A DNA stretch of 64,000 nucleotides from Peptococcaceae bacterium (GTDB taxonomy: Bacteria > Bacillota > Peptococcia > DRI-13 > PHAD01), in the NCBI GenBank assembly GCA_024655825.1, contig JANLFJ010000016.1:1086-65085 (forward strand). Direction: 5' to 3'. This document shows positions 1 to 64,000 of the stretch, in pieces. Position numbers and translations under genes: made by a program. The first letter of the stretch is position 1. Each line of letters begins with the position of its first letter. The notes below the pieces were generated by a model. That model had not been told where the DNA came from. It was given only the letters and a program-made list of their open reading frames with translations, and ran no database searches.

Positions 1-1548
1 GCCGAAGTAAAACACAAACATATGTGAAACCAGGGGTTCAATGCCCAGTTTGGACAATGCCGGCGCGGCCATGGTGGCGGTAATGATATATGCAGGAATC
101 GAAGGTAGACCCATTCCCAGGATGAGGCAGGCGATCATGGCAAACACCAGGGTCAACATCAAGTTTCCCTGTCCAACGAAGAGTATGACAGAAGCGAGTT
201 TAAGCCCGAACCCCGTCAAGGTGGCCACTCCTACAATGACACCCACAATAGCGCAGGACATGGCAACGCTCAAGGTCATCCGCGCCCCGTTCTCCAGGGC
301 TTTTAAAACATCCCGCCACGACATGCGGGTCTCTTTTTTTAGGAAACCAACAATTACGGTGGCCACGATAGAGTAAAAAGCCGCATAGATGGGCGTGTAT
401 CCTTTTATTAAAAGATAAACCAGCACAATGAGGGGCATAATGAGATGCCCGCGGGATTTTAATACCTGCGAAATCTGCGGGATCTCTTCCTTTGGCACCC
501 CTCTGAGTCCCCGTTTGCAGGCCCTTAAATGTACCATAACGATTACTCCTAAATAATAAAGGAGCGCGGGGACCGCCGCTGCCAAGGCAATCTTTACATA
601 AGGTATGCCCAGCGATTCAGCCATGATAAAAGCGGCCGCCCCCATTACGGGCGGGAGAATCTGCCCTCCAACCGAAGCCGCTGCCTCCACAGCCCCGGCA
701 AATTCGGGCCGGTATCCAACCTTTTTCATCAGCGGTATGGTGAAACACCCGGTAGTAACAACATTGGCCACCGCACTTCCATTGATCGATCCCATCAAGC
801 CGCTGGAAACAACGGCCACTTTCGCCGGCCCTCCCCGGCTGCCGCCGGCAAGAGCCATAGCTAGGTCGTTGAAAAACTGGCCCATGCCCGATTTGTCCAA
901 AAATGCTCCAAAAAGAATGAACAGGATGATATAGGTTGAAGATACTCCGATTGGAATGCCAAAGATTCCCTCGGTAGTCAAATACATATAGTCCAGTATA
1001 TCCTTTATGCTGTAGCCGCGATGCATAAGAAAACCGGGCATGTAACGGCCGAAATAGGCATACGCCAGAAAAGCGACGGCTAAAACGGTCAGCTCCTTGC
1101 CGGCAATCCTCCGGCCGCCTTCCAGGACCAGCAGCAAAGTGATCAAGGCGAAGAGCAAATCGGTTTTGTTAGGCATTCCCGCCCTTAGTACAATATCGTT
1201 ATAAAAAGCAATGACATATAAACCGCTGGCCATAGCAAGCAAGGCAAAAATAGCGTCAATAACGGGCAGTTTTCCTTTTGGGCTTTTGTGGGAGAACGGG
1301 TAAAGCAGAAAAACAAGCGCTGTTATTACTGCCGTATGAAGAGCCCGGTGTTTTAAAGTGACCAGCGGTCCAGCCCACGCTGTATACAAATGAAAAACAG
1401 ACATAGCGATAGCAAGGCCGGTTACCGTTTGGGCCAAACATGAACAGTGGAATTTCCGGTACCGGGCTTCTGTGTCGTAAACTTGCAGCACCTGCTCTAC
1501 CCGGTTTTGTGCTTCTTGGGATAAATCCCTGTTGTTGTTCATCTGCAT
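1..1548 (-). CDS. TRAP transporter fused permease (TAXI-type, DctQ/DctM-like 4TM/12TM fusion); C-terminus lies beyond the window edge
   Basis: Absent from the supplied ORF track because there is no stop inside the window. My minus-strand translation from the ATG at 1548 (MQMNNNRDLSQEAQNRVEQVLQVYDTEARYRKF...LHTAVITALVFLLYP...) stays open for 516 codons to position 1 (...LVSHMFVFYFG). The sequence is long, polytopic and hydrophobic. It lies immediately downstream of the TAXI binding-protein gene. A G-rich SD (GGGGGG) precedes ATG 1548/1542. Confidence 0.8.
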   Translation of the reverse strand, partial: MQMNNNRDLSQEAQNRVEQVLQVYDTEARYRKFHCSCLAQTVTGLAIAMSVFHLYTAWAGPLVTLKHRALHTAVITALVFLLYPFSHKSPKGKLPVIDAIFALLAMASGLYVIAFYNDIVLRAGMPNKTDLLFALITLLLVLEGGRRIAGKELTVLAVAFLAYAYFGRYMPGFLMHRGYSIKDILDYMYLTTEGIFGIPIGVSSTYIILFILFGAFLDKSGMGQFFNDLAMALAGGSRGGPAKVAVVSSGLMGSINGSAVANVVTTGCFTIPLMKKVGYRPEFAGAVEAAASVGGQILPPVMGAAAFIMAESLGIPYVKIALAAAVPALLYYLGVIVMVHLRACKRGLRGVPKEEIPQISQVLKSRGHLIMPLIVLVYLLIKGYTPIYAAFYSIVATVIVGFLKKETRMSWRDVLKALENGARMTLSVAMSCAIVGVIVGVATLTGFGLKLASVILFVGQGNLMLTLVFAMIACLILGMGLPSIPAYIITATMAAPALSKLGIEPLVSHMFVFYFG

Positions 1549-1575
1549 GCCCCCCAAGCAGATTAATAATTATTG

Positions 1576-2565
1576 TTAATTGACGCCCTTTTCCTTAAAG
1601 TATTTTTCCGCGCCGGGATGCAGGGGAACAGGTATGCCTTTCTTCGCCTTTTCCAGCTTGATGTCCTTGGCTGCAGAGTGAGTGCTGACAAGATCGCCCA
1701 GGTTCTCAAAGACTATCTTGGTCATGTTATAAACCAGGTCCTCCGGCATATCGTCCCTGACAACAAGAATGCTTGTAACAGCAGCCGTCGGTACATCCTC
1801 TTTATTGTCATATGTACCGCCCGGGATAGAAACGGATGTATAAAAGGGGTATTTTTCGGCCAGTTTCTCAACCGTCTTGGGTTCTATGGGTATTATCCTG
1901 ACATCATGGGTAGTGCACAGGTCAAGGATTGTAGAGTTTGGAAGCCCGGAAGTCTGGAAGGCCGCATCTACCGACCCGTTTTTCATTTGTTCGATTGACT
2001 CGGCATAAGACAAATAGTCAGGTTTAATGTCTTTATAAGTGATTCCGTAGGCCTCCAGCACCTGACGGGCATTGACTTCCGTACCGCTGCCCGGCGCTCC
2101 TACTCCCACTCTTTTACCTTTTAAATCGGCAACAGACTTGATTCCTGATTTTTCCAACGCAATCAACTGGACATAATTAGGATAAAGAGCGGCCATGCCG
2201 CGCAAATTCTTTACGGCGCCCTTGTCCTTGAAAACCTCTGTACCTGTGTAAGCGTAAGAAACCACGTCATTCATGGCGAACGCAAGCTCAGCCTTCTTTT
2301 CTCCAAGCAGTGTGCAGTTGACGGCAGAGGCCCCGGTTGACTGCACGGAAGCTTTCGCTCCGGGAATATTCTCGTTAAATAGCTTGGCCACAGCGCCGCC
2401 CAGGGCAAAATACGGGCCTGAACTTCCGCCGGTAACAATGGTGATTAACACCGGCTCTTTTGAAGCCGTCCTGGGCTGCGAATTTTTATTGGCACCTCCG
2501 CCGCATCCGGTAATAGCCATAACAGCAAACGCGGCAATCACCAGTAATCCTAGAAGCTTTTTCAA
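1576..2565 (-). CDS. TAXI-family TRAP transporter solute-binding lipoprotein
   Basis: 329 aa. Lipoprotein signal (LLVIAAFAVMAITGCGGG). The mature sequence looks like the TAXI/immunogenic-protein family. TTG start sits 8 nt after AGGAGGA. Confidence 0.85.
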   Translation of the reverse strand: MKKLLGLLVIAAFAVMAITGCGGGANKNSQPRTASKEPVLITIVTGGSSGPYFALGGAVAKLFNENIPGAKASVQSTGASAVNCTLLGEKKAELAFAMNDVVSYAYTGTEVFKDKGAVKNLRGMAALYPNYVQLIALEKSGIKSVADLKGKRVGVGAPGSGTEVNARQVLEAYGITYKDIKPDYLSYAESIEQMKNGSVDAAFQTSGLPNSTILDLCTTHDVRIIPIEPKTVEKLAEKYPFYTSVSIPGGTYDNKEDVPTAAVTSILVVRDDMPEDLVYNMTKIVFENLGDLVSTHSAAKDIKLEKAKKGIPVPLHPGAEKYFKEKGVN

Positions 2566-2708
2566 TTCATGATTCCTCCTCTTTTAATTTCAATTTTCTA
2601 ACAATAATATAATCGTAAAAAAAGGGCCTTCAAACGATTGCCTGCCGAATAACCATATTTGACCTCCTGTTGGCTCCTGCCAAACGCTGAGTGGCATTTA
2701 TCATTTAT

Positions 2709-2750
2709 AAAAAAATCAAGGCGCCAGTTCATAAATCGACCAGCGCCTTG
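2709..2750 (-). terminator. Rho-independent terminator after the LytTR regulator gene
   Basis: Minus strand reads CAAGGCGC-(18 nt)-GCGCCTTG followed by ATTTTTTT. The hairpin overlaps the last codons and stop of the regulator gene. Confidence 0.7.
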
Positions 2751-3487
2751 AATTCTTTTACCTTATAGCGGCTTACCGGTATCTCCAGCTTGGGAAGCCC
2801 GCTCACCTTCAGGAGATATGTGCCGTTAAACCAGGGAATGATTTCATTCACCTTTTTTAAGTTAACCAGGTAATTACGGTGACAGCGGAAAAAGTTTCTG
2901 TCGGCCAGTTTGCTTTCCAGGTTAAGCAGAGGCTGGTTGGCCATATACTCTTTATCAGCCGTCAGGATGTACGTCTTCTTTTCTTTGGCAATAATCACGC
3001 ATACATCTTCAGGATCAAGCAGGAACAGTTTCCCGCCCTTTTCTCCTTGAATCCGCCGGAGGGAAAACCTGTCCGGGGAGCTTTGCACTTTGTTATCCCG
3101 CTGCATGTGCCTGGTTCTTTCTCCCAGGCGTTCCCTGGCCTGTTTCAAAACAGCCCTGATTTCCTCCCTGGAGAAAGGCTTGAGGACATAACCGACCGCG
3201 TTCACCTTGAAGGCTGCTATGGCATATTCCTCAAAGGCAGTCACAAATATGACCAGGGGCGGTCTGCTCTCGTCCATAACCAGGCGGGCTGTCTCCATCC
3301 CCGTTGTTCCAGGCATATTAATATCCAGAAAAACTATATCCGGCCGCAATCTCTTGATTTCGTCAGCTGCTTTATGACCGCTGTAACATTCGCCGACCAC
3401 TTCCAGGTCATTCTCCATTTCTAAAATATACCTCAGTTCATTGCAGATTAAGGGCTCGTCATCGGCCAGAAATACCTTGTATTTCAT
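2729..3487 (-). CDS. LytTR-family response regulator (REC + LytTR DNA-binding domain)
   Basis: MKYKVFLADDEPLICNELRYILE...DIVFLDINMPG receiver domain. C-terminal LytTR-like segment (FFRCHRNYLVNLKKVNEI). The ORF track starts 5 codons earlier at 3502. Confidence 0.9.
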   Translation of the reverse strand: MKYKVFLADDEPLICNELRYILEMENDLEVVGECYSGHKAADEIKRLRPDIVFLDINMPGTTGMETARLVMDESRPPLVIFVTAFEEYAIAAFKVNAVGYVLKPFSREEIRAVLKQARERLGERTRHMQRDNKVQSSPDRFSLRRIQGEKGGKLFLLDPEDVCVIIAKEKKTYILTADKEYMANQPLLNLESKLADRNFFRCHRNYLVNLKKVNEIIPWFNGTYLLKVSGLPKLEIPVSRYKVKEFKALVDL

Positions 3488-5186
3488 CATCTCCACTCCC
3501 ATTTACCTGCGGAAGATGTAAAATGACCCTTGTCCCTTTCCCCGGGGCGGTTTCAAAGGTACAGCCAGCCCGGTCCCCGTAAAGCAGTTTCAGGCGCTGC
3601 ATGATATTGTTCAGCCCTACTCCCCCATGCTCCGTTCTTTGCCCCTTCCTGATTCTTTCCAGTGTACCTGCTTGAATACCGGCGCCGTTATCAATGACTT
3701 CAATCTTCAGGAATTCAGATTCCAGAGAAGTTTTTACTTCAATACGGCAGTCAATCTCTTTTTCGATGAAACCATGACGCAGCGCATTTTCAACAAGAGG
3801 TTGTATGGAAAAAACAGGAACCAGGCAGTCTTCCGTATGATCCCCTATTTCAATTCTTACCTGCAGCTTGCTGCCAAAACGAACCTTGTTAATGAATAAA
3901 AAGTCATCAACAGCCTCCAGTTCATCATGTAACGGTACAAGGTCGTCGTTTTCCCTAAGCCTGCGTCGCAGCAGTCTGGAAAGGTGAAGAAGCAGTTCAC
4001 GCGCCTCCTCCGGCTTGGACCGGCAGCAAGACATGATTACGCTTAAGGAATTAAACAAAAAATGCGGGTTGAGTTGAGCCTTCAGCGCCGAAAACTCGGC
4101 ACGGGCCAACAGCTTGCTTTGTTCGTTCAACTGGGCAATTTCTAACTGCAGGCTGAGAAGATTGCCGATTCCTTCCGCCAGTTTCAAATCAACATCGGTA
4201 ATCTTATCCCCGTTGCTGTTAATAATGCTGAATGTTCCGACAATCTCGTCTCTACTCCACAACGGTACCACTATGGCACTGGAAAGAGGGCACTGCGGGT
4301 CGTAACAGCCGAGCAATTCCTTTTGATGTGCCACCTGCCTGGAACCACTGTTCAACACATCAAGAACGACCTGTGCTGCAACAGGTTGCCCAGTCCTATG
4401 ATGGTCGGACCCCTGGCCGGCAAAAGCCAGTACTTTTTCTTTGTCGGTAATGGCTACCGCAGCCGCCTTCGTCTCGGAAAGGATGATTTCCACAACCCTG
4501 GTTGCAGTTCCGGCATTTAACCCTTTTCTTATGACAGGCATTGTCTGGCTCGCAATCTGGAGAGCTTTTTCAGCGTAGGACGCACCTACTCTCAGGTGTT
4601 CCTTGCGCACATTTTGGACCATCATCACAAAAATAGTAACCCCAATGGAATTGACCATTATCGTCGGCACGGCAATAGTCCTTTCCAGAGTCAACGCCGC
4701 GGAAAAAGGTTTCGCCAGCAGGAGAACCAGTGCTTTCAGGATTGCTTCAGACAATAAACCGGACAGCAGGGCGGTTTTTCCACTTATATTCCTGGGGCCT
4801 TTTACCAGGTAAAAGCAGCTGCCCACAAGTCCGGCAAAAACATTGCCAACAGCGCAGGCCCAAGCAGTAAAACCGCCCAAAAACAGCCTGTGTAATCCCC
4901 CAATAAGTCCTGCGCTTATCCCAACCATTGGTCCAGCCAGCAGCCCTCCAACCACTGGGGCAATCATCCGGTTATTGGCCAGGGCGCCCATCACGGGAAT
5001 CCCCAGGTAATTGCCGGCTATGGAGAGCAGGCCAAAAATAACCGCCAATAGCGCTTTGTCTTTTAGGTTGGCTTCACCTTCCAGGGCAAGACGCAATGGC
5101 CTGGTATGAATCAATAAATATGCTGTAAGGGCAATTAATGCCATGTTTTTCAGCAGTTCTATCAAAAGCTGAAGAATACTGCCCAC
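3459..5186 (-). CDS. LytS/YehU-family sensor histidine kinase (5TM-LYT + GAF + His_kinase + HATPase)
   Basis: 575 aa. N-terminal multi-TM region, central GAF-like region, LNPHFLFNSL H-box typical of LytS-type kinases, C-terminal G-boxes (DNGAGI, GGVGLNN). The exact start is uncertain because the GTG at 5186 abuts the SD. Confidence 0.9.
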   Translation of the reverse strand: MGSILQLLIELLKNMALIALTAYLLIHTRPLRLALEGEANLKDKALLAVIFGLLSIAGNYLGIPVMGALANNRMIAPVVGGLLAGPMVGISAGLIGGLHRLFLGGFTAWACAVGNVFAGLVGSCFYLVKGPRNISGKTALLSGLLSEAILKALVLLLAKPFSAALTLERTIAVPTIMVNSIGVTIFVMMVQNVRKEHLRVGASYAEKALQIASQTMPVIRKGLNAGTATRVVEIILSETKAAAVAITDKEKVLAFAGQGSDHHRTGQPVAAQVVLDVLNSGSRQVAHQKELLGCYDPQCPLSSAIVVPLWSRDEIVGTFSIINSNGDKITDVDLKLAEGIGNLLSLQLEIAQLNEQSKLLARAEFSALKAQLNPHFLFNSLSVIMSCCRSKPEEARELLLHLSRLLRRRLRENDDLVPLHDELEAVDDFLFINKVRFGSKLQVRIEIGDHTEDCLVPVFSIQPLVENALRHGFIEKEIDCRIEVKTSLESEFLKIEVIDNGAGIQAGTLERIRKGQRTEHGGVGLNNIMQRLKLLYGDRAGCTFETAPGKGTRVILHLPQVNGSGDDEIQGISGR

Positions 5187-5192
5187 TCCCTT

Positions 5193-6008
5193 TCAATACT
5201 CAGGCGGCAGTTTTTTCAGCTGCTCCAGCGTAAAGACGGGTCCATCCAGGCACACATAGAGGCTTCCAATGTTGCAGCGGCCGCACTTGCCGATACCGCA
5301 TTTCATGCGCATCTCCAAGGTGGTGATGACGTCGGCGTCGTTAAAGCCCATCCTGGCCAGGGCCTGGAGGACGAATTTAATCATGATCGGCGGGCCGCAG
5401 GTAATGGTGGTCATGGGCTTGAAGCCCAGTTCCTCCACATAGGCGGGAACAAAGGCCACATGCCCCGTCCAACCCTCTTCCGGCCGGTCGATGGTCGTAT
5501 AGACCTCCATGTTTTCCACCTTCGGCCAGTTTTCGAAAAGGTCTTCCTTGAAAACCAAGTCGGCCACGGAACGCGCGCCGTAAACCACATACATTTTCCC
5601 GAATTCCGCCCTGTTTTCAATACAATGGTTGATAAGACTGCGGACCGGCGCCAGTCCTATACCGCCGCCGATAAAGAGCAGGTCCTTGCCCTTGAGATAA
5701 TCCAGCGGAAAGCCGTTGCCGTACGGTCCCCTGATGCCGCATTCCTGCCCTTCCTCCACCTGGTGAAGCGCCCCTGTCAGCTGGCCCACTTCCTTGATGG
5801 CAAGCTCCAGGTGATTTGGTCCCTGGGAAGTGATGGAAAACATGGCTTCGCCTGCCTGGGGCAGGGATAACATGGCCAGCTGTCCCGGTTTCGGAGCAAA
5901 CGGCTTTTCCCCGCCGGTGGTGCTGACATGAAATGTTTTTACATCCGGAGTTTCCTGAACAATCTTTATTATCCTTCCCCGTATGGGAACAAGAGGGTTG
6001 GCATTCAT
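5193..6008 (-). CDS. flxA: FlxA-like FAD/NAD(P)-binding oxidoreductase with C-terminal 2Fe-2S (PyrK/HydG/AsrB family)
   Basis: 271 aa. GGGIGLAP nucleotide-binding motif and C-terminal CGIGKCGRC cluster motif. Last gene of the hdr-flx cluster and overlaps flxB by 4 nt. Confidence 0.8.
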   Translation of the reverse strand: MNANPLVPIRGRIIKIVQETPDVKTFHVSTTGGEKPFAPKPGQLAMLSLPQAGEAMFSITSQGPNHLELAIKEVGQLTGALHQVEEGQECGIRGPYGNGFPLDYLKGKDLLFIGGGIGLAPVRSLINHCIENRAEFGKMYVVYGARSVADLVFKEDLFENWPKVENMEVYTTIDRPEEGWTGHVAFVPAYVEELGFKPMTTITCGPPIMIKFVLQALARMGFNDADVITTLEMRMKCGIGKCGRCNIGSLYVCLDGPVFTLEQLKKLPPEY

Positions 6009-7003
6009 TCAACCTCCGCCTCCTTTATTTTCCGAATAACGGCGGTAATGTCCATGTTCACCGGGCATTTGGCTAGGCAGCGGCCGCAGCCCGTGCAAAG
6101 CAGCTGGCCGTAACGTTCCACAAAATAGCTGAGCTTGTGCATGAACCGGTTGCGAACCCGCTCCTTTTTGGTGGGACGCGGGTTATGCCCTCCCGCCATG
6201 CGGGTGTATTCCGAAAACATGCAGCTGTCCCAGCAGCGGAACCTGTAGCCCTCTTCCCCTTTGACCTTGCCGGATACATCAAAGCAGTGGCAAGTCGGGC
6301 AAAGATAGGTGCAGAGCGCACAGCCCAGGCACTTGCGGCTCACTTCCTCCCAGACCGGGTGGTCAAACATCCGGGAGAGCTTTTCCGGCACGCCCTCAAC
6401 CTCCACCTTGAGCTTAAACTCTTCCGCCGGCAGGGGCGACGCTCCTGTTTCATGTAAAACATCCCCGTATTTGGCCAGCAGTTCTTGGCCGGCTGCCGTC
6501 CTGGCTTTAAACCCCCATTCCGCGCCCAGGTCCAGCACCTGAAGGTCTACCCCCACCGCTTCCTGGGGATTCAAGCCCATCGACTGGCAGAAGCAGGTGT
6601 CCCCAACGGCAGTGCAGGCCAAGCCCACCAAAAGAGTGTTTTCCCGTTTATTCTTGTAAAAGGCGTCCTCGTATCCCCGGCTGAGGAAAACCTTGTCCAG
6701 GCAGTCAATGCTAAAGGCGTCGCAGGAACGAATCCCGAAAACGACCTGCTTTTCCTTTTGTTCCGCTATTTCTTCTATCTCCAGCTCGTTCCCCGCAGCC
6801 CGGAACTTATACATCTTTTCCGTCTGCGGGAAAAAGATGTCCTTGGGAGGCAGCAGCGTGTTCATTTCCAGGTACAATTCCCGTTCTTCCTGATAAGGCG
6901 CGAATTTGCCCGTCCCGTTCTCCAGGTAGGGTACATAAACCTGGAAGTCCCGGTTCATTCTCCGCAGCAGTTCGTTCAAGCGTTTCTTCTCAATAGCCAG
7001 CAT
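6005..7003 (-). CDS. flxB: FlxB-like iron-sulfur protein (sulfhydrogenase beta/AsrA-like, 4Fe-4S dicluster)
   Basis: 332 aa. Motifs CLGCALCTYLCPTCHC and CTGCGRCLAKCP. Position in the cluster supports the call. Confidence 0.75.
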   Translation of the reverse strand: MLAIEKKRLNELLRRMNRDFQVYVPYLENGTGKFAPYQEERELYLEMNTLLPPKDIFFPQTEKMYKFRAAGNELEIEEIAEQKEKQVVFGIRSCDAFSIDCLDKVFLSRGYEDAFYKNKRENTLLVGLACTAVGDTCFCQSMGLNPQEAVGVDLQVLDLGAEWGFKARTAAGQELLAKYGDVLHETGASPLPAEEFKLKVEVEGVPEKLSRMFDHPVWEEVSRKCLGCALCTYLCPTCHCFDVSGKVKGEEGYRFRCWDSCMFSEYTRMAGGHNPRPTKKERVRNRFMHKLSYFVERYGQLLCTGCGRCLAKCPVNMDITAVIRKIKEAEVE

Positions 7004-7016
7004 TCAGCGCCACCCC

Positions 7017-7904
7017 CTACATGAACTTTTCGGGGTCATCCAGCTCAAAGCGCCCCAAGGGCGTCTTTTTCTCCGGATCGAGCCCGGCGGGTTCTTCCCC
7101 GAACAATTCTTCAATATCGTTGATTATCTTCCTGTTCAGGGCCATCAGTGGAATGTTCACGGGACAGGCCCGCTCGCATTCGCCGCATTCTATGCACCTG
7201 CCGGCCACATGAATGGCCCTGGTCAGCTGCATGAACTGGTTTTCGACCAGATTGTTGGCCTTGCCCAGCCACTCCGGCACAGCCCTGTCGAAAACGCATT
7301 CCCGGCAGTTGCAGGCCGGGCAGATATTCCTGCAGGCGTAACAGCGTATACAGCGATTAAATTGTCCTGCCCAGAACTCGTAGCGTTCATCAGGCTTCAT
7401 CTTTTCCAGCCTTTCGATAAGCTCTCTCGTCTCTCGACCCCGCTCAACCGCAGGCACTTTTTCGCCCAGCAGCAGGTCGTAAACCACCGGGTTGGGGAAC
7501 CTGCAATCCTGGCATTTCACTGCGCCGTTTATTTCATCGCCCCAATTTTTGCCTGCCGCGTCATCAGGATCCTTCAACCCTGGGCATGGAATCCCGATAA
7601 TATATAATTGTTCTCTTTTCACCTGGTTGTCCTGGATCAAGCGGTTGACGCCGCGGCTGTCGCACCCTTTCACGAACAGGGCTACCTTGCCGTCGACAGC
7701 AGCCAGGTCCAGCAGGTACTTGGAAAGGTTATTGTGGCAGAATTCATCAAATACGAGCCTCTCGACATCTTCAACTTTGTCAATGAAGGTGGGGGCTGAC
7801 TTGTACCAGGGATAACCCTTTTCCCAGCCCAAAACAAGGGCAACCTGGCCGCTGCTCAGGAGTTCCCGGGCTGTGTCGCGCATTTTTTGAGTAATTTCTT
7901 TCAT
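7017..7904 (-). CDS. flxC: FlxC-like iron-sulfur protein (4Fe-4S dicluster)
   Basis: 295 aa. Motifs CIRCYACRNICPACNC and CIECGECERACP. Overlaps flxD by 4 nt. Confidence 0.75.
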   Translation of the reverse strand: MKEITQKMRDTARELLSSGQVALVLGWEKGYPWYKSAPTFIDKVEDVERLVFDEFCHNNLSKYLLDLAAVDGKVALFVKGCDSRGVNRLIQDNQVKREQLYIIGIPCPGLKDPDDAAGKNWGDEINGAVKCQDCRFPNPVVYDLLLGEKVPAVERGRETRELIERLEKMKPDERYEFWAGQFNRCIRCYACRNICPACNCRECVFDRAVPEWLGKANNLVENQFMQLTRAIHVAGRCIECGECERACPVNIPLMALNRKIINDIEELFGEEPAGLDPEKKTPLGRFELDDPEKFM

Positions 7905-8359
7905 TCCGGATCCCTCATCTTCCTGTTCGGCCCCATGGCCTTTATCTCTTCCACCAGCTGTGTCACGACCTGCTGGAATTTGGGTCCTTCCGAGCCGGAA
8001 ATCCAGCGAACCTGGAAACGCTGGGGATCAATGCCCATGTATTCCAGCAAACGCTTGGTCAGCAGGTAGCGCCGGCGTGTAAAATAATTGCCGGTGCTGT
8101 AATGGCAGTCTCCCGGGTGACATCCCGCCACCAAGACACCGTCCAGCCCTTTTTGAAACGCGCGGATCACAAACTGGGGGTTGACCCGCCCGGAACAGGG
8201 GACCCGCAAAATGCGGATGTTGGGCGGGTACTGGAGCCTGCTCAAACCGGCCAGGTCCGCGCCTGCATAGGTGCACCAGTTGCAGGCAAAAACAAGTATT
8301 TTAGGTTCCCATGCCTTTTGCCCCGTTCCCTGTTTTTCAGCATTCAATCCTACAGACAT
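7901..8359 (-). CDS. flxD: MvhD-like (methyl-viologen-reducing hydrogenase delta subunit) protein, FlxD
   Basis: 152 aa. Motifs FACNWCTYAGADLAG...CSGRVNP...GCHPGDCHY are typical of MvhD. Overlaps hdrA by 10 nt. Confidence 0.85.
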   Translation of the reverse strand: MSVGLNAEKQGTGQKAWEPKILVFACNWCTYAGADLAGLSRLQYPPNIRILRVPCSGRVNPQFVIRAFQKGLDGVLVAGCHPGDCHYSTGNYFTRRRYLLTKRLLEYMGIDPQRFQVRWISGSEGPKFQQVVTQLVEEIKAMGPNRKMRDPE

Positions 8360-10329
8360 AACGCATCCACCTCCGCCAGGATCTGTTCATTGGTGAATCC
8401 TTTCAGGTTCAGGGCGCCGGAGCGGCAGGCCACAGTGCACGCCCCGCAGCCCTGGCAAAGACCCGTGTTAACGGAGGCCACCTGGCGTTCTCTTGTTTTC
8501 CCGTGAACCCGCTCGGAAATTGTTTTTAATTCTATGGCCTTATACGGGCAGATGGAGATACACAGCCCGCAGCCGGAACAGACGGCCTCGTTCACGGCCG
8601 AAACAACCGGTTCGGTCGGCATTTCCTCCCTGCTCAAAAGGGCGCATACCTTGGCCGCCGCGGCGCTGGCCTGGGCTACGGAATCCGGGATGTCTTTGGG
8701 CCCCTGGCATGTCCCGGCCAAATAGACGCCAGCCGTATGCGTCTCCACTGGCCGCAGCTTGGGATGTGCCTCAGTGAAGAAATCGTGCTGGTCATAGGAA
8801 ATGCCCAGTTTGCGGGCAAGTTCGCCGGCATCCCCGCGGGCGACCATGGCCGTGGCCAGCACAACCATATCGGCCTCCACCTCCACCGGCCTGCCCAGCA
8901 GGGTGTCTTCGCCGCGCACGATCAGTTTGCCGTGGCTCTGGTAGATTTTCGATACGCGGCCTCGCACGTACTGGACACCGTATTCATTGACCGCCCGCTG
9001 GTAGAACTCGTCATAATTCTTGCCGGGAGTACGCACGTCCATGTAAAAAACGATGGCCTGCGAATCCTTGATTTTTTCCCTGACCAGCGTGGCATGCTTG
9101 GCTGTGTACATGCAGCAGGTCTTGGAACAGTAAGGTTTACCCTTGGCCTCGTCGCGGGAACCTACGCACTTTACAAAAACCACGGTTTTTGGCTCTGTGT
9201 GGTCGGAGGGCCGCTTGATTTTCCCCATTGTAGGGCCGGAGGCGTTAATCATCCTTTCAAAGTGCAGCCCGGAAATAATGTCTGGATACCGGCCGTAGCC
9301 GTATTCGCCGTACACGCTCTCGTCAAAAAGGTCAAAGCCTGTAGCCACGACAATCGCCCCGTAGCGAACCGTTTCCAGGCGGTCTTCCTGTGTATAATCG
9401 ACGGCGCCGGTGGGACACACCTTCTGGCAGACCCCGCATTTACCGGTTTTAAAATAAAGGCAGTTCTCCCTGTCAATGACCGGCTTGTTCGGAACAGCCT
9501 GGGGAAAAGGCGTATAAATCGCCTTGCGCGTCCCCAGCCCCATGTCGAATTCGCTGGCAACCCTGGTCGGGCATTTTTCCCAGCAAGTGCCGCACCCGGT
9601 GCACTTGTTCATATCAACCGAACGGGCCTTATGGCGAATGGTTACATCAAAATTCCCCACGTAACCGTCGACTTTTTCCACTTCACAGTAAGTCAGCAGG
9701 TTGATGTTCGGATTGCTGGCCGCATCAACCATCTTAGGAGTCAGTATGCAGGCCGAACAGTCCATGGTGGGAAAGGTCTTGTCGATCTGGGCCATCCTGC
9801 CGCCGATGGTCGGCTCTTTCTCGACGATGTCCACCACATAACCGGCATCGGCAATGTCCAGGGCTGCCTGGATACCGGCAATGCCCCCGCCGATCACCAG
9901 GGCCCTTTTGTGGATGGGGATACTTGACCTGCTTAAGGGTTCGTTCTTTAACACCTTGGCCACAGCCATCTTCACCAGGTCGAAGGCCTTGGCCGTCCCT
10001 TTCTCCTTGTCTTGGTGAACCCAGGAACACTGCTCGCGGATATTGGCCATCTCCAAAAGATACGGGTTGAGACCGGCCTTTTCCAGGGTTTTGCGGAAGG
10101 TCGGCTCATGCATGCGCGGTGAGCAGGAAGCCACCACAACCCTGTCCAGCCTGTGCTCCTTCACGGCATTGATGATTACCTGCTGCCCGGGTTCGGAGCA
10201 CATGTACTTGTAATCAGTGCTGAAGGCCACCTGGGGAAGTCCCCCGGCCATCTTGGCCACTTTTTCGCAGTCAACCGTCTGGGCAATGTTGGTTCCACAA
10301 TGACAGATAAAAACCCCGACTCGTTTCAT
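8350..10329 (-). CDS. hdrA: Heterodisulfide reductase subunit A-like flavoprotein
   Basis: 659 aa. N-terminal FICHCGTNI motif, FAD fold VIGGGIAGIQAALDIADAG, and several CxxCxxCxxxC(P) clusters (CTGCGTCWEKCP, CGVCQKVCP, CSGCGLCISICP, CQGCGACTVAC). Confidence 0.92.
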   Translation of the reverse strand: MKRVGVFICHCGTNIAQTVDCEKVAKMAGGLPQVAFSTDYKYMCSEPGQQVIINAVKEHRLDRVVVASCSPRMHEPTFRKTLEKAGLNPYLLEMANIREQCSWVHQDKEKGTAKAFDLVKMAVAKVLKNEPLSRSSIPIHKRALVIGGGIAGIQAALDIADAGYVVDIVEKEPTIGGRMAQIDKTFPTMDCSACILTPKMVDAASNPNINLLTYCEVEKVDGYVGNFDVTIRHKARSVDMNKCTGCGTCWEKCPTRVASEFDMGLGTRKAIYTPFPQAVPNKPVIDRENCLYFKTGKCGVCQKVCPTGAVDYTQEDRLETVRYGAIVVATGFDLFDESVYGEYGYGRYPDIISGLHFERMINASGPTMGKIKRPSDHTEPKTVVFVKCVGSRDEAKGKPYCSKTCCMYTAKHATLVREKIKDSQAIVFYMDVRTPGKNYDEFYQRAVNEYGVQYVRGRVSKIYQSHGKLIVRGEDTLLGRPVEVEADMVVLATAMVARGDAGELARKLGISYDQHDFFTEAHPKLRPVETHTAGVYLAGTCQGPKDIPDSVAQASAAAAKVCALLSREEMPTEPVVSAVNEAVCSGCGLCISICPYKAIELKTISERVHGKTRERQVASVNTGLCQGCGACTVACRSGALNLKGFTNEQILAEVDALCL

Positions 10330-10331
10330 CT

Positions 10332-11225
10332 TTACTCCCTCCCGCCCTTCACAGGATGCAAAAGCCCTTTATGTTTCAATAACGGCAGGGCATTGACCAG
10401 GTGCCTGTTGATGCCCAGCTCGCGCGCTTCAAAACCCAGGGCCAGGCCCAGGAGTTCCGTGATATAAAACACCGGCAGGTTGTAAACCGTCCCGTGCTGC
10501 TTCCCTACCTCTTTCTGCCGCATGTCCAGGTTGGTAAAGCACATGGGGCAAGCCGTCACGAAGCAGTCGGCCCCGGCATATCTCGCTTCTTCGTAAATCG
10601 GTTTCAGTATTTTCAAGCCGAATTCCGGGCTGATGGTGGGATGGCCGCCGCCGCAGCATTCCGTTTTATATCCCCAGTCCACCGGTTCGGCCCCTGCGGC
10701 TGATAGCAGCCTGTCCATGCTTACCGGGTTTTCGGGATCCTCAAACTGGGCAACCTTGGGCGGCCGAACAAGGAGGCATCCGTAGTAAGCGGCCACCCGC
10801 AAACCCTCCAGCGGCCGCAGGACCTTTTCCCTGATTTTGGCCGGCCCGATTTCGGTGTAAATGATGTCTAAAAGGCTCCTCACCGTAATCTTGGCCTCGT
10901 ATTTCCGGTCGATAATCTTTTCAATTTCTTCCTTAGTTCGCCGGGAACTGCGGACCGCCGCTTCCGCAGCCTTCAACCGGGCATAACAGGCCGCGCAGGG
11001 AACGACCACATCAAGTCCTGCTTCCTCCGCGATGGCCAGGTTCCGCGCCGGCAGGGCAAGCGCCAAGTTATGGTCGGTGACATGCGCCGATGAAGAACCG
11101 CAGCAGTTCCATTCCGGGATCTCCCACAGCTCCAGCCCCAGGGCTTTGGCCAGCACCGGGGCGGACATGCCGAATTCAATCCCGGTGGAAGACAGCGAAC
11201 ACCCGGGATAATAAGCCAGTTTCAT
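10332..11225 (-). CDS. hdrB: Heterodisulfide reductase subunit B-like (two CCG domains)
   Basis: 297 aa. MKLAYYPGCSL start and two CCG motifs (EWNCCGSS, KTECCGGG). Confidence 0.9.
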   Translation of the reverse strand: MKLAYYPGCSLSSTGIEFGMSAPVLAKALGLELWEIPEWNCCGSSSAHVTDHNLALALPARNLAIAEEAGLDVVVPCAACYARLKAAEAAVRSSRRTKEEIEKIIDRKYEAKITVRSLLDIIYTEIGPAKIREKVLRPLEGLRVAAYYGCLLVRPPKVAQFEDPENPVSMDRLLSAAGAEPVDWGYKTECCGGGHPTISPEFGLKILKPIYEEARYAGADCFVTACPMCFTNLDMRQKEVGKQHGTVYNLPVFYITELLGLALGFEARELGINRHLVNALPLLKHKGLLHPVKGGRE

Positions 11226-11794
11226 TTGCTAACACCTCCCTCGGAACGGGCGCGTTTGAAGATTTTTTTTACTTCGCCCCTGTCCCTGACAAGCTCCGGA
11301 AGTATGTGCAGTTTTCCCTTCAAGAACAACGGCAGCCCGTAAAGCACATCCTTAAACGGCTGCAAAGAAAGGAAGTTGAAAAGAACGATCAGGCCGCCCT
11401 CGTGGACACGCCCGAGCCTCTTGACAAGCTGCAAAAATATCCCGTGAAAAATATTGTTGTGTTTATGGGTTATATAACCCCTGGCTTTGGCCTCCAGGCG
11501 CAGAATCTCCATAACGCCGTGGATGTCCACTTCCCTTGGGCACCTGGTTGAACAGGTGTCGCAAAAAGCGCAGAGCCAGATTGTTTTCGACCGGAGAGCT
11601 TGCTCTTTCATACCAAGCTGCAAGAGCCTGATAATCTGGCGCGGCATGTAGTCCATGGCAAAAGAAACGGGACAGCCCGCCGAACATTTACCGCACTGGT
11701 AACAGCGTGTTATGTCGATGCCGTAATGTTCTTTCAATTCCCTGCTGACTTCAGGAGCATGCAGCAGCTCCCTGGATAGATTAACCCGTTCCAT
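11222..11794 (-). CDS. hdrC: Heterodisulfide reductase subunit C-like (4Fe-4S dicluster)
   Basis: Motifs CYQCGKCSAGCP and CAFCDTCSTRCP. I prefer the ATG at 11794 (MERVNLSREL), which follows GGAAGGAAGGAAGAG. The ORF-track start at 11857 adds 21 implausible residues. Confidence 0.85.
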   Translation of the reverse strand: MERVNLSRELLHAPEVSRELKEHYGIDITRCYQCGKCSAGCPVSFAMDYMPRQIIRLLQLGMKEQALRSKTIWLCAFCDTCSTRCPREVDIHGVMEILRLEAKARGYITHKHNNIFHGIFLQLVKRLGRVHEGGLIVLFNFLSLQPFKDVLYGLPLFLKGKLHILPELVRDRGEVKKIFKRARSEGGVSK

Positions 11795-11863
11795 TTTTTG
11801 TCTCTTCCTTCCTTCCGGAAAATTAATGCCCGTCGCTAGACATTCAATTCTACACACTATTAA

Positions 11864-11892
11864 ATTCTACATAATAAAACAGGATATGTAAA
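11864..11892 (-). promoter_or_regulatory. Candidate sigma-A promoter of the hdr-flx cluster
   Basis: Minus strand reads TTTACA-17 nt-TAGAAT, about 70 nt upstream of the hdrC start. It overlaps one copy of a GTAGAATT direct repeat. Confidence 0.45.
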
Positions 11893-11953
11893 CATTATCG
11901 GCACCCGTCGTTCGATAAAAATATCCGTCACGGCGCTTGCCGGTCAGGTTCTC

Positions 11954-13201
11954 TCAAAAACTGCCGATATTGCCGCTTTGATCAAATGTCAGTTCCATGT
12001 CTTCCCTGGCTATTTCCAGGTGGGTGGCGCTAAGCACGTAATCCCTGAGATTCTGGGACATCCATACTTCATCAAGGTAAAGGGTGTTCTTTATGCGGAC
12101 GATGCTTATCCTATCCTTTTCTTTCTTTAAAGTTTTAAAGGCCATTTCCACCGCTTCCCTGTCGCTGCCGGCAGTGATGGGCACTGCCGCTCTCTGGAAA
12201 TACCCTGTCGTAATCGCGTTAAGGTAAGTCGCCCGGAAATCAATCTTGTCAACCAGTTTTCTGGTGGTAAAGTCTGCCAGCCCTATGCCGTTCGCATTCC
12301 CGTGGGATTCCAGGGAAAGGTCAAGAACCACCAGCCTTTTAATGCGGGGTTTTTCGGGCTCGGGCAAACCGTCGATGCGCCACCGGCCAATGACGTTGCT
12401 GTCCATGCCGGTGCCGCTGTAGTTTTTGCCCATTTCGTCCACAATTAACAGGTCTATCTCTTCCACAGGCAAAGACGGCCTAAGCCCATCAGACTTTTTC
12501 AGCAGCGCGGCCTCCTGTTCTTCGAATTCAGCAGGTTTTAAACCGTAAAGCCCTGCCGTTTCGTCGTACCCGTTTTCCAAAATGGCGATACCGCCGAGAA
12601 TGTTAACCCGCTGGCTTACAACCCTGGCCAATTCCAGGATCACCTGTCCCATTTCCTCCGGCCCGCAGGAGTGAATGGCCTCAGCCCCGGGAACCCTTCC
12701 CAGGCCAATCCCGATCATTTTTAAAATCCCCGATTCACGCGGGGCCCTAAAAGCCGTGTGTCGTTTTACCCTGTTAACCACTACCACTCCGTCGCATTCC
12801 ACCGCCTCCCTGGCGCAGTACACATCGACCCTGTGTGACGGCGTTACCCCAATTTTTACAACCTCCTCTGAACAGCTTATGGGGCACCCCACAGTACCTT
12901 CTGTAATGCCCAGGCTGGCCAGCACCTTTCTTTGCCCTTCAGGGGTACCTCCTCCGTGGCTTCCCATCGCCGATACAAGAAACGGTTTGCCGCCCAGTTC
13001 ATAAATCCGGCCCGCGATGCGGGAAAGAATCAACGGTATATTTTTTATACCCCTGCTCCCGGCAGTGATGGCGACCCTGTCGCCCTTTTTGATCGCTTTA
13101 TCCAGTTCCAGCTTGTCCAACTCCTGGTCCAAACGCGTCGTGATGTTTTCAACCCTGTCCCCGGGAAATTTTTGTCTCACTTTCATGAATCTGGGATACA
13201 T
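11954..13201 (-). CDS. Distant LarA-like/DUF2088-type domain protein (function unknown)
   Basis: About 415 aa from MYPRFMKVRQKF. Segment order (ITAGSRGIKNIP...AMGSHGGGTPEGQ...VNRVKRHTAFRAP) parallels LarA N-domain blocks only loosely, so the family call is tentative. The ORF-track N-terminal extension to 13288 overlaps the upstream terminator. Confidence 0.4.
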   Translation of the reverse strand: MYPRFMKVRQKFPGDRVENITTRLDQELDKLELDKAIKKGDRVAITAGSRGIKNIPLILSRIAGRIYELGGKPFLVSAMGSHGGGTPEGQRKVLASLGITEGTVGCPISCSEEVVKIGVTPSHRVDVYCAREAVECDGVVVVNRVKRHTAFRAPRESGILKMIGIGLGRVPGAEAIHSCGPEEMGQVILELARVVSQRVNILGGIAILENGYDETAGLYGLKPAEFEEQEAALLKKSDGLRPSLPVEEIDLLIVDEMGKNYSGTGMDSNVIGRWRIDGLPEPEKPRIKRLVVLDLSLESHGNANGIGLADFTTRKLVDKIDFRATYLNAITTGYFQRAAVPITAGSDREAVEMAFKTLKKEKDRISIVRIKNTLYLDEVWMSQNLRDYVLSATHLEIAREDMELTFDQSGNIGSF

Positions 13202-13265
13202 AATCTCACCACACCGGCATTTTTTCACTCTATAAGTATCACGTAAAACACGACTAATTTCAACA

Positions 13266-13293
13266 CAAAAAACGGTCCTTTCGGGCAAGGACC
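13266..13293 (-). terminator. Rho-independent terminator after the PBP gene
   Basis: Minus strand reads GGTCCTT-gcccga-AAGGACC followed by GTTTTTTG. Confidence 0.75.
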
Positions 13294-13313
13294 GCCTTCT
13301 TCATCGCTTTTTA

Positions 13314-15044
13314 TCATTCTGCCAGGCTCAAAATTCCTTCCGCCACCTCTTTGAAAACAGGCGCAGCCGTTTCGCCCCCGCGCAGGCCGGTGCTGGTTCC
13401 GACGGCGTTTTCTTCCACCATGACCGCTATCGCCAGGCGGGGGTTATCAAGAGGTGTGAACCCGGCAAACCAGGCAATCACTTTTTGGGAATCATTAGCC
13501 TGGGCTGTGCCTGTCTTTCCCGCCGTGCCTTTCCCTTCCAGCCAGGCCGGACGGCCAGAACCGCTTTCTGCGGCAGCTGCCAGGGCATCCACCAGGAAAT
13601 CACAGGTCTTTTTGCTTATTACCTGTAGAGGGGGACTGCCAGGAAACTGGTGGATGACTTCGCCCTGGTAATTGCGAATTTCAGAAACAACCCGCCAGGG
13701 GCGGTAATACCCGCCGCGAGCGATTGTCGCATAGAGGTTGGCTATCTGCAAGGGGCTCACCAGGACTCCCTGCTGCCCGATTGAGGCGTTGCCCACAAGG
13801 GCGGGAGGCGACTGGCTGTTGATATTCACGGTAAACCCCAGTTTGGAAGCGTACTCCGCCAGCTTTGCACCGCCCAGCCTCAAACCCAGCCCCACAAAAG
13901 TGGTGTTGCACGATTTGCAGATCGCCTCCTTCAAATCAACCCTGCCGTGCGGGCCAAGACACCTGATCCTGGTTCCATCGGCGAAGTCGTGCGTGCCGGT
14001 GCATTCAAAGACCTCGTCAGGCTGGAGAAGACCTTCCTCCAGTACGCCGGCGGCTGTCACCATTTTGAAGACCGAGCCAGGATAAAAAGCTACCCTTTCC
14101 GTCCTGTCGATCAACTCATCGCGTCCTTTAAGATAATTCCCGACCTGGTTCTGGTCAAAGTTGGGCCTGCTGGCTGCAGCCAGCACGTCGCCGCTCGCTA
14201 TGTCAAGGACAACAACTGCACCCCTGACCAGCGACCTGTCCATCACCCGTTCCACGATCTCCTGGTATCGCCGGTCAATTGTCAGGACAAGGTGATTGCG
14301 CCAGGGATCGGCCGTTCCTTCCTGGATTTTATATCCCAATCCCTGCAGCAGCCGCCCGTTGGCATCGGCAATACCCACGATCTTCATCTCCGGCCCCGAC
14401 CCCCGCAAGACCTCTTCATATTTGCCTTCCAAACCAGCCACCCCGATCCTGTCCGTGAGCCGGTAGGCGGTGGGCAAGTTACTGCTGGAATCCGCAGTCT
14501 TCCTCTTTTTTGTGAGGTCCTGCCACTGCTGTTCGCTTATCTTGTTCAGATAGCCTACCAGGTGACTGGCCAGGGCGGCAGGACCGTATCTCGTCTTTAG
14601 CGGAAGAACGGCGATGCCTTCAAATTGAGCGGCCGTTATTTTTTCAACCTCCTCCGGTGTAAGGTTTGTTTTTAACACTACCGGGGAACGGCTGCCGAAG
14701 GTATCCTGCGCGCGTTTGATCGCCGCTTCGGTGTGGCTGGTCGCAATTCCCACGCTTTTTTCAAGCTCCCTTGCCGTATCCCCAACACTTTTTATGCTGG
14801 AGGGAAAGGCGACCAGGGCCGGTCTGATCCCGCTGTCAGTAAGCGACACCAAGTTGCAGTCAAGAATTTCGCCGCGGTAGTACTCCTCTCCCGGCATCGC
14901 CTGCGTTCGATAGCGAAGCGCCCTGGCAGCAAGCGCCGACCCGGAATTATGACCCTCGTACAGCTGTAAATACGCCATCCTCACTATGACAATAAAAAAA
15001 AGAGCCCAAACCATTCCTAGAATATAGACAATCCGTTTGTTCAT
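13314..15044 (-). CDS. Class B penicillin-binding protein (PBP2/FtsI/SpoVD-type transpeptidase)
   Basis: N-terminal TM helix, then SxxK (GSVFKMV), SxN (KSCN) and KTGTA motifs. The ATG at 15044 has GGGAGG 6 nt upstream. The ORF track begins at 15050. Confidence 0.9.
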   Translation of the reverse strand: MNKRIVYILGMVWALFFIVIVRMAYLQLYEGHNSGSALAARALRYRTQAMPGEEYYRGEILDCNLVSLTDSGIRPALVAFPSSIKSVGDTARELEKSVGIATSHTEAAIKRAQDTFGSRSPVVLKTNLTPEEVEKITAAQFEGIAVLPLKTRYGPAALASHLVGYLNKISEQQWQDLTKKRKTADSSSNLPTAYRLTDRIGVAGLEGKYEEVLRGSGPEMKIVGIADANGRLLQGLGYKIQEGTADPWRNHLVLTIDRRYQEIVERVMDRSLVRGAVVVLDIASGDVLAAASRPNFDQNQVGNYLKGRDELIDRTERVAFYPGSVFKMVTAAGVLEEGLLQPDEVFECTGTHDFADGTRIRCLGPHGRVDLKEAICKSCNTTFVGLGLRLGGAKLAEYASKLGFTVNINSQSPPALVGNASIGQQGVLVSPLQIANLYATIARGGYYRPWRVVSEIRNYQGEVIHQFPGSPPLQVISKKTCDFLVDALAAAAESGSGRPAWLEGKGTAGKTGTAQANDSQKVIAWFAGFTPLDNPRLAIAVMVEENAVGTSTGLRGGETAAPVFKEVAEGILSLAE

Positions 15045-15244
15045 ACCCATCCTCCCGGCAATAGCCTTGCCAGGAAGAATTTTTTTTAGACATAATCTTT
15101 ATTCGTCGTCTGCATCAATTAGAACAATATTAATAGGAACTGAAGGAAAATGCCGTTTTAGTCGTTCAATATCATAGACGAGATGCTCCCCATAAGATAC
15201 GCCTGATGACATCTCCTTTTGCAACGCATGGCAAGGGACAATTT

Positions 15245-15436
15245 CTATTCCAAAAAAGGCAACCCGTCCAGGATCTCCCTTATCCCGGCCGCCGTATCCG
15301 GGGTTACCCTGATCACCACCAGCCCCTCCTGGGAATTAACGGTGGATACCACCCCCAGGTGGTCATAGCCCTCGATAATCCTGGTCAGAAATGAAATTTT
15401 CTCCCGCGGCACTTTAATATAAATCTCATTATCCAC
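15245..15436 (-). CDS. DUF4911 domain protein
   Basis: 63 aa (MDNEIYIKVPREKISFLTRIIEGYDHLGVVSTV...). A small conserved protein usually found next to U32 peptidase genes. Overlaps the U32 gene by 8 nt. Confidence 0.7.
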   Translation of the reverse strand: MDNEIYIKVPREKISFLTRIIEGYDHLGVVSTVNSQEGLVVIRVTPDTAAGIREILDGLPFLE

Positions 15437-16652
15437 TTTTGGCCCTCCTGACCAGGTCCCACGCTTTCAGCTTCTTTTTAACCGGGAAACGGACGACCTG
15501 TCGCGGGTGCGGCGCCGTCTCCAGGCGATTTCCCTCTTCGTCGGTCATCACTTCCAGCTTTTGAGAAAAAAGCGGAGTTTGAGGCCCCGTGAATTCCAGC
15601 ACATCGCCTGTTTTGAAGCTGTTGCGCTGTTCCACTGTAGCCCAGCCGGTCTGCGAATCGTAATCCAGGACGAGGCCGATAAAATCATACGAGCGCCGGT
15701 AGGAAGAAGACGCATAATTGTGGTCATCTGTCCCCGGCCTCCCGAAGAGGAAACCCGTAGTGTAGTCACGGTGACTCACCTTGGTGACCTCTTCATACCA
15801 GGCAGGATCGAAAGAATAGTTTTCAGGGTCTTGATAGTAAGCATCAAGCGCCCGGCGGTACGCCATCACGACGGTAGCCACATAATGTATGCTCTTCATT
15901 CTCCCTTCAATCTTTAAGCTGTCCACCCCAGCTTCAATCAGGCGGGGAAGATGGCGAATGAGGCATAGGTCCTGGGAATTGAAGATATATGAACCCCTTT
16001 CGTCTTCGTGTATGGGGTAGTACCTTCCCGGTCTCTTTTCCTCCACCAGAGCATAATTCCAGCGGCATGGCTGGGCGCATTCCCCTCTGTTGGCGTCCCT
16101 TTGAGCCATGTAATTGCTGAGCAGGCACCGCCCCGAATAAGAGATGCACAACGCCCCGTGGACAAAAACCTCCAGCTCGGTTTTCACCCTGCTCCGGATT
16201 TCCCTGATCTCTTCAAGAGAAAGCTCACGGGCCAGGACAACCCGCTTTATTCCCTGGCTTTCCCAAAAGTTCGCCGCAGCCCAGTTGGTGGTATTAGCCT
16301 GGGTGCTCAAATGAACCGGCAGCCTGCTCTTCATTTCCTGGGCAATCATCAACACCCCGGGGTCGGAAACAATAATCCCGTCCACTCCAATATCTTCCAA
16401 CTCTTTTAAGTAAAAGGGAAGCCCGTACAGGTCGCCGTTACGGGCAAAAACATTAACGGTCACATAGACCCGGGCTTTTTTCCGGTGGGCGAACTCAACA
16501 CCCTCCCTCATCTCTTCCCCGGTCAGGTTGCCGGCAGCGGCCCTAAGCCCGTAAGCCTTACCGCCAACATATACGGCATCCGCCCCGTAATGAACGGCGA
16601 TCTTCAGCTTTTCCAGGTTTCCAGCCGGCGCCAGGAGTTCGACCTTTTTCAC
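15429..16652 (-). CDS. Peptidase U32 family protein (YrrO/PrtC-like)
   Basis: 407 aa. MKKVELLAPAGNLEKLKIAVHYGADAVYVGG is a typical U32 N-terminus. GTG start sits 8 nt after AAGGAGA. Syntenic with B. subtilis yrrO. Confidence 0.9.
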   Translation of the reverse strand: MKKVELLAPAGNLEKLKIAVHYGADAVYVGGKAYGLRAAAGNLTGEEMREGVEFAHRKKARVYVTVNVFARNGDLYGLPFYLKELEDIGVDGIIVSDPGVLMIAQEMKSRLPVHLSTQANTTNWAAANFWESQGIKRVVLARELSLEEIREIRSRVKTELEVFVHGALCISYSGRCLLSNYMAQRDANRGECAQPCRWNYALVEEKRPGRYYPIHEDERGSYIFNSQDLCLIRHLPRLIEAGVDSLKIEGRMKSIHYVATVVMAYRRALDAYYQDPENYSFDPAWYEEVTKVSHRDYTTGFLFGRPGTDDHNYASSSYRRSYDFIGLVLDYDSQTGWATVEQRNSFKTGDVLEFTGPQTPLFSQKLEVMTDEEGNRLETAPHPRQVVRFPVKKKLKAWDLVRRAKSG

Positions 16653-16750
16653 GGCACCCGTCTCCTTACAATGGCCGCGAGACTGTTCAACACTTTATCC
16701 CTCCATTTTATGAAGAACATCTCCCGCTCAACTTTCATTTTGACCCCAAA

Positions 16751-17782
16751 TCAATACCCCAGCTTCTTTTTGTTTTCCGCGTGCTCAGCAAGGCTCACAG
16801 CGAAAACATGCTCCCCACTGCCGTCCTTCTTGGCGACAAAATAACGGTACTTTGTTTCAGCGGGTTCCAAGACGGCGCGCAAAGAGGCTTCGCCGGGACT
16901 GCCAATGGGTCCGGGCGGCAGTCCTTTATGGCGATATGTGTTATACGGCGAATCTATCTCCAGATCTTTGTACAAAACCCTTTCTGTATGTTTATCCAGC
17001 GAATACTGGATGGTGGCATCCGAATCAAGCTTCATGCCTATTTTGAGGCGGTTTAAAAAGACCGACGCTATCAGGGGACGTTCTTTATCCAAAACAGCCT
17101 CGCCTTCCACAATCGAAGCGAGGGTTACCACTTCGTGCGTGGTCAAACCGGTTTTATTATTCGGCAGCTTCTTATAAACCTGGTCGAACCGCCTCAACAT
17201 CAGGTCAATCACCTTGTCCACCTTCATTCCCTTGGGGATCAGGTATGTATCGGGGAAAAGATACCCTTCCAGGCGCCGTTCCGTTTTAGGCAGGTCTTTA
17301 AGAAAAGGATAATCATAGTGCCCCTGTTTTGCCGCATTCCAGAACTCTTCCTCCGTGGCTATGCCCTGTTTGACCAGCACATCCGCAATCTGGCGGAGGG
17401 TATACCCTTCCGGAATAGTAAAGGTAATAGTCGCCACTTTTCCTTTCTCGATAATATCAACGATTTTCGGCGTGTTATACGAAGGACTTAGCAAGTATTG
17501 CCCCGCCTTAAACCTGTCAATCTTACCTGCCAGGCGGGAATAAAGAAGGAAGGCCCTTGAACTTTTAATCAAGCCCTGTTTTTCCAGGTCGGATGCTATT
17601 TCGAGAGGTGTCGCGCCTGGTTTTATGATAAATATTTCTTCCTGGCCCGTTCCCGGCCGGGCAGGACCAAGCTGGCCGTAGAGGACGGTTCCAAAGCCGG
17701 CCAGGATAACCAGCAATAACAGAATAAAAGTTAGAAGTCCCCGGTTTAAAGCTTGCTTTTTCAACACGGGTATATTCATCAC
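16751..17782 (-). CDS. mltG: Endolytic murein transglycosylase MltG (YceG-like)
   Basis: 343 aa. N-terminal TM helix and YceG-like body (LEGYLFPDTY, ASIVEGEA motifs). Syntenic with B. subtilis yrrL. Confidence 0.9.
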   Translation of the reverse strand: MMNIPVLKKQALNRGLLTFILLLLVILAGFGTVLYGQLGPARPGTGQEEIFIIKPGATPLEIASDLEKQGLIKSSRAFLLYSRLAGKIDRFKAGQYLLSPSYNTPKIVDIIEKGKVATITFTIPEGYTLRQIADVLVKQGIATEEEFWNAAKQGHYDYPFLKDLPKTERRLEGYLFPDTYLIPKGMKVDKVIDLMLRRFDQVYKKLPNNKTGLTTHEVVTLASIVEGEAVLDKERPLIASVFLNRLKIGMKLDSDATIQYSLDKHTERVLYKDLEIDSPYNTYRHKGLPPGPIGSPGEASLRAVLEPAETKYRYFVAKKDGSGEHVFAVSLAEHAENKKKLGY

Positions 17783-17828
17783 CTTATCTCCTCGCAGCCC
17801 ATGATTGTTTATTATACTATAGAATTGA

Positions 17829-19196
17829 TCAATTGGACAGCGAAGGAGAACTGGAAAAAGTCTTGATGATCCTGTCGACAGGCGGGTAATAATCGCGAGA
17901 AATGAATTCCTTTTTCAACAGGCTGCCCTGAGCATCGTACACAAAACGCTCCACCCTGTAAACATAGCCGGGTTCACCCGCCCTTTCAAGTATATACTGG
18001 CCTTGGGGAACCTGGGGATCATCGCGATAGATAGTACCGGGTGGTATCTCCTTTTCCTTGAAGCTTTTCAGGACGACTCTGCGGCCGGTCTTTGCCTCTC
18101 CAAATATTTTAACCGTCAGATTTCCCTGGTATATTTCCGTTTTAATGACCAGGCAGCACTCCCCGCTGTTTCGGAACTTAAAGTCCCTGAACCCGTAAAC
18201 CACGGTGGCGTCAAGTCCAGGAGACACATAAGGCACAATAAGGGAGTGGGGAGTGCGTTCAATGATTTCCAGTTCTGCCTTTAAAACTGCATTGTACAGT
18301 GTAGTGGAAACCTGGCATACTCCCCCGCCGATGTCGGGAACCAGCTCGTTCTGCAGGATGATATCGGCCTCATCATAACCGCTTTCTTTGGTTCTAGGCC
18401 CAACCACCTCATTAAACGAAAAAACCTGGCCCGGAAAAACGAAACAATAATCAAGAGCTTTGGCCGCCAGCTGTATATTGTGGGTCCTGTTGAGCCGCGC
18501 AGTGTTGAACTGAGTGGAATGCTTGCTGACCAACCCCGTTATCCCATACGCCTCCAGGTCGCTTTGCAATTTGGCCGGCCTTATTTCTGAAAATTTTAGC
18601 GCAACATAAATTGCGGCCCCCGGATTGGCCTTTATCTTTTCTTCCAGCGCCAGCAGGGCAGCCTCTTTATCCACGTCCCGGCCATACTCGTGCGGCGTAA
18701 TCTCCACCTTGTCATCAGGTTTTATAACCAGGCTGGCTTCCCTGGGAGCCCTAAACCAGGGAGCAGTCAAGCGATTCAGGGTTTCCAGGGCTTTTTCCCT
18801 GTCTAACTGCAGGACAAGAGGGACCTGGGTCCCTTTTCGTCCGGTCTGCCACCTTGTCCAAATATCATTCCACCATTTTCCCGAACGGCCTAAAAAAAAG
18901 GCTTCCTGCCAAACCTTTTCAGCGTCAATGCCCAATCCCATCTCCCGGTAAGTGGTTTCTATTTTTTCTCCACCCGGCAGTTCCATAATCACGGGACAGC
19001 CTGCCATCCGTTCGTTTACTTCCTCAACAACGGCCAGCACTTCTTCCCTTTCTTTGCCTCCGAGCGGGCAGCCGTTGAAAAAAACACCGGGGATAACCCG
19101 ACCCTCATCAGCACATAAGGGCGGGGAAATTCCCGCCAATAAAAAGAGCGTTAAAAGCACGCCCAGCGATCTTTTGGTCTGTGTTCCCACAAACAC
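17829..19196 (-). CDS. VanW-family protein (YoaR-like, secreted/membrane-anchored)
   Basis: 455 aa. Signal/TM sequence at the N-terminus. VanW signature GGGVCQVSTTLYNAV in the C-terminal half. Confidence 0.8.
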   Translation of the reverse strand: MFVGTQTKRSLGVLLTLFLLAGISPPLCADEGRVIPGVFFNGCPLGGKEREEVLAVVEEVNERMAGCPVIMELPGGEKIETTYREMGLGIDAEKVWQEAFFLGRSGKWWNDIWTRWQTGRKGTQVPLVLQLDREKALETLNRLTAPWFRAPREASLVIKPDDKVEITPHEYGRDVDKEAALLALEEKIKANPGAAIYVALKFSEIRPAKLQSDLEAYGITGLVSKHSTQFNTARLNRTHNIQLAAKALDYCFVFPGQVFSFNEVVGPRTKESGYDEADIILQNELVPDIGGGVCQVSTTLYNAVLKAELEIIERTPHSLIVPYVSPGLDATVVYGFRDFKFRNSGECCLVIKTEIYQGNLTVKIFGEAKTGRRVVLKSFKEKEIPPGTIYRDDPQVPQGQYILERAGEPGYVYRVERFVYDAQGSLLKKEFISRDYYPPVDRIIKTFSSSPSLSN

Positions 19197-19287
19197 GATA
19201 ATCTCCCCACTTTGTTATCTGGTTTATTAAGACATCCCTTCTTAATTATAATTTTCCATTTGCTGGTATTTTATGCAAGACTCGCGG

Positions 19288-19324
19288 ACAAAATAAAATC
19301 TCTTGCTTTTCAGCAAGAGATTTT
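19288..19324 (-). terminator. Rho-independent terminator after the DUF1292 gene
   Basis: Minus strand reads AAAATCTCTTGC-tgaaaa-GCAAGAGATTTT followed by ATTTTG. Confidence 0.8.
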
Positions 19325-19337
19325 ATCTCTATATAGA

Positions 19338-19607
19338 TTATTCTTCTACATCCTCCTCGATCATTTCCTGCCACCTGTCGGCAACTTTTTCCCACTCTTC
19401 GTCATCTTCAATATCGTAGAGTATATCTTCCCCGTTTTCATCCTTGCCTACCTTGAGAATTATAGCTTCCGATTCTTCCACATCCAGTTCCATTGGCTCC
19501 AGAATGGCGTACTCCGCGCCGTCTACTTCAAGAACGTCAATCAGAACAAATTCGTGTTCCTCGCCGTCTTCGTCCACTAGCACGATCTTTTCCTCGTTGT
19601 CAACCAT
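19338..19607 (-). CDS. DUF1292 domain protein (YrzB-like)
   Basis: 89 aa from MVDNEEKIVLVDEDGEEHEFVLIDVLEVDGAEYAIL... AGAGGTGGA SD lies upstream of the ATG at 19607. The ORF-track extension to 19772 overlaps the kinase gene and a consensus promoter. Confidence 0.85.
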   Translation of the reverse strand: MVDNEEKIVLVDEDGEEHEFVLIDVLEVDGAEYAILEPMELDVEESEAIILKVGKDENGEDILYDIEDDEEWEKVADRWQEMIEEDVEE

Positions 19608-19641
19608 TCGTTTTCCACCTCTTTCCTGTTTCGTTAAAGTC

Positions 19642-19670
19642 ATTTTAACCCCTGGTAATATAGTTGTCAA
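19642..19670 (-). promoter_or_regulatory. Consensus-like sigma-A promoter for the DUF1292 gene
   Basis: Minus strand reads TTGACA-17 nt-TAAAAT, about 35 nt upstream of the start codon. Confidence 0.55.
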
Positions 19671-19695
19671 CTTAACCGGAAAAGATGCGCCTTTT

Positions 19696-21849
19696 TCACA
19701 TGGCCGCCAGGTTCTTCTCCCCATGCGACGCTTCACCGTAATGGGGCAAAGAAACCGTGAAGACCGTATCATGCCCCGCTTCGCTTTCTATATCAATCCT
19801 GCCGTTGTGTTCCTTGATGATCTGGTAGCAGATGCTTAAGCCCAAACCTGTTCCTTTTTCCTTTGTGCTGTAAAACGGTGTGCCCATCCTCATCTTTTCC
19901 TCCGGCGTAAGCGGCTTGCCGTTATTGGCAATGGCTATATATACCTCGCCCGTGTCATTATTAAAGCCGGAGGTTATTTTCAAGCGGGGCCGCTCCACGC
20001 CGGTCATGGCGTCAATACCGTTTTGCGCGATATTCAACAAGACCTGTTTAAGCTGGTCGGCGTCAGCCAGGACAGTAAGATCTCCTTGGCCTCGCTCGAT
20101 CACGGTCTCAATACCCCGCACAAACGTGTTGGACTCAATCAGCATCGTTACGGAATCGATGAGTTCATTCGCCGCCAACCTCTGAAAAGCCGGCGGGCGA
20201 GGCCTGGCAAACCTTAAAAAATCGGTGACCACCTTGTTGATGCGTTCCGTTTCATTGTCGATCTGTTTTATATATTCCATTATTCTATTATCCCCGGTGA
20301 TCAGCTTGATTATCTGGCTGAATCCTTTGATTACGGTAAGCGGATTCTTTATTTCATGCACAATCCCGGCAGCCATTTGTCCCAGGATAACCAGTCTTTC
20401 TTTTTGCTGCAGTTTTTGCTGTTCGATTCTCAAAAGAGTGACATCGGTACCTACAATGATTGTCCCAGTCAATTCATGGTCCTGGTTGTAAATAGGCGTT
20501 TCGCTTGCCAGCATCTCTTTCTTTCCGCCATCCGGTGTAAAAACAGTAAGTTTCACGGAATTTGCAGCCTGGCCCCGTTCCCCCGGACCGGTGTAATCCC
20601 TTTTTGTAATAGCGGCTATCCGGTAAAACTCGTTGACATTCAGCCCCAAAATCTCGTGGATCTCCATTCTCACCGTTTCCGCCAGGGCTTTGTTGCACAT
20701 GACAATGTCCTGGTTGCTGTCAAGAACCAGCACGGTATTGTTGATGGAGTTCAAAATGGTCTGGGCCTGGCTTCCCAGGTTATTCAGTTCCAATTCCTTC
20801 TTCGGGTCGTCGAAAAGCACAAGAAAACCGTTTTCCAGGTGATAGATGTCTCTTTTCAGTTCAAAGCAGCGGCCGGGCCGTTCCCCAGACATCTTCATGA
20901 TTTCGCCGATGGTGCGGCCCCGGACATCTTCCCTTCGGCATCCCAGCAGCTCAAGCGCGCGTTTGTTCGCATAATTATTCCTTAGTCTTTTATCAAAAGC
21001 GAGGATGCCCCCGGGAATGCCCTCCAAACTCCCGGCCAACGCGTCCCGTTCGGCTTCAATTGTCTTGTACGGAAAAACGACTGCGCTCAGAGCGATTCCC
21101 TGCAGCAAACAAACATGGGCGGAGATGCTTAATATGTGTCCCAGGACTATGCAAAACGGCGACGCTGGTCCAAAAGCGGCCAAACAAAAGCTGTAAACCA
21201 GTAACAGCAGCACAGCCTTAAAAAAATAGTTGCCGGTGATTGCCGCTTTGCCTTTTAGATTATTTTTCAAAACCGCTAGAATAAAGAGGCCAACGGCTAT
21301 TATGGTGTAATCGGCGCCCTTTTGGAAAAGCGTGCTCCCGTTCTGATCCAGCAGCGCAGGCAAATGGTAATAATTTGCATAGGCTAAATAGGAAACTCCA
21401 AAAGAACAGCAAAGGGTCAAGGCAAGGCATACCCATTTGTTCATCCCTGTTCTTACATTAGACAGCCATAAGACCAGCGTAAACACTTGTGTATAGACGC
21501 CCAGCATCCCGTACCAAATTGAAAGTTCAGGCATACCCTCCGGGTACAGTTTAAGACCTACATAATAATAAGAGTGCAACGCTTCAAAAACGGCTGCCGC
21601 CAGGAAACCGAAACCCACCAGCCTGTTAATGCGCTCACCGGCTTCACAGGTAAACCAAACAATAAAAAAGTTCCCCAGTGAAATAACCAGGCATGTGATT
21701 TCCAAAACCGTATGCCATACATTTGGGTTGCTGTTCCACAAAAAAGAGTGGATGAAAAAGGCGAGAATACAACTCACAATAATTAAGGCAGCGCTCCGGA
21801 ATAACAATGACCTGACCGGGAAAGAGTTTCTTCCAACAGATGGCTGCAA
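19696..21849 (-). CDS. Membrane-bound PAS-domain sensor histidine kinase (no adjacent response regulator)
   Basis: 717 aa. About 250-aa polytopic N-terminus, PAS-like repeats, H-box (AAGIVHEIKNPLTVIKG) and HATPase motifs (DNGKPL..., GTGLGLSICYQII). Confidence 0.88.
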   Translation of the reverse strand: MQPSVGRNSFPVRSLLFRSAALIIVSCILAFFIHSFLWNSNPNVWHTVLEITCLVISLGNFFIVWFTCEAGERINRLVGFGFLAAAVFEALHSYYYVGLKLYPEGMPELSIWYGMLGVYTQVFTLVLWLSNVRTGMNKWVCLALTLCCSFGVSYLAYANYYHLPALLDQNGSTLFQKGADYTIIAVGLFILAVLKNNLKGKAAITGNYFFKAVLLLLVYSFCLAAFGPASPFCIVLGHILSISAHVCLLQGIALSAVVFPYKTIEAERDALAGSLEGIPGGILAFDKRLRNNYANKRALELLGCRREDVRGRTIGEIMKMSGERPGRCFELKRDIYHLENGFLVLFDDPKKELELNNLGSQAQTILNSINNTVLVLDSNQDIVMCNKALAETVRMEIHEILGLNVNEFYRIAAITKRDYTGPGERGQAANSVKLTVFTPDGGKKEMLASETPIYNQDHELTGTIIVGTDVTLLRIEQQKLQQKERLVILGQMAAGIVHEIKNPLTVIKGFSQIIKLITGDNRIMEYIKQIDNETERINKVVTDFLRFARPRPPAFQRLAANELIDSVTMLIESNTFVRGIETVIERGQGDLTVLADADQLKQVLLNIAQNGIDAMTGVERPRLKITSGFNNDTGEVYIAIANNGKPLTPEEKMRMGTPFYSTKEKGTGLGLSICYQIIKEHNGRIDIESEAGHDTVFTVSLPHYGEASHGEKNLAAM

Positions 21850-21987
21850 ATGTCACACACCCTGGCATTCAAAATAATCTATAGTATTATAAATACCACG
21901 AATCGGTTGGAGAAATCTCGCGATTTTTGACGAACTTTGTAAATAGCAAAAAATTTTTTTGTCATGGTCCTAAATAATATTAAAAAA

Positions 21988-22407
21988 TTACCCTTTACTC
22001 CCGCCGCGGTCAAGGAATCCCTGGAGAATCACGACCGCAGCCATCCTGTCAATAACCTCCCTCCTCTTTTTTCGCGAAACGTCGCCTTCCAGCAGGGTGC
22101 GCCTGGCCAAAGCGGTGGTCAGCCGCTCGTCCCAGAAAACAACCTCCAGGGGAATCTCCTTCCTTAAAAGCTTGACAAATTCCTTTGTTTTTTCAGCCTG
22201 CGGCCCATATGTTCCGTTCATGTTGCGAGGCAGTCCTACTATGATTTTCTCGATGGAGTGTTCTCTGATAATCGCGGCAAGCCGTTCTATATCCTTTTTT
22301 ATATCGCTCCTGACGATAGTAGTAAGCCCCTGGGCCGTCAGCCCAAGTCCATCGCTTACTGCCACACCGATTCTTTTATCGCCCACATCCAGTCCAAGTA
22401 TGCGCAT
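21988..22407 (-). CDS. ruvX: Holliday junction resolvase-like RNase RuvX (YqgF/YrrK)
   Basis: 139 aa. MRILGLDVGDKRIGVAVSD N-terminus. Confidence 0.93.
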   Translation of the reverse strand: MRILGLDVGDKRIGVAVSDGLGLTAQGLTTIVRSDIKKDIERLAAIIREHSIEKIIVGLPRNMNGTYGPQAEKTKEFVKLLRKEIPLEVVFWDERLTTALARRTLLEGDVSRKKRREVIDRMAAVVILQGFLDRGGSKG

Positions 22408-22419
22408 CAGCCACCACCT

Positions 22420-23367
22420 TCACACGATCTTAATGGCAAACTGTTTACAGGCTGCCCCGCAGTAACCGCAAAACATGCAGTCTTCCCCCACCAGCACGGC
22501 CTTTCCTTTTTCGACCTTCAACAGATTGAAAGGGCAGCTCTCCACACACAGACCGCAGCCTGTGCACCAGTCCTCGATATGCAACTTACGGGAAGCCCCC
22601 CGGAGAAATGAGGCCAACATCGCAGGCGGTTCCAGCCCTTTCATGATTTTTAGGTTATACTCAACTTCTTCCCGCAGTTTGCAGCCCACCGCCACACTGT
22701 GCAGATACGGATAACTAAACGCGAATTCAAGCGCTTCTTTAGCCCGATGAACCAGGTTTCCCCCTCCCAGCGGTTTCATGCCGTATATCCCTTTACCGTT
22801 TTCGTAGGCTCGTTTTAATTCCGCCATCAGATCGGCCTGGTTTCCATCCAGCAGTCCCAGCCCTTGCATGTTGACAATGGGATGGATAACCTCCAGGTCT
22901 TCCCTGGCGGACGCGACCCTGACAACCTCCACCGTATGAGTGGAAACCCCGACAGCCTTCACAAGCCCCCTTGCTTTAGCTTCCCACAGGTATTCCAGCG
23001 CCGGCCTGTGCCCCTTTAAGGTCAGTTCGGATTCCTGCTCGTGAAGCAAAAAAATGTCGATATAATCCCTATCCAGCGCAAGGCGTGCTTCCTCCAGGCT
23101 CTTTTTCATACCCTCTTTGGTGTAATCGTAAGATTTGCTGGCGATGACCACGGGTTTGTCCCAGCCCCACAAGGCCTTCTTTATATAGGGATAAGTGCCG
23201 TAAATCTTCGCAGTGTCAATAAAATTTACTCCCTTTTCAAGCGCATAACGAATGACCGCCGCCCCGTCTTCCAGGCTTAAATTGGCCTGAAGCGGTCCCA
23301 CGGTAAGCGAGCCGAAACAAAACCTTGAAACTCTTATGCCCGTATTCCCGAGGTATTTGTATTCCAT
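22420..23367 (-). CDS. Aldo/keto reductase fused to a C-terminal 2x[4Fe-4S] ferredoxin domain
   Basis: 315 aa. AKR-like N-terminal body (MEYKYLGNTGIRVSRFCFG...). C-terminus carries CTGCGLCVESCP and CMFCGYCGAAC. Confidence 0.8.
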   Translation of the reverse strand: MEYKYLGNTGIRVSRFCFGSLTVGPLQANLSLEDGAAVIRYALEKGVNFIDTAKIYGTYPYIKKALWGWDKPVVIASKSYDYTKEGMKKSLEEARLALDRDYIDIFLLHEQESELTLKGHRPALEYLWEAKARGLVKAVGVSTHTVEVVRVASAREDLEVIHPIVNMQGLGLLDGNQADLMAELKRAYENGKGIYGMKPLGGGNLVHRAKEALEFAFSYPYLHSVAVGCKLREEVEYNLKIMKGLEPPAMLASFLRGASRKLHIEDWCTGCGLCVESCPFNLLKVEKGKAVLVGEDCMFCGYCGAACKQFAIKIV

Positions 23368-23395
23368 ATCCGGTGCTCTCCTTCATTACAAACAC

Positions 23396-23432
23396 TATAA
23401 AGATAAAGCCTCACACCCCAGTGTGAGGCTTT
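23396..23432 (-). terminator. Rho-independent terminator after ireB
   Basis: Minus strand reads AAAGCCTCACA-ctgggg-TGTGAGGCTTT followed by ATCTTTAT. Confidence 0.7.
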
Positions 23433-23435
23433 ACG

Positions 23436-23693
23436 TTATTTGCCCAGGTAACTGCGAACCAGTTCTTCCAGCAACTCATCGCGTTCCAGTTTTCGAATCA
23501 TGGAACGGGCATTGTTGTGGTTGGTGATGTAAGCCGGGTCTCCCGATAAAAGATATCCCACCAGCTGGTTGATGGGGTTGTAACCCTTTTCCTTGAGGGC
23601 ATTGTACACATGGTGCAAGACAGCACCAGCTTTAATATCCTCATCGGACTTCACCTTATACATCATGGTCTGTTCGAACTTGTCGTTTGGCAT
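23436..23693 (-). CDS. ireB: IreB-family regulatory phosphoprotein (UPF0297/YrzL)
   Basis: 85 aa. ...[51 protein letters not shown] is characteristic of the family. Confidence 0.9.
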
Positions 23694-23773
23694 GACATCA
23701 CCCCGCTAAACCAGGTTATCGCTGTCCCCTTTTATATTCTTGATCAGAGTTCGATAATCCTCCAAATATCTTT

Positions 23774-26606
<2,833 letters not shown>

Positions 26607-26622
26607 CGAAACCAAACGCCTG

Positions 26623-27669
26623 CTACAGCAGACGCCAGTAAAGGTGTTTAAGCAGGACCTTGATGACTCCGGCAAGCGGCACAGCGAACAGCATGCCCAT
26701 AAAACCCCAGAGCTGCCCGGCCGCCAGCAGAGAAAAAATAATTACAAGCGGGTGAAGACCCACGCTGTCTCCCAAAACCCTCGGGGAAATGATGTTTCCT
26801 TCGATTTGCTGGATTAGGATCATAACACCCAGCACGTAAAGGGCCATCCACCTCGATTTGGTCAACGCCAGGAGGACTGCCGGAACAGCGGATATTACTG
26901 CGCCAAAGTAAGGGATTAGATTGGCCAAGCCAACCACCAGACCGATAAGTAGCGGGAAATCCATACCAATCAAGACCATCCCCAGCGTGGTCATAACCGC
27001 GACTATGATCGACACCAGGATATTGCCGCGGATAAATCTCTTGATCACCTGGTTTGCTTCGCTTCCCACAACGACCAGGCCGCGGCGCCACCGTGCCGGC
27101 ACAACTTTCAGGATGCCGCGGCCAAAACGATTAAACTCAAGCAAAAAATAAAAACTTAAAACCGGGGCCAAAACAAGGTTAAAGGCCTGAGAAAACAGGC
27201 CCAACAGAATCCGGGCGGTTCCCTCCACCAGGCCCGCAGCCATCTCTCCCATCCCTCGCAGTGTCTCATCGATAACCAGCCGGATGCTGTCCGGAAGAGG
27301 AAGCCGGTTGTACCCGTCCTGCATCCCCCTTAACACATCCTGAAATTCCCTGGTATACCGGGGCAGCGAATCGACCAGCCGGTTAAGGTCCGCCAGCAAG
27401 GCTGGAAACCCATACAAGACGGTGACGGCAATAGCTCCTGTAACAAGAATGTAGATTAAAGCTACAGAAACACCTCTTTGCATCCCCTTGTTTTCCAGGA
27501 CATCGACAAAGGGGTCGAGAACGTAAGCCATCAGAAAGCCGATAACGAACGGCACCAGCACCTGCCGGACAGCAAAGAAAAACCAGGCCAGCAGCACGAA
27601 AACGAGCAACACTCCAGCCAGGCGCCACTTTTTTCTCCAAACGGTGAAAACATTCATTAGTCTCGCCAC
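26623..27669 (-). CDS. AI-2E family transporter (PerM/UPF0118)
   Basis: 348 aa. About 8 TM helices with sequence character typical of the family (...NLIPYFGAVISAVPAVLLAL...). Confidence 0.85.
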   Translation of the reverse strand: MARLMNVFTVWRKKWRLAGVLLVFVLLAWFFFAVRQVLVPFVIGFLMAYVLDPFVDVLENKGMQRGVSVALIYILVTGAIAVTVLYGFPALLADLNRLVDSLPRYTREFQDVLRGMQDGYNRLPLPDSIRLVIDETLRGMGEMAAGLVEGTARILLGLFSQAFNLVLAPVLSFYFLLEFNRFGRGILKVVPARWRRGLVVVGSEANQVIKRFIRGNILVSIIVAVMTTLGMVLIGMDFPLLIGLVVGLANLIPYFGAVISAVPAVLLALTKSRWMALYVLGVMILIQQIEGNIISPRVLGDSVGLHPLVIIFSLLAAGQLWGFMGMLFAVPLAGVIKVLLKHLYWRLL

Positions 27670-27770
27670 ATTTCTGCCAGTTTAAGGTGAAGACAATAAA
27701 GCACCTGTCAAAGCTTCATCACCCCAACAGATGCCTGTTATTCTTATTAAACCGCAGCATCTTCACAATT

Positions 27771-27971
27771 TCAGCTTTCCTGCCTCCTGATAAAACCCTG
27801 TACTTCCCTGGCCACACCTGACATTATCTGGCCGGTTCTCCGCCCGACCCTTCTGGTCTGACCTACCAGCAACCGCCTGGGATCAGATTTCATCTGCCGG
27901 CCAAAACGCATAGCCAGCAGCGCACCGGCCAGGCCGCCAACCAACATACCATTAATAAATCTCCAGCGCAT
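27771..27971 (-). CDS. Small membrane-anchored protein (YtxH-like N-terminal helix), function unknown
   Basis: 66 aa. INGMLVGGLAGALLAMRFG helix followed by an Arg-rich tail. GGGGAGGTG SD upstream. Confidence 0.55.
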   Translation of the reverse strand: MRWRFINGMLVGGLAGALLAMRFGRQMKSDPRRLLVGQTRRVGRRTGQIMSGVAREVQGFIRRQES

Positions 27972-28002
27972 CTTGTCACCTCCCCTGTCTTTTCTTGGCC
28001 TC

Positions 28003-28179
28003 TCAGCTTATTCCCGTTATTCCCGCCTGTTCATAATCAACCAGGCTGCCGTCTTCTGAAACCGAATAAATCCTAACTTCACTGCCATAAAGCTGGTATT
28101 CAAGAAAGCAGTTCCAGCAGTAATACCTGTCGATCCCCACCCGTCCCACGGCTTTGCCGCTGCATACCGGACAGTTCAT
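28003..28179 (-). CDS. 58-aa zinc-ribbon protein (CxxC...CxxC), not in the ORF track
   Basis: My translation is MNCPVCSGKAVGRVGIDRYYCWNCFLEYQLYGSEVRIYSVSEDGSLVDYEQAGITGIS*. AGGGGGA SD lies 8 nt upstream of the ATG at 28179. It fills an otherwise empty 227-nt gap between co-oriented genes. Confidence 0.6.
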   Translation of the reverse strand: MNCPVCSGKAVGRVGIDRYYCWNCFLEYQLYGSEVRIYSVSEDGSLVDYEQAGITGIS

Positions 28180-28198
28180 TTTTATTATCCCCCTATTC

Positions 28199-28684
28199 TC
28201 ATTGAGTATCCGTTATAATAACCGCATCATCCCCGAATTTAAGAACATTTTCAGCAGGAATTATCCTTCTCCCTGCCACCAGGTCCTTTAACAACCCGTC
28301 GGAAACCTCAAAACCGGCAATCATCCCCTGTTCTTCTCCGAGAACGATGTCTTCAATTATGCCAAGGTTTTCGCCTGAAAGCGTCACAACCGCCAGGCCC
28401 CGGTAAAATTGCCCTTCCCATTCCTGGCCCGCCTCCATCGTCAGGTCCCCGGGCCGTATTTTCACCATAACCGAATCCCGGCCCACGCTGCTCACACTTT
28501 GAAATGGCAGATAAAACGGTTCACGGCGCGGAGAAATGAGAAACAGGCCTTCAAGCCTCCGGTCTTCTCCCGGTTTGAACCCCACTACATACCCCAGCAG
28601 TTTTCCGCTCGAAACATCAATAACGGGCTTGTTCCGGAACTCGCGGCCTTTTCTCATCTTTTCCAGTTCCTTTTTCATTTCCAC
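28199..28684 (-). CDS. PRC-barrel domain protein (two PRC-like repeats, YlmC/YmxH-related)
   Basis: 161 aa. Repeated pattern ...GKLLGYVVGF... and ...GENLGIIEDIVLGEEQGMIAGFEVS... Confidence 0.7.
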   Translation of the reverse strand: MEMKKELEKMRKGREFRNKPVIDVSSGKLLGYVVGFKPGEDRRLEGLFLISPRREPFYLPFQSVSSVGRDSVMVKIRPGDLTMEAGQEWEGQFYRGLAVVTLSGENLGIIEDIVLGEEQGMIAGFEVSDGLLKDLVAGRRIIPAENVLKFGDDAVIITDTQ

Positions 28685-28747
28685 AACTTTACACTAGCTT
28701 GACTATAGTATAGACAGGCGGTTAAAAAATAATTCGTTCTCTCAATG

Positions 28748-29866
28748 TTAAAAAAACACCTCGTCTATGACCCCGCCGCCCACTACCAGGTCGCCCCGGT
28801 AATAGACCACGGACTGACCCGGAGTGATGGCCCGCTGCGGCTGCAGGAACCGCACACAGACCCTGCCGTCTTCTTCCGGTGATATAACGGCCCGGGCAGG
28901 CTCTGCGCCGTAGCGTATTTTGGCTTCCACATCCAGCTCTTGCTTCAGGCTTTCCAGGGCGATAAAATTATTGTCCCTGGCTCGGAGACCTTCCCTGTAG
29001 ATTTCTTCTTCACGCCCCACAATCACGTTGTTATTTTCTGGATCAAGAGCCACCACGTAAGCCGGGTAACCCATCGCCAGTCCCAGGCCCTTTCGCTGGC
29101 CCACGGTGTAATACGGCAAGCCTTTGTGTTTTCCAATGACTTTTCCCTTGGTATCCAGAAAGTACCCCGGTTTAATCTCCTTTGCGGCGGCCTTATTCTC
29201 TAAAAACCTTTTATAGTCGTTATCCGGGATAAAGCATATTTCCTGGCTCTCCGGTTTTTTGGCCACGGCAAGGCCCAGCTGCGCGGCTTTTTCCCTGATA
29301 CGCTCCTTGCTGTAAGCGCCCAGGGGGAAAATGGTCCAGGCGAGCTGCTCCTGGGTAAGGTTATACAATACGTAGCTCTGGTCCTTGCTCCTGTCATCCC
29401 CCCGGTAAAGCAGGTAGCGCCCTGTTCTTTCATCAAAATCGATCCTGGCGTAATGCCCGGTGGCGATACCGGCGGCTTCCAGTTCCCGTGCTTTTTTTAT
29501 CAAAGCCCCGAACTTGATATGCCGGTTGCAGGCTATGCATGGGTTAGGCGTTCTCCCGCGCAGGTATTCGTCAATAAAATAACCGATAACTTTTTGGGCA
29601 AAGAGTTCCTGAAAGTTCACCACATAATGAGGAATGCCCAGCCTTTCCGCCACATTGCGGGCATCCTGGACAGCCTGCGTGGAACAGCAGGCGTTTTCCC
29701 TCAGATCCGCCGTGCCGCATTCCCACGTCTTCATGGTAACACCAATCACATCATAACCTTCCTCAAGAAGCAGGGCACAGGCTACGGAACTGTCCACACC
29801 GCCGCTCATGGCCACCACAACACGGTCGCCTTTGTTTATTCTTCTTTTTTCAATCATCGCCATCAC
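28748..29866 (-). CDS. mnmA: tRNA 2-thiouridine(34) synthase MnmA
   Basis: 372 aa. PP-loop VVAMSGGVDSSV and catalytic-region motifs. The start overlaps the rarA stop. Confidence 0.95.
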   Translation of the reverse strand: MMAMIEKRRINKGDRVVVAMSGGVDSSVACALLLEEGYDVIGVTMKTWECGTADLRENACCSTQAVQDARNVAERLGIPHYVVNFQELFAQKVIGYFIDEYLRGRTPNPCIACNRHIKFGALIKKARELEAAGIATGHYARIDFDERTGRYLLYRGDDRSKDQSYVLYNLTQEQLAWTIFPLGAYSKERIREKAAQLGLAVAKKPESQEICFIPDNDYKRFLENKAAAKEIKPGYFLDTKGKVIGKHKGLPYYTVGQRKGLGLAMGYPAYVVALDPENNNVIVGREEEIYREGLRARDNNFIALESLKQELDVEAKIRYGAEPARAVISPEEDGRVCVRFLQPQRAITPGQSVVYYRGDLVVGGGVIDEVFF

Positions 29867-31205
29867 CTGAAATATACTGCGTCTTCAGCCCTTTTGCTTC
29901 CTTTTTATATAAAACGCCCCTGTCCTTTCCCATCAGCGACGGTTTATAATACTTTACTCCCTTCAACTCCCTGGGCAGGTAATCCTGCTCAACATAGTGT
30001 TCCGGATAATCGTGAGGATACTTGTATCCTTTTCCATGTCCCATTTTCCCGGCGCCGGGATAACTGGCATCCCTCAAGTGCATGGGAACCGGTCCGTATT
30101 TCCCGTTCTTAACATCGGCCATGGCATCATGGACAGCCAGGACCGAATTGCTTTTCGGGGCACAGGCTATGTACAGCGCTGCCTCAGCCAAAAGAAGCTG
30201 TCCTTCCGGCAGTCCCACCTGTTCAAAACCCTGGGCGGCGGCATTGGCAACCACCAGGGCCAGAGGATCCGCCAGCCCCACGTCCTCCGCCGCGTGAATC
30301 AGAAGCCTGCGGGCGATGGCCCGGGGGTCCTCGCCGGCATGCAGCATGCGGGCAAGATAATGCAGAACGGCATCGGGGTCCGAACCGCGCATGCTTTTGA
30401 TAAAAGCGGAAAAAACGTCGTAATGCTGGTCACCCGTCCTGTCATAGAGAACGACCCTCTCCTGGATAGACTCCTCGGCACAAGCCAGGTCAATGACTCT
30501 CACTCCGTTTTCGTCGGGCTGTGTTGACATAACCGCCAGTTCCAAACCGTTCAAGGCCAGCCGGGCATCACCCCGGGCCGCCTGGGCCAGGTGTTCCAGG
30601 GCTTCAGGCGAAACAGCCGTCCGGTAATTACCAAGACCTCTTTCCTTGTCTGCCAGGGCCCTGCGCAAAAGCGCCAATATATCGCCCGTGCTCAGAGGTT
30701 CCAGTCTAAAAAGCCGGGAACGCGAAAGCAGGGGTGAATTAACACTGAAATAAGGATTTTCAGTGGTAGCCCCGATCAAAACGATTTTGCCTTCTTCCAC
30801 CGACGGCAGAAGAGCGTCCTGCTGGGCCCTGTTGAAACGGTGAATTTCATCAATAAACACAATAGTCCCCTGCTGGTAGAATCCCAGCCTCTCTTCCGCA
30901 TCCCTGACCACCTGGCGCAGTTCGTTCACCCCGGATGTCACCGCATTCAACCTGACAAAATGGGACTTTGTCATCCTGGCGATGACAAAAGCCAAGCTGG
31001 TCTTCCCCGTCCCCGGCGGGCCGTAAAAAATCATAGAGCCGAGCTGGTCCGCTTCAATCGCCCTTCTCAAAAGCTTGCCTGGACCGATGAGCGCTTCCTG
31101 CCCAACCAATTCGTCCAGGGTCTCCGGGCGCATCCTGGCAGCCAAAGGGGCCCTTCCTTTCAAAGCATCCTTTTGCGCCTGAGCAAAAAGATCCATCGTC
31201 ACCAC
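29850..31205 (-). CDS. rarA: Replication-associated recombination protein A (AAA+ ATPase RarA/MgsA)
   Basis: 451 aa. Walker A GPPGTGKTS, Walker B VFIDEIHRFN, MgsA C-terminal region. Confidence 0.95.
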   Translation of the reverse strand: MVTMDLFAQAQKDALKGRAPLAARMRPETLDELVGQEALIGPGKLLRRAIEADQLGSMIFYGPPGTGKTSLAFVIARMTKSHFVRLNAVTSGVNELRQVVRDAEERLGFYQQGTIVFIDEIHRFNRAQQDALLPSVEEGKIVLIGATTENPYFSVNSPLLSRSRLFRLEPLSTGDILALLRRALADKERGLGNYRTAVSPEALEHLAQAARGDARLALNGLELAVMSTQPDENGVRVIDLACAEESIQERVVLYDRTGDQHYDVFSAFIKSMRGSDPDAVLHYLARMLHAGEDPRAIARRLLIHAAEDVGLADPLALVVANAAAQGFEQVGLPEGQLLLAEAALYIACAPKSNSVLAVHDAMADVKNGKYGPVPMHLRDASYPGAGKMGHGKGYKYPHDYPEHYVEQDYLPRELKGVKYYKPSLMGKDRGVLYKKEAKGLKTQYISGDGDD

Positions 31206-31285
31206 CTCTAAAATAATTCTATCCCTGTCGCTCTAATACTGCAACACGGCTGGCCGCCGCTTGGATAACCCCAAAAGCCGGCAAA

Positions 31286-31312
31286 GAAAAAAACCGCGTT
31301 TGAACGCGCGGC
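31286..31312 (-). terminator. Rho-independent terminator after trxA
   Basis: Minus strand reads CCGCG-cgttcaaa-CGCGG followed by TTTTTTTC. Confidence 0.7.
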
Positions 31313-31335
31313 TTCTTTATATTAATGCAGATAGG

Positions 31336-31662
31336 CTACAAAACCTGGTCCAGCGCCTTGCTGAGATTGGCCTTGGGCATAAAACCGACCAGGCGGTTTA
31401 CCTCTTTCCCGTCTTTGTAAATGATAATTGTCGGTATGCTCATAACACCGTATTCCTGGGCAGTTTTGCCGTTTTCGTCCACATTGAGCTTACACACTTT
31501 AACCTTACCCCGGTAATCACTGGCCAGTTCCTCAATGACAGGAGCGATCATCCGGCAGGGCCCGCACCATGCAGCCCAGAAATCCACCAGGACGGGAGTA
31601 CCGGCTTCAAGAACTTCATCTTTAAAATTACTGTCCTGCACCTGGATAATATTATCAGCCAT
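31336..31662 (-). CDS. trxA: Thioredoxin
   Basis: 108 aa. WCGPC active site. The SD (AAGGAGG) sits in the 13-nt gap after csoR. Confidence 0.95.
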   Translation of the reverse strand: MADNIIQVQDSNFKDEVLEAGTPVLVDFWAAWCGPCRMIAPVIEELASDYRGKVKVCKLNVDENGKTAQEYGVMSIPTIIIYKDGKEVNRLVGFMPKANLSKALDQVL

Positions 31663-31675
31663 TTTTTCCGCCTCC

Positions 31676-31936
31676 TTACTTGATAAAATTGCTCATCACG
31701 CTCATCAGGTCGGCCAGAAGCGCCTCCCTTTCTTTAGCATCCCCTTTCAGGCCGTTTGATAAGCATTTTTTGGCGTGGTTTTCAAAAATCATGATCCCCA
31801 CTTTCGATACAGCAGCTCTTATGGCGGATATCTGGACAAGAATATCCATGCAGCAAGCATCTTCGTCAATCATGCGCTGAATTCCTCTCAACTGTCCTTC
31901 TATCCGCCTGAGCCTCCTTTTTATGCTTTCTTCCAT
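31676..31936 (-). CDS. csoR: CsoR/RcnR/FrmR-family metal- or thiol-sensing repressor (x-C-H-C fingerprint)
   Basis: 86 aa. RLRRIEGQLRGIQRMI helix 1, Cys in DACCMDIL, and H-x3-C in ENHAKKC. Confidence 0.85.
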   Translation of the reverse strand: MEESIKRRLRRIEGQLRGIQRMIDEDACCMDILVQISAIRAAVSKVGIMIFENHAKKCLSNGLKGDAKEREALLADLMSVMSNFIK

Positions 31937-31942
31937 CTCATT

Positions 31943-31959
31943 ATACCCCCCGGGGGTAT
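31943..31959 (-). promoter_or_regulatory. CsoR-type operator: 17-bp palindrome ATACCCCCCGGGGGTAT
   Basis: Read directly from the sequence. It lies between the candidate -10 element and the csoR start codon. Its C-tract/G-tract inverted repeat resembles reported CsoR operators (TACCC...GGGTA type). Confidence 0.6.
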
Positions 31960-31969
31960 CTTCAATATA

Positions 31970-31999
31970 ATTATACTGGTTATCTCAAGAGTTTGTCAA
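31970..31999 (-). promoter_or_regulatory. Candidate sigma-A promoter of csoR-trxA
   Basis: Minus strand reads TTGACA-18 nt-TATAAT. The operator lies immediately downstream. Confidence 0.55.
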
Positions 32000-32024
32000 G
32001 CGGTTATTTTGAGCGGTTATTTTG
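31999..32024 (-). repeat. Tandem 13-nt duplication (agcggttattttg x2) directly upstream of the csoR -35 element
   Basis: Positions 31999-32011 and 32012-32024 are identical. On the minus strand this gives two phased A-rich blocks (CAAAATAACCGCT x2). Confidence 0.9.
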
Positions 32025-32058
32025 AGCTGTCCGTGTAATGCTGTCCGGGTTTCTGCCG

Positions 32059-32760
32059 CTAAATCCCAAGCAAATCGCGAATTACGCCGGAAGCAAGCAA
32101 TAGGCCAGCTGCCGGCGGGACAAACGAAACGCTCCCGGTGAGGCGTTTCCCCTCGCCCGGTGCACAGGACGGTTTAACCGGCTGCTCATCCGAAAAAACC
32201 ACCTTTACTCCTCCGCTGATCCCTCTCTTTTTTAATTCGCGGCGCATGGCCCTGGCCAAAGGGCAGTTTGAAGTCTCGCCAATATCAGCTATCCTGAAGC
32301 GAGCCGGATCCAACCGGTTGCCGGCCCCCATCGCTGATATGACAGGTATGCCCCTGGAGACAGAAGTTTCAATAATAGCCAGCTTGCCGCCCACATCATC
32401 GATGGCGTCGACCACATAAGAGATGCCTGGCCGTACATATTCCCGGATATTTCTCTCATCGACCTTTTCCTTGAAAACCGTCACCTTGGCAGCGGGATTG
32501 ATGTCCTGCACGCGCTCCCGCAAGACTTCAACCTTGGGCCTGCCGACCGTCGAATGGAGCGCTTCCAGCTGCCTGTTGAGATCGGTTATACAAACACTGT
32601 CGGGGTCGACCAGGACGAGCCCACCGATCCCGGCGCGGGCCAGGGCCTCCACGGCAAATGACCCCACCCCGCCGACGCCGAATACCGCAACCACGCTGCA
32701 GGCCAGCCTGTTCAACCCTTCCTTGCCTATTAACAACTCCATCCTCGACAACTGGTGCAT
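32059..32760 (-). CDS. tcdA: tRNA threonylcarbamoyladenosine dehydratase (ThiF-family, TcdA/YrvM)
   Basis: 233 aa. GVGGVGSFAVEALARAG nucleotide-binding motif. Syntenic with B. subtilis yrvM. Confidence 0.88.
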   Translation of the reverse strand: MHQLSRMELLIGKEGLNRLACSVVAVFGVGGVGSFAVEALARAGIGGLVLVDPDSVCITDLNRQLEALHSTVGRPKVEVLRERVQDINPAAKVTVFKEKVDERNIREYVRPGISYVVDAIDDVGGKLAIIETSVSRGIPVISAMGAGNRLDPARFRIADIGETSNCPLARAMRRELKKRGISGGVKVVFSDEQPVKPSCAPGEGKRLTGSVSFVPPAAGLLLASGVIRDLLGI

Positions 32761-32843
32761 GGCGGCATCTCCGTTTTGGATAATCTATATTCACAAGATA
32801 TATTATAACTAAAATGACTCCTCAATTTTATTCATCTGACGAA

Positions 32844-33266
32844 TTATATAGTACCCGCTTTAAGCATATCTTCCACATTGTCTTTAAACAGAATGGCTCC
32901 ATATAATACGTTTTCTTCCATGGAAAGTCCAAACACAATATGCAGTACCTTTATTCCGCTGATCGATTCTATATCACTTAATACCCGCTGTTCCAGGTTG
33001 CCACAAATCTTCTTCCTGAGCCTCAACAATTCCTCCGGCCCGTCAGGAAGGTTTTTTAAATTCTCTTCAAGAAACGTCAATGTCCCCGAACAAAGGAAAG
33101 TCCCAATATTGCGGTTTATTTTCACCCACATGTCTTCCGGACCTTTGCCAAAAGTTTCAATATGCGTTCTTATAAAATACTTTCTTAATTCCTTTTCCAG
33201 GTCATATATCGATTTCCACCACATTTTTTCCTCCTGCAGCCGAGATGATTGATATGCGTTTCTCAC
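32844..33266 (-). CDS. DUF2294 (MpsC-like) domain protein
   Basis: 140 aa. ...YFIRTHIETFGKGPEDMWVKINRNIGTFLCSGTLTFLEENL... matches my memory of DUF2294. The GTG start overlaps the EAL gene stop (GTGA). Confidence 0.65.
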   Translation of the reverse strand: MRNAYQSSRLQEEKMWWKSIYDLEKELRKYFIRTHIETFGKGPEDMWVKINRNIGTFLCSGTLTFLEENLKNLPDGPEELLRLRKKICGNLEQRVLSDIESISGIKVLHIVFGLSMEENVLYGAILFKDNVEDMLKAGTI

Positions 33267-34759
33267 CGGATTGTTTTCAGGTTCCTTAAATCTGACAGTT
33301 CGCTTGGAGGCAATGGTTTACCCAGCAAAAAGCCCTGGACGTAATCGCACCCCAGATCTTTAAAAAATTCAAGCTGTTCGGTTGTCTCGACACCTTCAGC
33401 AATCACTTCAATCTTTAATCTTTTGGCAAGCATTATGACGGATTCGGCTATGGCTACATCCTTGTTGTTCCAGGGGATTCCTCTCACCAGATTGTAATCC
33501 AGTTTAAGAGCGTTGATCGGTATTTTGCTTAAATAATTCAAGGAAGAGTATCCTGTGCCAAAATCATCAAGGATCAACCTGACTCCAAGGTTTCTCAATC
33601 TTTCCAGCATCACTACGGATTTATCCATATTCATGGCCACAGATTCTGTAATTTCCAATTCCAGATAATACGGCTTAAGGTCCGTCTCTTTTAGTATGCC
33701 GTTTAGTGTGTTTATAAAACGGTGGTCGCGCAGTTGAATCCCTGAAATGTTAACCGAAACCCTGCGTACGGGAAATTCTGTTTCAAGCCAGGTCTTTAAC
33801 TGGCGGCAGGCGGAACGCAGCACCCACTCACCTATAGGCACTATTAGATTGGTTTGCTCGGCAATAGTTATAAACGACTCGGGCATGACCAGGCCTTTCT
33901 CCGGATCGAACCAGCGAAGCAGGGCCTCGGCTCCAATTATTATACCTCTTTTCAGGTCCAAAAGAGGCTGGTAATAGATTGCCAGTTCGTTAAAGCTCCC
34001 CTGCTGGACAATCCTTCTCAAATTGTTGGCAATGACCACTCTTTCCGCGTTTTTGAGGACCATCCTGTCGTTAAAAAAGCTGTAGCAGTTTTTCCCCAGG
34101 TCTTTAGCCTTGTTAAGCGCAATGCCGGCAAACTGTATCAACTGGATCGAATCGCGCCCGTGCAGCGGGTAGATGCAAATACCCATGCTTGCCGTGACAT
34201 ACAAGGCGTTACCGTTAACAGGGAACGGCTTTTCAAAACTATTGATAATCTTACCGGCGGTTCCTTCAATGTCCGCCAGGCTAAAAACATTTGGAAGAGC
34301 GAGCAGGAATTCATCCGCCCCTGAGCGGGCAATGAACGCTTCATGGCCCAGCATATCCCGGAGTCTCACTGTAACTGCCTTCAACAACTCGTCTCCGATC
34401 AAAGGGCCCATAATATCATTAATTTCGTTGAATTGATCAATATCCATATCTATTACTGCCAGGAGCCTATTCTCGCGCGTGCTTTTTCTCAAACAGGCCT
34501 CAAGGTGTCTCAAAAACGCCTCCCTGTCTGGCAAATCCGTCAATGAATCATAGTGAATTGCATATCTGCCTGCCAGCAAGTCCCGCCTGGCCTGGAATTT
34601 CCCCCATAAAAAAGCCGCTATGATTATGAAAATGACCGGAAGACAATAGATAAGCCTTTGATAATCCAGATACACGTGTAACAGTCCTAACAAAATGATA
34701 CCAAATGCGGTGATTGTTAATACTACTTTTCCCTGTACACCTTTATTTCCGGACTTCAT
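33263..34759 (-). CDS. Membrane-anchored degenerate-GGDEF + EAL protein (probable c-di-GMP phosphodiesterase); start uncertain
   Basis: Two TM helices. The GGDEF motif is replaced by SGADEF. EAL-domain motifs are intact (EALLRW, DDFGTGYSSL, EGVET, QGFLLGKP). The in-frame ORF extends to 35044, but that part covers an intrinsic terminator. Alternative starts are ATG 34759, or ATG 34880 if the G6 run is one nt shorter. Confidence 0.85.
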   Translation of the reverse strand: MKSGNKGVQGKVVLTITAFGIILLGLLHVYLDYQRLIYCLPVIFIIIAAFLWGKFQARRDLLAGRYAIHYDSLTDLPDREAFLRHLEACLRKSTRENRLLAVIDMDIDQFNEINDIMGPLIGDELLKAVTVRLRDMLGHEAFIARSGADEFLLALPNVFSLADIEGTAGKIINSFEKPFPVNGNALYVTASMGICIYPLHGRDSIQLIQFAGIALNKAKDLGKNCYSFFNDRMVLKNAERVVIANNLRRIVQQGSFNELAIYYQPLLDLKRGIIIGAEALLRWFDPEKGLVMPESFITIAEQTNLIVPIGEWVLRSACRQLKTWLETEFPVRRVSVNISGIQLRDHRFINTLNGILKETDLKPYYLELEITESVAMNMDKSVVMLERLRNLGVRLILDDFGTGYSSLNYLSKIPINALKLDYNLVRGIPWNNKDVAIAESVIMLAKRLKIEVIAEGVETTEQLEFFKDLGCDYVQGFLLGKPLPPSELSDLRNLKTIR

Positions 34760-34934
34760 GACCTGACGGACAGCCTCCCCTTGGACTGAAATGAATGAGA
34801 CTGGATTAAACAAATCGACTTTACCCTCAGAAACCCTTATACTCTCAGAGAGTAAAGTCGTCTTCCCCCCTTCTCTCCATGTATTTCTCTCCTTTTTGGT
34901 CTGGTGGAAATGCCTGGTTTTTATTTCTGCATAG

Positions 34935-34978
34935 TAAAAAAGCACACCCCAAACCTTGAAAGGTTTTTCGGTGTGCTC
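34935..34978 (-). terminator. Strong intrinsic terminator/attenuator in the leader of the EAL operon
   Basis: Minus strand reads AGCACACC-gaa-AAACC-tttcaa-GGTTT-gg-GGTGTGCT followed by TTTTTTAC. Confidence 0.75.
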
Positions 34979-35181
34979 CGTATCCTGGTAATACTGAACC
35001 TCAGCCCGAGCTCTCAATTTTGGGTAACAGCCGCTGATAGCCATCCCCAGGCATTATATTATTACTCTTTTTCAAATAACGCTATGCCTCTTTTGCCAGC
35101 ATTTAACATTATTCGACATAACCTTCTTTTTTCCTTCTTGTTTACGTAAAATTTTAAACGAAAGCATAATTTTTAAGTACA

Positions 35182-35380
35182 ATAAAACCCCACTATGCCG
35201 TGGGGCCGTTGTTTTGAACCTGCTCTCGGCAGGTGGGTACCCTCCCGGCTGCTTTTTGCTTCCTGTCTCGGCAGGCCTGCAAGCCACAGCCAGAGTCCGG
35301 GTTCCCGATGTAAAGGTGTTGGCTCAAAACTAATCGGCTCTTTCACACGGGCACCGCAGGGTACGAGGATATCCTTCGCA
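35182..35380 (-). ncRNA. ssrS: Candidate 6S RNA (SsrS)
   Basis: About 200 nt non-coding gap downstream of aspS, as with B. subtilis bsrA. By hand it folds into three parts. The closing stem is GUUUUGAGCC/GGUUCAAAAC, extended by GCCG/CGGC. The central bubble has about 14 nt on each strand. The irregular terminal stem is GGG-ACCC-CUGGCUG...CAGCCGG-GGGU-CCC. The UGAGCC and GGUUCAA elements echo E. coli 6S. The element ends in the terminator CCCCAC-ggcata-GUGGGG-UUUUAUU. Confidence 0.6.
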
Positions 35381-35384
35381 CTTA

Positions 35385-35413
35385 AATGTTAGCATAATGC
35401 CTGCGGTTATGCA
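35385..35413 (-). promoter_or_regulatory. Candidate promoter of the 6S-like RNA
   Basis: Minus strand reads TTGCAT-17 nt-TAACAT, with TGc immediately upstream of the -10 element (extended -10). Confidence 0.4.
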
Positions 35414-35438
35414 AGTTCCGTAAACTCCTGGTTTAATT

Positions 35439-37220
35439 TTACTCTGTATTTATCTTAATATGCAGTTCTTTCAACTGCCCGGCCGTAACCCTTGACGGCG
35501 CCTGGCACATCAAATCCACAGCGCTCTGTGTTTTGGGAAAAGCGATGACGTCGCGGATGGTCTGCTTTTTGGCCATCAGCATGACCAGCCTGTCAATACC
35601 GAAAGCTATGCCTCCATGCGGTGGAACGCCGTATTCGAAAGCCTCCAGGAGGTAACCGAACTTTTCTTTTACCTCCTCCTGGGCCAGGCTGAGGGTTTTG
35701 AACATTTTTTCCTGCAGCCAGCGCCGGTGAATCCTGATGCTTCCCCCTCCTATTTCCACCCCGTTCAACACCATATCATACGCTACGGCCCTGACCCGTC
35801 CGGGATCGCTGTCCATCAGCGGAATATCCTCTTCCACGGGAGACGTAAAAGGATGGTGAACGGCCAGCCAGCGTTTTTCTTCGGGGGCCCATTCCAGCAG
35901 CGGGAAATCGATAACCCACAGGAAATTGAATTCATCCTGGTCAATCAGGTTTAATCTTTTGGCAATCTCCAGCCGCAGGTGCCCCAGTGAAGCGGCCACC
36001 ACACCCGGTTCGTCGGCTACCATGAGCAAAAGATCGCCCGGTCTGCCCTGCAGCCTGGCAACAAGAGCGGCAAGCTGCTCCTCGCCGAAAAATTTGGCAA
36101 TCGGCGATTTTATGCCTTCTTCTGTCAGGATAAAATAGGCCAGCCCTTTTGCGCCGTAAACGCCCGCAAATTGGGTCAACTCATCTATCTCTTTCCTGGA
36201 ATAGTGTCCCAATCCTTGCGCATTAATGGCTTTCACCCTCCCGCCGCGCTCCAGCGCCTGGCTGAAAACTTTGAACTGGCTTCCCCTGACTTCCTCACTG
36301 ACATCCACAAGCTCCAGGCCAAATCGTAAATCCGGCTTATCCACGCCGTAGCGCTCCATCGCCTCAGTATAGCTCAGCCGCGAAAACGGGGTTTTGATTT
36401 CCCTGTTCAGGGTTTTTTTAAACACGAAGGCAATCATATCTTCCATAATTGACAGGACATCCTCGCGTTCCACAAAAGACATTTCCACATCAAGCTGGGT
36501 AAATTCAGGCTGCCTGTCGGCTCTTAAATCTTCATCCCGGAAACAGCGAACCACCTGAAAATACCTGTCCACTCCCGATACCATCAGCAGCTGCTTAAAC
36601 AACTGTGGCGACTGGGGAAGAGCATAAAACTCTCCTTTGTGCAGGCGGCTGGGAACCAGGTAATCCCGCGCCCCTTCCGGAGAACTTTTGGTCAGCATGG
36701 GAGTTTCAATCTCCAAAAATCCCCGTGCCGAGAAATACTCCCTGATCGCCTGCACTGTTTCATGGCGCAGGATAAGGGCCTGCTGCATCACCGGCCTGCG
36801 CAAATCAAGGTAGCGGTATTTTAAGCGAACCGCCTCGTCCACGTCCAGTTCACCGGCCAGGCAAAACGGCGGTGTTTTGGCCGTATTCAGTATGCGAAAT
36901 TCGACGGCCGCGACCTCGACCTCCCCGGTCGCCAGGTTGGGATTTTCGCTCCCTTCCGGCCGGAGCCTGACTTCTCCCACTACGGCCAGTACGTATTCGT
37001 TGCGGATGGTTTCCGCCTTTTTGAAAAACTCTTCGCCCATTTTAGGGTCGAAAACGACCTGGACCAAGCCTTCTCTGTCCCTCAGGTCTATAAATATTAC
37101 CCCGCCGTGATCCCGCCGGCGGTTTACCCACCCCATTATGGTGACCGTCTCCCCCGCGTTTTCGCTGCTCAAATTGCCGCAGTAATGGCTGCGCTTCATG
37201 CCCCGAATCGTCTCACTCAT
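35439..37220 (-). CDS. aspS: Aspartate--tRNA ligase
   Basis: 593 aa. Class II motifs and the typical N-terminus ...HYCGNL...VTIMGWVNRRRDHGGVIFIDLRDREG. Confidence 0.97.
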   Translation of the reverse strand: MSETIRGMKRSHYCGNLSSENAGETVTIMGWVNRRRDHGGVIFIDLRDREGLVQVVFDPKMGEEFFKKAETIRNEYVLAVVGEVRLRPEGSENPNLATGEVEVAAVEFRILNTAKTPPFCLAGELDVDEAVRLKYRYLDLRRPVMQQALILRHETVQAIREYFSARGFLEIETPMLTKSSPEGARDYLVPSRLHKGEFYALPQSPQLFKQLLMVSGVDRYFQVVRCFRDEDLRADRQPEFTQLDVEMSFVEREDVLSIMEDMIAFVFKKTLNREIKTPFSRLSYTEAMERYGVDKPDLRFGLELVDVSEEVRGSQFKVFSQALERGGRVKAINAQGLGHYSRKEIDELTQFAGVYGAKGLAYFILTEEGIKSPIAKFFGEEQLAALVARLQGRPGDLLLMVADEPGVVAASLGHLRLEIAKRLNLIDQDEFNFLWVIDFPLLEWAPEEKRWLAVHHPFTSPVEEDIPLMDSDPGRVRAVAYDMVLNGVEIGGGSIRIHRRWLQEKMFKTLSLAQEEVKEKFGYLLEAFEYGVPPHGGIAFGIDRLVMLMAKKQTIRDVIAFPKTQSAVDLMCQAPSRVTAGQLKELHIKINTE

Positions 37221-38493
37221 TTTTTCCCGTTCCCTCCAAATCCTTTATTAGATAGTCCTCCACTTCATCCAGGGGAAGAACGACCTGGCTGCTGTCATTC
37301 ATCCTCCTGAGGACGGCCTGTTTTCGCTTCAATTCATCTTCTCCCAGAATGATTGTGTATGGAGCCCGGAGCCGGTCGGCTGCTTTTAACTGTGCTTTCA
37401 GGCTCCTGTCCAGGTAGTCCCTTTCCACGGCCAGCCCACGCCGGCGCAGTTTCTGCGCCAGTTCGGCGCTCTTGAGGTCCGCTTCCTGGCCAATCGCGGC
37501 GATAAATACTTGAATTCCTCCCTTCACGCCGATTTCCAGACCTTGCTGCTCCAAGGTGTTCAGGATGCGTTCCAGCCCCATGGCAAAGCCTATTCCCGGC
37601 ATGGGAGGACCGCCGCACTGTTCGACCAATCCGTCATACCTTCCCCCTCCGCAAATGGACGACTGCGCGCCTATTCCTTCGGCCGCTATTTCAAAGGCGG
37701 TCATGGTATAATAATCCAGCCCTCTTACCAGGCGAGGTTCCAGGCGAAAGGGGACCTGCAAAACGGCGAGATACTCCTTCACCTTTTGGAAATGCTCCCG
37801 GCAGCCGCCACACAGCATATCTGAAACAGCCGGAACATCGCGGGCCAGTTCCCGGCACTCCGGGTTCTTGCAGTCAAGAATACGGAGGGGATTTTTTTCG
37901 AACCTCTCCCCGCAGGTCGGGCACAGTTTTGCCTTGAGTGGCTTCAAATACTCCTTCATCTTCAGGGCATGAGCCGGCCGGCACTCCGGGCAGCCCACGC
38001 TGTTAAGCTCCACGGTCAGCCCGCGCAAACCCAGGCGTTCGAACACATCCAGGGCCATAGCTATCACTTCGGCATCTACCCCGGGGTGGCGCGAACCAAT
38101 CACCTCTACGCCGAACTGGTGAAACTGGCGGTAGCGGCCGGCCTGCGGCCTGTCATAGCGAAACATGGGGCCCAGGTAGTAAAATTTTACAGGCTGCGGC
38201 CCGGCATAAAGCTTGTGTTCTACGTAAGCCCGCACCGCGGGTGCGGTCCCTTCGGGGCGCAGGGTCAAGGACCGCTCGCCCCTGTCTGAAAAGGTGTACA
38301 TTTCCTTGGATACGATGTCTGTCGTCTCTCCAACGCCGCGCAAAAACAGTTCGGTGTGTTCAAAAACCGGCGTGCGCAATTCTTCAAAACCATACAGGCA
38401 CGCAACTTCGCGCAGCAGGCCCTCCAGATAATGCCATTTTTCAATTTCCCCGGCCAGGAAGTCGTTCGTTCCTCTGGGTCTGGTTGTAAGCAT
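37213..38493 (-). CDS. hisS: Histidine--tRNA ligase
   Basis: 426 aa from MLTTRPRGTNDFLAGE. The ORF-track start at 38529 would overlap the hemZ stop (ATGCCTGA). Overlaps aspS by 8 nt. Confidence 0.95.
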   Translation of the reverse strand: MLTTRPRGTNDFLAGEIEKWHYLEGLLREVACLYGFEELRTPVFEHTELFLRGVGETTDIVSKEMYTFSDRGERSLTLRPEGTAPAVRAYVEHKLYAGPQPVKFYYLGPMFRYDRPQAGRYRQFHQFGVEVIGSRHPGVDAEVIAMALDVFERLGLRGLTVELNSVGCPECRPAHALKMKEYLKPLKAKLCPTCGERFEKNPLRILDCKNPECRELARDVPAVSDMLCGGCREHFQKVKEYLAVLQVPFRLEPRLVRGLDYYTMTAFEIAAEGIGAQSSICGGGRYDGLVEQCGGPPMPGIGFAMGLERILNTLEQQGLEIGVKGGIQVFIAAIGQEADLKSAELAQKLRRRGLAVERDYLDRSLKAQLKAADRLRAPYTIILGEDELKRKQAVLRRMNDSSQVVLPLDEVEDYLIKDLEGTGKNE

Positions 38494-38521
38494 GCCAAAC
38501 CATCCTTCCACAATAATATAG

Positions 38522-40087
38522 TCAGGCATTTTCGTTTACAAAGGCTTCCAGCCTGTCGACCTTCCTTTTGATTAAATCTTCCAGCCGGGCCATGTAAACC
38601 AGCAAGTCCTTTGGATTATAAAAATTATCGACACTCCAGTTCCTTACATTCACAATTTTGCTGCCAGCCCCCACGCCAAAACCGAGGACCGTCTGTCTTT
38701 CCTCCATCATTTGAATGTTGTAAAGGCACGGATACCCTTCCAGGGTATAACCCACATTCTCACCATGCGCCAGTATCTCTTTTTGCCTGTAAAGGTAGTA
38801 CGGTTGATAACCCGCCCCCTCCAGCATTTCGCGCGCCTCTTCCATCATGGCCCGGCCTTCGTCGTGGCCGGGAAGCCGCAGTTCCAGCCTTTCCTGCCTG
38901 TAAAGAGCCGCCCTTTTAATTGCCAGGGCATGGAGCGTAATGTTTTCCGGCTTCCAGGCAAGAACCCTTTTCAGGGTGCCGGCAAGCACTTCCCTGTTTT
39001 CGCCGGGCAAGCCGATAATCAGGTCCATGTTAATCGCTGGTATCCCCGCTTTCCTGGCCAGCCGCACGCTTTCTTCCACCGCGCCGGTAGTGTGCTGTCT
39101 CCCGATGGACAGCAGGGTCGGTTCGTGCATGGTCTGGGGATTAATGCTTATCCTTTCCACTTTATGGCTTTTCAAGACAACAAGTTTTTCCTTATCGATC
39201 GTATCCGGCCGTCCGCCTTCTACCGTAATTTCGCACTTTTCTTCCCTGGGCAAGTTCTGCTCAAAAGCTGACAGCACCCCGTCAAGCTGTTCGGGCGTAA
39301 GCACGGTGGGAGTTCCTCCCCCCAAGTAGAACGTCTGTACCGTAAGTCCCGCTTTTTCCAGCAGTTCGCCCGTCGACCGTATTTCCCTGTACAAGGCCTC
39401 AAGGTAACCGGAAAGGAGATGGCCCCATTTCCCGAGCGAGTACGAAGGAAAAGAGCAATAATGGCAACGGGTAGGGCAAAAAGGGATCCCGGCATAGACG
39501 CTGACCCTTCTTCTGGCTTCATCTTTGGCCAGCAAGTATGGCCTCTGGTTGCCGGCTGTGTTTATTACCAGGCGAGCCCGCGAACTGCTCAGGCCAAAGT
39601 CGCGCCTAAGGTGAAACAGCGCTTCTTCCCCGCTAAACCCCTGATCAAGCAGCCTGTGCACAATTTTGGTCGGCCGGACACCTGTCAGGATGCCCCACGG
39701 GCTTGGCTCCAAAACGTCGCTTTTTTCGTTTCCTTTTTCTATCATGTCCGCGCAGTAAGAAGAAATAGCTTTATACACAGCAAGGCGCATAAGCCTGCGT
39801 TCCCGGTTCGTTTTCTCTTCTCCAAACATCCCGGGCTGCAAGCACTCCGTGTGATAGTATTTCTTCCCCTCCGCAACCAGGACAGCGCCGAATCCAGGAC
39901 TGCTGCCGGCAATCCTCCGGATAACCAGCACTTTTTCCGCCGTCTGCCGGCTTTCGGCTTCCAACCCTGTCTTGAGCGCCGGGACGTGTTCCAAAACGAT
40001 GCCCGGAAAATGCGCTCTCAGCAGATCGTGCAAAACAGCAGCATCCCCGGCTTCATCAGAAATAATCATAATCTTTTTCCTGGTCAT
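38522..40087 (-). CDS. hemZ: Radical-SAM coproporphyrinogen-dehydrogenase-like protein (HemZ type)
   Basis: 521 aa. CxxxCxxC (CPTRCHYCSF) radical-SAM motif and a HemN-like body with a long N-terminal extension. Confidence 0.8.
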   Translation of the reverse strand: MTRKKIMIISDEAGDAAVLHDLLRAHFPGIVLEHVPALKTGLEAESRQTAEKVLVIRRIAGSSPGFGAVLVAEGKKYYHTECLQPGMFGEEKTNRERRLMRLAVYKAISSYCADMIEKGNEKSDVLEPSPWGILTGVRPTKIVHRLLDQGFSGEEALFHLRRDFGLSSSRARLVINTAGNQRPYLLAKDEARRRVSVYAGIPFCPTRCHYCSFPSYSLGKWGHLLSGYLEALYREIRSTGELLEKAGLTVQTFYLGGGTPTVLTPEQLDGVLSAFEQNLPREEKCEITVEGGRPDTIDKEKLVVLKSHKVERISINPQTMHEPTLLSIGRQHTTGAVEESVRLARKAGIPAINMDLIIGLPGENREVLAGTLKRVLAWKPENITLHALAIKRAALYRQERLELRLPGHDEGRAMMEEAREMLEGAGYQPYYLYRQKEILAHGENVGYTLEGYPCLYNIQMMEERQTVLGFGVGAGSKIVNVRNWSVDNFYNPKDLLVYMARLEDLIKRKVDRLEAFVNENA

Positions 40088-40707
40088 TTTATTAAAAAAG
40101 GATTCCCCGTTCTTTCCCGCCCTACGGTTGAACTCGGCCCATGCCCGGGAAGTACGGCTACATCGTCCCCCAGAGGCAGTATTTTCGTTTTGATTGATTT
40201 TATCAACTGCTCAAAAGAACCTCCTGGAAAATCGGTCCGGCCGATCGAGTACTGGAACAGCGTATCGCCGGTAAAACATGCCTCCCCGCCGAAAAGGCAT
40301 ATGCCACCCCTTGTGTGCCCGGGTGTATGGAGGACTGTAAAACTCATGCCGCCAACCTCCAGTATCTCCCCGTCCTTGAGCAGCCTGTCCGGCGCCGGCT
40401 TATTGATCCCTTTGCCGGTAAAAACCGACAAATTTTTAGCGGCGTCAGTTAACATGGGAGCATCCTCCTCGTGTATTAAAAGCACTGCCCCCGTCGCATC
40501 CTTTATGTACTGGTTAGCCCCGATGTGGTCGCTGTGCCCGTGAGTGTTGACAATGTATTTTACTTTAATTCCGTTTTTTTCGATTTCTCTCATTATCTTC
40601 GGGCCCTCTGCGCCCGGGTCAATAGCCAGACCTTCCTTGCTCCCCTCGTCATAAACAAGATAACAGTTCGCTTCGATTGGCCCGACCGGCATAACAATAA
40701 TTTTCAC
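40084..40707 (-). CDS. MBL-fold metallo-hydrolase
   Basis: 207 aa. HGHSDH motif and further His/Asp ligands. Confidence 0.88.
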   Translation of the reverse strand: MKIIVMPVGPIEANCYLVYDEGSKEGLAIDPGAEGPKIMREIEKNGIKVKYIVNTHGHSDHIGANQYIKDATGAVLLIHEEDAPMLTDAAKNLSVFTGKGINKPAPDRLLKDGEILEVGGMSFTVLHTPGHTRGGICLFGGEACFTGDTLFQYSIGRTDFPGGSFEQLIKSIKTKILPLGDDVAVLPGHGPSSTVGRERTGNPFLIK

Positions 40708-40719
40708 GGCAATCCCTCC

Positions 40720-41169
40720 CTAGAATAATTTCCTGCTGTCAAGAAGCATAGTAACAGGACCGTCATTTTCTATTCTTACCAGCATGCTTTCCTGAAAAAC
40801 GCCCGTACCGACTTTCACGCCCCTTTTCTCAAGTTCATTAACAAACAGCCTGTACAGGGTGTTCGCGGTTTCCGGCGGAGCAGCTCCGGTAAACCCCGGC
40901 CTCCTGCCCTGCCGACAGTCGCCGTAAAGCGTAAACTGGGATACCGCTAGAATTTCGCCGCCTGTATCTGCTACCGAAAGGTTCATTTTACCGGTCTCGT
41001 CCTCAAAGATTCGCAGGTTCACTATTTTCTCGGCCAGGTACACGGCATCGTCTTCCCGGTCGCCGCGGCCCACGCCAAGCAAGACCACCAATCCCCGGCC
41101 GATTTCGCTGATCGTTTTATCTTCTATCAGGACTGAACCTTTTCGAACTCTTTGCACGACAGCCCGCAT
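40720..41169 (-). CDS. dtd: D-aminoacyl-tRNA deacylase
   Basis: 149 aa. MRAVVQRV...GLVVLLGV...SQFTLYGD motifs. Confidence 0.95.
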
Positions 41170-41189
41170 AAGACACGCCTCCCTTTTGT

Positions 41190-43370
41190 TTACTTGTGCG
41201 GGGTAACCCGGAATACGTCGACCACGTCTTTTACTCTTTTAACTTTTTCTTTTATCTGGTTGAGCTGGCTGAGGCTGCGGATCTCAATCTTCAGGTTGAC
41301 CGTAGCCTGGCTGTTGCGAGTTGCGCGCGCCCGCACGGCATTGATCGGCACCTTCATATCGGCGATTGTGTTCATGATATCCGTGGTCAGCCGGGAACGA
41401 TCCGCAGCCAGGACCTCGATTTCCACCTGGTACGTGCTTTCGCTGTTCTCGTCCCAGGCCACGTCTACAATGCGGCCCTGTTCTTCCTGCATATGATAGG
41501 TGATATTCGGGCAATCGCAGCGGTGAACGGAGACTCCCCGTCCCCGCGTAATATATCCGACTATTGAGTCCCCGGGGAGAGGGTTGCAGCAGCGGGCAAA
41601 GCGGATCATCACATCGTCCGCGCCGCGCACGCGTACTCCCTGCTGCGCTCTGCCGTAATCAGGCGCTCTTTTTGCTTCCGTGATAAATTCGGGAAAAAGA
41701 GTATCTTCCTGCGGTTTTTTAAGTTTAAGCAGGTCGTCTTTTAACCGGGTAATAACCTGCAGGGGGCTGATCGCGCCTTCTCCAATGGCCGCCAGCAAAT
41801 CTTCGGGCTGGTGCATGCTGAAGCGCTTCACTATTTCTATAAACCTCTCCGCTTTAAAAAGCTCAACCGGGTCAAGGCCCTGTTTCTTAAACTCTTTTTC
41901 CAGCAGTTCCCGGCCGCGCTGGATATTCTCGTCTTTTTGTTCCTTTTTAAACCACTGCCTGATCCTGTTTTTAGCCTGCGAAGTATTGACCATCTTCAGC
42001 CAGTCCCTGCTGGGACCGCCGGCCTGCTTGGAAGTCAGTATTTCCACAATGTCGCCGTTTTTCAAAACATAATCAAGCGGCACGATCCTGCCGTTCACTT
42101 TTGCGCCTATGCAGCGATGACCAACATCCGAATGAATCCTGTAGGCAAAATCAATCGGTATGGACCCTGCCGGCAGTTCAATCACGTCGCCCTTGGGCGT
42201 AAAGACGAACACCACATCGGAAAAAACATCTATCTTTAAGGTTTCCATGAATTCTTTCGTGTCCCGGACCTCGGTCTGCCACTCCAGTATTTGCCTGAGC
42301 CAGGCCAGCCTTTTTTCAAAATCCTTGCTGCCGCCTTTCGCGCCTTCTTTGTATTTCCAGTGGGCGGCAATTCCGAACTCCGCCGTCCTGTGCATTTCCA
42401 GGGTGCGTATCTGTATTTCAAAGGGTTCCCCCTTGTATCCCATGACCGTCGTGTGAAGAGACTGGTACATATTAGGCTTGGGCATGGCGATGTAATCCTT
42501 AAACCTGCCGGGGATCGGTTTCCAAAGGGTATGGATTATTCCCAGGGTGCCGTAGCAGTCCTTGACGCTTTCTACTATCACTCTCACAGCTATCAGGTCG
42601 TAAAGCTCATTTAAATCGCGGCCTTTTTCTTCCATCTTTTTATATATCGAATAAAAATGCTTGGGTCTGCCCTGGATGTCGGCCTTAATGCCTACTTCCG
42701 CCAGTTTTTCCTTCAGTTTGGCGATGACTTCCTGGATATAGACCTCGCGTTCCTGCCTTTTCATCGTGATCCTGTTTGAAAGGTCATAGTATTTATGCGG
42801 CATGAGGTAGCGGAAAGACAAGTCTTCCAGCTCCCATTTGAAAGCGAATATGCCTAAGCGGTGGGCAAGCGGAGCAAATATTTCTAGCGTCTCCTCGGCA
42901 ATCTCTTTTTGTTTCCATGCCGGGTGGTGTTCCAGTGTCCGCATATTGTGAAGCCGGTCGGCCAGCTTGATGAGGATGACGCGAATATCCTTGGCCATAG
43001 CCAGGAACATCTTGCGCAAGTTTTCGACCTGCTGTTCCTCCTTGGTGCGGAATTCTATCCGGCTTAACTTGGTAACCCCGTCCACAAGGTAGGCCGTCTC
43101 TGCTCCAAAGTTTTTTTCGATTTCGCTTAAAGGAACCTTTGTGTCCTCGACCACATCATGGAGAAGAGCAGCGGTAATGGTGGGGAGGTCAAGTTCCAGG
43201 CGGGCCAGCAAATAGGCCACCGCAAGAGGGTGGGTAATATAGGGTTCCCCCGAATTCCTCACCTGCCCTGCATGGGCTTTCAGGGCAAACTCGTGAGCAT
43301 TTTTCACCATATTCAATTCGCTCTCCGGGATATACTTTTTTAACCTTTCCACCAGTTCTTCGAAAGACAA
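41190..43370 (-). CDS. relA: Bifunctional (p)ppGpp synthetase/hydrolase Rel
   Basis: 726 aa. HD hydrolase (HPLAVA...LHDVVEDT), synthetase, TGS and ACT regions are recognisable. Confidence 0.96.
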
Positions 43371-43390
43371 CTATTACACCACCATATTTA

Positions 43391-46300
43391 TCATCTGCTG
43401 TGCAACCTTAACCCTTTCCCGGGAATAATGGGCTTATTGACTGCCGCCAGTATTTCCTCGCTGTTTTCCTGCAGAGCGAAAGCGGAAAACTCCTGGAACT
43501 CCTCCCATTCGCCGAGTCCCTCCAGGTAGCGTACCGAATCGCTAAGATCAAGCTTTCCGGGTGGCGGGGGCGCGAAATGAATTTGGCGCCTGTTTCCTTC
43601 CATTTCCCGTAAAACCAAGCCGAGTTCCTCCAGGATGGCAAGACAGGCCGATGCCGTTTGCTCACGGAAATTCTTTAAACCTGCCGCCTGCATGGCTTCC
43701 TTTATTTCGGCATTTGTAACCTGCAGCGGATTGGCCTTCTGGGCCATTTCCCTCAAGTAAAGATACACCTTTCTCAGTACCTCCCTTGAGGGAGCGGCAT
43801 TTTCCAGAATCAACTCGTTCAGGGCTTTGTCTTTCTCTCCAAAAAGAATATGGATATAGGCCTCCGCGCCGTCACGACCTGCGCGGCCTGCCAGCTGGTT
43901 AAACTCTGCCCGGGAAAAGCAGAGGTGATAAAGGACAACGTGCTTGATGTCGGGTATGTCTATCCCTTCGCCGAAGGCACTCGTTGTGACCATTACCCGC
44001 AGCGCCCCCTGGCGGAACATGTCCTCCAGGGTTTTTCGGTATTCGCGGTTCAAACCGCCGTGGTAGAATGCTATTTCCTCCCGGGCCGGCGGGTAAAAAA
44101 GGCGGAGATCGCCTGCTAACTGGTAGGCCTGTTTTCTGCTGTTTACATAAATTACAATCCTCTCCCCGCCGGAAACAAGGTTGATAAGATAAGCCAGTTT
44201 GTCTTTTTCCTCCCGCCTGTCAACCAGGCGAAGATTAACCCTGGTATGCTCTTCAACGATGACCCGCTCGCAGGATAAGGCATCGACAATTGCTTGGCCG
44301 GTTTCATCTCCGGCTGTTGCGGTAACCGCCAGCGCCTGCGGTGAGCCGAGCTCGCGCCAGGTTCCCGGCAGCAGCCTGTATCCCCGACGCTTGCCGCAGG
44401 CCAAGTGGTGGGCTTCGTCAACCACAAGAAGCCCCAGAATGCCGGAAACGCTTTTGAATTTCTCCCGGTGATAAGCAAGAAATTCGGGAGTGGTCAGCAC
44501 AATATCGATATTTCCCTGGATCATTCGATGAAAAAATTGCCTTTTTTCTTCGATGCTGGCGGCGCCGCTTATTGCTTCCACCATTACCCCCAGGCCGGCC
44601 ATCTTTGGCCAAAGATGCTGCAGCTGATCGTTGAGCAGGGAGCGTAAGGGATAAACAATAACTGTAACCTGTCTTCTCACCAGGGCGAAATAGGCGGACA
44701 CACTCTGGAAAACGGCGGATTTACCCCTCCCGGTCGCAAAAACAACCAGTGAATTGTGCCCCGCTTTTAAGGCCTCGATGGCTTCCCTTTGTTTTTCGCG
44801 GTAGCCGTTTTTCCCTAAAACCGCCTGCCTGATCCTCTCCTCTATTTCCCCGGGCTGGAGACGGGCGATTTGCCGTCTTTTTTCTTCAAGACTGGCCGGG
44901 TCTGTCTCCAGCCCGGTTTTTTTTATGCAGATATTAACACCCAGGCTTTTCCTTTCACAACCTGTAACCCGGACAACGAAAGCCTCATAAAGAACACCCC
45001 TGTCCAGGGCGGGAGCCAGGTTGCGCGCCAGGCGGGAGTTCAAATAGCCGATGCGCACGCCCTGCCAGAAAACGGCAACAGCATGGCGGTCACAGGCGTT
45101 GCCGGCTTCACGCCTTATTTCCACGCTATCGCCATCCTGGATGTCCTTGATAACATCCTGCCGGTTTTCAAAAGTCACCCCGGCAAGTTTCGTGAAAAAT
45201 TCTTCGCGATTAACGACATCCCGGTAAAAATCGTCCTCCAGCCAAACTTGGCCTTCCTGGTAAAGACGATCCAAAAAAGATGCGGGCTGAAAAGGGTCGT
45301 CCCTATCCCGGCTGGATTTCAGGTGTTTTATGACCAGCTGCAATTCAGTTCGCCCGTTATAAGTATTAATATCCGGATAAAAAGCCACGTCGCACCTGTC
45401 CCAGGAGTCTACCAGCTCTTTTAAACTTCCTTTTTGAAAAGCAATGCCGTCCAGCCAGCCGTTTTCGCCGAGCAACCGCAGTTTGAGATGCGCTCCTCCG
45501 GCGCCCACCTTCCGGCAGTTCACGAGCTGCCGGGCTCTCAACACTAAAAGCGGACTAGCATTATGATAACCGAAAGGAGCCATCATTGCAATCTCCTCAA
45601 CCAAACCAGGAGTCAAATCTTGACAAGATACTTCGCAGTCCGCGTTGATCACCGGGACCATGTCTTTTTCCTGCAGAACCTCCCCGGCAAATCTCTCCAG
45701 GGTCTCTTTCAAGGAGGGTACCTGCTCCTGCCGCACTGATAAACCCGCCGCCATTTCATGCCCGCCGAAAGTAAGCAGCATCTCCTTGCCGTATTCGAGA
45801 GCCTCGTAAAGGTTAAATCCCGGAATGCTCCTGCCCGAACCTTTCCCCAGGCCCTTCTCCAGGCTGATCATTATCACCGGCCGGTAATACTTTTCAGCCA
45901 GGCGCGAGGCCACAATCCCGATTACTCCTGGATGCCAGCCTTCGGATGCAAGGACGATAACTTTTTCTTCGGAAAGGTCCACCTGGTTCTGCACCATAGC
46001 CTCGGCCTGTTTCAGGATTCTCATCTCCAGGTTTTGCCTAGCCCTGTTCTCCTTATCCAGAAATGCCGCCGCTTCCCTGCACCGCTCCTCATCCTCCGCC
46101 AGGAGCAGCTCCACTCCCAGGTCCGCCCTGCCCAAACGCCCGCAGGCATTAAGACGCGGCGCCAGGATAAAGCCGGCCTGTTCCGCCGTAATATCTCTCC
46201 CGGCCGTGCCGCACACTTCCATGAGGGCTGCCAGCCCCGGGCGTTTCCCCTGCCGGAGCAGGGGAAGCCCTTCCTTGACAAGTATCCTGTTCTCGCCGCA

Positions 46301-47011
46301 CAGGGGAACAATATCGGCAATCGTGCCCAAGGCCACCAGGTCCAGGTACTCTTCACACATTTTTTCATTCCCGAACATACAGGATACAGCCTGTCCAAGT
46401 TTAAACGCGACCCCCACGCCGGCCAGGTTAAACCAGGGATATTCTTCCCCGGCCAGTTTTGGATTGACCAGTGCCTGAGCCTTGGGCAAAATCGGCGGGG
46501 GCTGGTGATGGTCTGTAATAACCACATCCAATCCCAGCTGCGCAGCGTATTCCGTTTCTTCGACCGCAGAGATGCCGCAGTCGACGGTTAGGACCATCCC
46601 CGCTCCCCTGTCCCTTATTTCCTCTAAGGCCTGTTTGTTTAACCCGTACCCCTCGTCCAGGCGGGCAGGGATATAATAATCGACTTTACCCCCCAGCCTT
46701 CGCAAAAGCTGTACAAGAAGCGCAGTAGAAGTAATGCCGTCTACGTCATAGTCCCCGTAAATGCTTATGTGTTCGCTCTTCCTTACAGCTTCAAAAACCC
46801 TTTCCGCGGCTTGCTTCATACCCGGTATCTCCAGCGGGTCCCTCAAATCGTTAAAAGAGGCGTATAGATAAGCCCTCGCTTTCGCTGGAGAGTCAAAGCC
46901 CCTGTTAATTAGGATCCCGGCCGCAGTCGGGGAAATGCCCAGTTGGCTGGCCAAGTGCGCTGCTTTCTCGTTTTCGGTTTTGCCTACGCGCCAGATGCAT
47001 TTTTCTTGCAT
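43391..47011 (-). CDS. recJ: RecJ single-stranded-DNA exonuclease fused to a HIRAN-like domain and a RecQ-like DEAH helicase
   Basis: Single uninterrupted ORF. RecJ motifs: GDYDVDG, ITDHHQP, GGHEMAAG. HIRAN-like block (about nt 45196-44930): KLAGVTFENRQ...REAGNACDRHAVAVF..GVRIGYLN. Helicase motifs (about nt 44812-43835): ATGRGKS, VVDEAHH, VTATA, QLAGRAGRDG. The ATG at 47011 has AGGAGA 5 nt upstream. The track uses the TTG at 47029. Confidence 0.9.
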   Translation of the reverse strand: MQEKCIWRVGKTENEKAAHLASQLGISPTAAGILINRGFDSPAKARAYLYASFNDLRDPLEIPGMKQAAERVFEAVRKSEHISIYGDYDVDGITSTALLVQLLRRLGGKVDYYIPARLDEGYGLNKQALEEIRDRGAGMVLTVDCGISAVEETEYAAQLGLDVVITDHHQPPPILPKAQALVNPKLAGEEYPWFNLAGVGVAFKLGQAVSCMFGNEKMCEEYLDLVALGTIADIVPLCGENRILVKEGLPLLRQGKRPGLAALMEVCGTAGRDITAEQAGFILAPRLNACGRLGRADLGVELLLAEDEERCREAAAFLDKENRARQNLEMRILKQAEAMVQNQVDLSEEKVIVLASEGWHPGVIGIVASRLAEKYYRPVIMISLEKGLGKGSGRSIPGFNLYEALEYGKEMLLTFGGHEMAAGLSVRQEQVPSLKETLERFAGEVLQEKDMVPVINADCEVSCQDLTPGLVEEIAMMAPFGYHNASPLLVLRARQLVNCRKVGAGGAHLKLRLLGENGWLDGIAFQKGSLKELVDSWDRCDVAFYPDINTYNGRTELQLVIKHLKSSRDRDDPFQPASFLDRLYQEGQVWLEDDFYRDVVNREEFFTKLAGVTFENRQDVIKDIQDGDSVEIRREAGNACDRHAVAVFWQGVRIGYLNSRLARNLAPALDRGVLYEAFVVRVTGCERKSLGVNICIKKTGLETDPASLEEKRRQIARLQPGEIEERIRQAVLGKNGYREKQREAIEALKAGHNSLVVFATGRGKSAVFQSVSAYFALVRRQVTVIVYPLRSLLNDQLQHLWPKMAGLGVMVEAISGAASIEEKRQFFHRMIQGNIDIVLTTPEFLAYHREKFKSVSGILGLLVVDEAHHLACGKRRGYRLLPGTWRELGSPQALAVTATAGDETGQAIVDALSCERVIVEEHTRVNLRLVDRREEKDKLAYLINLVSGGERIVIYVNSRKQAYQLAGDLRLFYPPAREEIAFYHGGLNREYRKTLEDMFRQGALRVMVTTSAFGEGIDIPDIKHVVLYHLCFSRAEFNQLAGRAGRDGAEAYIHILFGEKDKALNELILENAAPSREVLRKVYLYLREMAQKANPLQVTNAEIKEAMQAAGLKNFREQTASACLAILEELGLVLREMEGNRRQIHFAPPPPGKLDLSDSVRYLEGLGEWEEFQEFSAFALQENSEEILAAVNKPIIPGKGLRLHSR

Positions 47012-47041
47012 GCTTATCTCCTGTTCCAAATATGTCGCTAT

Positions 47042-47066
47042 GAAAAAAGAGACGGGCGTCTCTTTA
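47042..47066 (-). terminator. Rho-independent terminator after the LapA-like gene
   Basis: Minus strand reads AAAGAGAC-gccc-GTCTCTTT followed by TTTCAT. Confidence 0.7.
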
Positions 47067-47100
47067 TTTATTCATTCGTCATTATTTATTCGCCGCTTGA

Positions 47101-47472
47101 TTATCCTTCGTTCTCTGATTTCGCCTCAACAGCGGCTCCGGTTGTTGATTCCACCGCCGCCTCCTTTTTCTCTTCTTTTCCTTTAAGTCTCTCCAGTTCT
47201 TCTTCAAGCTTTTTGGCTTTCTTCTCAAACTCCGCCTTGTCATGGCTCAACTGCCGTATTTTCATCCAGGCGTCCACACGTTTAAACAACCCCAGAAAAT
47301 AAAGGACCAGGGCGCCTGCCGCCGCCGCGCCCAGCAATACCAGGACCAGGGAAACAGAAAACGACCAGGTTATGAATTTTATAACTACCACTTCCGTATT
47401 CTGAACGGCAAAAATAGCCACCAGCAACGAAAACACCAGCGCGCTGATCAAATAAAACTGCATTCTCACCAT
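47101..47472 (-). CDS. LapA-domain (DUF1049) membrane protein with charged coiled-coil tail
   Basis: 123 aa. Two TM helices (FAVQNTEVVVIKF... pattern), then a K/E-rich C-terminus. Confidence 0.75.
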   Translation of the reverse strand: MVRMQFYLISALVFSLLVAIFAVQNTEVVVIKFITWSFSVSLVLVLLGAAAAGALVLYFLGLFKRVDAWMKIRQLSHDKAEFEKKAKKLEEELERLKGKEEKKEAAVESTTGAAVEAKSENEG

Positions 47473-47563
47473 CTCTCCCTTCTTCGTTCAATTATTTACC
47501 ACTTAATTATTTGTTTAATTCGCTTTCGCTCTATCATAATCCTGCATTTCCCTGCAAACCCAT

Positions 47564-47591
47564 AAAAAAGCCGCCGGCCAACACCGGCAGC
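47564..47591 (-). terminator. Rho-independent terminator after secF
   Basis: Minus strand reads GCTGCCGG-tgttgg-CCGGCGGC followed by TTTTTTAT. Confidence 0.75.
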
Positions 47592-47605
47592 CAGCAGTTT
47601 ATAAC

Positions 47606-48502
47606 TCAGGCGGTTTTTGCCTTCCCGTGTTCCTCCGGTTTGAACTGGTACCAGAGCGGGCTGGCCACGCAAATGGATGAATAGGCTCCACTTACCACCC
47701 CCACCAGCAAGGCCAGCGAAAAATTCTTGGTTGTCTCGCCGCCCAGGACCAATAGCGCTACCAGGACGAAAACAACGGCCAGCACAGTATTGATGGAACG
47801 GGCCAGGGTCTGGTTAATGCTGTTGTTGATCACTGCCTGGAGGCTTTCTTTACGCCTGTTTTTCAGATTCTCGCGGATCCGGTCAAAAATAACGATGGTA
47901 TCGTTAATCGAATATCCGATGATGGTAAGAACAGCAGCAATAAACGAGCTGTCCACCTCAAACTGGAACAGGGAGAAAAACCCGATGGCCATAAAGGCGT
48001 CATGAAGCAGGGCCAAAATCGCGGCCACGGCAAACTTGAACTCAAAGCGGATGGTGATATAGATTATCTGCAAAATGGAGGCTATCACCAGGGCCAGAAT
48101 ACCGGCCCGTCTCAACTCGGCGCCGATAACGGGCCCAACCTTTTCGCTCCGGAGAAGGTCATATTTACCCAGTTTTTCTTCAAAAGCCTTGAGCACCTGC
48201 CCCAGCTTGTCCTGCTCAATTTCGACCGTCTTGATCACGATGCTGCCGTCCGAGGCCTCCTGTATACTGCTGTTTTCCAGGCCGAACTCGCCGAGGACCT
48301 GGCGAACTTCGCCCGTTTTGATACCGGCCTCGTTGAATTTCACCTGAATGAGCGAACCGCCCTTAAAATCGATTCCAAAGTTGAGCCCCTGTGTAAAAAG
48401 CGAAATCAACCCAATGACGATCAGCGCTGCGGAAATTATATACCATATTCTCCTTCTGCCAATGAAATCTATGCCGCTTCCTTTTATTCCGATAAAATCC
48501 AT
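47606..48502 (-). CDS. secF: Protein translocase subunit SecF
   Basis: 298 aa. Typical SecF sequence (NFGIDFKGG..., six TM helices). Confidence 0.95.
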   Translation of the reverse strand: MDFIGIKGSGIDFIGRRRIWYIISAALIVIGLISLFTQGLNFGIDFKGGSLIQVKFNEAGIKTGEVRQVLGEFGLENSSIQEASDGSIVIKTVEIEQDKLGQVLKAFEEKLGKYDLLRSEKVGPVIGAELRRAGILALVIASILQIIYITIRFEFKFAVAAILALLHDAFMAIGFFSLFQFEVDSSFIAAVLTIIGYSINDTIVIFDRIRENLKNRRKESLQAVINNSINQTLARSINTVLAVVFVLVALLVLGGETTKNFSLALLVGVVSGAYSSICVASPLWYQFKPEEHGKAKTA

Positions 48503-48517
48503 GCCAGTTTTCCTCCC

Positions 48518-49759
48518 CTAAGCCCCGTATAGTTTGGGGTTAGTAGCCACCCTCGAATCAGCCAGGGTTTTCAGCATATACCTGGTAAAGGTTATGGCGG
48601 TGAACATGCTGCTCAGGATACCGATGCTTAGTGTTACGGCGAAGCCTTTAATGGTTCCCGTTCCCAGGTAAAAAAGCACAGCGGCAGCAATCAAGGTCGT
48701 CACGTTGGCATCAAAAATCGTCCAGAAAGCCCTGGAAAACCCGGCATCAATAGCTGCCCGCAGGCTTTTGCCGTTTCGCAGTTCTTCTTTCAAACGCTCA
48801 TAGATTATGATATTGGCATCAACGCACATCCCTACCGAAAGGAGGAAGCCGGCAATACCGGGCAAGGTAAGGGTGGCGTTGATCCCCGCCAGGATTCCAA
48901 GGACGATCAAGGCATAAAGCACCAGGGAGATGTTGGCTATAATGCCGGGAACCCGGTAGTAGAGCAGCATAAAAACCATGATGGCGACAAGTCCCCAGAT
49001 ACCAGCCGTCTTGCTTTTGACGATGGAGTCGGCTCCCAGGGTGGGCCCAACAGTTCTCTTCTCGATGATTTCCACCGGAACGGGTAGGGCGCCAGAACGT
49101 AAAAGGACCGCAATATTATGCGCCTCCTGCAGGTCCTTGTAACCTGTGATCCGCGCTCCTTCACCCTTGGTGATGGGTTCAATCACATAGGGAGCCTGCA
49201 GGATATCTTCATCAAGTAAAATGGCTATGATCCGCCTTTCATCACGCTTTCCGTTGACTTCGGGGTACTGGTTGACGAGCTGGGTGGTCACCTCGGCAAA
49301 TTTCTGCGTTCCCTCCGGATTGAACTTGAGCCCCACGTAGAATTCACCGGTTTGCGGGTCTTTGCCTTCCTGGGCGTCCGCCAAATCCTTGCCGGTCAGC
49401 ACTGTCGTCCCGTCAACTGTTTTAAACTCAAGCTGGGCTGTCTTACCAATTAGATTTATTGCTGTCTCAGGGTCTTTTACACCTGGAAGTTCAATCAGAA
49501 TACGGTTTTCGCCTTCCTTTTGAATTACGGGCTCAGTCACACCCAATTTGTCAACCCTGTTGCGCATAATTGCAATAATCTGGCTAATCTCTTTATCGGT
49601 GACGGTCCCTTTGGCCTGCAGCCTGACCTGGACGCCGCCTTTAAGATCCAGTCCCAGTTTTAGGCTCTTTTTGAGAGGATTAACTGCCAGAATCGCCGCG
49701 CCGACTATTATTGCGGTAATCAGCAGCAACGCCACGACCTTACCCCACTTCATCTTCAT
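48518..49759 (-). CDS. secD: Protein translocase subunit SecD
   Basis: 413 aa. LGLDLKGG motif, periplasmic-type domain, and a C-terminal six-TM bundle. Confidence 0.95.
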   Translation of the reverse strand: MKMKWGKVVALLLITAIIVGAAILAVNPLKKSLKLGLDLKGGVQVRLQAKGTVTDKEISQIIAIMRNRVDKLGVTEPVIQKEGENRILIELPGVKDPETAINLIGKTAQLEFKTVDGTTVLTGKDLADAQEGKDPQTGEFYVGLKFNPEGTQKFAEVTTQLVNQYPEVNGKRDERRIIAILLDEDILQAPYVIEPITKGEGARITGYKDLQEAHNIAVLLRSGALPVPVEIIEKRTVGPTLGADSIVKSKTAGIWGLVAIMVFMLLYYRVPGIIANISLVLYALIVLGILAGINATLTLPGIAGFLLSVGMCVDANIIIYERLKEELRNGKSLRAAIDAGFSRAFWTIFDANVTTLIAAAVLFYLGTGTIKGFAVTLSIGILSSMFTAITFTRYMLKTLADSRVATNPKLYGA

Positions 49760-49810
49760 GTCACCCCTTAAATATTGATGCTTTTAAGAAAATTCCACAA
49801 TACCTGATTT

Positions 49811-49839
49811 ATTATATTATCACCGGCAGTGCTTGTCAA
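49811..49839 (-). promoter_or_regulatory. Perfect-consensus sigma-A promoter upstream of secDF
   Basis: Minus strand reads TTGACA-17 nt-TATAAT, read directly from the sequence. Confidence 0.6.
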
Positions 49840-49875
49840 ATCTATTAAATGCCAGGATAGAAAGAACGAAATGCC

Positions 49876-50535
49876 TTACAACAGCCTGGCGTTATTTATG
49901 ATAATGGAAAAGCGGGCGCTGAGAAAGGAAGCCGCACGGCGGCACATGAGCATCCTCTGCAAAAAAATTTCAAAGTATTCAATAACGGGCACAATGGCTG
50001 TTTCTATAACGAGGTACAGGGTAATCAACCGCTCGCTGCCGTTGATCACCAGGTCGGAATTTACTACCGCGTAATTTACCCTGTCATGTATATCAAACCG
50101 GGCGAAATCCGTATTGCGAACGCGGGAACGGTGTACATCCGTCTTGTCGGCCAGGACCAGGGCAGCAGTGATCAAATTAACTATTTGCCCTTCCTCTTCA
50201 TCATGGTTTCCGATGGCCCCCATTACCAGGGCAATATCCTCGCAGGGCATTCCCAGCCTTTTAAGGATGGAAAATGCGATCAGCGCACCGCTCTGGCTGT
50301 GATTGGAACGGCTGATCACGTTGCCTATGTCATGAAGATACCCGGCTATCGCCGCGAGTTCAGCCAGGGAAGGAGGATATTCCAACTTTTTCAGAATCTC
50401 CCTGGCGTTTTGTGAAACAATTTCCAGGTGCCGGAAACTGTGGTCAGTATACCCCATAGCTCCAAGGTGGCAGTTGGCCATTTCCACATAACAGTTTACT
50501 TCCGGATCGTTTTTAACCTCTTCAAGAGTAATCAA
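49876..50535 (-). CDS. HD-domain phosphohydrolase
   Basis: 219 aa. H...HD motif (GYLHDIGN) and further His residues. TTG start after GGTGA. Confidence 0.75.
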   Translation of the reverse strand: MITLEEVKNDPEVNCYVEMANCHLGAMGYTDHSFRHLEIVSQNAREILKKLEYPPSLAELAAIAGYLHDIGNVISRSNHSQSGALIAFSILKRLGMPCEDIALVMGAIGNHDEEEGQIVNLITAALVLADKTDVHRSRVRNTDFARFDIHDRVNYAVVNSDLVINGSERLITLYLVIETAIVPVIEYFEIFLQRMLMCRRAASFLSARFSIIINNARLL

Positions 50536-50613
50536 GCAACATCACCTGCAGCGCACCCAACTTAGCGTGTTATTACGATGATATGTTGTTCTTAAACCGC
50601 TTTTTTTATCCCT

Positions 50614-50642
50614 AATAAAAAAACGCAGCGAGCTGCGTTTTT
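50614..50642 (-). terminator. Rho-independent terminator after yajC
   Basis: Minus strand reads AAAAACGCAG-ctcg-CTGCGTTTTTTT followed by ATTAGG. Confidence 0.8.
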
Positions 50643-50654
50643 GCACTATTTACT

Positions 50655-51014
50655 TTATTCGTTTTTCTCTGCCTGTTCGCCGGTTTTCTCCTCAATCTCT
50701 TTAGCTTTCTTGTTTTCTTTGCCTTTCTTCGACTTTTTGTCGTCGTCGTCATCGACCTTGACAAAACCGACAGCCGAACGCTGCATGGTAATTCTCAAAT
50801 TAGGGGCTATTTCCAATACCATGGTCTCGTCAGTAAGGGATGTTATGGTCCCGTGTATCCCGCCGATGGTAACAATCTTATCCCCTTTTTCCAGGTTGTT
50901 AAGCAGCTCCTGGCGTTGCTTTTTCTGTTTTTGCTGCGGCCTGATCATCAAAAAGTACATCAGAGCAAAGAAGAGTAGTAACCAGATAAAACTACTGCTC
51001 GCTCCCTGCGGCAT
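50655..51014 (-). CDS. yajC: Preprotein translocase subunit YajC with extended acidic/basic tail
   Basis: 119 aa. TM helix plus MIRPQQKQKKQRQELLNNLEKGDKIVTIGGIHG core. The last 40 aa are D/K/E-rich. Confidence 0.9.
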   Translation of the reverse strand: MPQGASSSFIWLLLFFALMYFLMIRPQQKQKKQRQELLNNLEKGDKIVTIGGIHGTITSLTDETMVLEIAPNLRITMQRSAVGFVKVDDDDDKKSKKGKENKKAKEIEEKTGEQAEKNE

Positions 51015-51054
51015 TTAACTTCCCTCCTTATTTTTTAGACAAGCTCAGTTGATA

Positions 51055-52200
<1,146 letters not shown>

Positions 52201-53223
52201 TTAGATTATTAACATGGCATCGCCAAAACTAAAAAAGCGGTACTGTTCTCTCACCGCCTGGTCGTATGCCCTGAAGATATTCTCTCTCCCGGCCAGGGCG
52301 CAAACCAGCATCAGCAGAGTTGACCTGGGCAGGTGAAAATTGGTGATCAGCCCGCTTATCACCTTGAATTCATAGCCGGGATAAATAAAAATATCCGTGG
52401 AATTGAAGCCAGGCCTTATCTCTCCATGCGAAAACGCGCTTTCCAGGGCCCTGGTCGAGGTGGTCCCCACTGCAATAACTCGCCTTCCTTCGCGCAGAGC
52501 CCTGTTCACCGAACCGGCAGCTTCCCGGCTTATCTCGTAATCCTCCCGGTGCATCCTGTGCCGGGTTATATCCTCCGCTTTAACCGGCCTGAAAGTCCCT
52601 GTTCCCACGTGAAGAAGTATTTCCACCCACTCCGCGCCTTTTTCTTTCAGCTTCTCGATTAAACCCGGCGTAAAATGAAGACCTGCCGTGGGAGCAGCGG
52701 CGGAACCGGGATGCCTGGCATAAACCGTTTGGTACCGTTCGGGGTTGGCCAGCTTTTCATGAATATACGGGGGGAGCGGCACTTGTCCCAGGCGGTCCAG
52801 CCATTCTTCAAACACACCTTCAAACGAAAAATCAAGCACCCGCTCTCCCGGGCCTTTCATTTCCACTACCCTGGCGCTGACTTCCCCCGCGCCAAAGTAT
52901 ATGACAGCGCCCAATTTAACTCGCTTCCCGGGACGCACCAGGGCTTCCCATCGCTTTTGATCCAAACGTTTCAACAGGAGGACCTCGACCCGCGCTCCTG
53001 TCTCCTCCTTCACGCCAAAGAGTCGGGCGGGAATAACCCGTGTGTTGTTGGCAGCCAGCACATCGCCTTCTTTAATGTATTCCAGGATGTCCGTGAACCT
53101 GCGGTGTTCGATTTCCCCGGACGCGCGTTTCAGCACGAGCAGCCTTGACTGTTCGCGGTGAGGCAGCGGCTCCTGCGCGATCAGGCACGCTGGCAAATAG
53201 TAATCAAAATCAGCCAGTTTCAT
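52201..53223 (-). CDS. queA: S-adenosylmethionine:tRNA ribosyltransferase-isomerase
   Basis: 340 aa from [11 protein letters not shown] with a GGGGAAG SD. The 25-codon extension in the ORF track is unsupported. Confidence 0.95.
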
Positions 53224-53254
53224 AACCGTTCTTCCCCAACTAGGCCCTCTGCTC

Positions 53255-54736
53255 TTACCGGGCCTGGTTATATGGTTTGACCTCCAGCCGCCCGTCATTC
53301 AGCCCCTGGTTGTAAAAATGCTCGATGATCCTCCGGTAGCCCACTCCCCGCGCGGCCATTCCCCACGCCCCCCACTGGCTCATGCCCAGGCCGTGCCCGT
53401 AGCCCCTGCCGGTGATGGTCACGGTGTTAAACACCTTGGGAATGGTTTTCATCCCTTCTGCTGAAACTACATAGTAATTATCATTGTTCCCATTGAGTTT
53501 CCCGGTAAAACCGTCGGCGTTGATCGATACCAGGTCGCTGGCCCGGTTAAAGACGTCCAGGGTGGCAAAAGCGTTCCAAACCTGGATGGTAGAATCAAAG
53601 GTGATGTTGAAAAGCGTGCTTCTTAAACCTAGAACAGAGCGGATGTTATCCTTAAAAAAGCTCTTTATCCCATTTGTTCCTATAATATCAAGCCGGGTAA
53701 CCCGGCCCGACTGGGTTTGAACGGGAAGGTATTCCCGCGTGACGGGATCGACAGCCTGCCGGCTCACAGCCAGCTCAACGACCTGGCCCACGCTGACCTT
53801 TTCGCCGGGATTCTCCGCATTCCATTTCTTTAACACATCCAGCAGTTCCTGTCTCGAAAAAGTCTTTTCCCACTGGTAGCTAACCCCCGGCCAATCCCCG
53901 TACTGCGTGACCTGGGTGGCATAAGAATCTTCGGGTGTTGGAACTGGACGAATATAGGGAAGGTTATAAGACCAGACATTGACGGCGCTTTCCGTATAAC
54001 CGCCGGCGTTGGCATGAAAAAAAGCCTGGATGAGCTTGCCGTCATAATAAATGACAAGCCCCCGGGTAGCGTCAACCGCCCTTTTTACCGGTTCGCCGCC
54101 CTGCAGCTCCGAGTCATAGCCGCCGTACACCTGCGACATCTGGGTTGTCTCGACATCGTAATTGAGATAAGGGTTCTCCTTCTTGTAAAAGGCATAAGTC
54201 CGCGAAGCGACGGCTTGGGCTTTATAAGCCTCTTCCGGGGCCCCTAGGCCCATTTCAGCTCCCACCACGCTGTAAAGGTACTGTTCCATATCGATTACAT
54301 TTATTAAATATATTTTGCCGCCGAGGTTTTCTACTAACAGGTCTCCCCTGTACCGCTTGTTCTTATAGCGAAAAACGTTAAGCTGTCCCGCGTCCTTTTG
54401 CCGTAAGATGACCAGTGAGCTGAGCGCGCCCTGCACTGGGGACCCGTTATGGGAAACCTGAATATTGCCGTTGCCTTTGGGAGCGACAATCCAGGTGCCG
54501 GTATTTGCGTTTGAACTGATCACTCTTTGCGTTACATAATCCACAAGTTCATAACTGCCTTCGCTGACGGAAAAATCCGCAGAAGAAATGCCGGAAGCGA
54601 GGAGAACACGCAGCGAATTCTGAGGACAGGCAAACTGGGCTCCATAAATTGCAGAAGGCAAAGCGCAAAACAGCAAGCAGGCCAGGAGAAAGAGGAAAAA
54701 GGCAGAAACTGCTTTATCTTTTGTTATGATCCGCAT
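53255..54736 (-). CDS. SpoIID/LytB-domain protein
   Basis: 493 aa. Signal sequence. SpoIID-like core ([11 protein letters not shown]..., [19 protein letters not shown]). Confidence 0.85.
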
Positions 54737-54841
54737 TTCAACCCCCGCTCAATACTGTGATAAATCCCTTTCTTTTTTCGACAGTCTGCAACTTTTTTCC
54801 TTCCCGGCTTGCAATTTTCGCCCTGCCCATTTATTTACAGG

Positions 54842-55867
54842 TTACTTTTTACCCCCGTTACTGCCGCCACCGGAATCGTTTTGTTTACTGCTGTTATTAT
54901 CTTCGCTTTGCTTACCGTTCCCGTTTTCTGCTTTTTTTCCTTCAACTTTCTTTTCTGTTCCCCTGTGCTGTTCTTCCGGCTGTTTTACTGTTTCAGTGCG
55001 CCTTTCTTTCGCCTCTTCCTGCAATTTCTTTTGTTTTTCTTCGAATTTTTCTTGCATTTCCCTCAGCTTATCCCTGTCCTGCCGGACCTTGGAAACCAGC
55101 TGGCCGGGAACACCTCCCGCCTCCCTGACAGCCCTGGCTATGCCGTTCTCCCTTATATCTTCGATCGATATTTCCATCCCTTCCTCCAGGGCTTCCATCA
55201 TTATTACGTACTTGCCGGGGGAGACCCCTTTGGACCTGGCTGCGGCGCGTATTTCGGCAGATATTTCGATAGTTTCGACCTGGGCGGGAATATTTTTTTC
55301 TTCCAGAACTTCGATGACCCTTTGTTCAAGGTTCCCGGCTCCATCCGGCAGCCCTTTCTCGCTGCTGGCAGTGATCAAAACGATGTTCTCTTTGCCTGGA
55401 GCAAGGTATTTCTCTTTCACAGCCTCTCTGGCAACTGTTTCCACGGCCTGCTGTACAGGAACCCCGATTATATTCACTTTCTGCAGCAAACTAGCGCCTT
55501 CTTCATTCAATCCCAGGGCCTCCAGGACCCTCCCTCTGCTGTTCAGACCAAGTTCCAGGCTGGGATTGATGTCAACACCGATATAGGCCACAACCTGCTG
55601 CGGGCCTGTCAGAAGCAAGCCGGGCATGGCAGGTATTAATAAAACGAACAGGACAAAACTGGCCGCAAGTGCTGCGAAGAACTTCCAGGCATAAACACGC
55701 TTCCCGGCTGCAGGCAGGCAGTACTCTACCTCGCTTCCTACCTGGGGAAATGAAGATCTTGACCAGGGGACCCGCTGGAATTCCCCCTGCGGCGTCATAA
55801 CCGTGATATACCCTTGGGGGGACGTTTCCATTACCAGTCCTTTTCTTTTCTCCGTCACTGCCTTCAC
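54842..55867 (-). CDS. rsgI: Anti-sigma-I factor RsgI-like protein
   Basis: 341 aa. RsgI_N-like start (KGLVMETSPQGYITVMTPQGEFQRVPW), one TM helix, an ectodomain of about 160 aa, and a K/E/Q-rich tail of about 70 aa. Overlaps sigI by 4 nt. Confidence 0.8.
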   Translation of the reverse strand: MKAVTEKRKGLVMETSPQGYITVMTPQGEFQRVPWSRSSFPQVGSEVEYCLPAAGKRVYAWKFFAALAASFVLFVLLIPAMPGLLLTGPQQVVAYIGVDINPSLELGLNSRGRVLEALGLNEEGASLLQKVNIIGVPVQQAVETVAREAVKEKYLAPGKENIVLITASSEKGLPDGAGNLEQRVIEVLEEKNIPAQVETIEISAEIRAAARSKGVSPGKYVIMMEALEEGMEISIEDIRENGIARAVREAGGVPGQLVSKVRQDRDKLREMQEKFEEKQKKLQEEAKERRTETVKQPEEQHRGTEKKVEGKKAENGNGKQSEDNNSSKQNDSGGGSNGGKK

Positions 55868-56598
55868 CCCTTTAGTCCCCGCAGGTATTCCTGCAAAAAG
55901 TAATACTCGTCCATCAGGATGACGGTTAACGCGATGATATACTTGCGCTGCCTCTCCATTGTCTTGCGGCTAACCCCGACCGTTGGCTCAAGTTCTTTCA
56001 GCGGCAGCGATTTTGTCCGCTGAAGATGCCGGCGCAGCCCATCATTTTCGTAAATTTTCCGGGCAACCTGAAAAGCAGCTACCCGGGCGTCCTGGTGCTT
56101 TGGCGAAGCCTTTACCAGGTCCTGCAGCGTTATTCCAAAAGACTCAAGCCTTTTTTTATACTCCATAATTTCGCTGCGCCGCAGCTCGCTCATTTCCTGT
56201 TCAAAAATATCGTTTCGGGTCTTTTCCCAGGTAAGCTTATCAAGCTGTTGAATGCACCCCGGCCTATCCCCTTCTTCCTCAAAAAAGGACGACCAGGGTA
56301 TTTCCCTTTGCTCTCTTTGTCTTTTACGAAAATAATCAATCATCCGCCTTTTTATTACAGATTCGGCAAAGGCAAAGAAAGAGCCTCCTTGACTGCGGTC
56401 ATATTTATCAAGCGCTTCGTTGAAAGCCATCAAGGCCACGCTCGCTTCATCATCCACTCCCACGTGCACAAACCGCCTGCATACTTGCGAGGCGACCTTT
56501 AGAACAAAGGGAAGGTACCGCCGGATAAGGTCCTCCCTTTGCTGTGCCTGACCCTGCTGGACCATGTCTATAGCCTGGCGCAACTGATCGTCCAACAT
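55864..56598 (-). CDS. sigI: RNA polymerase sigma factor SigI
   Basis: 244 aa from MLDDQLRQAI. Sigma-70 region 2 (LIRRYLPFVLKVAS...) and a SigI-type C-terminal region. Paired with rsgI. The ATG at 56598 follows GAGAGGTGA. Confidence 0.85.
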   Translation of the reverse strand: MLDDQLRQAIDMVQQGQAQQREDLIRRYLPFVLKVASQVCRRFVHVGVDDEASVALMAFNEALDKYDRSQGGSFFAFAESVIKRRMIDYFRKRQREQREIPWSSFFEEEGDRPGCIQQLDKLTWEKTRNDIFEQEMSELRRSEIMEYKKRLESFGITLQDLVKASPKHQDARVAAFQVARKIYENDGLRRHLQRTKSLPLKELEPTVGVSRKTMERQRKYIIALTVILMDEYYFLQEYLRGLKG

Positions 56599-56647
56599 GA
56601 TCACCTCTCACTTAATAATTTCGCGGCCAGTTACCGTTTTATGCGGG

Positions 56648-56872
56648 TCAGCGGCGAAAAACCAGGTTCAATAACAGGGTCAGCACCAGGCTGAGAATGA
56701 TCGAGGTGACCAGTGGAAAATAAAAAGTGAAATTTCCTTTGCGGAAAATAATGTCTCCCGGAAGACGGCCGATCCCGCTTATTTTGCTTATCGCCAGGAG
56801 AAACAGCCCCATCAGAACAATAAAGGCACCCAGGCTAATCAATACCCTGGCCATTCCGGAAAAATCGTTCAT
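56648..56872 (-). CDS. DUF2905 small membrane protein
   Basis: 74 aa. ...GRLPGDIIFRKGNFTFYFPLVTSIILS... is characteristic of the family. Confidence 0.8.
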   Translation of the reverse strand: MNDFSGMARVLISLGAFIVLMGLFLLAISKISGIGRLPGDIIFRKGNFTFYFPLVTSIILSLVLTLLLNLVFRR

Positions 56873-56884
56873 TCTTTCATCCCC

Positions 56885-57451
56885 CTATTGCTTTTTCAGC
56901 TCCTGATTTTTGCCTGCTTTTTTCAAAGGCAGGTGCCTGTCCCTTTCGCTGTAAATACACCCGCAGTACTGCTGGCGGTACATCTGTTCTTCCCTGGAAA
57001 TCCTGACCCCTTCACGGTAACCGGGCCGGAAATCGTGATAATAAAATGGAATGCCCATCTCCTCACCGGCCGCCTCCCCGATGTCCTTTATCAGGTCGTG
57101 TTTCTGCATGGGGCTGACCAGAAGGGTTGAAGAAAAAGCGTCAAAACCTCCTTTTTTGGCAACCCGGGCGGCTCTTCGCAAGCGCATCCCGTAGCAAATA
57201 CGGCAGCGGTCTCCTTCCCGGAACGACACGCCGCGCAGGAACTCGTCCAGCTCGTACTCGCTGTCGATTATTACGGGAAGACCCGTCTTCTCCACGTACT
57301 GTTCAAAGGTTTCCAGCCGTTTTCTAAACTCGGTGTACGGGTGAATATTGGGGTTATAAAAATACCCCGTAAGGTCATGCCCCTGCTCTGTTAACTCTTT
57401 GACCGGGAAAATGCTGCACGGCCCGCAGCAGGCATGCAGTAATATTTTCAA
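56885..57451 (-). CDS. queH: Epoxyqueuosine reductase QueH (DUF208)
   Basis: 188 aa. MKILLHACCGPCS... and C-terminal CxxC/CGC motifs. Confidence 0.88.
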   Translation of the reverse strand: MKILLHACCGPCSIFPVKELTEQGHDLTGYFYNPNIHPYTEFRKRLETFEQYVEKTGLPVIIDSEYELDEFLRGVSFREGDRCRICYGMRLRRAARVAKKGGFDAFSSTLLVSPMQKHDLIKDIGEAAGEEMGIPFYYHDFRPGYREGVRISREEQMYRQQYCGCIYSERDRHLPLKKAGKNQELKKQ

Positions 57452-57464
57452 AGCAGTCCGCCTC

Positions 57465-58490
57465 CTACCACAGCGTTAAATTGGGATCCTCGTTTTTATC
57501 ATAACTGATATTCAGGTGCCGGTAGGCAAGAGGGGTGGCTACCCTTCCCCGCGGGGTACGCTGCAGGAAACCGATCTGCAGCAAAAACGGCTCGTAGACA
57601 TCCTCAATCGTTACCGTTTCCTCGCTGATGGAAGCAGCCAGCGTTTCTAATCCCACCGGACCTCCTCCGAATTTCTGGATTATGGTGAGCAGCATCTGGC
57701 GATCAATGGCATCAAGGCCGAGATGATCCACTTCCAGCAAATCCAGCGCTTGGTCGGCCAGCTGGCTGGTGATGACCTTCTCTCCCTGGACCTGGGCAAA
57801 ATCCCGGACCCTTTTTAAAAGACGGTTGCCGATGCGGGGAGTTCCCCGGGAACGCTTGCCGATTTCCAAAGCTCCCAAGGGATCAATCCCTATCTTCAAA
57901 ATGCGGGCCGCCCTTTCTATAATTGTAACCAGGTCTTCCTCCCGATAAAAGTCCAGGCGGCTGACGACACCGAACCTGTCTCTTAAAGGGGCGGTGAGGT
58001 TTCCGATCCTCGTGGTGGCTCCCACCAGGGTAAACGGGGGCAGTTCAAGGCGGATCGAGCGCGCGCTGGGTCCTTTGCCGATCACTATATCCAGGGCAAA
58101 GTCCTCCATCGCCGGGTAAAGGACCTCTTCCACCGCGCGGTTAAGGCGGTGGATCTCATCGATAAACAGGATATCACGCGGCTGAAGATTGGTCAAAATG
58201 GCAGCCAGGTCGCCGGGGCGTTCAATGGCGGGCCCTGAAGTTGCCCGGATCTGGGCTTCCATTTCCGTGGCGATGATATAGGCCAGGGTTGTCTTTCCCA
58301 AACCCGGCGGACCATAGAGCAAAACATGGTCGAGCGCCTCTTTCCTCTGTTTTGCTGCTTCTATGAACACGGCCAGGTTTTCTTTAACCTTGTCCTGCCC
58401 GATGTAGTCCCGCAAGCGGTGGGGCCTCAGCTTTTGCTCATCTGCTTCCTCTTCCGTCACGGCCGGTGTGATTATTCTTTCTTCATTCAT
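57465..58490 (-). CDS. ruvB: Holliday junction branch-migration helicase RuvB
   Basis: 341 aa. GPPGLGKTT Walker A and FIDEIHRL Walker B. Confidence 0.97.
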
Positions 58491-58505
58491 GGTTTCCTCC
58501 AGAAC

Positions 58506-59117
58506 TTAATATTTTGCCAGTGATTTAAAGGCTATACGCAGCAGCTCCTCAACGGATTGCTTACCCGACGAGGGATCGGGAAACGGTACGGCTTTCTGGG
58601 CTTCAGGCAGGGTGTAGCCCAAGGCCAAGAGAGCAGCCACAGCTTCCTCTCTCGCCTCGGCAAAGGACTGGGCTGTCCCCGGCCCGGCGTACTCCAGCAT
58701 TTCCTGTTTCCCGACCTTATCCTTCAGTTCAAGAATTATTCTTTCGGCTGTTTTTTTCCCCACTCCCGGTATAGCGGAAAAAACCGCAGCGTCGCCAACC
58801 AGAATTGCCCTCTTCAGTTCCGGCACCCTTAATCTGGAAAGGATCGCCAGGGCCAGTTTGGGTCCAATACCGGAAACGGACATCAGCATGACAAAGAATT
58901 CTTTTTCTTCAGAACTGAAAAACCCGAAAAGACTTAAATCATCTTCTCGAATATGAAGGTACGTATAAAGAGCGATCTCCTCCCGCAGCGGAGGAAGAGA
59001 TTCCCAGGTAAAGGCCGGAACAAAAATGCGGCAGCCCAGCCCGCCAGTCTGGACAACCACATAGTTTGTTCCTTTGGCAACCAGCCGGCCTTGTATAAAT
59101 TCCAGCAACATTCTCAC
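58506..59117 (-). CDS. ruvA: Holliday junction DNA helicase RuvA
   Basis: 203 aa. HhH motifs (VSGIGPKLA, IPGVGKKTAERI). Confidence 0.95.
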   Translation of the reverse strand: MRMLLEFIQGRLVAKGTNYVVVQTGGLGCRIFVPAFTWESLPPLREEIALYTYLHIREDDLSLFGFFSSEEKEFFVMLMSVSGIGPKLALAILSRLRVPELKRAILVGDAAVFSAIPGVGKKTAERIILELKDKVGKQEMLEYAGPGTAQSFAEAREEAVAALLALGYTLPEAQKAVPFPDPSSGKQSVEELLRIAFKSLAKY

Positions 59118-59138
59118 CCTTTCGACACCAACTTACAG

Positions 59139-59621
59139 TCAACGCAAAACCGAATGAAAAGAGTGCCCGTGACAGATGGCCACGGCCAGGGCATCAGCCG
59201 CATCGTCAGGCTTGGGTATTTCCGGGAGGTTAAGAATCGCTCTGACCATGAACTGCACCTGCTGCTTTTCCGCCCTTCCGTAGCCGACCACCGCCTGCTT
59301 CACCTGCAGCGGCGTGTATTCGAAAACAGGTAAACCTTTCAAATGCGAAGCCAAAATGATAACACCCCTGGCCTGCCCCACCACCAGCGCAGTCTTCAAA
59401 TTCTTATTGAAGAATAATTCTTCAATAGCCAAGTGCTGCGGTTTAAAATTGTCGATAACACGGTTGATTCCCAAAAAAATCTCATAGAGTCTCTGCGCTG
59501 CGTCCTTCTCCTTTGCGCTCCTAATAACCCCGTATTCAATGGGCATAAAACTGCTCCCTTTTTGCTCCAGAACCCCATAGCCGGTGGCGGCTGTGCCCGG
59601 GTCCACTCCGAGAATAATCAT
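59139..59621 (-). CDS. ruvC: Crossover junction endodeoxyribonuclease RuvC
   Basis: 160 aa from MIILGVDPGT with a GGAGAGGAAAAG SD. The ORF-track start at 59657 adds 12 residues. Confidence 0.93.
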   Translation of the reverse strand: MIILGVDPGTAATGYGVLEQKGSSFMPIEYGVIRSAKEKDAAQRLYEIFLGINRVIDNFKPQHLAIEELFFNKNLKTALVVGQARGVIILASHLKGLPVFEYTPLQVKQAVVGYGRAEKQQVQFMVRAILNLPEIPKPDDAADALAVAICHGHSFHSVLR

Positions 59622-59696
59622 CTTTTCCTCTCCATCTCTATCGCGGCGCCCATCCATTTATTCTCCGTTTACAGGGGATTATCCTGCTGTCGGAGC

Positions 59697-59737
59697 AAAT
59701 AAAAAAGAGGCTTCCTGCTTCCTGGGCAAGGCCTCTT
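59697..59737 (-). terminator. Terminator hairpin after the BofC-like gene
   Basis: Minus strand reads AGAGGC-(imperfect stem/loop)-GCCTCT followed by TTTTTATTT. It is bidirectional in appearance. Confidence 0.55.
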
Positions 59738-59738
59738 T

Positions 59739-60335
59739 TTATTCATCCAGGCTGTCAAGCGTGGCAACCAGTTCATCCCAGTCAATAAACTCAAAGGCGC
59801 TGTTTTTAATTTTTTCCTGCAATTCAGCCGGCAGATCAACAATCCTGATCCCGGTTTCCTGGACGATCCCGCCTTCCGTACCAACCCTTGACGGTCCCAG
59901 GTACACCGCTATCTTTTCGCCTGTCCCGTCAGGAGCAAGATGCCATCGTTTCCTGTGCAGGGGACACAGTCCGGGTTTAATTTGCCGGAGTACGACTTTA
60001 CTTCCCTGCCAGCTCACTTCCCATCCCGCTTCTTGCGGGTACTTGATTTTCAGTTCGTCCTCCGACAGATTATTAAGTTCGGCCCTCGCCGCTCCCTCGA
60101 GCAGCGATTCATCCCCGCAGGAAAGCTCAAATTTCCGGCAGAGGGAATACTCATCCTTTATGTATACCGCCGTCCCGGGCCCAATAACATTGGACCTTAC
60201 AGGAAGCGCCGCGACCTGCCCTCTGCCTTTATCCTCCTGCGGCAGGGCGGTCATATAACGATAGAACGCGAAAAAGCTGAGGCCAGCAGCCAAGAAAAGC
60301 CAGAAATAAAGGTGTTTGTATTGTTTCCAGGACAT
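59739..60335 (-). CDS. bofC: BofC-like protein (BofC C-terminal domain)
   Basis: 198 aa. N-terminal TM/signal sequence. C-terminal ...GEKIAVYLGPSRVGTEGGIVQETGIRIVDLPAELQEKI... resembles the BofC_C domain. It sits next to the ruv genes, as bofC does in B. subtilis. Confidence 0.5.
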   Translation of the reverse strand: MSWKQYKHLYFWLFLAAGLSFFAFYRYMTALPQEDKGRGQVAALPVRSNVIGPGTAVYIKDEYSLCRKFELSCGDESLLEGAARAELNNLSEDELKIKYPQEAGWEVSWQGSKVVLRQIKPGLCPLHRKRWHLAPDGTGEKIAVYLGPSRVGTEGGIVQETGIRIVDLPAELQEKIKNSAFEFIDWDELVATLDSLDE

Positions 60336-60410
60336 AAACTTACCTTCCCAGTATTATCCATAACTATTACCCATAGCATGACCAAATGCTCGAAAAAGTA
60401 TACACATTAC

Positions 60411-61166
60411 CTAAATCCCGGCCATCAGTTCGTCCGGTATTTCAAAATTGGTATAACTGTTCTGGACATCATCATGCTCATCAAGACGCTCCATCAGGCG
60501 TAAAAGAAGCCTTGCCTGCTCAGGGTCCTTTACTTCCACCGTGTTTTTGGGAATCATTGTGATCTCGGCGTCCTCAGAGGCTATCCCTTCCTTTTCCAGC
60601 CCTTCCTTCACGGACTGGAAGTCTTGCGGGGAAGTGATGATTTCTACTGTCTCGTCATCACCGGTCCTGATATCTTCCGCACCTTTGTCCAGCGCCAAGA
60701 GCAGCAAATCGTCCTCAGACAAGCTCAGTCCTTCCTTATTGATTGTAAGTACACCCTTTTCTTCGAACATCCAGCTGACGCAGCCCGTTTCACCCAGGTT
60801 TCCTCCGTTTTTTGAAAAAATGTGGCGTATCTCTCCGGCTGTCCTGTTCCTGTTATCCGTAAGAACACTTACCATAATGGCGGCTCCGCCCGGCCCGTAG
60901 CCTTCATAAACAAGCTCTTCCAAATCACCGCTTTCCTGTCCGCCTGCCCCCCGCTGTATGGCTCTTTGGATGTTTTCATTGGGCATGTTGGCAGCCTTGG
61001 CCTTCTGAATAGCTATCTTTAAACGGAAATTGGCTTCAGGGTTAGGGCCTCCAATTTTCGCCGCGACAATCAGCTCCCGCCCCAGTTTTGTGAACGCCTT
61101 CCCTTTTTGTTCGTCCTGCTTACCTTTCCTGTGCTTTATGTTCGCCCACTTCGAATGGCCGGACAT
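60411..61166 (-). CDS. YebC/PmpR-family transcriptional regulator
   Basis: 251 aa from [18 protein letters not shown]. Confidence 0.93.
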
Positions 61167-61202
61167 ATACAAAAAACCTCCCTTTAAAATTATAAAAAAC
61201 TT

Positions 61203-61922
61203 CTATTTCAAGATAAAAACCTTCACCGACCGGCGCCCCCATCGTAAAGCCTCGTCCCTGGTTTCAAAAAACAGGTCAATGCGGTTTCCTCTGATGGCGC
61301 TGCCAGTATCAAGGGCTGCAGCATAACCGTAGCCGTCAACATACAACCGTGTACCCAGGGGTATTACACGGGGATCAACCGCTGCAATTCCCCTTGACGG
61401 CCATACATCCGTAGAGGTTCGGCTGCCCGTATGCGTATATCCCGTCGCCTTCATCTCAAGCATTTCCTTAAATTCTATAGAGTTACCGCCCCTGGAAACT
61501 GTCGTCAGTGTGCCGACTGCCACCACCTGTCTGACGGGTTTCCTGACCTGCACACTCTCGATCAATTTGCGCGCCGTCTCTTGACCATCTTCCAAAATCA
61601 CCTCATAAACACGCAATTCCAGCCCGGGGATTCCTTTTTGGAGAATACGCTGTTCGCCTTTATATAAACTGTTATCCGGCACTTTTTCAATAGGAAAATC
61701 AATTCTCTTTTGTTCCGAAACGCTTTTCTTTTCAACCAGAACGGTTCTTGTCGGTGGATCAACCTGCACAGTCATGTCGCTTTTCGCGCTGCCGGGTACA
61801 ATTATTGCTTGATTATCGTTAATCACTGGCGGTTCTCCATTTTTAGCCAAAAGAAAATACCCCGCAATCACGAAAAAAAGGGAGGCCGTTATTAATAAGG
61901 TGCCCTTTTGGTAAGGCTTCAA
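61203..61922 (-). CDS. G5 + 3D domain cell-wall protein (YabE/RpfB-like)
   Basis: 239 aa. TM anchor, G5-like middle region (...EQRILQKGIPGLELRVYEV...), and a 3D domain (ATGYTHTGSRTSTD...IAVDPRVIPLGTRLYVDGYG). TTG start 7 nt after GGAGGTG. Confidence 0.85.
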   Translation of the reverse strand: MKPYQKGTLLITASLFFVIAGYFLLAKNGEPPVINDNQAIIVPGSAKSDMTVQVDPPTRTVLVEKKSVSEQKRIDFPIEKVPDNSLYKGEQRILQKGIPGLELRVYEVILEDGQETARKLIESVQVRKPVRQVVAVGTLTTVSRGGNSIEFKEMLEMKATGYTHTGSRTSTDVWPSRGIAAVDPRVIPLGTRLYVDGYGYAAALDTGSAIRGNRIDLFFETRDEALRWGRRSVKVFILK

Positions 61923-62057
61923 AGCTGTGTCACCTCCATGTAAGGAGTTTCGACAAAGGCGGTTGAATTCCTCCTCTTCATGCCTTTGCCTCGTTTGCGT
62001 GTTTTCATGCCGCTAAAAGAAATTGACCTGCCGGCTAATCCTAACAAGTCAACCAGT

Positions 62058-62447
62058 TTACCTCTTGGTTTTCCCAGGTTCTTTAATGATTTCTTTCAAA
62101 TGATCAACCGCGCGCTGAAAATTTTCTCTAAACAGCGTGAGCTGTTCCTCCCGGCCGGTATGGATATAATCAATCAGGTACACATAGGTGGAAGCCAGTT
62201 GCCCTAAACTTTCCGAAAGGTCATTTCTTCCGAGCTCCTTGGCCTTTATCCCGTATTCGGATATTTGTTCCCAGATGGTTCTGGCCAGTTTTATATCTTT
62301 CATTTCAATAGCTTTGTTCGTCATTTGAACAGTATTATCAAGTAAGTTAGAAAGCGCTTCCGGGTTGTCTGCCTTCTGCCCGCTGCAGCCTGCCAAAAAG
62401 AGGTGTAACAAAAGGAGAAGCAGCAAAACGGAGCTGGACTTTTTCAT
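62058..62447 (-). CDS. Small helical lipoprotein, function unknown
   Basis: 129 aa. Lipobox LFLAGCSG. GAGGAG SD upstream. Confidence 0.7.
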   Translation of the reverse strand: MKKSSSVLLLLLLLHLFLAGCSGQKADNPEALSNLLDNTVQMTNKAIEMKDIKLARTIWEQISEYGIKAKELGRNDLSESLGQLASTYVYLIDYIHTGREEQLTLFRENFQRAVDHLKEIIKEPGKTKR

Positions 62448-62607
62448 GGTTTCACTCCTCGTTCACCAGGTTAAATATAGTATTGGACACTATTTCCTTG
62501 TTTAACCATCCTCGGTCATGATTAGAAACAAGAAAACAGGTTTCCCTACTATTATATATTATATGTCTTAACGCTGAAAGTTCTATTTTGAGACTGGCGA
62601 TTTTTCC

Positions 62608-63837
62608 TCAGTTGAACCGCGGAAGAACAATTTCAAATTCTGTTCCCTTGTCAAGTTGCGAGGAAACATTAATTTTTCCGTGGTGGTTCTCTATAATCGA
62701 GTAACAAACGCTTAAACCAAGTCCTGTGCCGTTTTCCTTTGTAGTGTAAAACGGGTTGAATATCTTTTGCATCTGCTCGCCGGTCATTCCGGAACCGGTA
62801 TCTTCCACCTTGATATAGACATTGTTCTGGTCATATTCAGTTATCAGTTTTAGAATTTTGACCTTGCTGCCCTGCATGGCATCAATACTGTTCAAAACAA
62901 TATTAACAACAACCTGCTTGATCTGATCATAATCGCACAGGATATTGGGCATATCCGGCGCCAGTATCAAGTCTATCCTGATGTTGTTGCTCATACAATG
63001 GGCCTCCAGCAGTATGCTGATGTCCTCCATCGTGCGGTTAATATTGTGCATTGTCAGCTTGGGCTTCACAGGTTTGGCAAACTGCAGAAAATCCTTTAAC
63101 AGGCTGTCTACCCGCTCGATCTCTTGATCGATTAACTCCAGGTAGTTCTGCATTACCATCTTGTCTTTCATCAACTGGTATTTATAAAGCAGCTGCACCA
63201 AGCCCTTTATTGTGGTCAAAGGGTTACGCACCTCATGGGCAATCCCCGCAGCCATCTGGCCAATCGCGGCAAGTTTTTCCCTTTCCTGCAGTTTTTGTTT
63301 TTCCACCTGCATCTGTCTTTCCAATTCCATGGAAGAGTTAACAAGCAAGCCTATCACCCAGATAAAACTCAAATAGATAAACATGTAATCAAACTCAAAC
63401 CTTTTTCCCATTCCCTGGTTTATCAGAATGACAGATGTGGTCATAAAAGCGGTCAATACTGTATAAAACATGGAGTACCGCAGCGCCATGATCACCGTAG
63501 GCAGGGCAATGATGATTTGTATTGACGGGTTTTGCGTTTCCACCATTAGTTTTGCCGCCATGTACAGGTAAAGCAAGCGGAAAATGACCTCAGCCTTTGA
63601 AGGTTTTGTGTCTCTTCCACTGTAGTATAGGATAATGCTGTAAATAAGAGCGATGGATATGTTTACAATCAGCGGGCTGTACAGGCCGAAATCAAAACCT
63701 TCCGGTTGTTCTTTTTTAATAATGAGAATGCAAATAAACGCCAGGTAAACGTATTCGACAACAAAACTAAACTGTCTTATCCGGTTTAAAGAGTATCCTC
63801 CTTTAAAAAACCTCACAGGAACCTGTCCTCTTTTCAT
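62608..63837 (-). CDS. Polytopic membrane sensor histidine kinase (no adjacent response regulator; KinB-like architecture)
   Basis: 409 aa. About 6 TM helices, then H-box (AAGIAHEVRNPLTTIKG) and HATPase (DTGSGM, GTGLGLSVCYSII). Confidence 0.88.
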   Translation of the reverse strand: MKRGQVPVRFFKGGYSLNRIRQFSFVVEYVYLAFICILIIKKEQPEGFDFGLYSPLIVNISIALIYSIILYYSGRDTKPSKAEVIFRLLYLYMAAKLMVETQNPSIQIIIALPTVIMALRYSMFYTVLTAFMTTSVILINQGMGKRFEFDYMFIYLSFIWVIGLLVNSSMELERQMQVEKQKLQEREKLAAIGQMAAGIAHEVRNPLTTIKGLVQLLYKYQLMKDKMVMQNYLELIDQEIERVDSLLKDFLQFAKPVKPKLTMHNINRTMEDISILLEAHCMSNNIRIDLILAPDMPNILCDYDQIKQVVVNIVLNSIDAMQGSKVKILKLITEYDQNNVYIKVEDTGSGMTGEQMQKIFNPFYTTKENGTGLGLSVCYSIIENHHGKINVSSQLDKGTEFEIVLPRFN

Positions 63838-63872
63838 AATTTCTGGAGGGACTCCATTAATATTTGTTTTTA

Positions 63873-63901
63873 ATACTAACCCATTAATTACCGTTAATCA
63901 A
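63873..63901 (-). promoter_or_regulatory. Candidate promoter of the 62608-63837 kinase gene
   Basis: Minus strand reads TTGATT-17 nt-TAGTAT, about 35 nt upstream of the ATG. Confidence 0.35.
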
Positions 63902-63907
63902 TATAAA

Positions 63908-63949
63908 CAAAAAAACTAAGGCCTTCTTGTCGAATCAAGAAGAACTTAG
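63908..63949 (-). terminator. Rho-independent terminator of the rRNA operon
   Basis: Minus strand reads CTAAGTTCTTCTTG-attcga-CAAGAAGGCCTTAG followed by TTTTTTTG, directly after the 5S 3' end. Confidence 0.85.
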
Positions 63950-63957
63950 TCAGAATT

Positions 63958-64000
63958 CCTGGCGGCGACATACTCTCCCAGGCCACCAGGGCCAAGTACC
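63958..64000 (-). rRNA. rrf: 5S rRNA, 3' terminal 43 nt (rest lies beyond the window)
   Basis: The reverse complement GGTACTTGGCCCTGGTGGCCTGGGAGAGTATGTCGCCGCCAGG matches the conserved 3' helix pattern of bacterial 5S (...GGGAGAGTAGGTCGCCGCCAGG). Confidence 0.85.

Follow-up and report, generated by a model that had tools for sequence, protein, structure and literature searches.

In the window analysed here, a 64,000-nucleotide stretch of a contig from a Peptococcaceae bacterium, a single minus-strand gene encodes a RecJ nuclease core, a HIRAN domain, a RecQ-like helicase core and a predicted winged-helix tail, with the following features and immediate neighbours:

47101 to 47472, minus strand: gene for a small LapA-domain membrane protein, upstream neighbour (PF06305, E 2.5e-12)
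43391 to 47011, minus strand: fusion gene, RecJ-HIRAN-RecQ-like helicase-winged helix, 1,206 aa, stop codon at 43391-43393
45323 to 46933, minus strand: RecJ core, residues 27-563 (TIGR00644 and Pfam DHH, DHHA1 and RecJ_OB)
46322 to 46771, minus strand: DHH, residues 81-230 (Pfam, above gathering score)
45686 to 45967, minus strand: DHHA1, residues 349-442 (Pfam, above gathering score)
45323 to 45640, minus strand: RecJ_OB (PF17768), residues 458-563 (Pfam, E 1.4e-26, above gathering score)
45203 to 45322, minus strand: linker L1, residues 564-603, with conserved helical motif FLDRLY...LEDDxYRD
44933 to 45202, minus strand: HIRAN, residues 604-693 (PF08797, E 5.9e-12, 45.7 bits against a cut-off of 24.7)
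44834 to 44932, minus strand: linker L2, residues 694-726, poorly conserved (mean column conservation 0.47, lowest among the segments)
43868 to 44833, minus strand: SF2 helicase core, residues 727-1048, RecQ-like (Pfam, NCBIfam, AlphaFold2/Foldseek)
44306 to 44797, minus strand: DEAD, residues 739-902 (Pfam, above gathering score)
43868 to 44200, minus strand: Helicase_C, residues 938-1048 (Pfam, above gathering score)
43394 to 43867, minus strand: C-terminal module, residues 1049-1206 (AlphaFold2 pLDDT 90)
41190 to 43370, minus strand: relA/spoT, downstream neighbour, 20 nt past the fusion stop (TIGR00691, 832 bits)

Two start candidates, TTG at 47029 and ATG at 47011, open a single frame that runs through to the stop; a GGAG ribosome-binding site lies 8-9 nt 5' of the ATG, and the N-termini of homologues ('MxxxxIW') coincide with it, giving 1,206 aa. 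A preliminary description of this DNA had proposed one unbroken reading frame of about 1,200 amino acids made up of RecJ, HIRAN and helicase parts, and this reading holds: profile searches back every part, the domain boundaries given earlier are correct to about 10 residues, and the sequence motifs quoted were all found and are kept across 120 homologues, marking the fusion as real and conserved. At NCBI, a protein 100% identical to the fusion, from a Peptococcaceae metagenome-assembled genome, is labelled just 'RecJ'.

The fusion is preceded by secD, secF and the LapA-domain gene and followed by relA and then dtd, with no apt between the fusion and relA, so that profile matches to the neighbours bear out the earlier placement of the gene in the canonical recJ slot (secDF ... 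recJ-relA-dtd) without apt. The conserved order, which the complete isolate genomes follow as well, is tgt-yajC-HD-secD-secF-fusion-relA-dtd-MBL. Brevibacillus and Listeria carry an ordinary recJ in the equivalent slot, and in Listeria a LapA-domain gene likewise sits between secDF and recJ (secDF-lapA-recJ-apt-relA).

The preliminary description had left the breadth of the three-part architecture to a homologue search, which revealed it to be common: at 90% identity more than 120 clusters contain it, spanning several Bacillota classes, and it is present in closed genomes of the cultured strains Thermincola potens JR, Thermanaerosceptrum fracticalcis and Natroniella sp. When representatives are taken at 50% identity, the RecJ fusion is found in most of the top 150, and the catalytic motifs of both nuclease and helicase are kept in 120 homologues, down to 43% identity. 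We therefore reject an assembly or annotation artefact, such as a missed stop or frameshift joining adjacent genes, as having a negligible chance of being correct; that the window is a contig of a metagenome-assembled genome speaks for an artefact, but the number of clusters, the closed genomes and the conserved motifs held by the linkers speak against it.

The helicase module also occurs without RecJ. Stand-alone proteins comprising L1, HIRAN, helicase and tail lie in phage or phage-plasmid contexts (L030, L033 and the IMG/VR contig L034), and in a rough neighbour-joining tree the stand-alone HIRAN-helicase forms nest among the fused ones. Both observations could be read as signs that a phage-derived HIRAN-helicase cassette was inserted in recJ to yield a mobile or defence nuclease-helicase directed at foreign DNA rather than at repair. 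We regard this as very improbable, as the fusion lies in a vertically conserved housekeeping operon of normal composition, is conserved across several Bacillota classes, and appears to substitute for recJ at the locus rather than to add to it.

The N-terminal half matches the NCBIfam recJ equivalog model TIGR00644 at 565.9 bits against a cut-off of 396.9, with model positions 2-545 of 546 aligned to residues 27-563. None of DHH motifs I-IV (GDYDVDG, TVDCG, TDHH and GGHEMAAG) is missing, and each reaches at least 95% conservation across the 120 homologues. By these profile and motif matches, this half belongs fully to the RecJ equivalog, has all catalytic motifs and is predicted to be a 5'->3' exonuclease; the RecJ DHH/DHHA1 hallmarks and OB-like end noted previously are both confirmed by Pfam and TIGR00644.

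Linker L1, modelled as helical by AlphaFold2, is part of the helicase module and not of RecJ; its profile also matches the N-termini of the stand-alone HIRAN-helicase proteins P0144, P0157 and P0158. The HIRAN domain that follows, earlier placed at residues ~612-700, is recovered by PF08797 above cut-off, and the family HIRAN profile matches the solved structures of the HLTF HIRAN (E 2e-8) and of bacterial lp_0118 (3k2y; 8e-8). In the HLTF HIRAN, bound single-stranded DNA lies between Tyr72 and Tyr93 (PMC4666394). The family positions aligned to these residues are aromatic or His, and the neighbouring Asn and Asp are nearly invariant: N638 and D641 occur in 116 of the 117 homologues with a HIRAN domain, and F614, aligned to Tyr72, is Phe in 110. 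Residue 640, aligned to Tyr93, is His, Tyr or Phe in 112 of 117 and Cys (TGT) only in the protein of the window, whose HIRAN pocket may thus be weakened. HIRAN is optional, being absent from several sub-lineages and from ~40% of the fused representatives, and given this repeated loss its role must be accessory and cannot be essential to the core reaction.

The helicase core carries motifs 0 (YREKQ), I (TGRGKS), II (DEAHH), III (TATA) and VI (QLAGRAGR), of which I, II, III and VI are at least 80-95% conserved within the family of the window protein. Among solved proteins its closest matches are RecQ catalytic cores (4tmu, E 9e-31), which are also the top Foldseek matches of the AlphaFold2 model (pLDDT 86), and the NCBIfam RecQ models (TIGR00614 and TIGR01389) are its best helicase matches, yet below their cut-offs (recQ_fam 167.3 bits against 219.8; recQ 178 against 640). 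The canonical RecQ aromatic-rich loop (…WGHDFR… in the 4tmu alignment), which couples ATP hydrolysis to unwinding in RecQ, is absent from the window protein; 'ACGKRRGYR' stands in its place, and the family consensus there is degenerate ('s.R.gYk.L'). No conserved cysteines of a Zn-binding Cys4 site occur in residues 1049-1206, and the AlphaFold2 model places a helical hairpin where RecQ has this subdomain. Pfam finds no HRDC domain in the fusion, which ends ~60 residues past the winged helix, though some accepted RecQ paralogues also have no HRDC and its absence is thus not decisive. In the neighbour-joining tree, which has no support values, the fused clade stands apart from the canonical RecQ outgroups. 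Judged by these sequence features, the helicase is RecQ-like and not a bona fide RecQ: the SF2/RecQ-type motifs reported earlier stand, but scores, loop, zinc site and HRDC do not extend to RecQ membership proper. Its sub-cut-off scores and the lack of a canonical loop or zinc site suggest that its substrate preference may differ from that of RecQ.

The last ~150 residues, which the preliminary description had left unassigned, can be assigned. They comprise the last helicase strand (IHILFGEKD), a helical hairpin (APSRE), a predicted winged helix, the segment KLDLSDSVRY and two helices. Against known folds this module yields only weak winged-helix (MarR-like) matches, while the whole AlphaFold2 helicase model aligns to RecQ cores over ~520 columns in Foldseek, with the winged-helix tail positioned in the model like the RQC region of the RecQ catalytic core. 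The Pfam domain PF10141 (ssDNA-exonuc_C) is matched by HMMER in 6 of 31 family members (best E 1e-7) and exceeds its cut-off in full-length P0102 and P0112; HMMER gives no match in the window protein itself. With hhalign, the PF10141 tail aligns to fusion residues ~925-1188, spanning the second helicase lobe, hairpin and winged helix, at Prob 97.4 and E 1.2e-11 (further comparisons 1.8e-10 and 7e-7), against E 0.2-0.5 for reversed and shuffled controls. By these profile comparisons, the fusion tail is homologous to PF10141, the C-terminal domain of Bacillus-type long RecJ, a relationship new here. The homology probably extends to the second helicase lobe, whose remnant in PF10141 matches weakly when taken alone (E 0.002, Prob 14); the single 8y30 sequence against the fusion profile gives a non-significant E of 0.2.

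These RecJ proteins can be arranged as a reduction series, from the presumably active fusion of the window, through the Thermotogae RecJ L022, which keeps the whole helicase with all motifs dead, to the second lobe and winged helix in Syntrophomonadaceae (L028) and Bacilli, the winged helix only in Oscillospiraceae, and finally the bare RecJ core. The Bacillus-type long RecJ (~760-790 aa, with PF10141, solved as 8y30) has a RecJ core 38-45% identical to that of the fusion and a common locus (secDF-lapA-recJ-...-relA-dtd), but has neither first helicase lobe, helicase motifs nor HIRAN; without the first lobe and motifs it cannot be a motor. It is conceivable, at what we judge to be a little short of an even chance, that the fusion is the ancestral RecJ of Bacillota and some neighbouring phyla and that the PF10141 tail of Bacillus, Listeria and 8y30 is a fossil of a RecQ-like helicase. 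If so, the living fusion would be a 3'-end-guided, single-chain motor for resection and fork processing, a bacterial enzyme joining the logic of HLTF (end capture by HIRAN) to that of BLM/Sgs1-DNA2 (a RecQ helicase with a 5' nuclease). The kinship of PF10141 with the helicase also provides a concrete hypothesis for the function of the B. subtilis-type RecJ domain.

In the RecF pathway, the textbook pairing of helicase and nuclease is that of RecQ with RecJ. On blunt or 3'-tailed ends, resection by RecJ depends on RecQ, a 3'->5' helicase, and is stimulated by SSB (PMC4846377). In B. subtilis, SSB brings RecJ, RecQ and RecS/YpbB to forks (PMC3000357). We consider it fairly likely that the fusion is the lineage's housekeeping RecJ built as a single-chain nuclease-helicase for 5'-end resection or fork processing, and it probably unites in a single polypeptide the work that RecQ and RecJ otherwise share as two proteins. 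With polarity, unwinding and nuclease coupling taken from family membership, the helicase would engage the 3'-ended strand of a DNA end, a gap or a stalled fork and move 3'->5' into the duplex, where the winged helix would part the strands or bind the duplex. The tethered RecJ would take in the displaced 5'-ended strand and digest it 5'->3', leaving a 3' single strand for RecFOR/RecA loading, the reaction carried out jointly by free RecQ, RecJ and SSB. HIRAN would probably capture a free 3'-OH end, for example that of the nascent leading strand at a fork or of a 3' tail at a break; this could direct the enzyme to the junction or fix it there, and could decide which strand survives. An independent link between RecJ and RecQ-type helicases comes from gene adjacency: 21 loci, mostly in Bacteroidales, have recJ directly 5' of a canonical recQ in the same orientation, as does an annotated Parabacteroides locus, and two Clostridia have recQ followed by recJ.

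The same components could instead form mainly a fork remodeller, in which HIRAN binds the nascent leading-strand 3' end and the motor regresses or unwinds the stalled fork, with RecJ merely trimming the nascent lagging strand and break-end resection being secondary. The stand-alone HIRAN-helicase modules found in phage replication modules adjoin DnaD-like loaders, in keeping with such a role, and the RecJ/RecQ work of Courcelle and Hanawalt in 1999 reportedly concerned blocked forks. The best-understood role of HIRAN is the one in fork reversal by HLTF (PMC4666394), the RecF pathway needs RecJ together with RecQ (PMC4846377, citing Courcelle and Hanawalt 1999), and B. subtilis RecJ and RecQ are localised to active forks through SSB (PMC3000357). 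HLTF fork reversal, however, is driven by double-strand SNF2 translocases, whereas RecQ-type enzymes translocate on single strands, and a HIRAN-centred role sits poorly with the fused representatives that have no HIRAN. We thus think a primarily remodelling role unlikely, and it overlaps the single-chain resection and fork-processing reading without excluding it.

Less likely again is that the helicase half unwinds no duplex and acts as a single-stranded DNA translocase that clears SSB or secondary structure in front of RecJ, or as a tether of RecJ to DNA or SSB, raising RecJ processivity on single-stranded gaps. The degenerate aromatic-rich loop would suit such a role, as would the binding of the SSB tail by the C-terminal domain of D. 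radiodurans RecJ (PMC4846377). The tail also persists in lineages with an inactive helicase (Thermotogae L022) or with only the second lobe and winged helix (Bacilli, PF10141), and its persistence after ATPase loss points to a task other than catalysis, for instance binding or recruitment. Conservation of motifs I, II, III and VI in the family of the window protein nevertheless argues for a working motor, and in its predicted fold the helicase resembles RecQ catalytic cores, down to the placement of the winged helix that serves in strand separation.

The open full-text literature, to which our search was confined, yielded no description of a RecJ-HIRAN-RecQ-like helicase fusion, in agreement with the earlier view that this is not a characterised enzyme. 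A physical link between RecJ and RecQ has been elusive so far. A conserved natural fusion constitutes strong genomic evidence for one machine, and the Bacteroidales recJ-recQ operons support the same view of joint action. Being a single chain by nature, the fusion lends itself to structural and single-molecule study of unwinding coupled to 5'-strand degradation, and a bacterial HIRAN in a defined repair context makes 3'-end reading testable beyond eukaryotic HLTF/Rad5. Since databases label these fusions plain 'RecJ', genome-based repair inventories miss a helicase, and organisms with the fusion may be wrongly scored as being without RecQ-type activity.

Several known systems share parts of this design. 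As in the fusion, HIRAN in HLTF and Rad5 lies N-terminal to an SF2 motor, and the 'N-x-[YHF]-D' pocket is kept in the fusion family; their motor is of the SNF2 type, whereas that of the fusion is RecQ-like, of the single-strand translocase type, and the fusion has no RING and carries an attached nuclease. WRN (a RecQ helicase with a 3'-5' DEDD exonuclease), Dna2, AddAB/RecBCD and B. subtilis DinG couple unwinding to degradation in one polypeptide or complex. The fusion differs from these in nuclease family (DHH/RecJ), polarity (5'->3', on the displaced strand) and domain order, and none of them is known to join RecJ, a RecQ-like core and HIRAN. The Bacteroidales recJ-recQ operons keep both functions together, with the recJ stop and recQ start a few bases apart (L003, L010 and L046), but as separate genes, with a canonical RecQ that forms the outgroup to the fused clade and without HIRAN. 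In D. radiodurans, no direct contact between RecJ and RecQ was found (PMC4846377). RecQ and RecJ (with SSB) of the RecF/RecFOR pathway in E. coli, D. radiodurans and B. subtilis have enzyme families and expected polarities in common with the fusion; in that pathway they act as separate proteins, whereas the fusion joins both covalently with HIRAN between them.

The recJ slot of the window encodes, on the reverse strand, an open reading frame that runs without interruption from a start at 47029 or 47011 to a stop at 43391-43393. Translation from the ATG at 47011, which is preceded at 8-9 nt by GGAG and is the start shared with homologues, gives a protein of 1,206 aa, hereafter the fusion, in which an intact RecJ nuclease is followed by a HIRAN domain and a helicase.

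Pfam domains of the fusion (43391-47011, reverse strand), each above its gathering score
Residues 81-230: DHH
Residues 349-442: DHHA1
Residues 458-563: RecJ_OB
Residues 604-693: HIRAN (E 5.9e-12)
Residues 739-902: DEAD
Residues 938-1048: Helicase_C

The NCBIfam RecJ equivalog model is covered end to end, at 565.9 bits against a cut-off of 396.9. The surrounding gene order, ruvA-ruvB-...-queA-tgt-yajC-HD-secD-secF-lapA-like-[fusion]-relA-dtd-MBL-hemZ-hisS-aspS-6S RNA, is a conserved Bacillota housekeeping cluster, and relA starts 20 nt past the fusion stop, so that apt is missing between them; Brevibacillus and Listeria carry in the same slot an ordinary recJ followed by apt. These results bear out what the preliminary description had read from the sequence, namely a single open reading frame with DHH, DHHA1, OB, HIRAN and helicase segments, in the canonical recJ slot and with no apt between recJ and relA. 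The GC content and skew of the gene run smoothly into its flanks, and we reject a defence island because the synteny is housekeeping and the composition normal; a mobile or defence function for the fusion is accordingly very improbable.

Other features of the window
47569-47592, reverse strand: terminator-like hairpin after secF
47040-47065, reverse strand: terminator-like hairpin after the lapA-like gene
47129-47100: weak -35/-10 match inside the lapA-like gene
35183-35365, reverse strand: 6S RNA downstream of aspS (Rfam RF00013, 103 bits, full length)
8350-10329, reverse strand: HdrA2-like heterodisulfide reductase subunit (870 bits, below the 1100 cut-off)

The fusion start codon lies only ~30 nt from the hairpin after the lapA-like gene, and read-through and the weak promoter at 47129-47100 are candidates for its transcription. 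The HdrA2-like gene is consistent with anaerobic Peptococcaceae-type metabolism.

A search of a 5.8-billion-protein collection, with matches listed down to 43% identity, returned at least 120 clusters with the fusion, 117 of those listed being full length (~1,200 aa) and nearly all having the same Pfam architecture. Carriers include cultured organisms with closed genomes (Thermincola potens JR, whose orthologue is ADG82069.1, T. ferriacetica, Thermanaerosceptrum fracticalcis and Natroniella sp. ANB-PHB2), as well as Peptococcaceae, Frackibacter (Halanaerobiales) and Armatimonadota MAGs, and the named members are annotated only as 'RecJ'. In T. ferriacetica the order tgt-yajC-HD-secD-secF-fusion-relA-dtd-MBL is that of the window. 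An alignment of 120 proteins shows the catalytic motifs of nuclease and helicase each conserved in at least 80-95%, and the linker after the OB fold has a conserved motif of its own, FLDRLx...LxDDxYRD. An assembly artefact or frameshift, including the missed stop that the preliminary description had raised as a concern at the domain junctions, is ruled out because the fusion is kept in closed genomes, and we give this explanation practically no weight.

The HIRAN assignment is solid. Although a single HIRAN segment is too weak by phmmer against the PDB (HLTF at E 1.5) and a family profile is required, the profile built from the family segments finds the HLTF HIRAN at E 2e-8 and the bacterial stand-alone protein lp_0118 at 8e-8, so the HIRAN-like reading of the preliminary description holds. 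Among the 117 homologues with a HIRAN domain, the 'N-x-Y-D' pocket has its Asn and Asp in 116, and F614 aligns to HLTF Tyr72. At the position of HLTF Tyr93 (residue 640), 112 of the same 117 have His, Tyr or Phe, with an occasional Asn; the window protein alone has Cys (codon TGT, 45092-45094, reverse strand), one transition from TAT. The Cys may be genuine, in which case base stacking would be weaker, or it may stem from an error in the MAG consensus.

The helicase half is predicted to adopt a RecQ-like fold. AlphaFold2 models residues 566-1206 with confidence (pLDDT 86, pTM 0.72), and the best solved Foldseek matches of the model are the RecQ catalytic cores 4tmu, 1oyw, RECQL5, WRN and BLM (E 1e-23 to 1e-19), with the bacterial cores aligning over ~520 columns that include the region past the motor; the sequence search agrees (4tmu, E 9e-31). 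RecQ-type motif 0 is present, together with motifs I, II (DEAHH), III and VI. We nevertheless place this helicase outside the RecQ family as curated, since the canonical aromatic-rich loop (WGHDFR) is replaced by 's.R.gYk.L', the family has no conserved zinc-site cysteines and the fusion has no HRDC domain; the top NCBIfam helicase models also fall below cut-off (RecQ 178 against 640 bits, RecQ family 167 against 219.8). The motifs and fold thus uphold the RecQ-like helicase of the preliminary description, and these missing membership features rule out a bona fide RecQ. The last 158 residues are confidently modelled (pLDDT 90) as a helical hairpin followed by a winged helix and a further two helices. 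Taken alone, this tail finds only weak, generic winged-helix matches by Foldseek, its profile has no match among PDB sequences, and the solved long RecJ 8y30 is absent from its top 50 Foldseek matches. Against viral structures, Foldseek returned only generic RecQ-like or SF2 helicases.

The tail also reveals a relationship that goes beyond the preliminary description. PF10141 (ssDNA-exonuc_C) is a domain of unknown function at the C-terminus of long RecJ proteins, found for example at residues 568-778 of the 785-aa Brevibacillus RecJ. Of 31 fusion-family tails, 6 match it at E <= 0.01, and the match is above cut-off in two full-length members (P0102 and P0112). Long RecJs of this Bacillus type include those of Brevibacillus (L038, recJ at 3920-6277), Listeria (L040, recJ at 2408-4759) and PDB 8y30.

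Profile-profile comparisons of long-RecJ tails
Five tails against fusion residues 564-1206 (hhalign): Prob 97.4%, E 1.2e-11, 212 columns
Reversed or column-shuffled controls: E 0.2-0.5
Five tails against canonical RecQ: same region, weaker, E 3.6e-5
Repeat hhalign comparisons of tails: E 1.8e-10 and 7e-7

The alignment spans fusion residues ~925-1188, taking in the start of the second RecA-like lobe, the motif V/VI region, an 'IHILFGEKD' strand, the hairpin, the winged helix and a KxDLxxSxRY motif. Hairpin and winged helix supply most of the signal; the putative remnant of the lobe aligns in register but, by itself, only weakly (E 0.002, Prob 14%). The long-RecJ tail profile finds the 757-aa 8y30 at E 4e-27, but the 8y30 tail sequence on its own does not match the fusion profile significantly (E 0.2, equal to the reversed control), and its link to the fusion is therefore transitive only, through the long-RecJ profile.

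We propose that the PF10141 tail may be what is left of a RecQ-like helicase, and a series of RecJs fits such a decay. A Thermotogae MAG RecJ of 1,073 aa (L022:2233-5451, forward strand) carries a 490-residue extension that matches the full length of the fusion helicase plus tail (Prob 99.3%, E 3.4e-20, 442 columns). It retains none of Walker A, DEAH and motif VI, and Pfam recognises no helicase in it; it resembles a RecJ joined to a pseudo-helicase. Less is kept in a Syntrophomonadaceae RecJ (L028, 820 aa), which has the tail and a remnant of the second lobe (E 3.2e-12), and less again in Oscillospiraceae RecJs (~690 aa), where hairpin and winged helix are all that remain (E 6.6e-6; in a second protein, weakly, 6e-4); the 570-aa Monoglobus RecJ has no helicase or tail remnant. 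Because the Thermotogae protein is a full-length helicase with dead motifs, the direction would be from active to inactive and not the reverse. Read most simply, these alignments would make the fusion ancient, with decayed remnants of it surviving in many lineages.

To extend the family, we searched 1.84 billion 50%-identity representatives exhaustively by HMMER, using the C-terminal half as query, and sorted the 150 best matches by family-built domain profiles. About 55 of the 150 are RecJ-HIRAN-helicase-tail proteins and ~40 are RecJ-helicase-tail without HIRAN, P0045 being an example with a clean deletion of that domain; stand-alone proteins, of either L1-HIRAN-helicase-tail (~640 aa, L1 being the linker after the OB fold, residues 564-603) or helicase-tail (~500 aa) type, make up a few more, and the remainder are fragments. 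The stand-alone HIRAN-helicase-tail proteins are real genes in phage-like settings.

Stand-alone HIRAN-RecQ-like-helicase-winged-helix genes in phage or phage-plasmid replication modules
L033:5003-7974, near Cro/CI-type regulators and PHROG families
L034:6968-9944, on a 58-kb IMG/VR contig, near a partition protein and a DnaD-like loader
L030:265-2193, near Cro/CI-type regulators and PHROG families

Directly upstream of the stand-alone gene in L033 and L034, two independent loci, lies a phrog_10048 protein of unknown function that may be a conserved partner; it bears a short ExoX-C/QSregVF_b-like motif. In two further loci (L031:1-2533 and L032:3-2532), the recJ slot is taken by a stand-alone HIRAN-helicase-tail gene (633 aa) that has no RecJ domain; it lies immediately after the SecF C-terminus, and a hydrolase gene comes next. 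In a rough neighbour-joining tree of helicase plus tail, built without support values, the family stands apart from canonical RecQ; the tree is suggestive only of several independent losses of HIRAN and of stand-alone copies, phage ones included, nesting among fused forms.

Separate recJ and recQ genes also lie side by side. We scanned genome contigs with the C-half alignment (generic peptide patterns) and re-read the loci with family profiles; no fusion locus was among the matches listed, which did include L022 and L028, the Thermotogae and Syntrophomonadaceae RecJs described above. In at least 21 loci, mostly Bacteroidales, recJ lies directly upstream of canonical recQ on the same strand; as the loci were retrieved for holding both signatures, they establish its occurrence in many species but say nothing of its frequency.

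Adjacent recJ and helicase genes
L001-L016, L018, L019, L021, L023, L025, L046 (~4100-7900 in each locus): recJ then recQ, open reading frames abutting or overlapping
Annotated Parabacteroides record: recJ end 3144, RecQ start 3154
L017, L020 (two Clostridia): recQ first, then recJ
L026:1496-5319 (Chthoniobacterales MAG): recJ then RecG (wedge domain, DEAD, Helicase_C, RecG_dom3_C), same strand

RecJ is a 5'->3' ssDNA exonuclease that depends on a helicase where ends are blunt or 3'-tailed; the 3'->5' helicase RecQ meets this need, and SSB stimulates both (PMC4846377, PMC4663267). At a DNA end, a nuclease that degrades the displaced strand 5'->3' and a motor that follows the 3'-ended strand 3'->5' travel the same way, and a tether between them is therefore mechanically sensible. 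From these family activities we infer that the fusion would act as a single-chain resection and gap- or fork-processing enzyme, its winged helix supporting strand separation as in RecQ, and we think it probable that unwinding and degradation are coupled. That the fusion is primarily a fork remodeller seems unlikely. Less likely still, the helicase half would be a translocase or tether that raises RecJ processivity without unwinding duplex, a possibility suggested by the lineages that keep inactive remnants only. Within the coupled enzyme, HIRAN might bind a free 3'-OH end (PMC4666394), recruit or anchor the protein there and shield the strand that must survive, a role that we advance tentatively; because it appears to be repeatedly lost, we regard HIRAN as an accessory targeting device outside the core reaction.

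Our findings suggest that the fusion is a natural single-chain RecQ-like/RecJ machine, that it puts bacterial HIRAN into a defined context and that the PF10141 link provides a testable hypothesis for where the unexplained tail of Bacillus-type RecJ came from. The architecture is visible in domain databases, and in the openly accessible full-text literature we found no paper on the fusion, on a bacterial RecJ-HIRAN protein or on PF10141, in line with the preliminary description, which did not recognise the protein as a characterised enzyme. Covalent nuclease-helicase enzymes are well known (WRN, Dna2, AddAB/RecBCD and DinG), as is the partnership of RecQ and RecJ. Compared with these systems, the fusion joins a true RecJ and a true HIRAN to a helicase that is predicted to work like RecQ, yet departs from it in several of the features by which RecQ is recognised.
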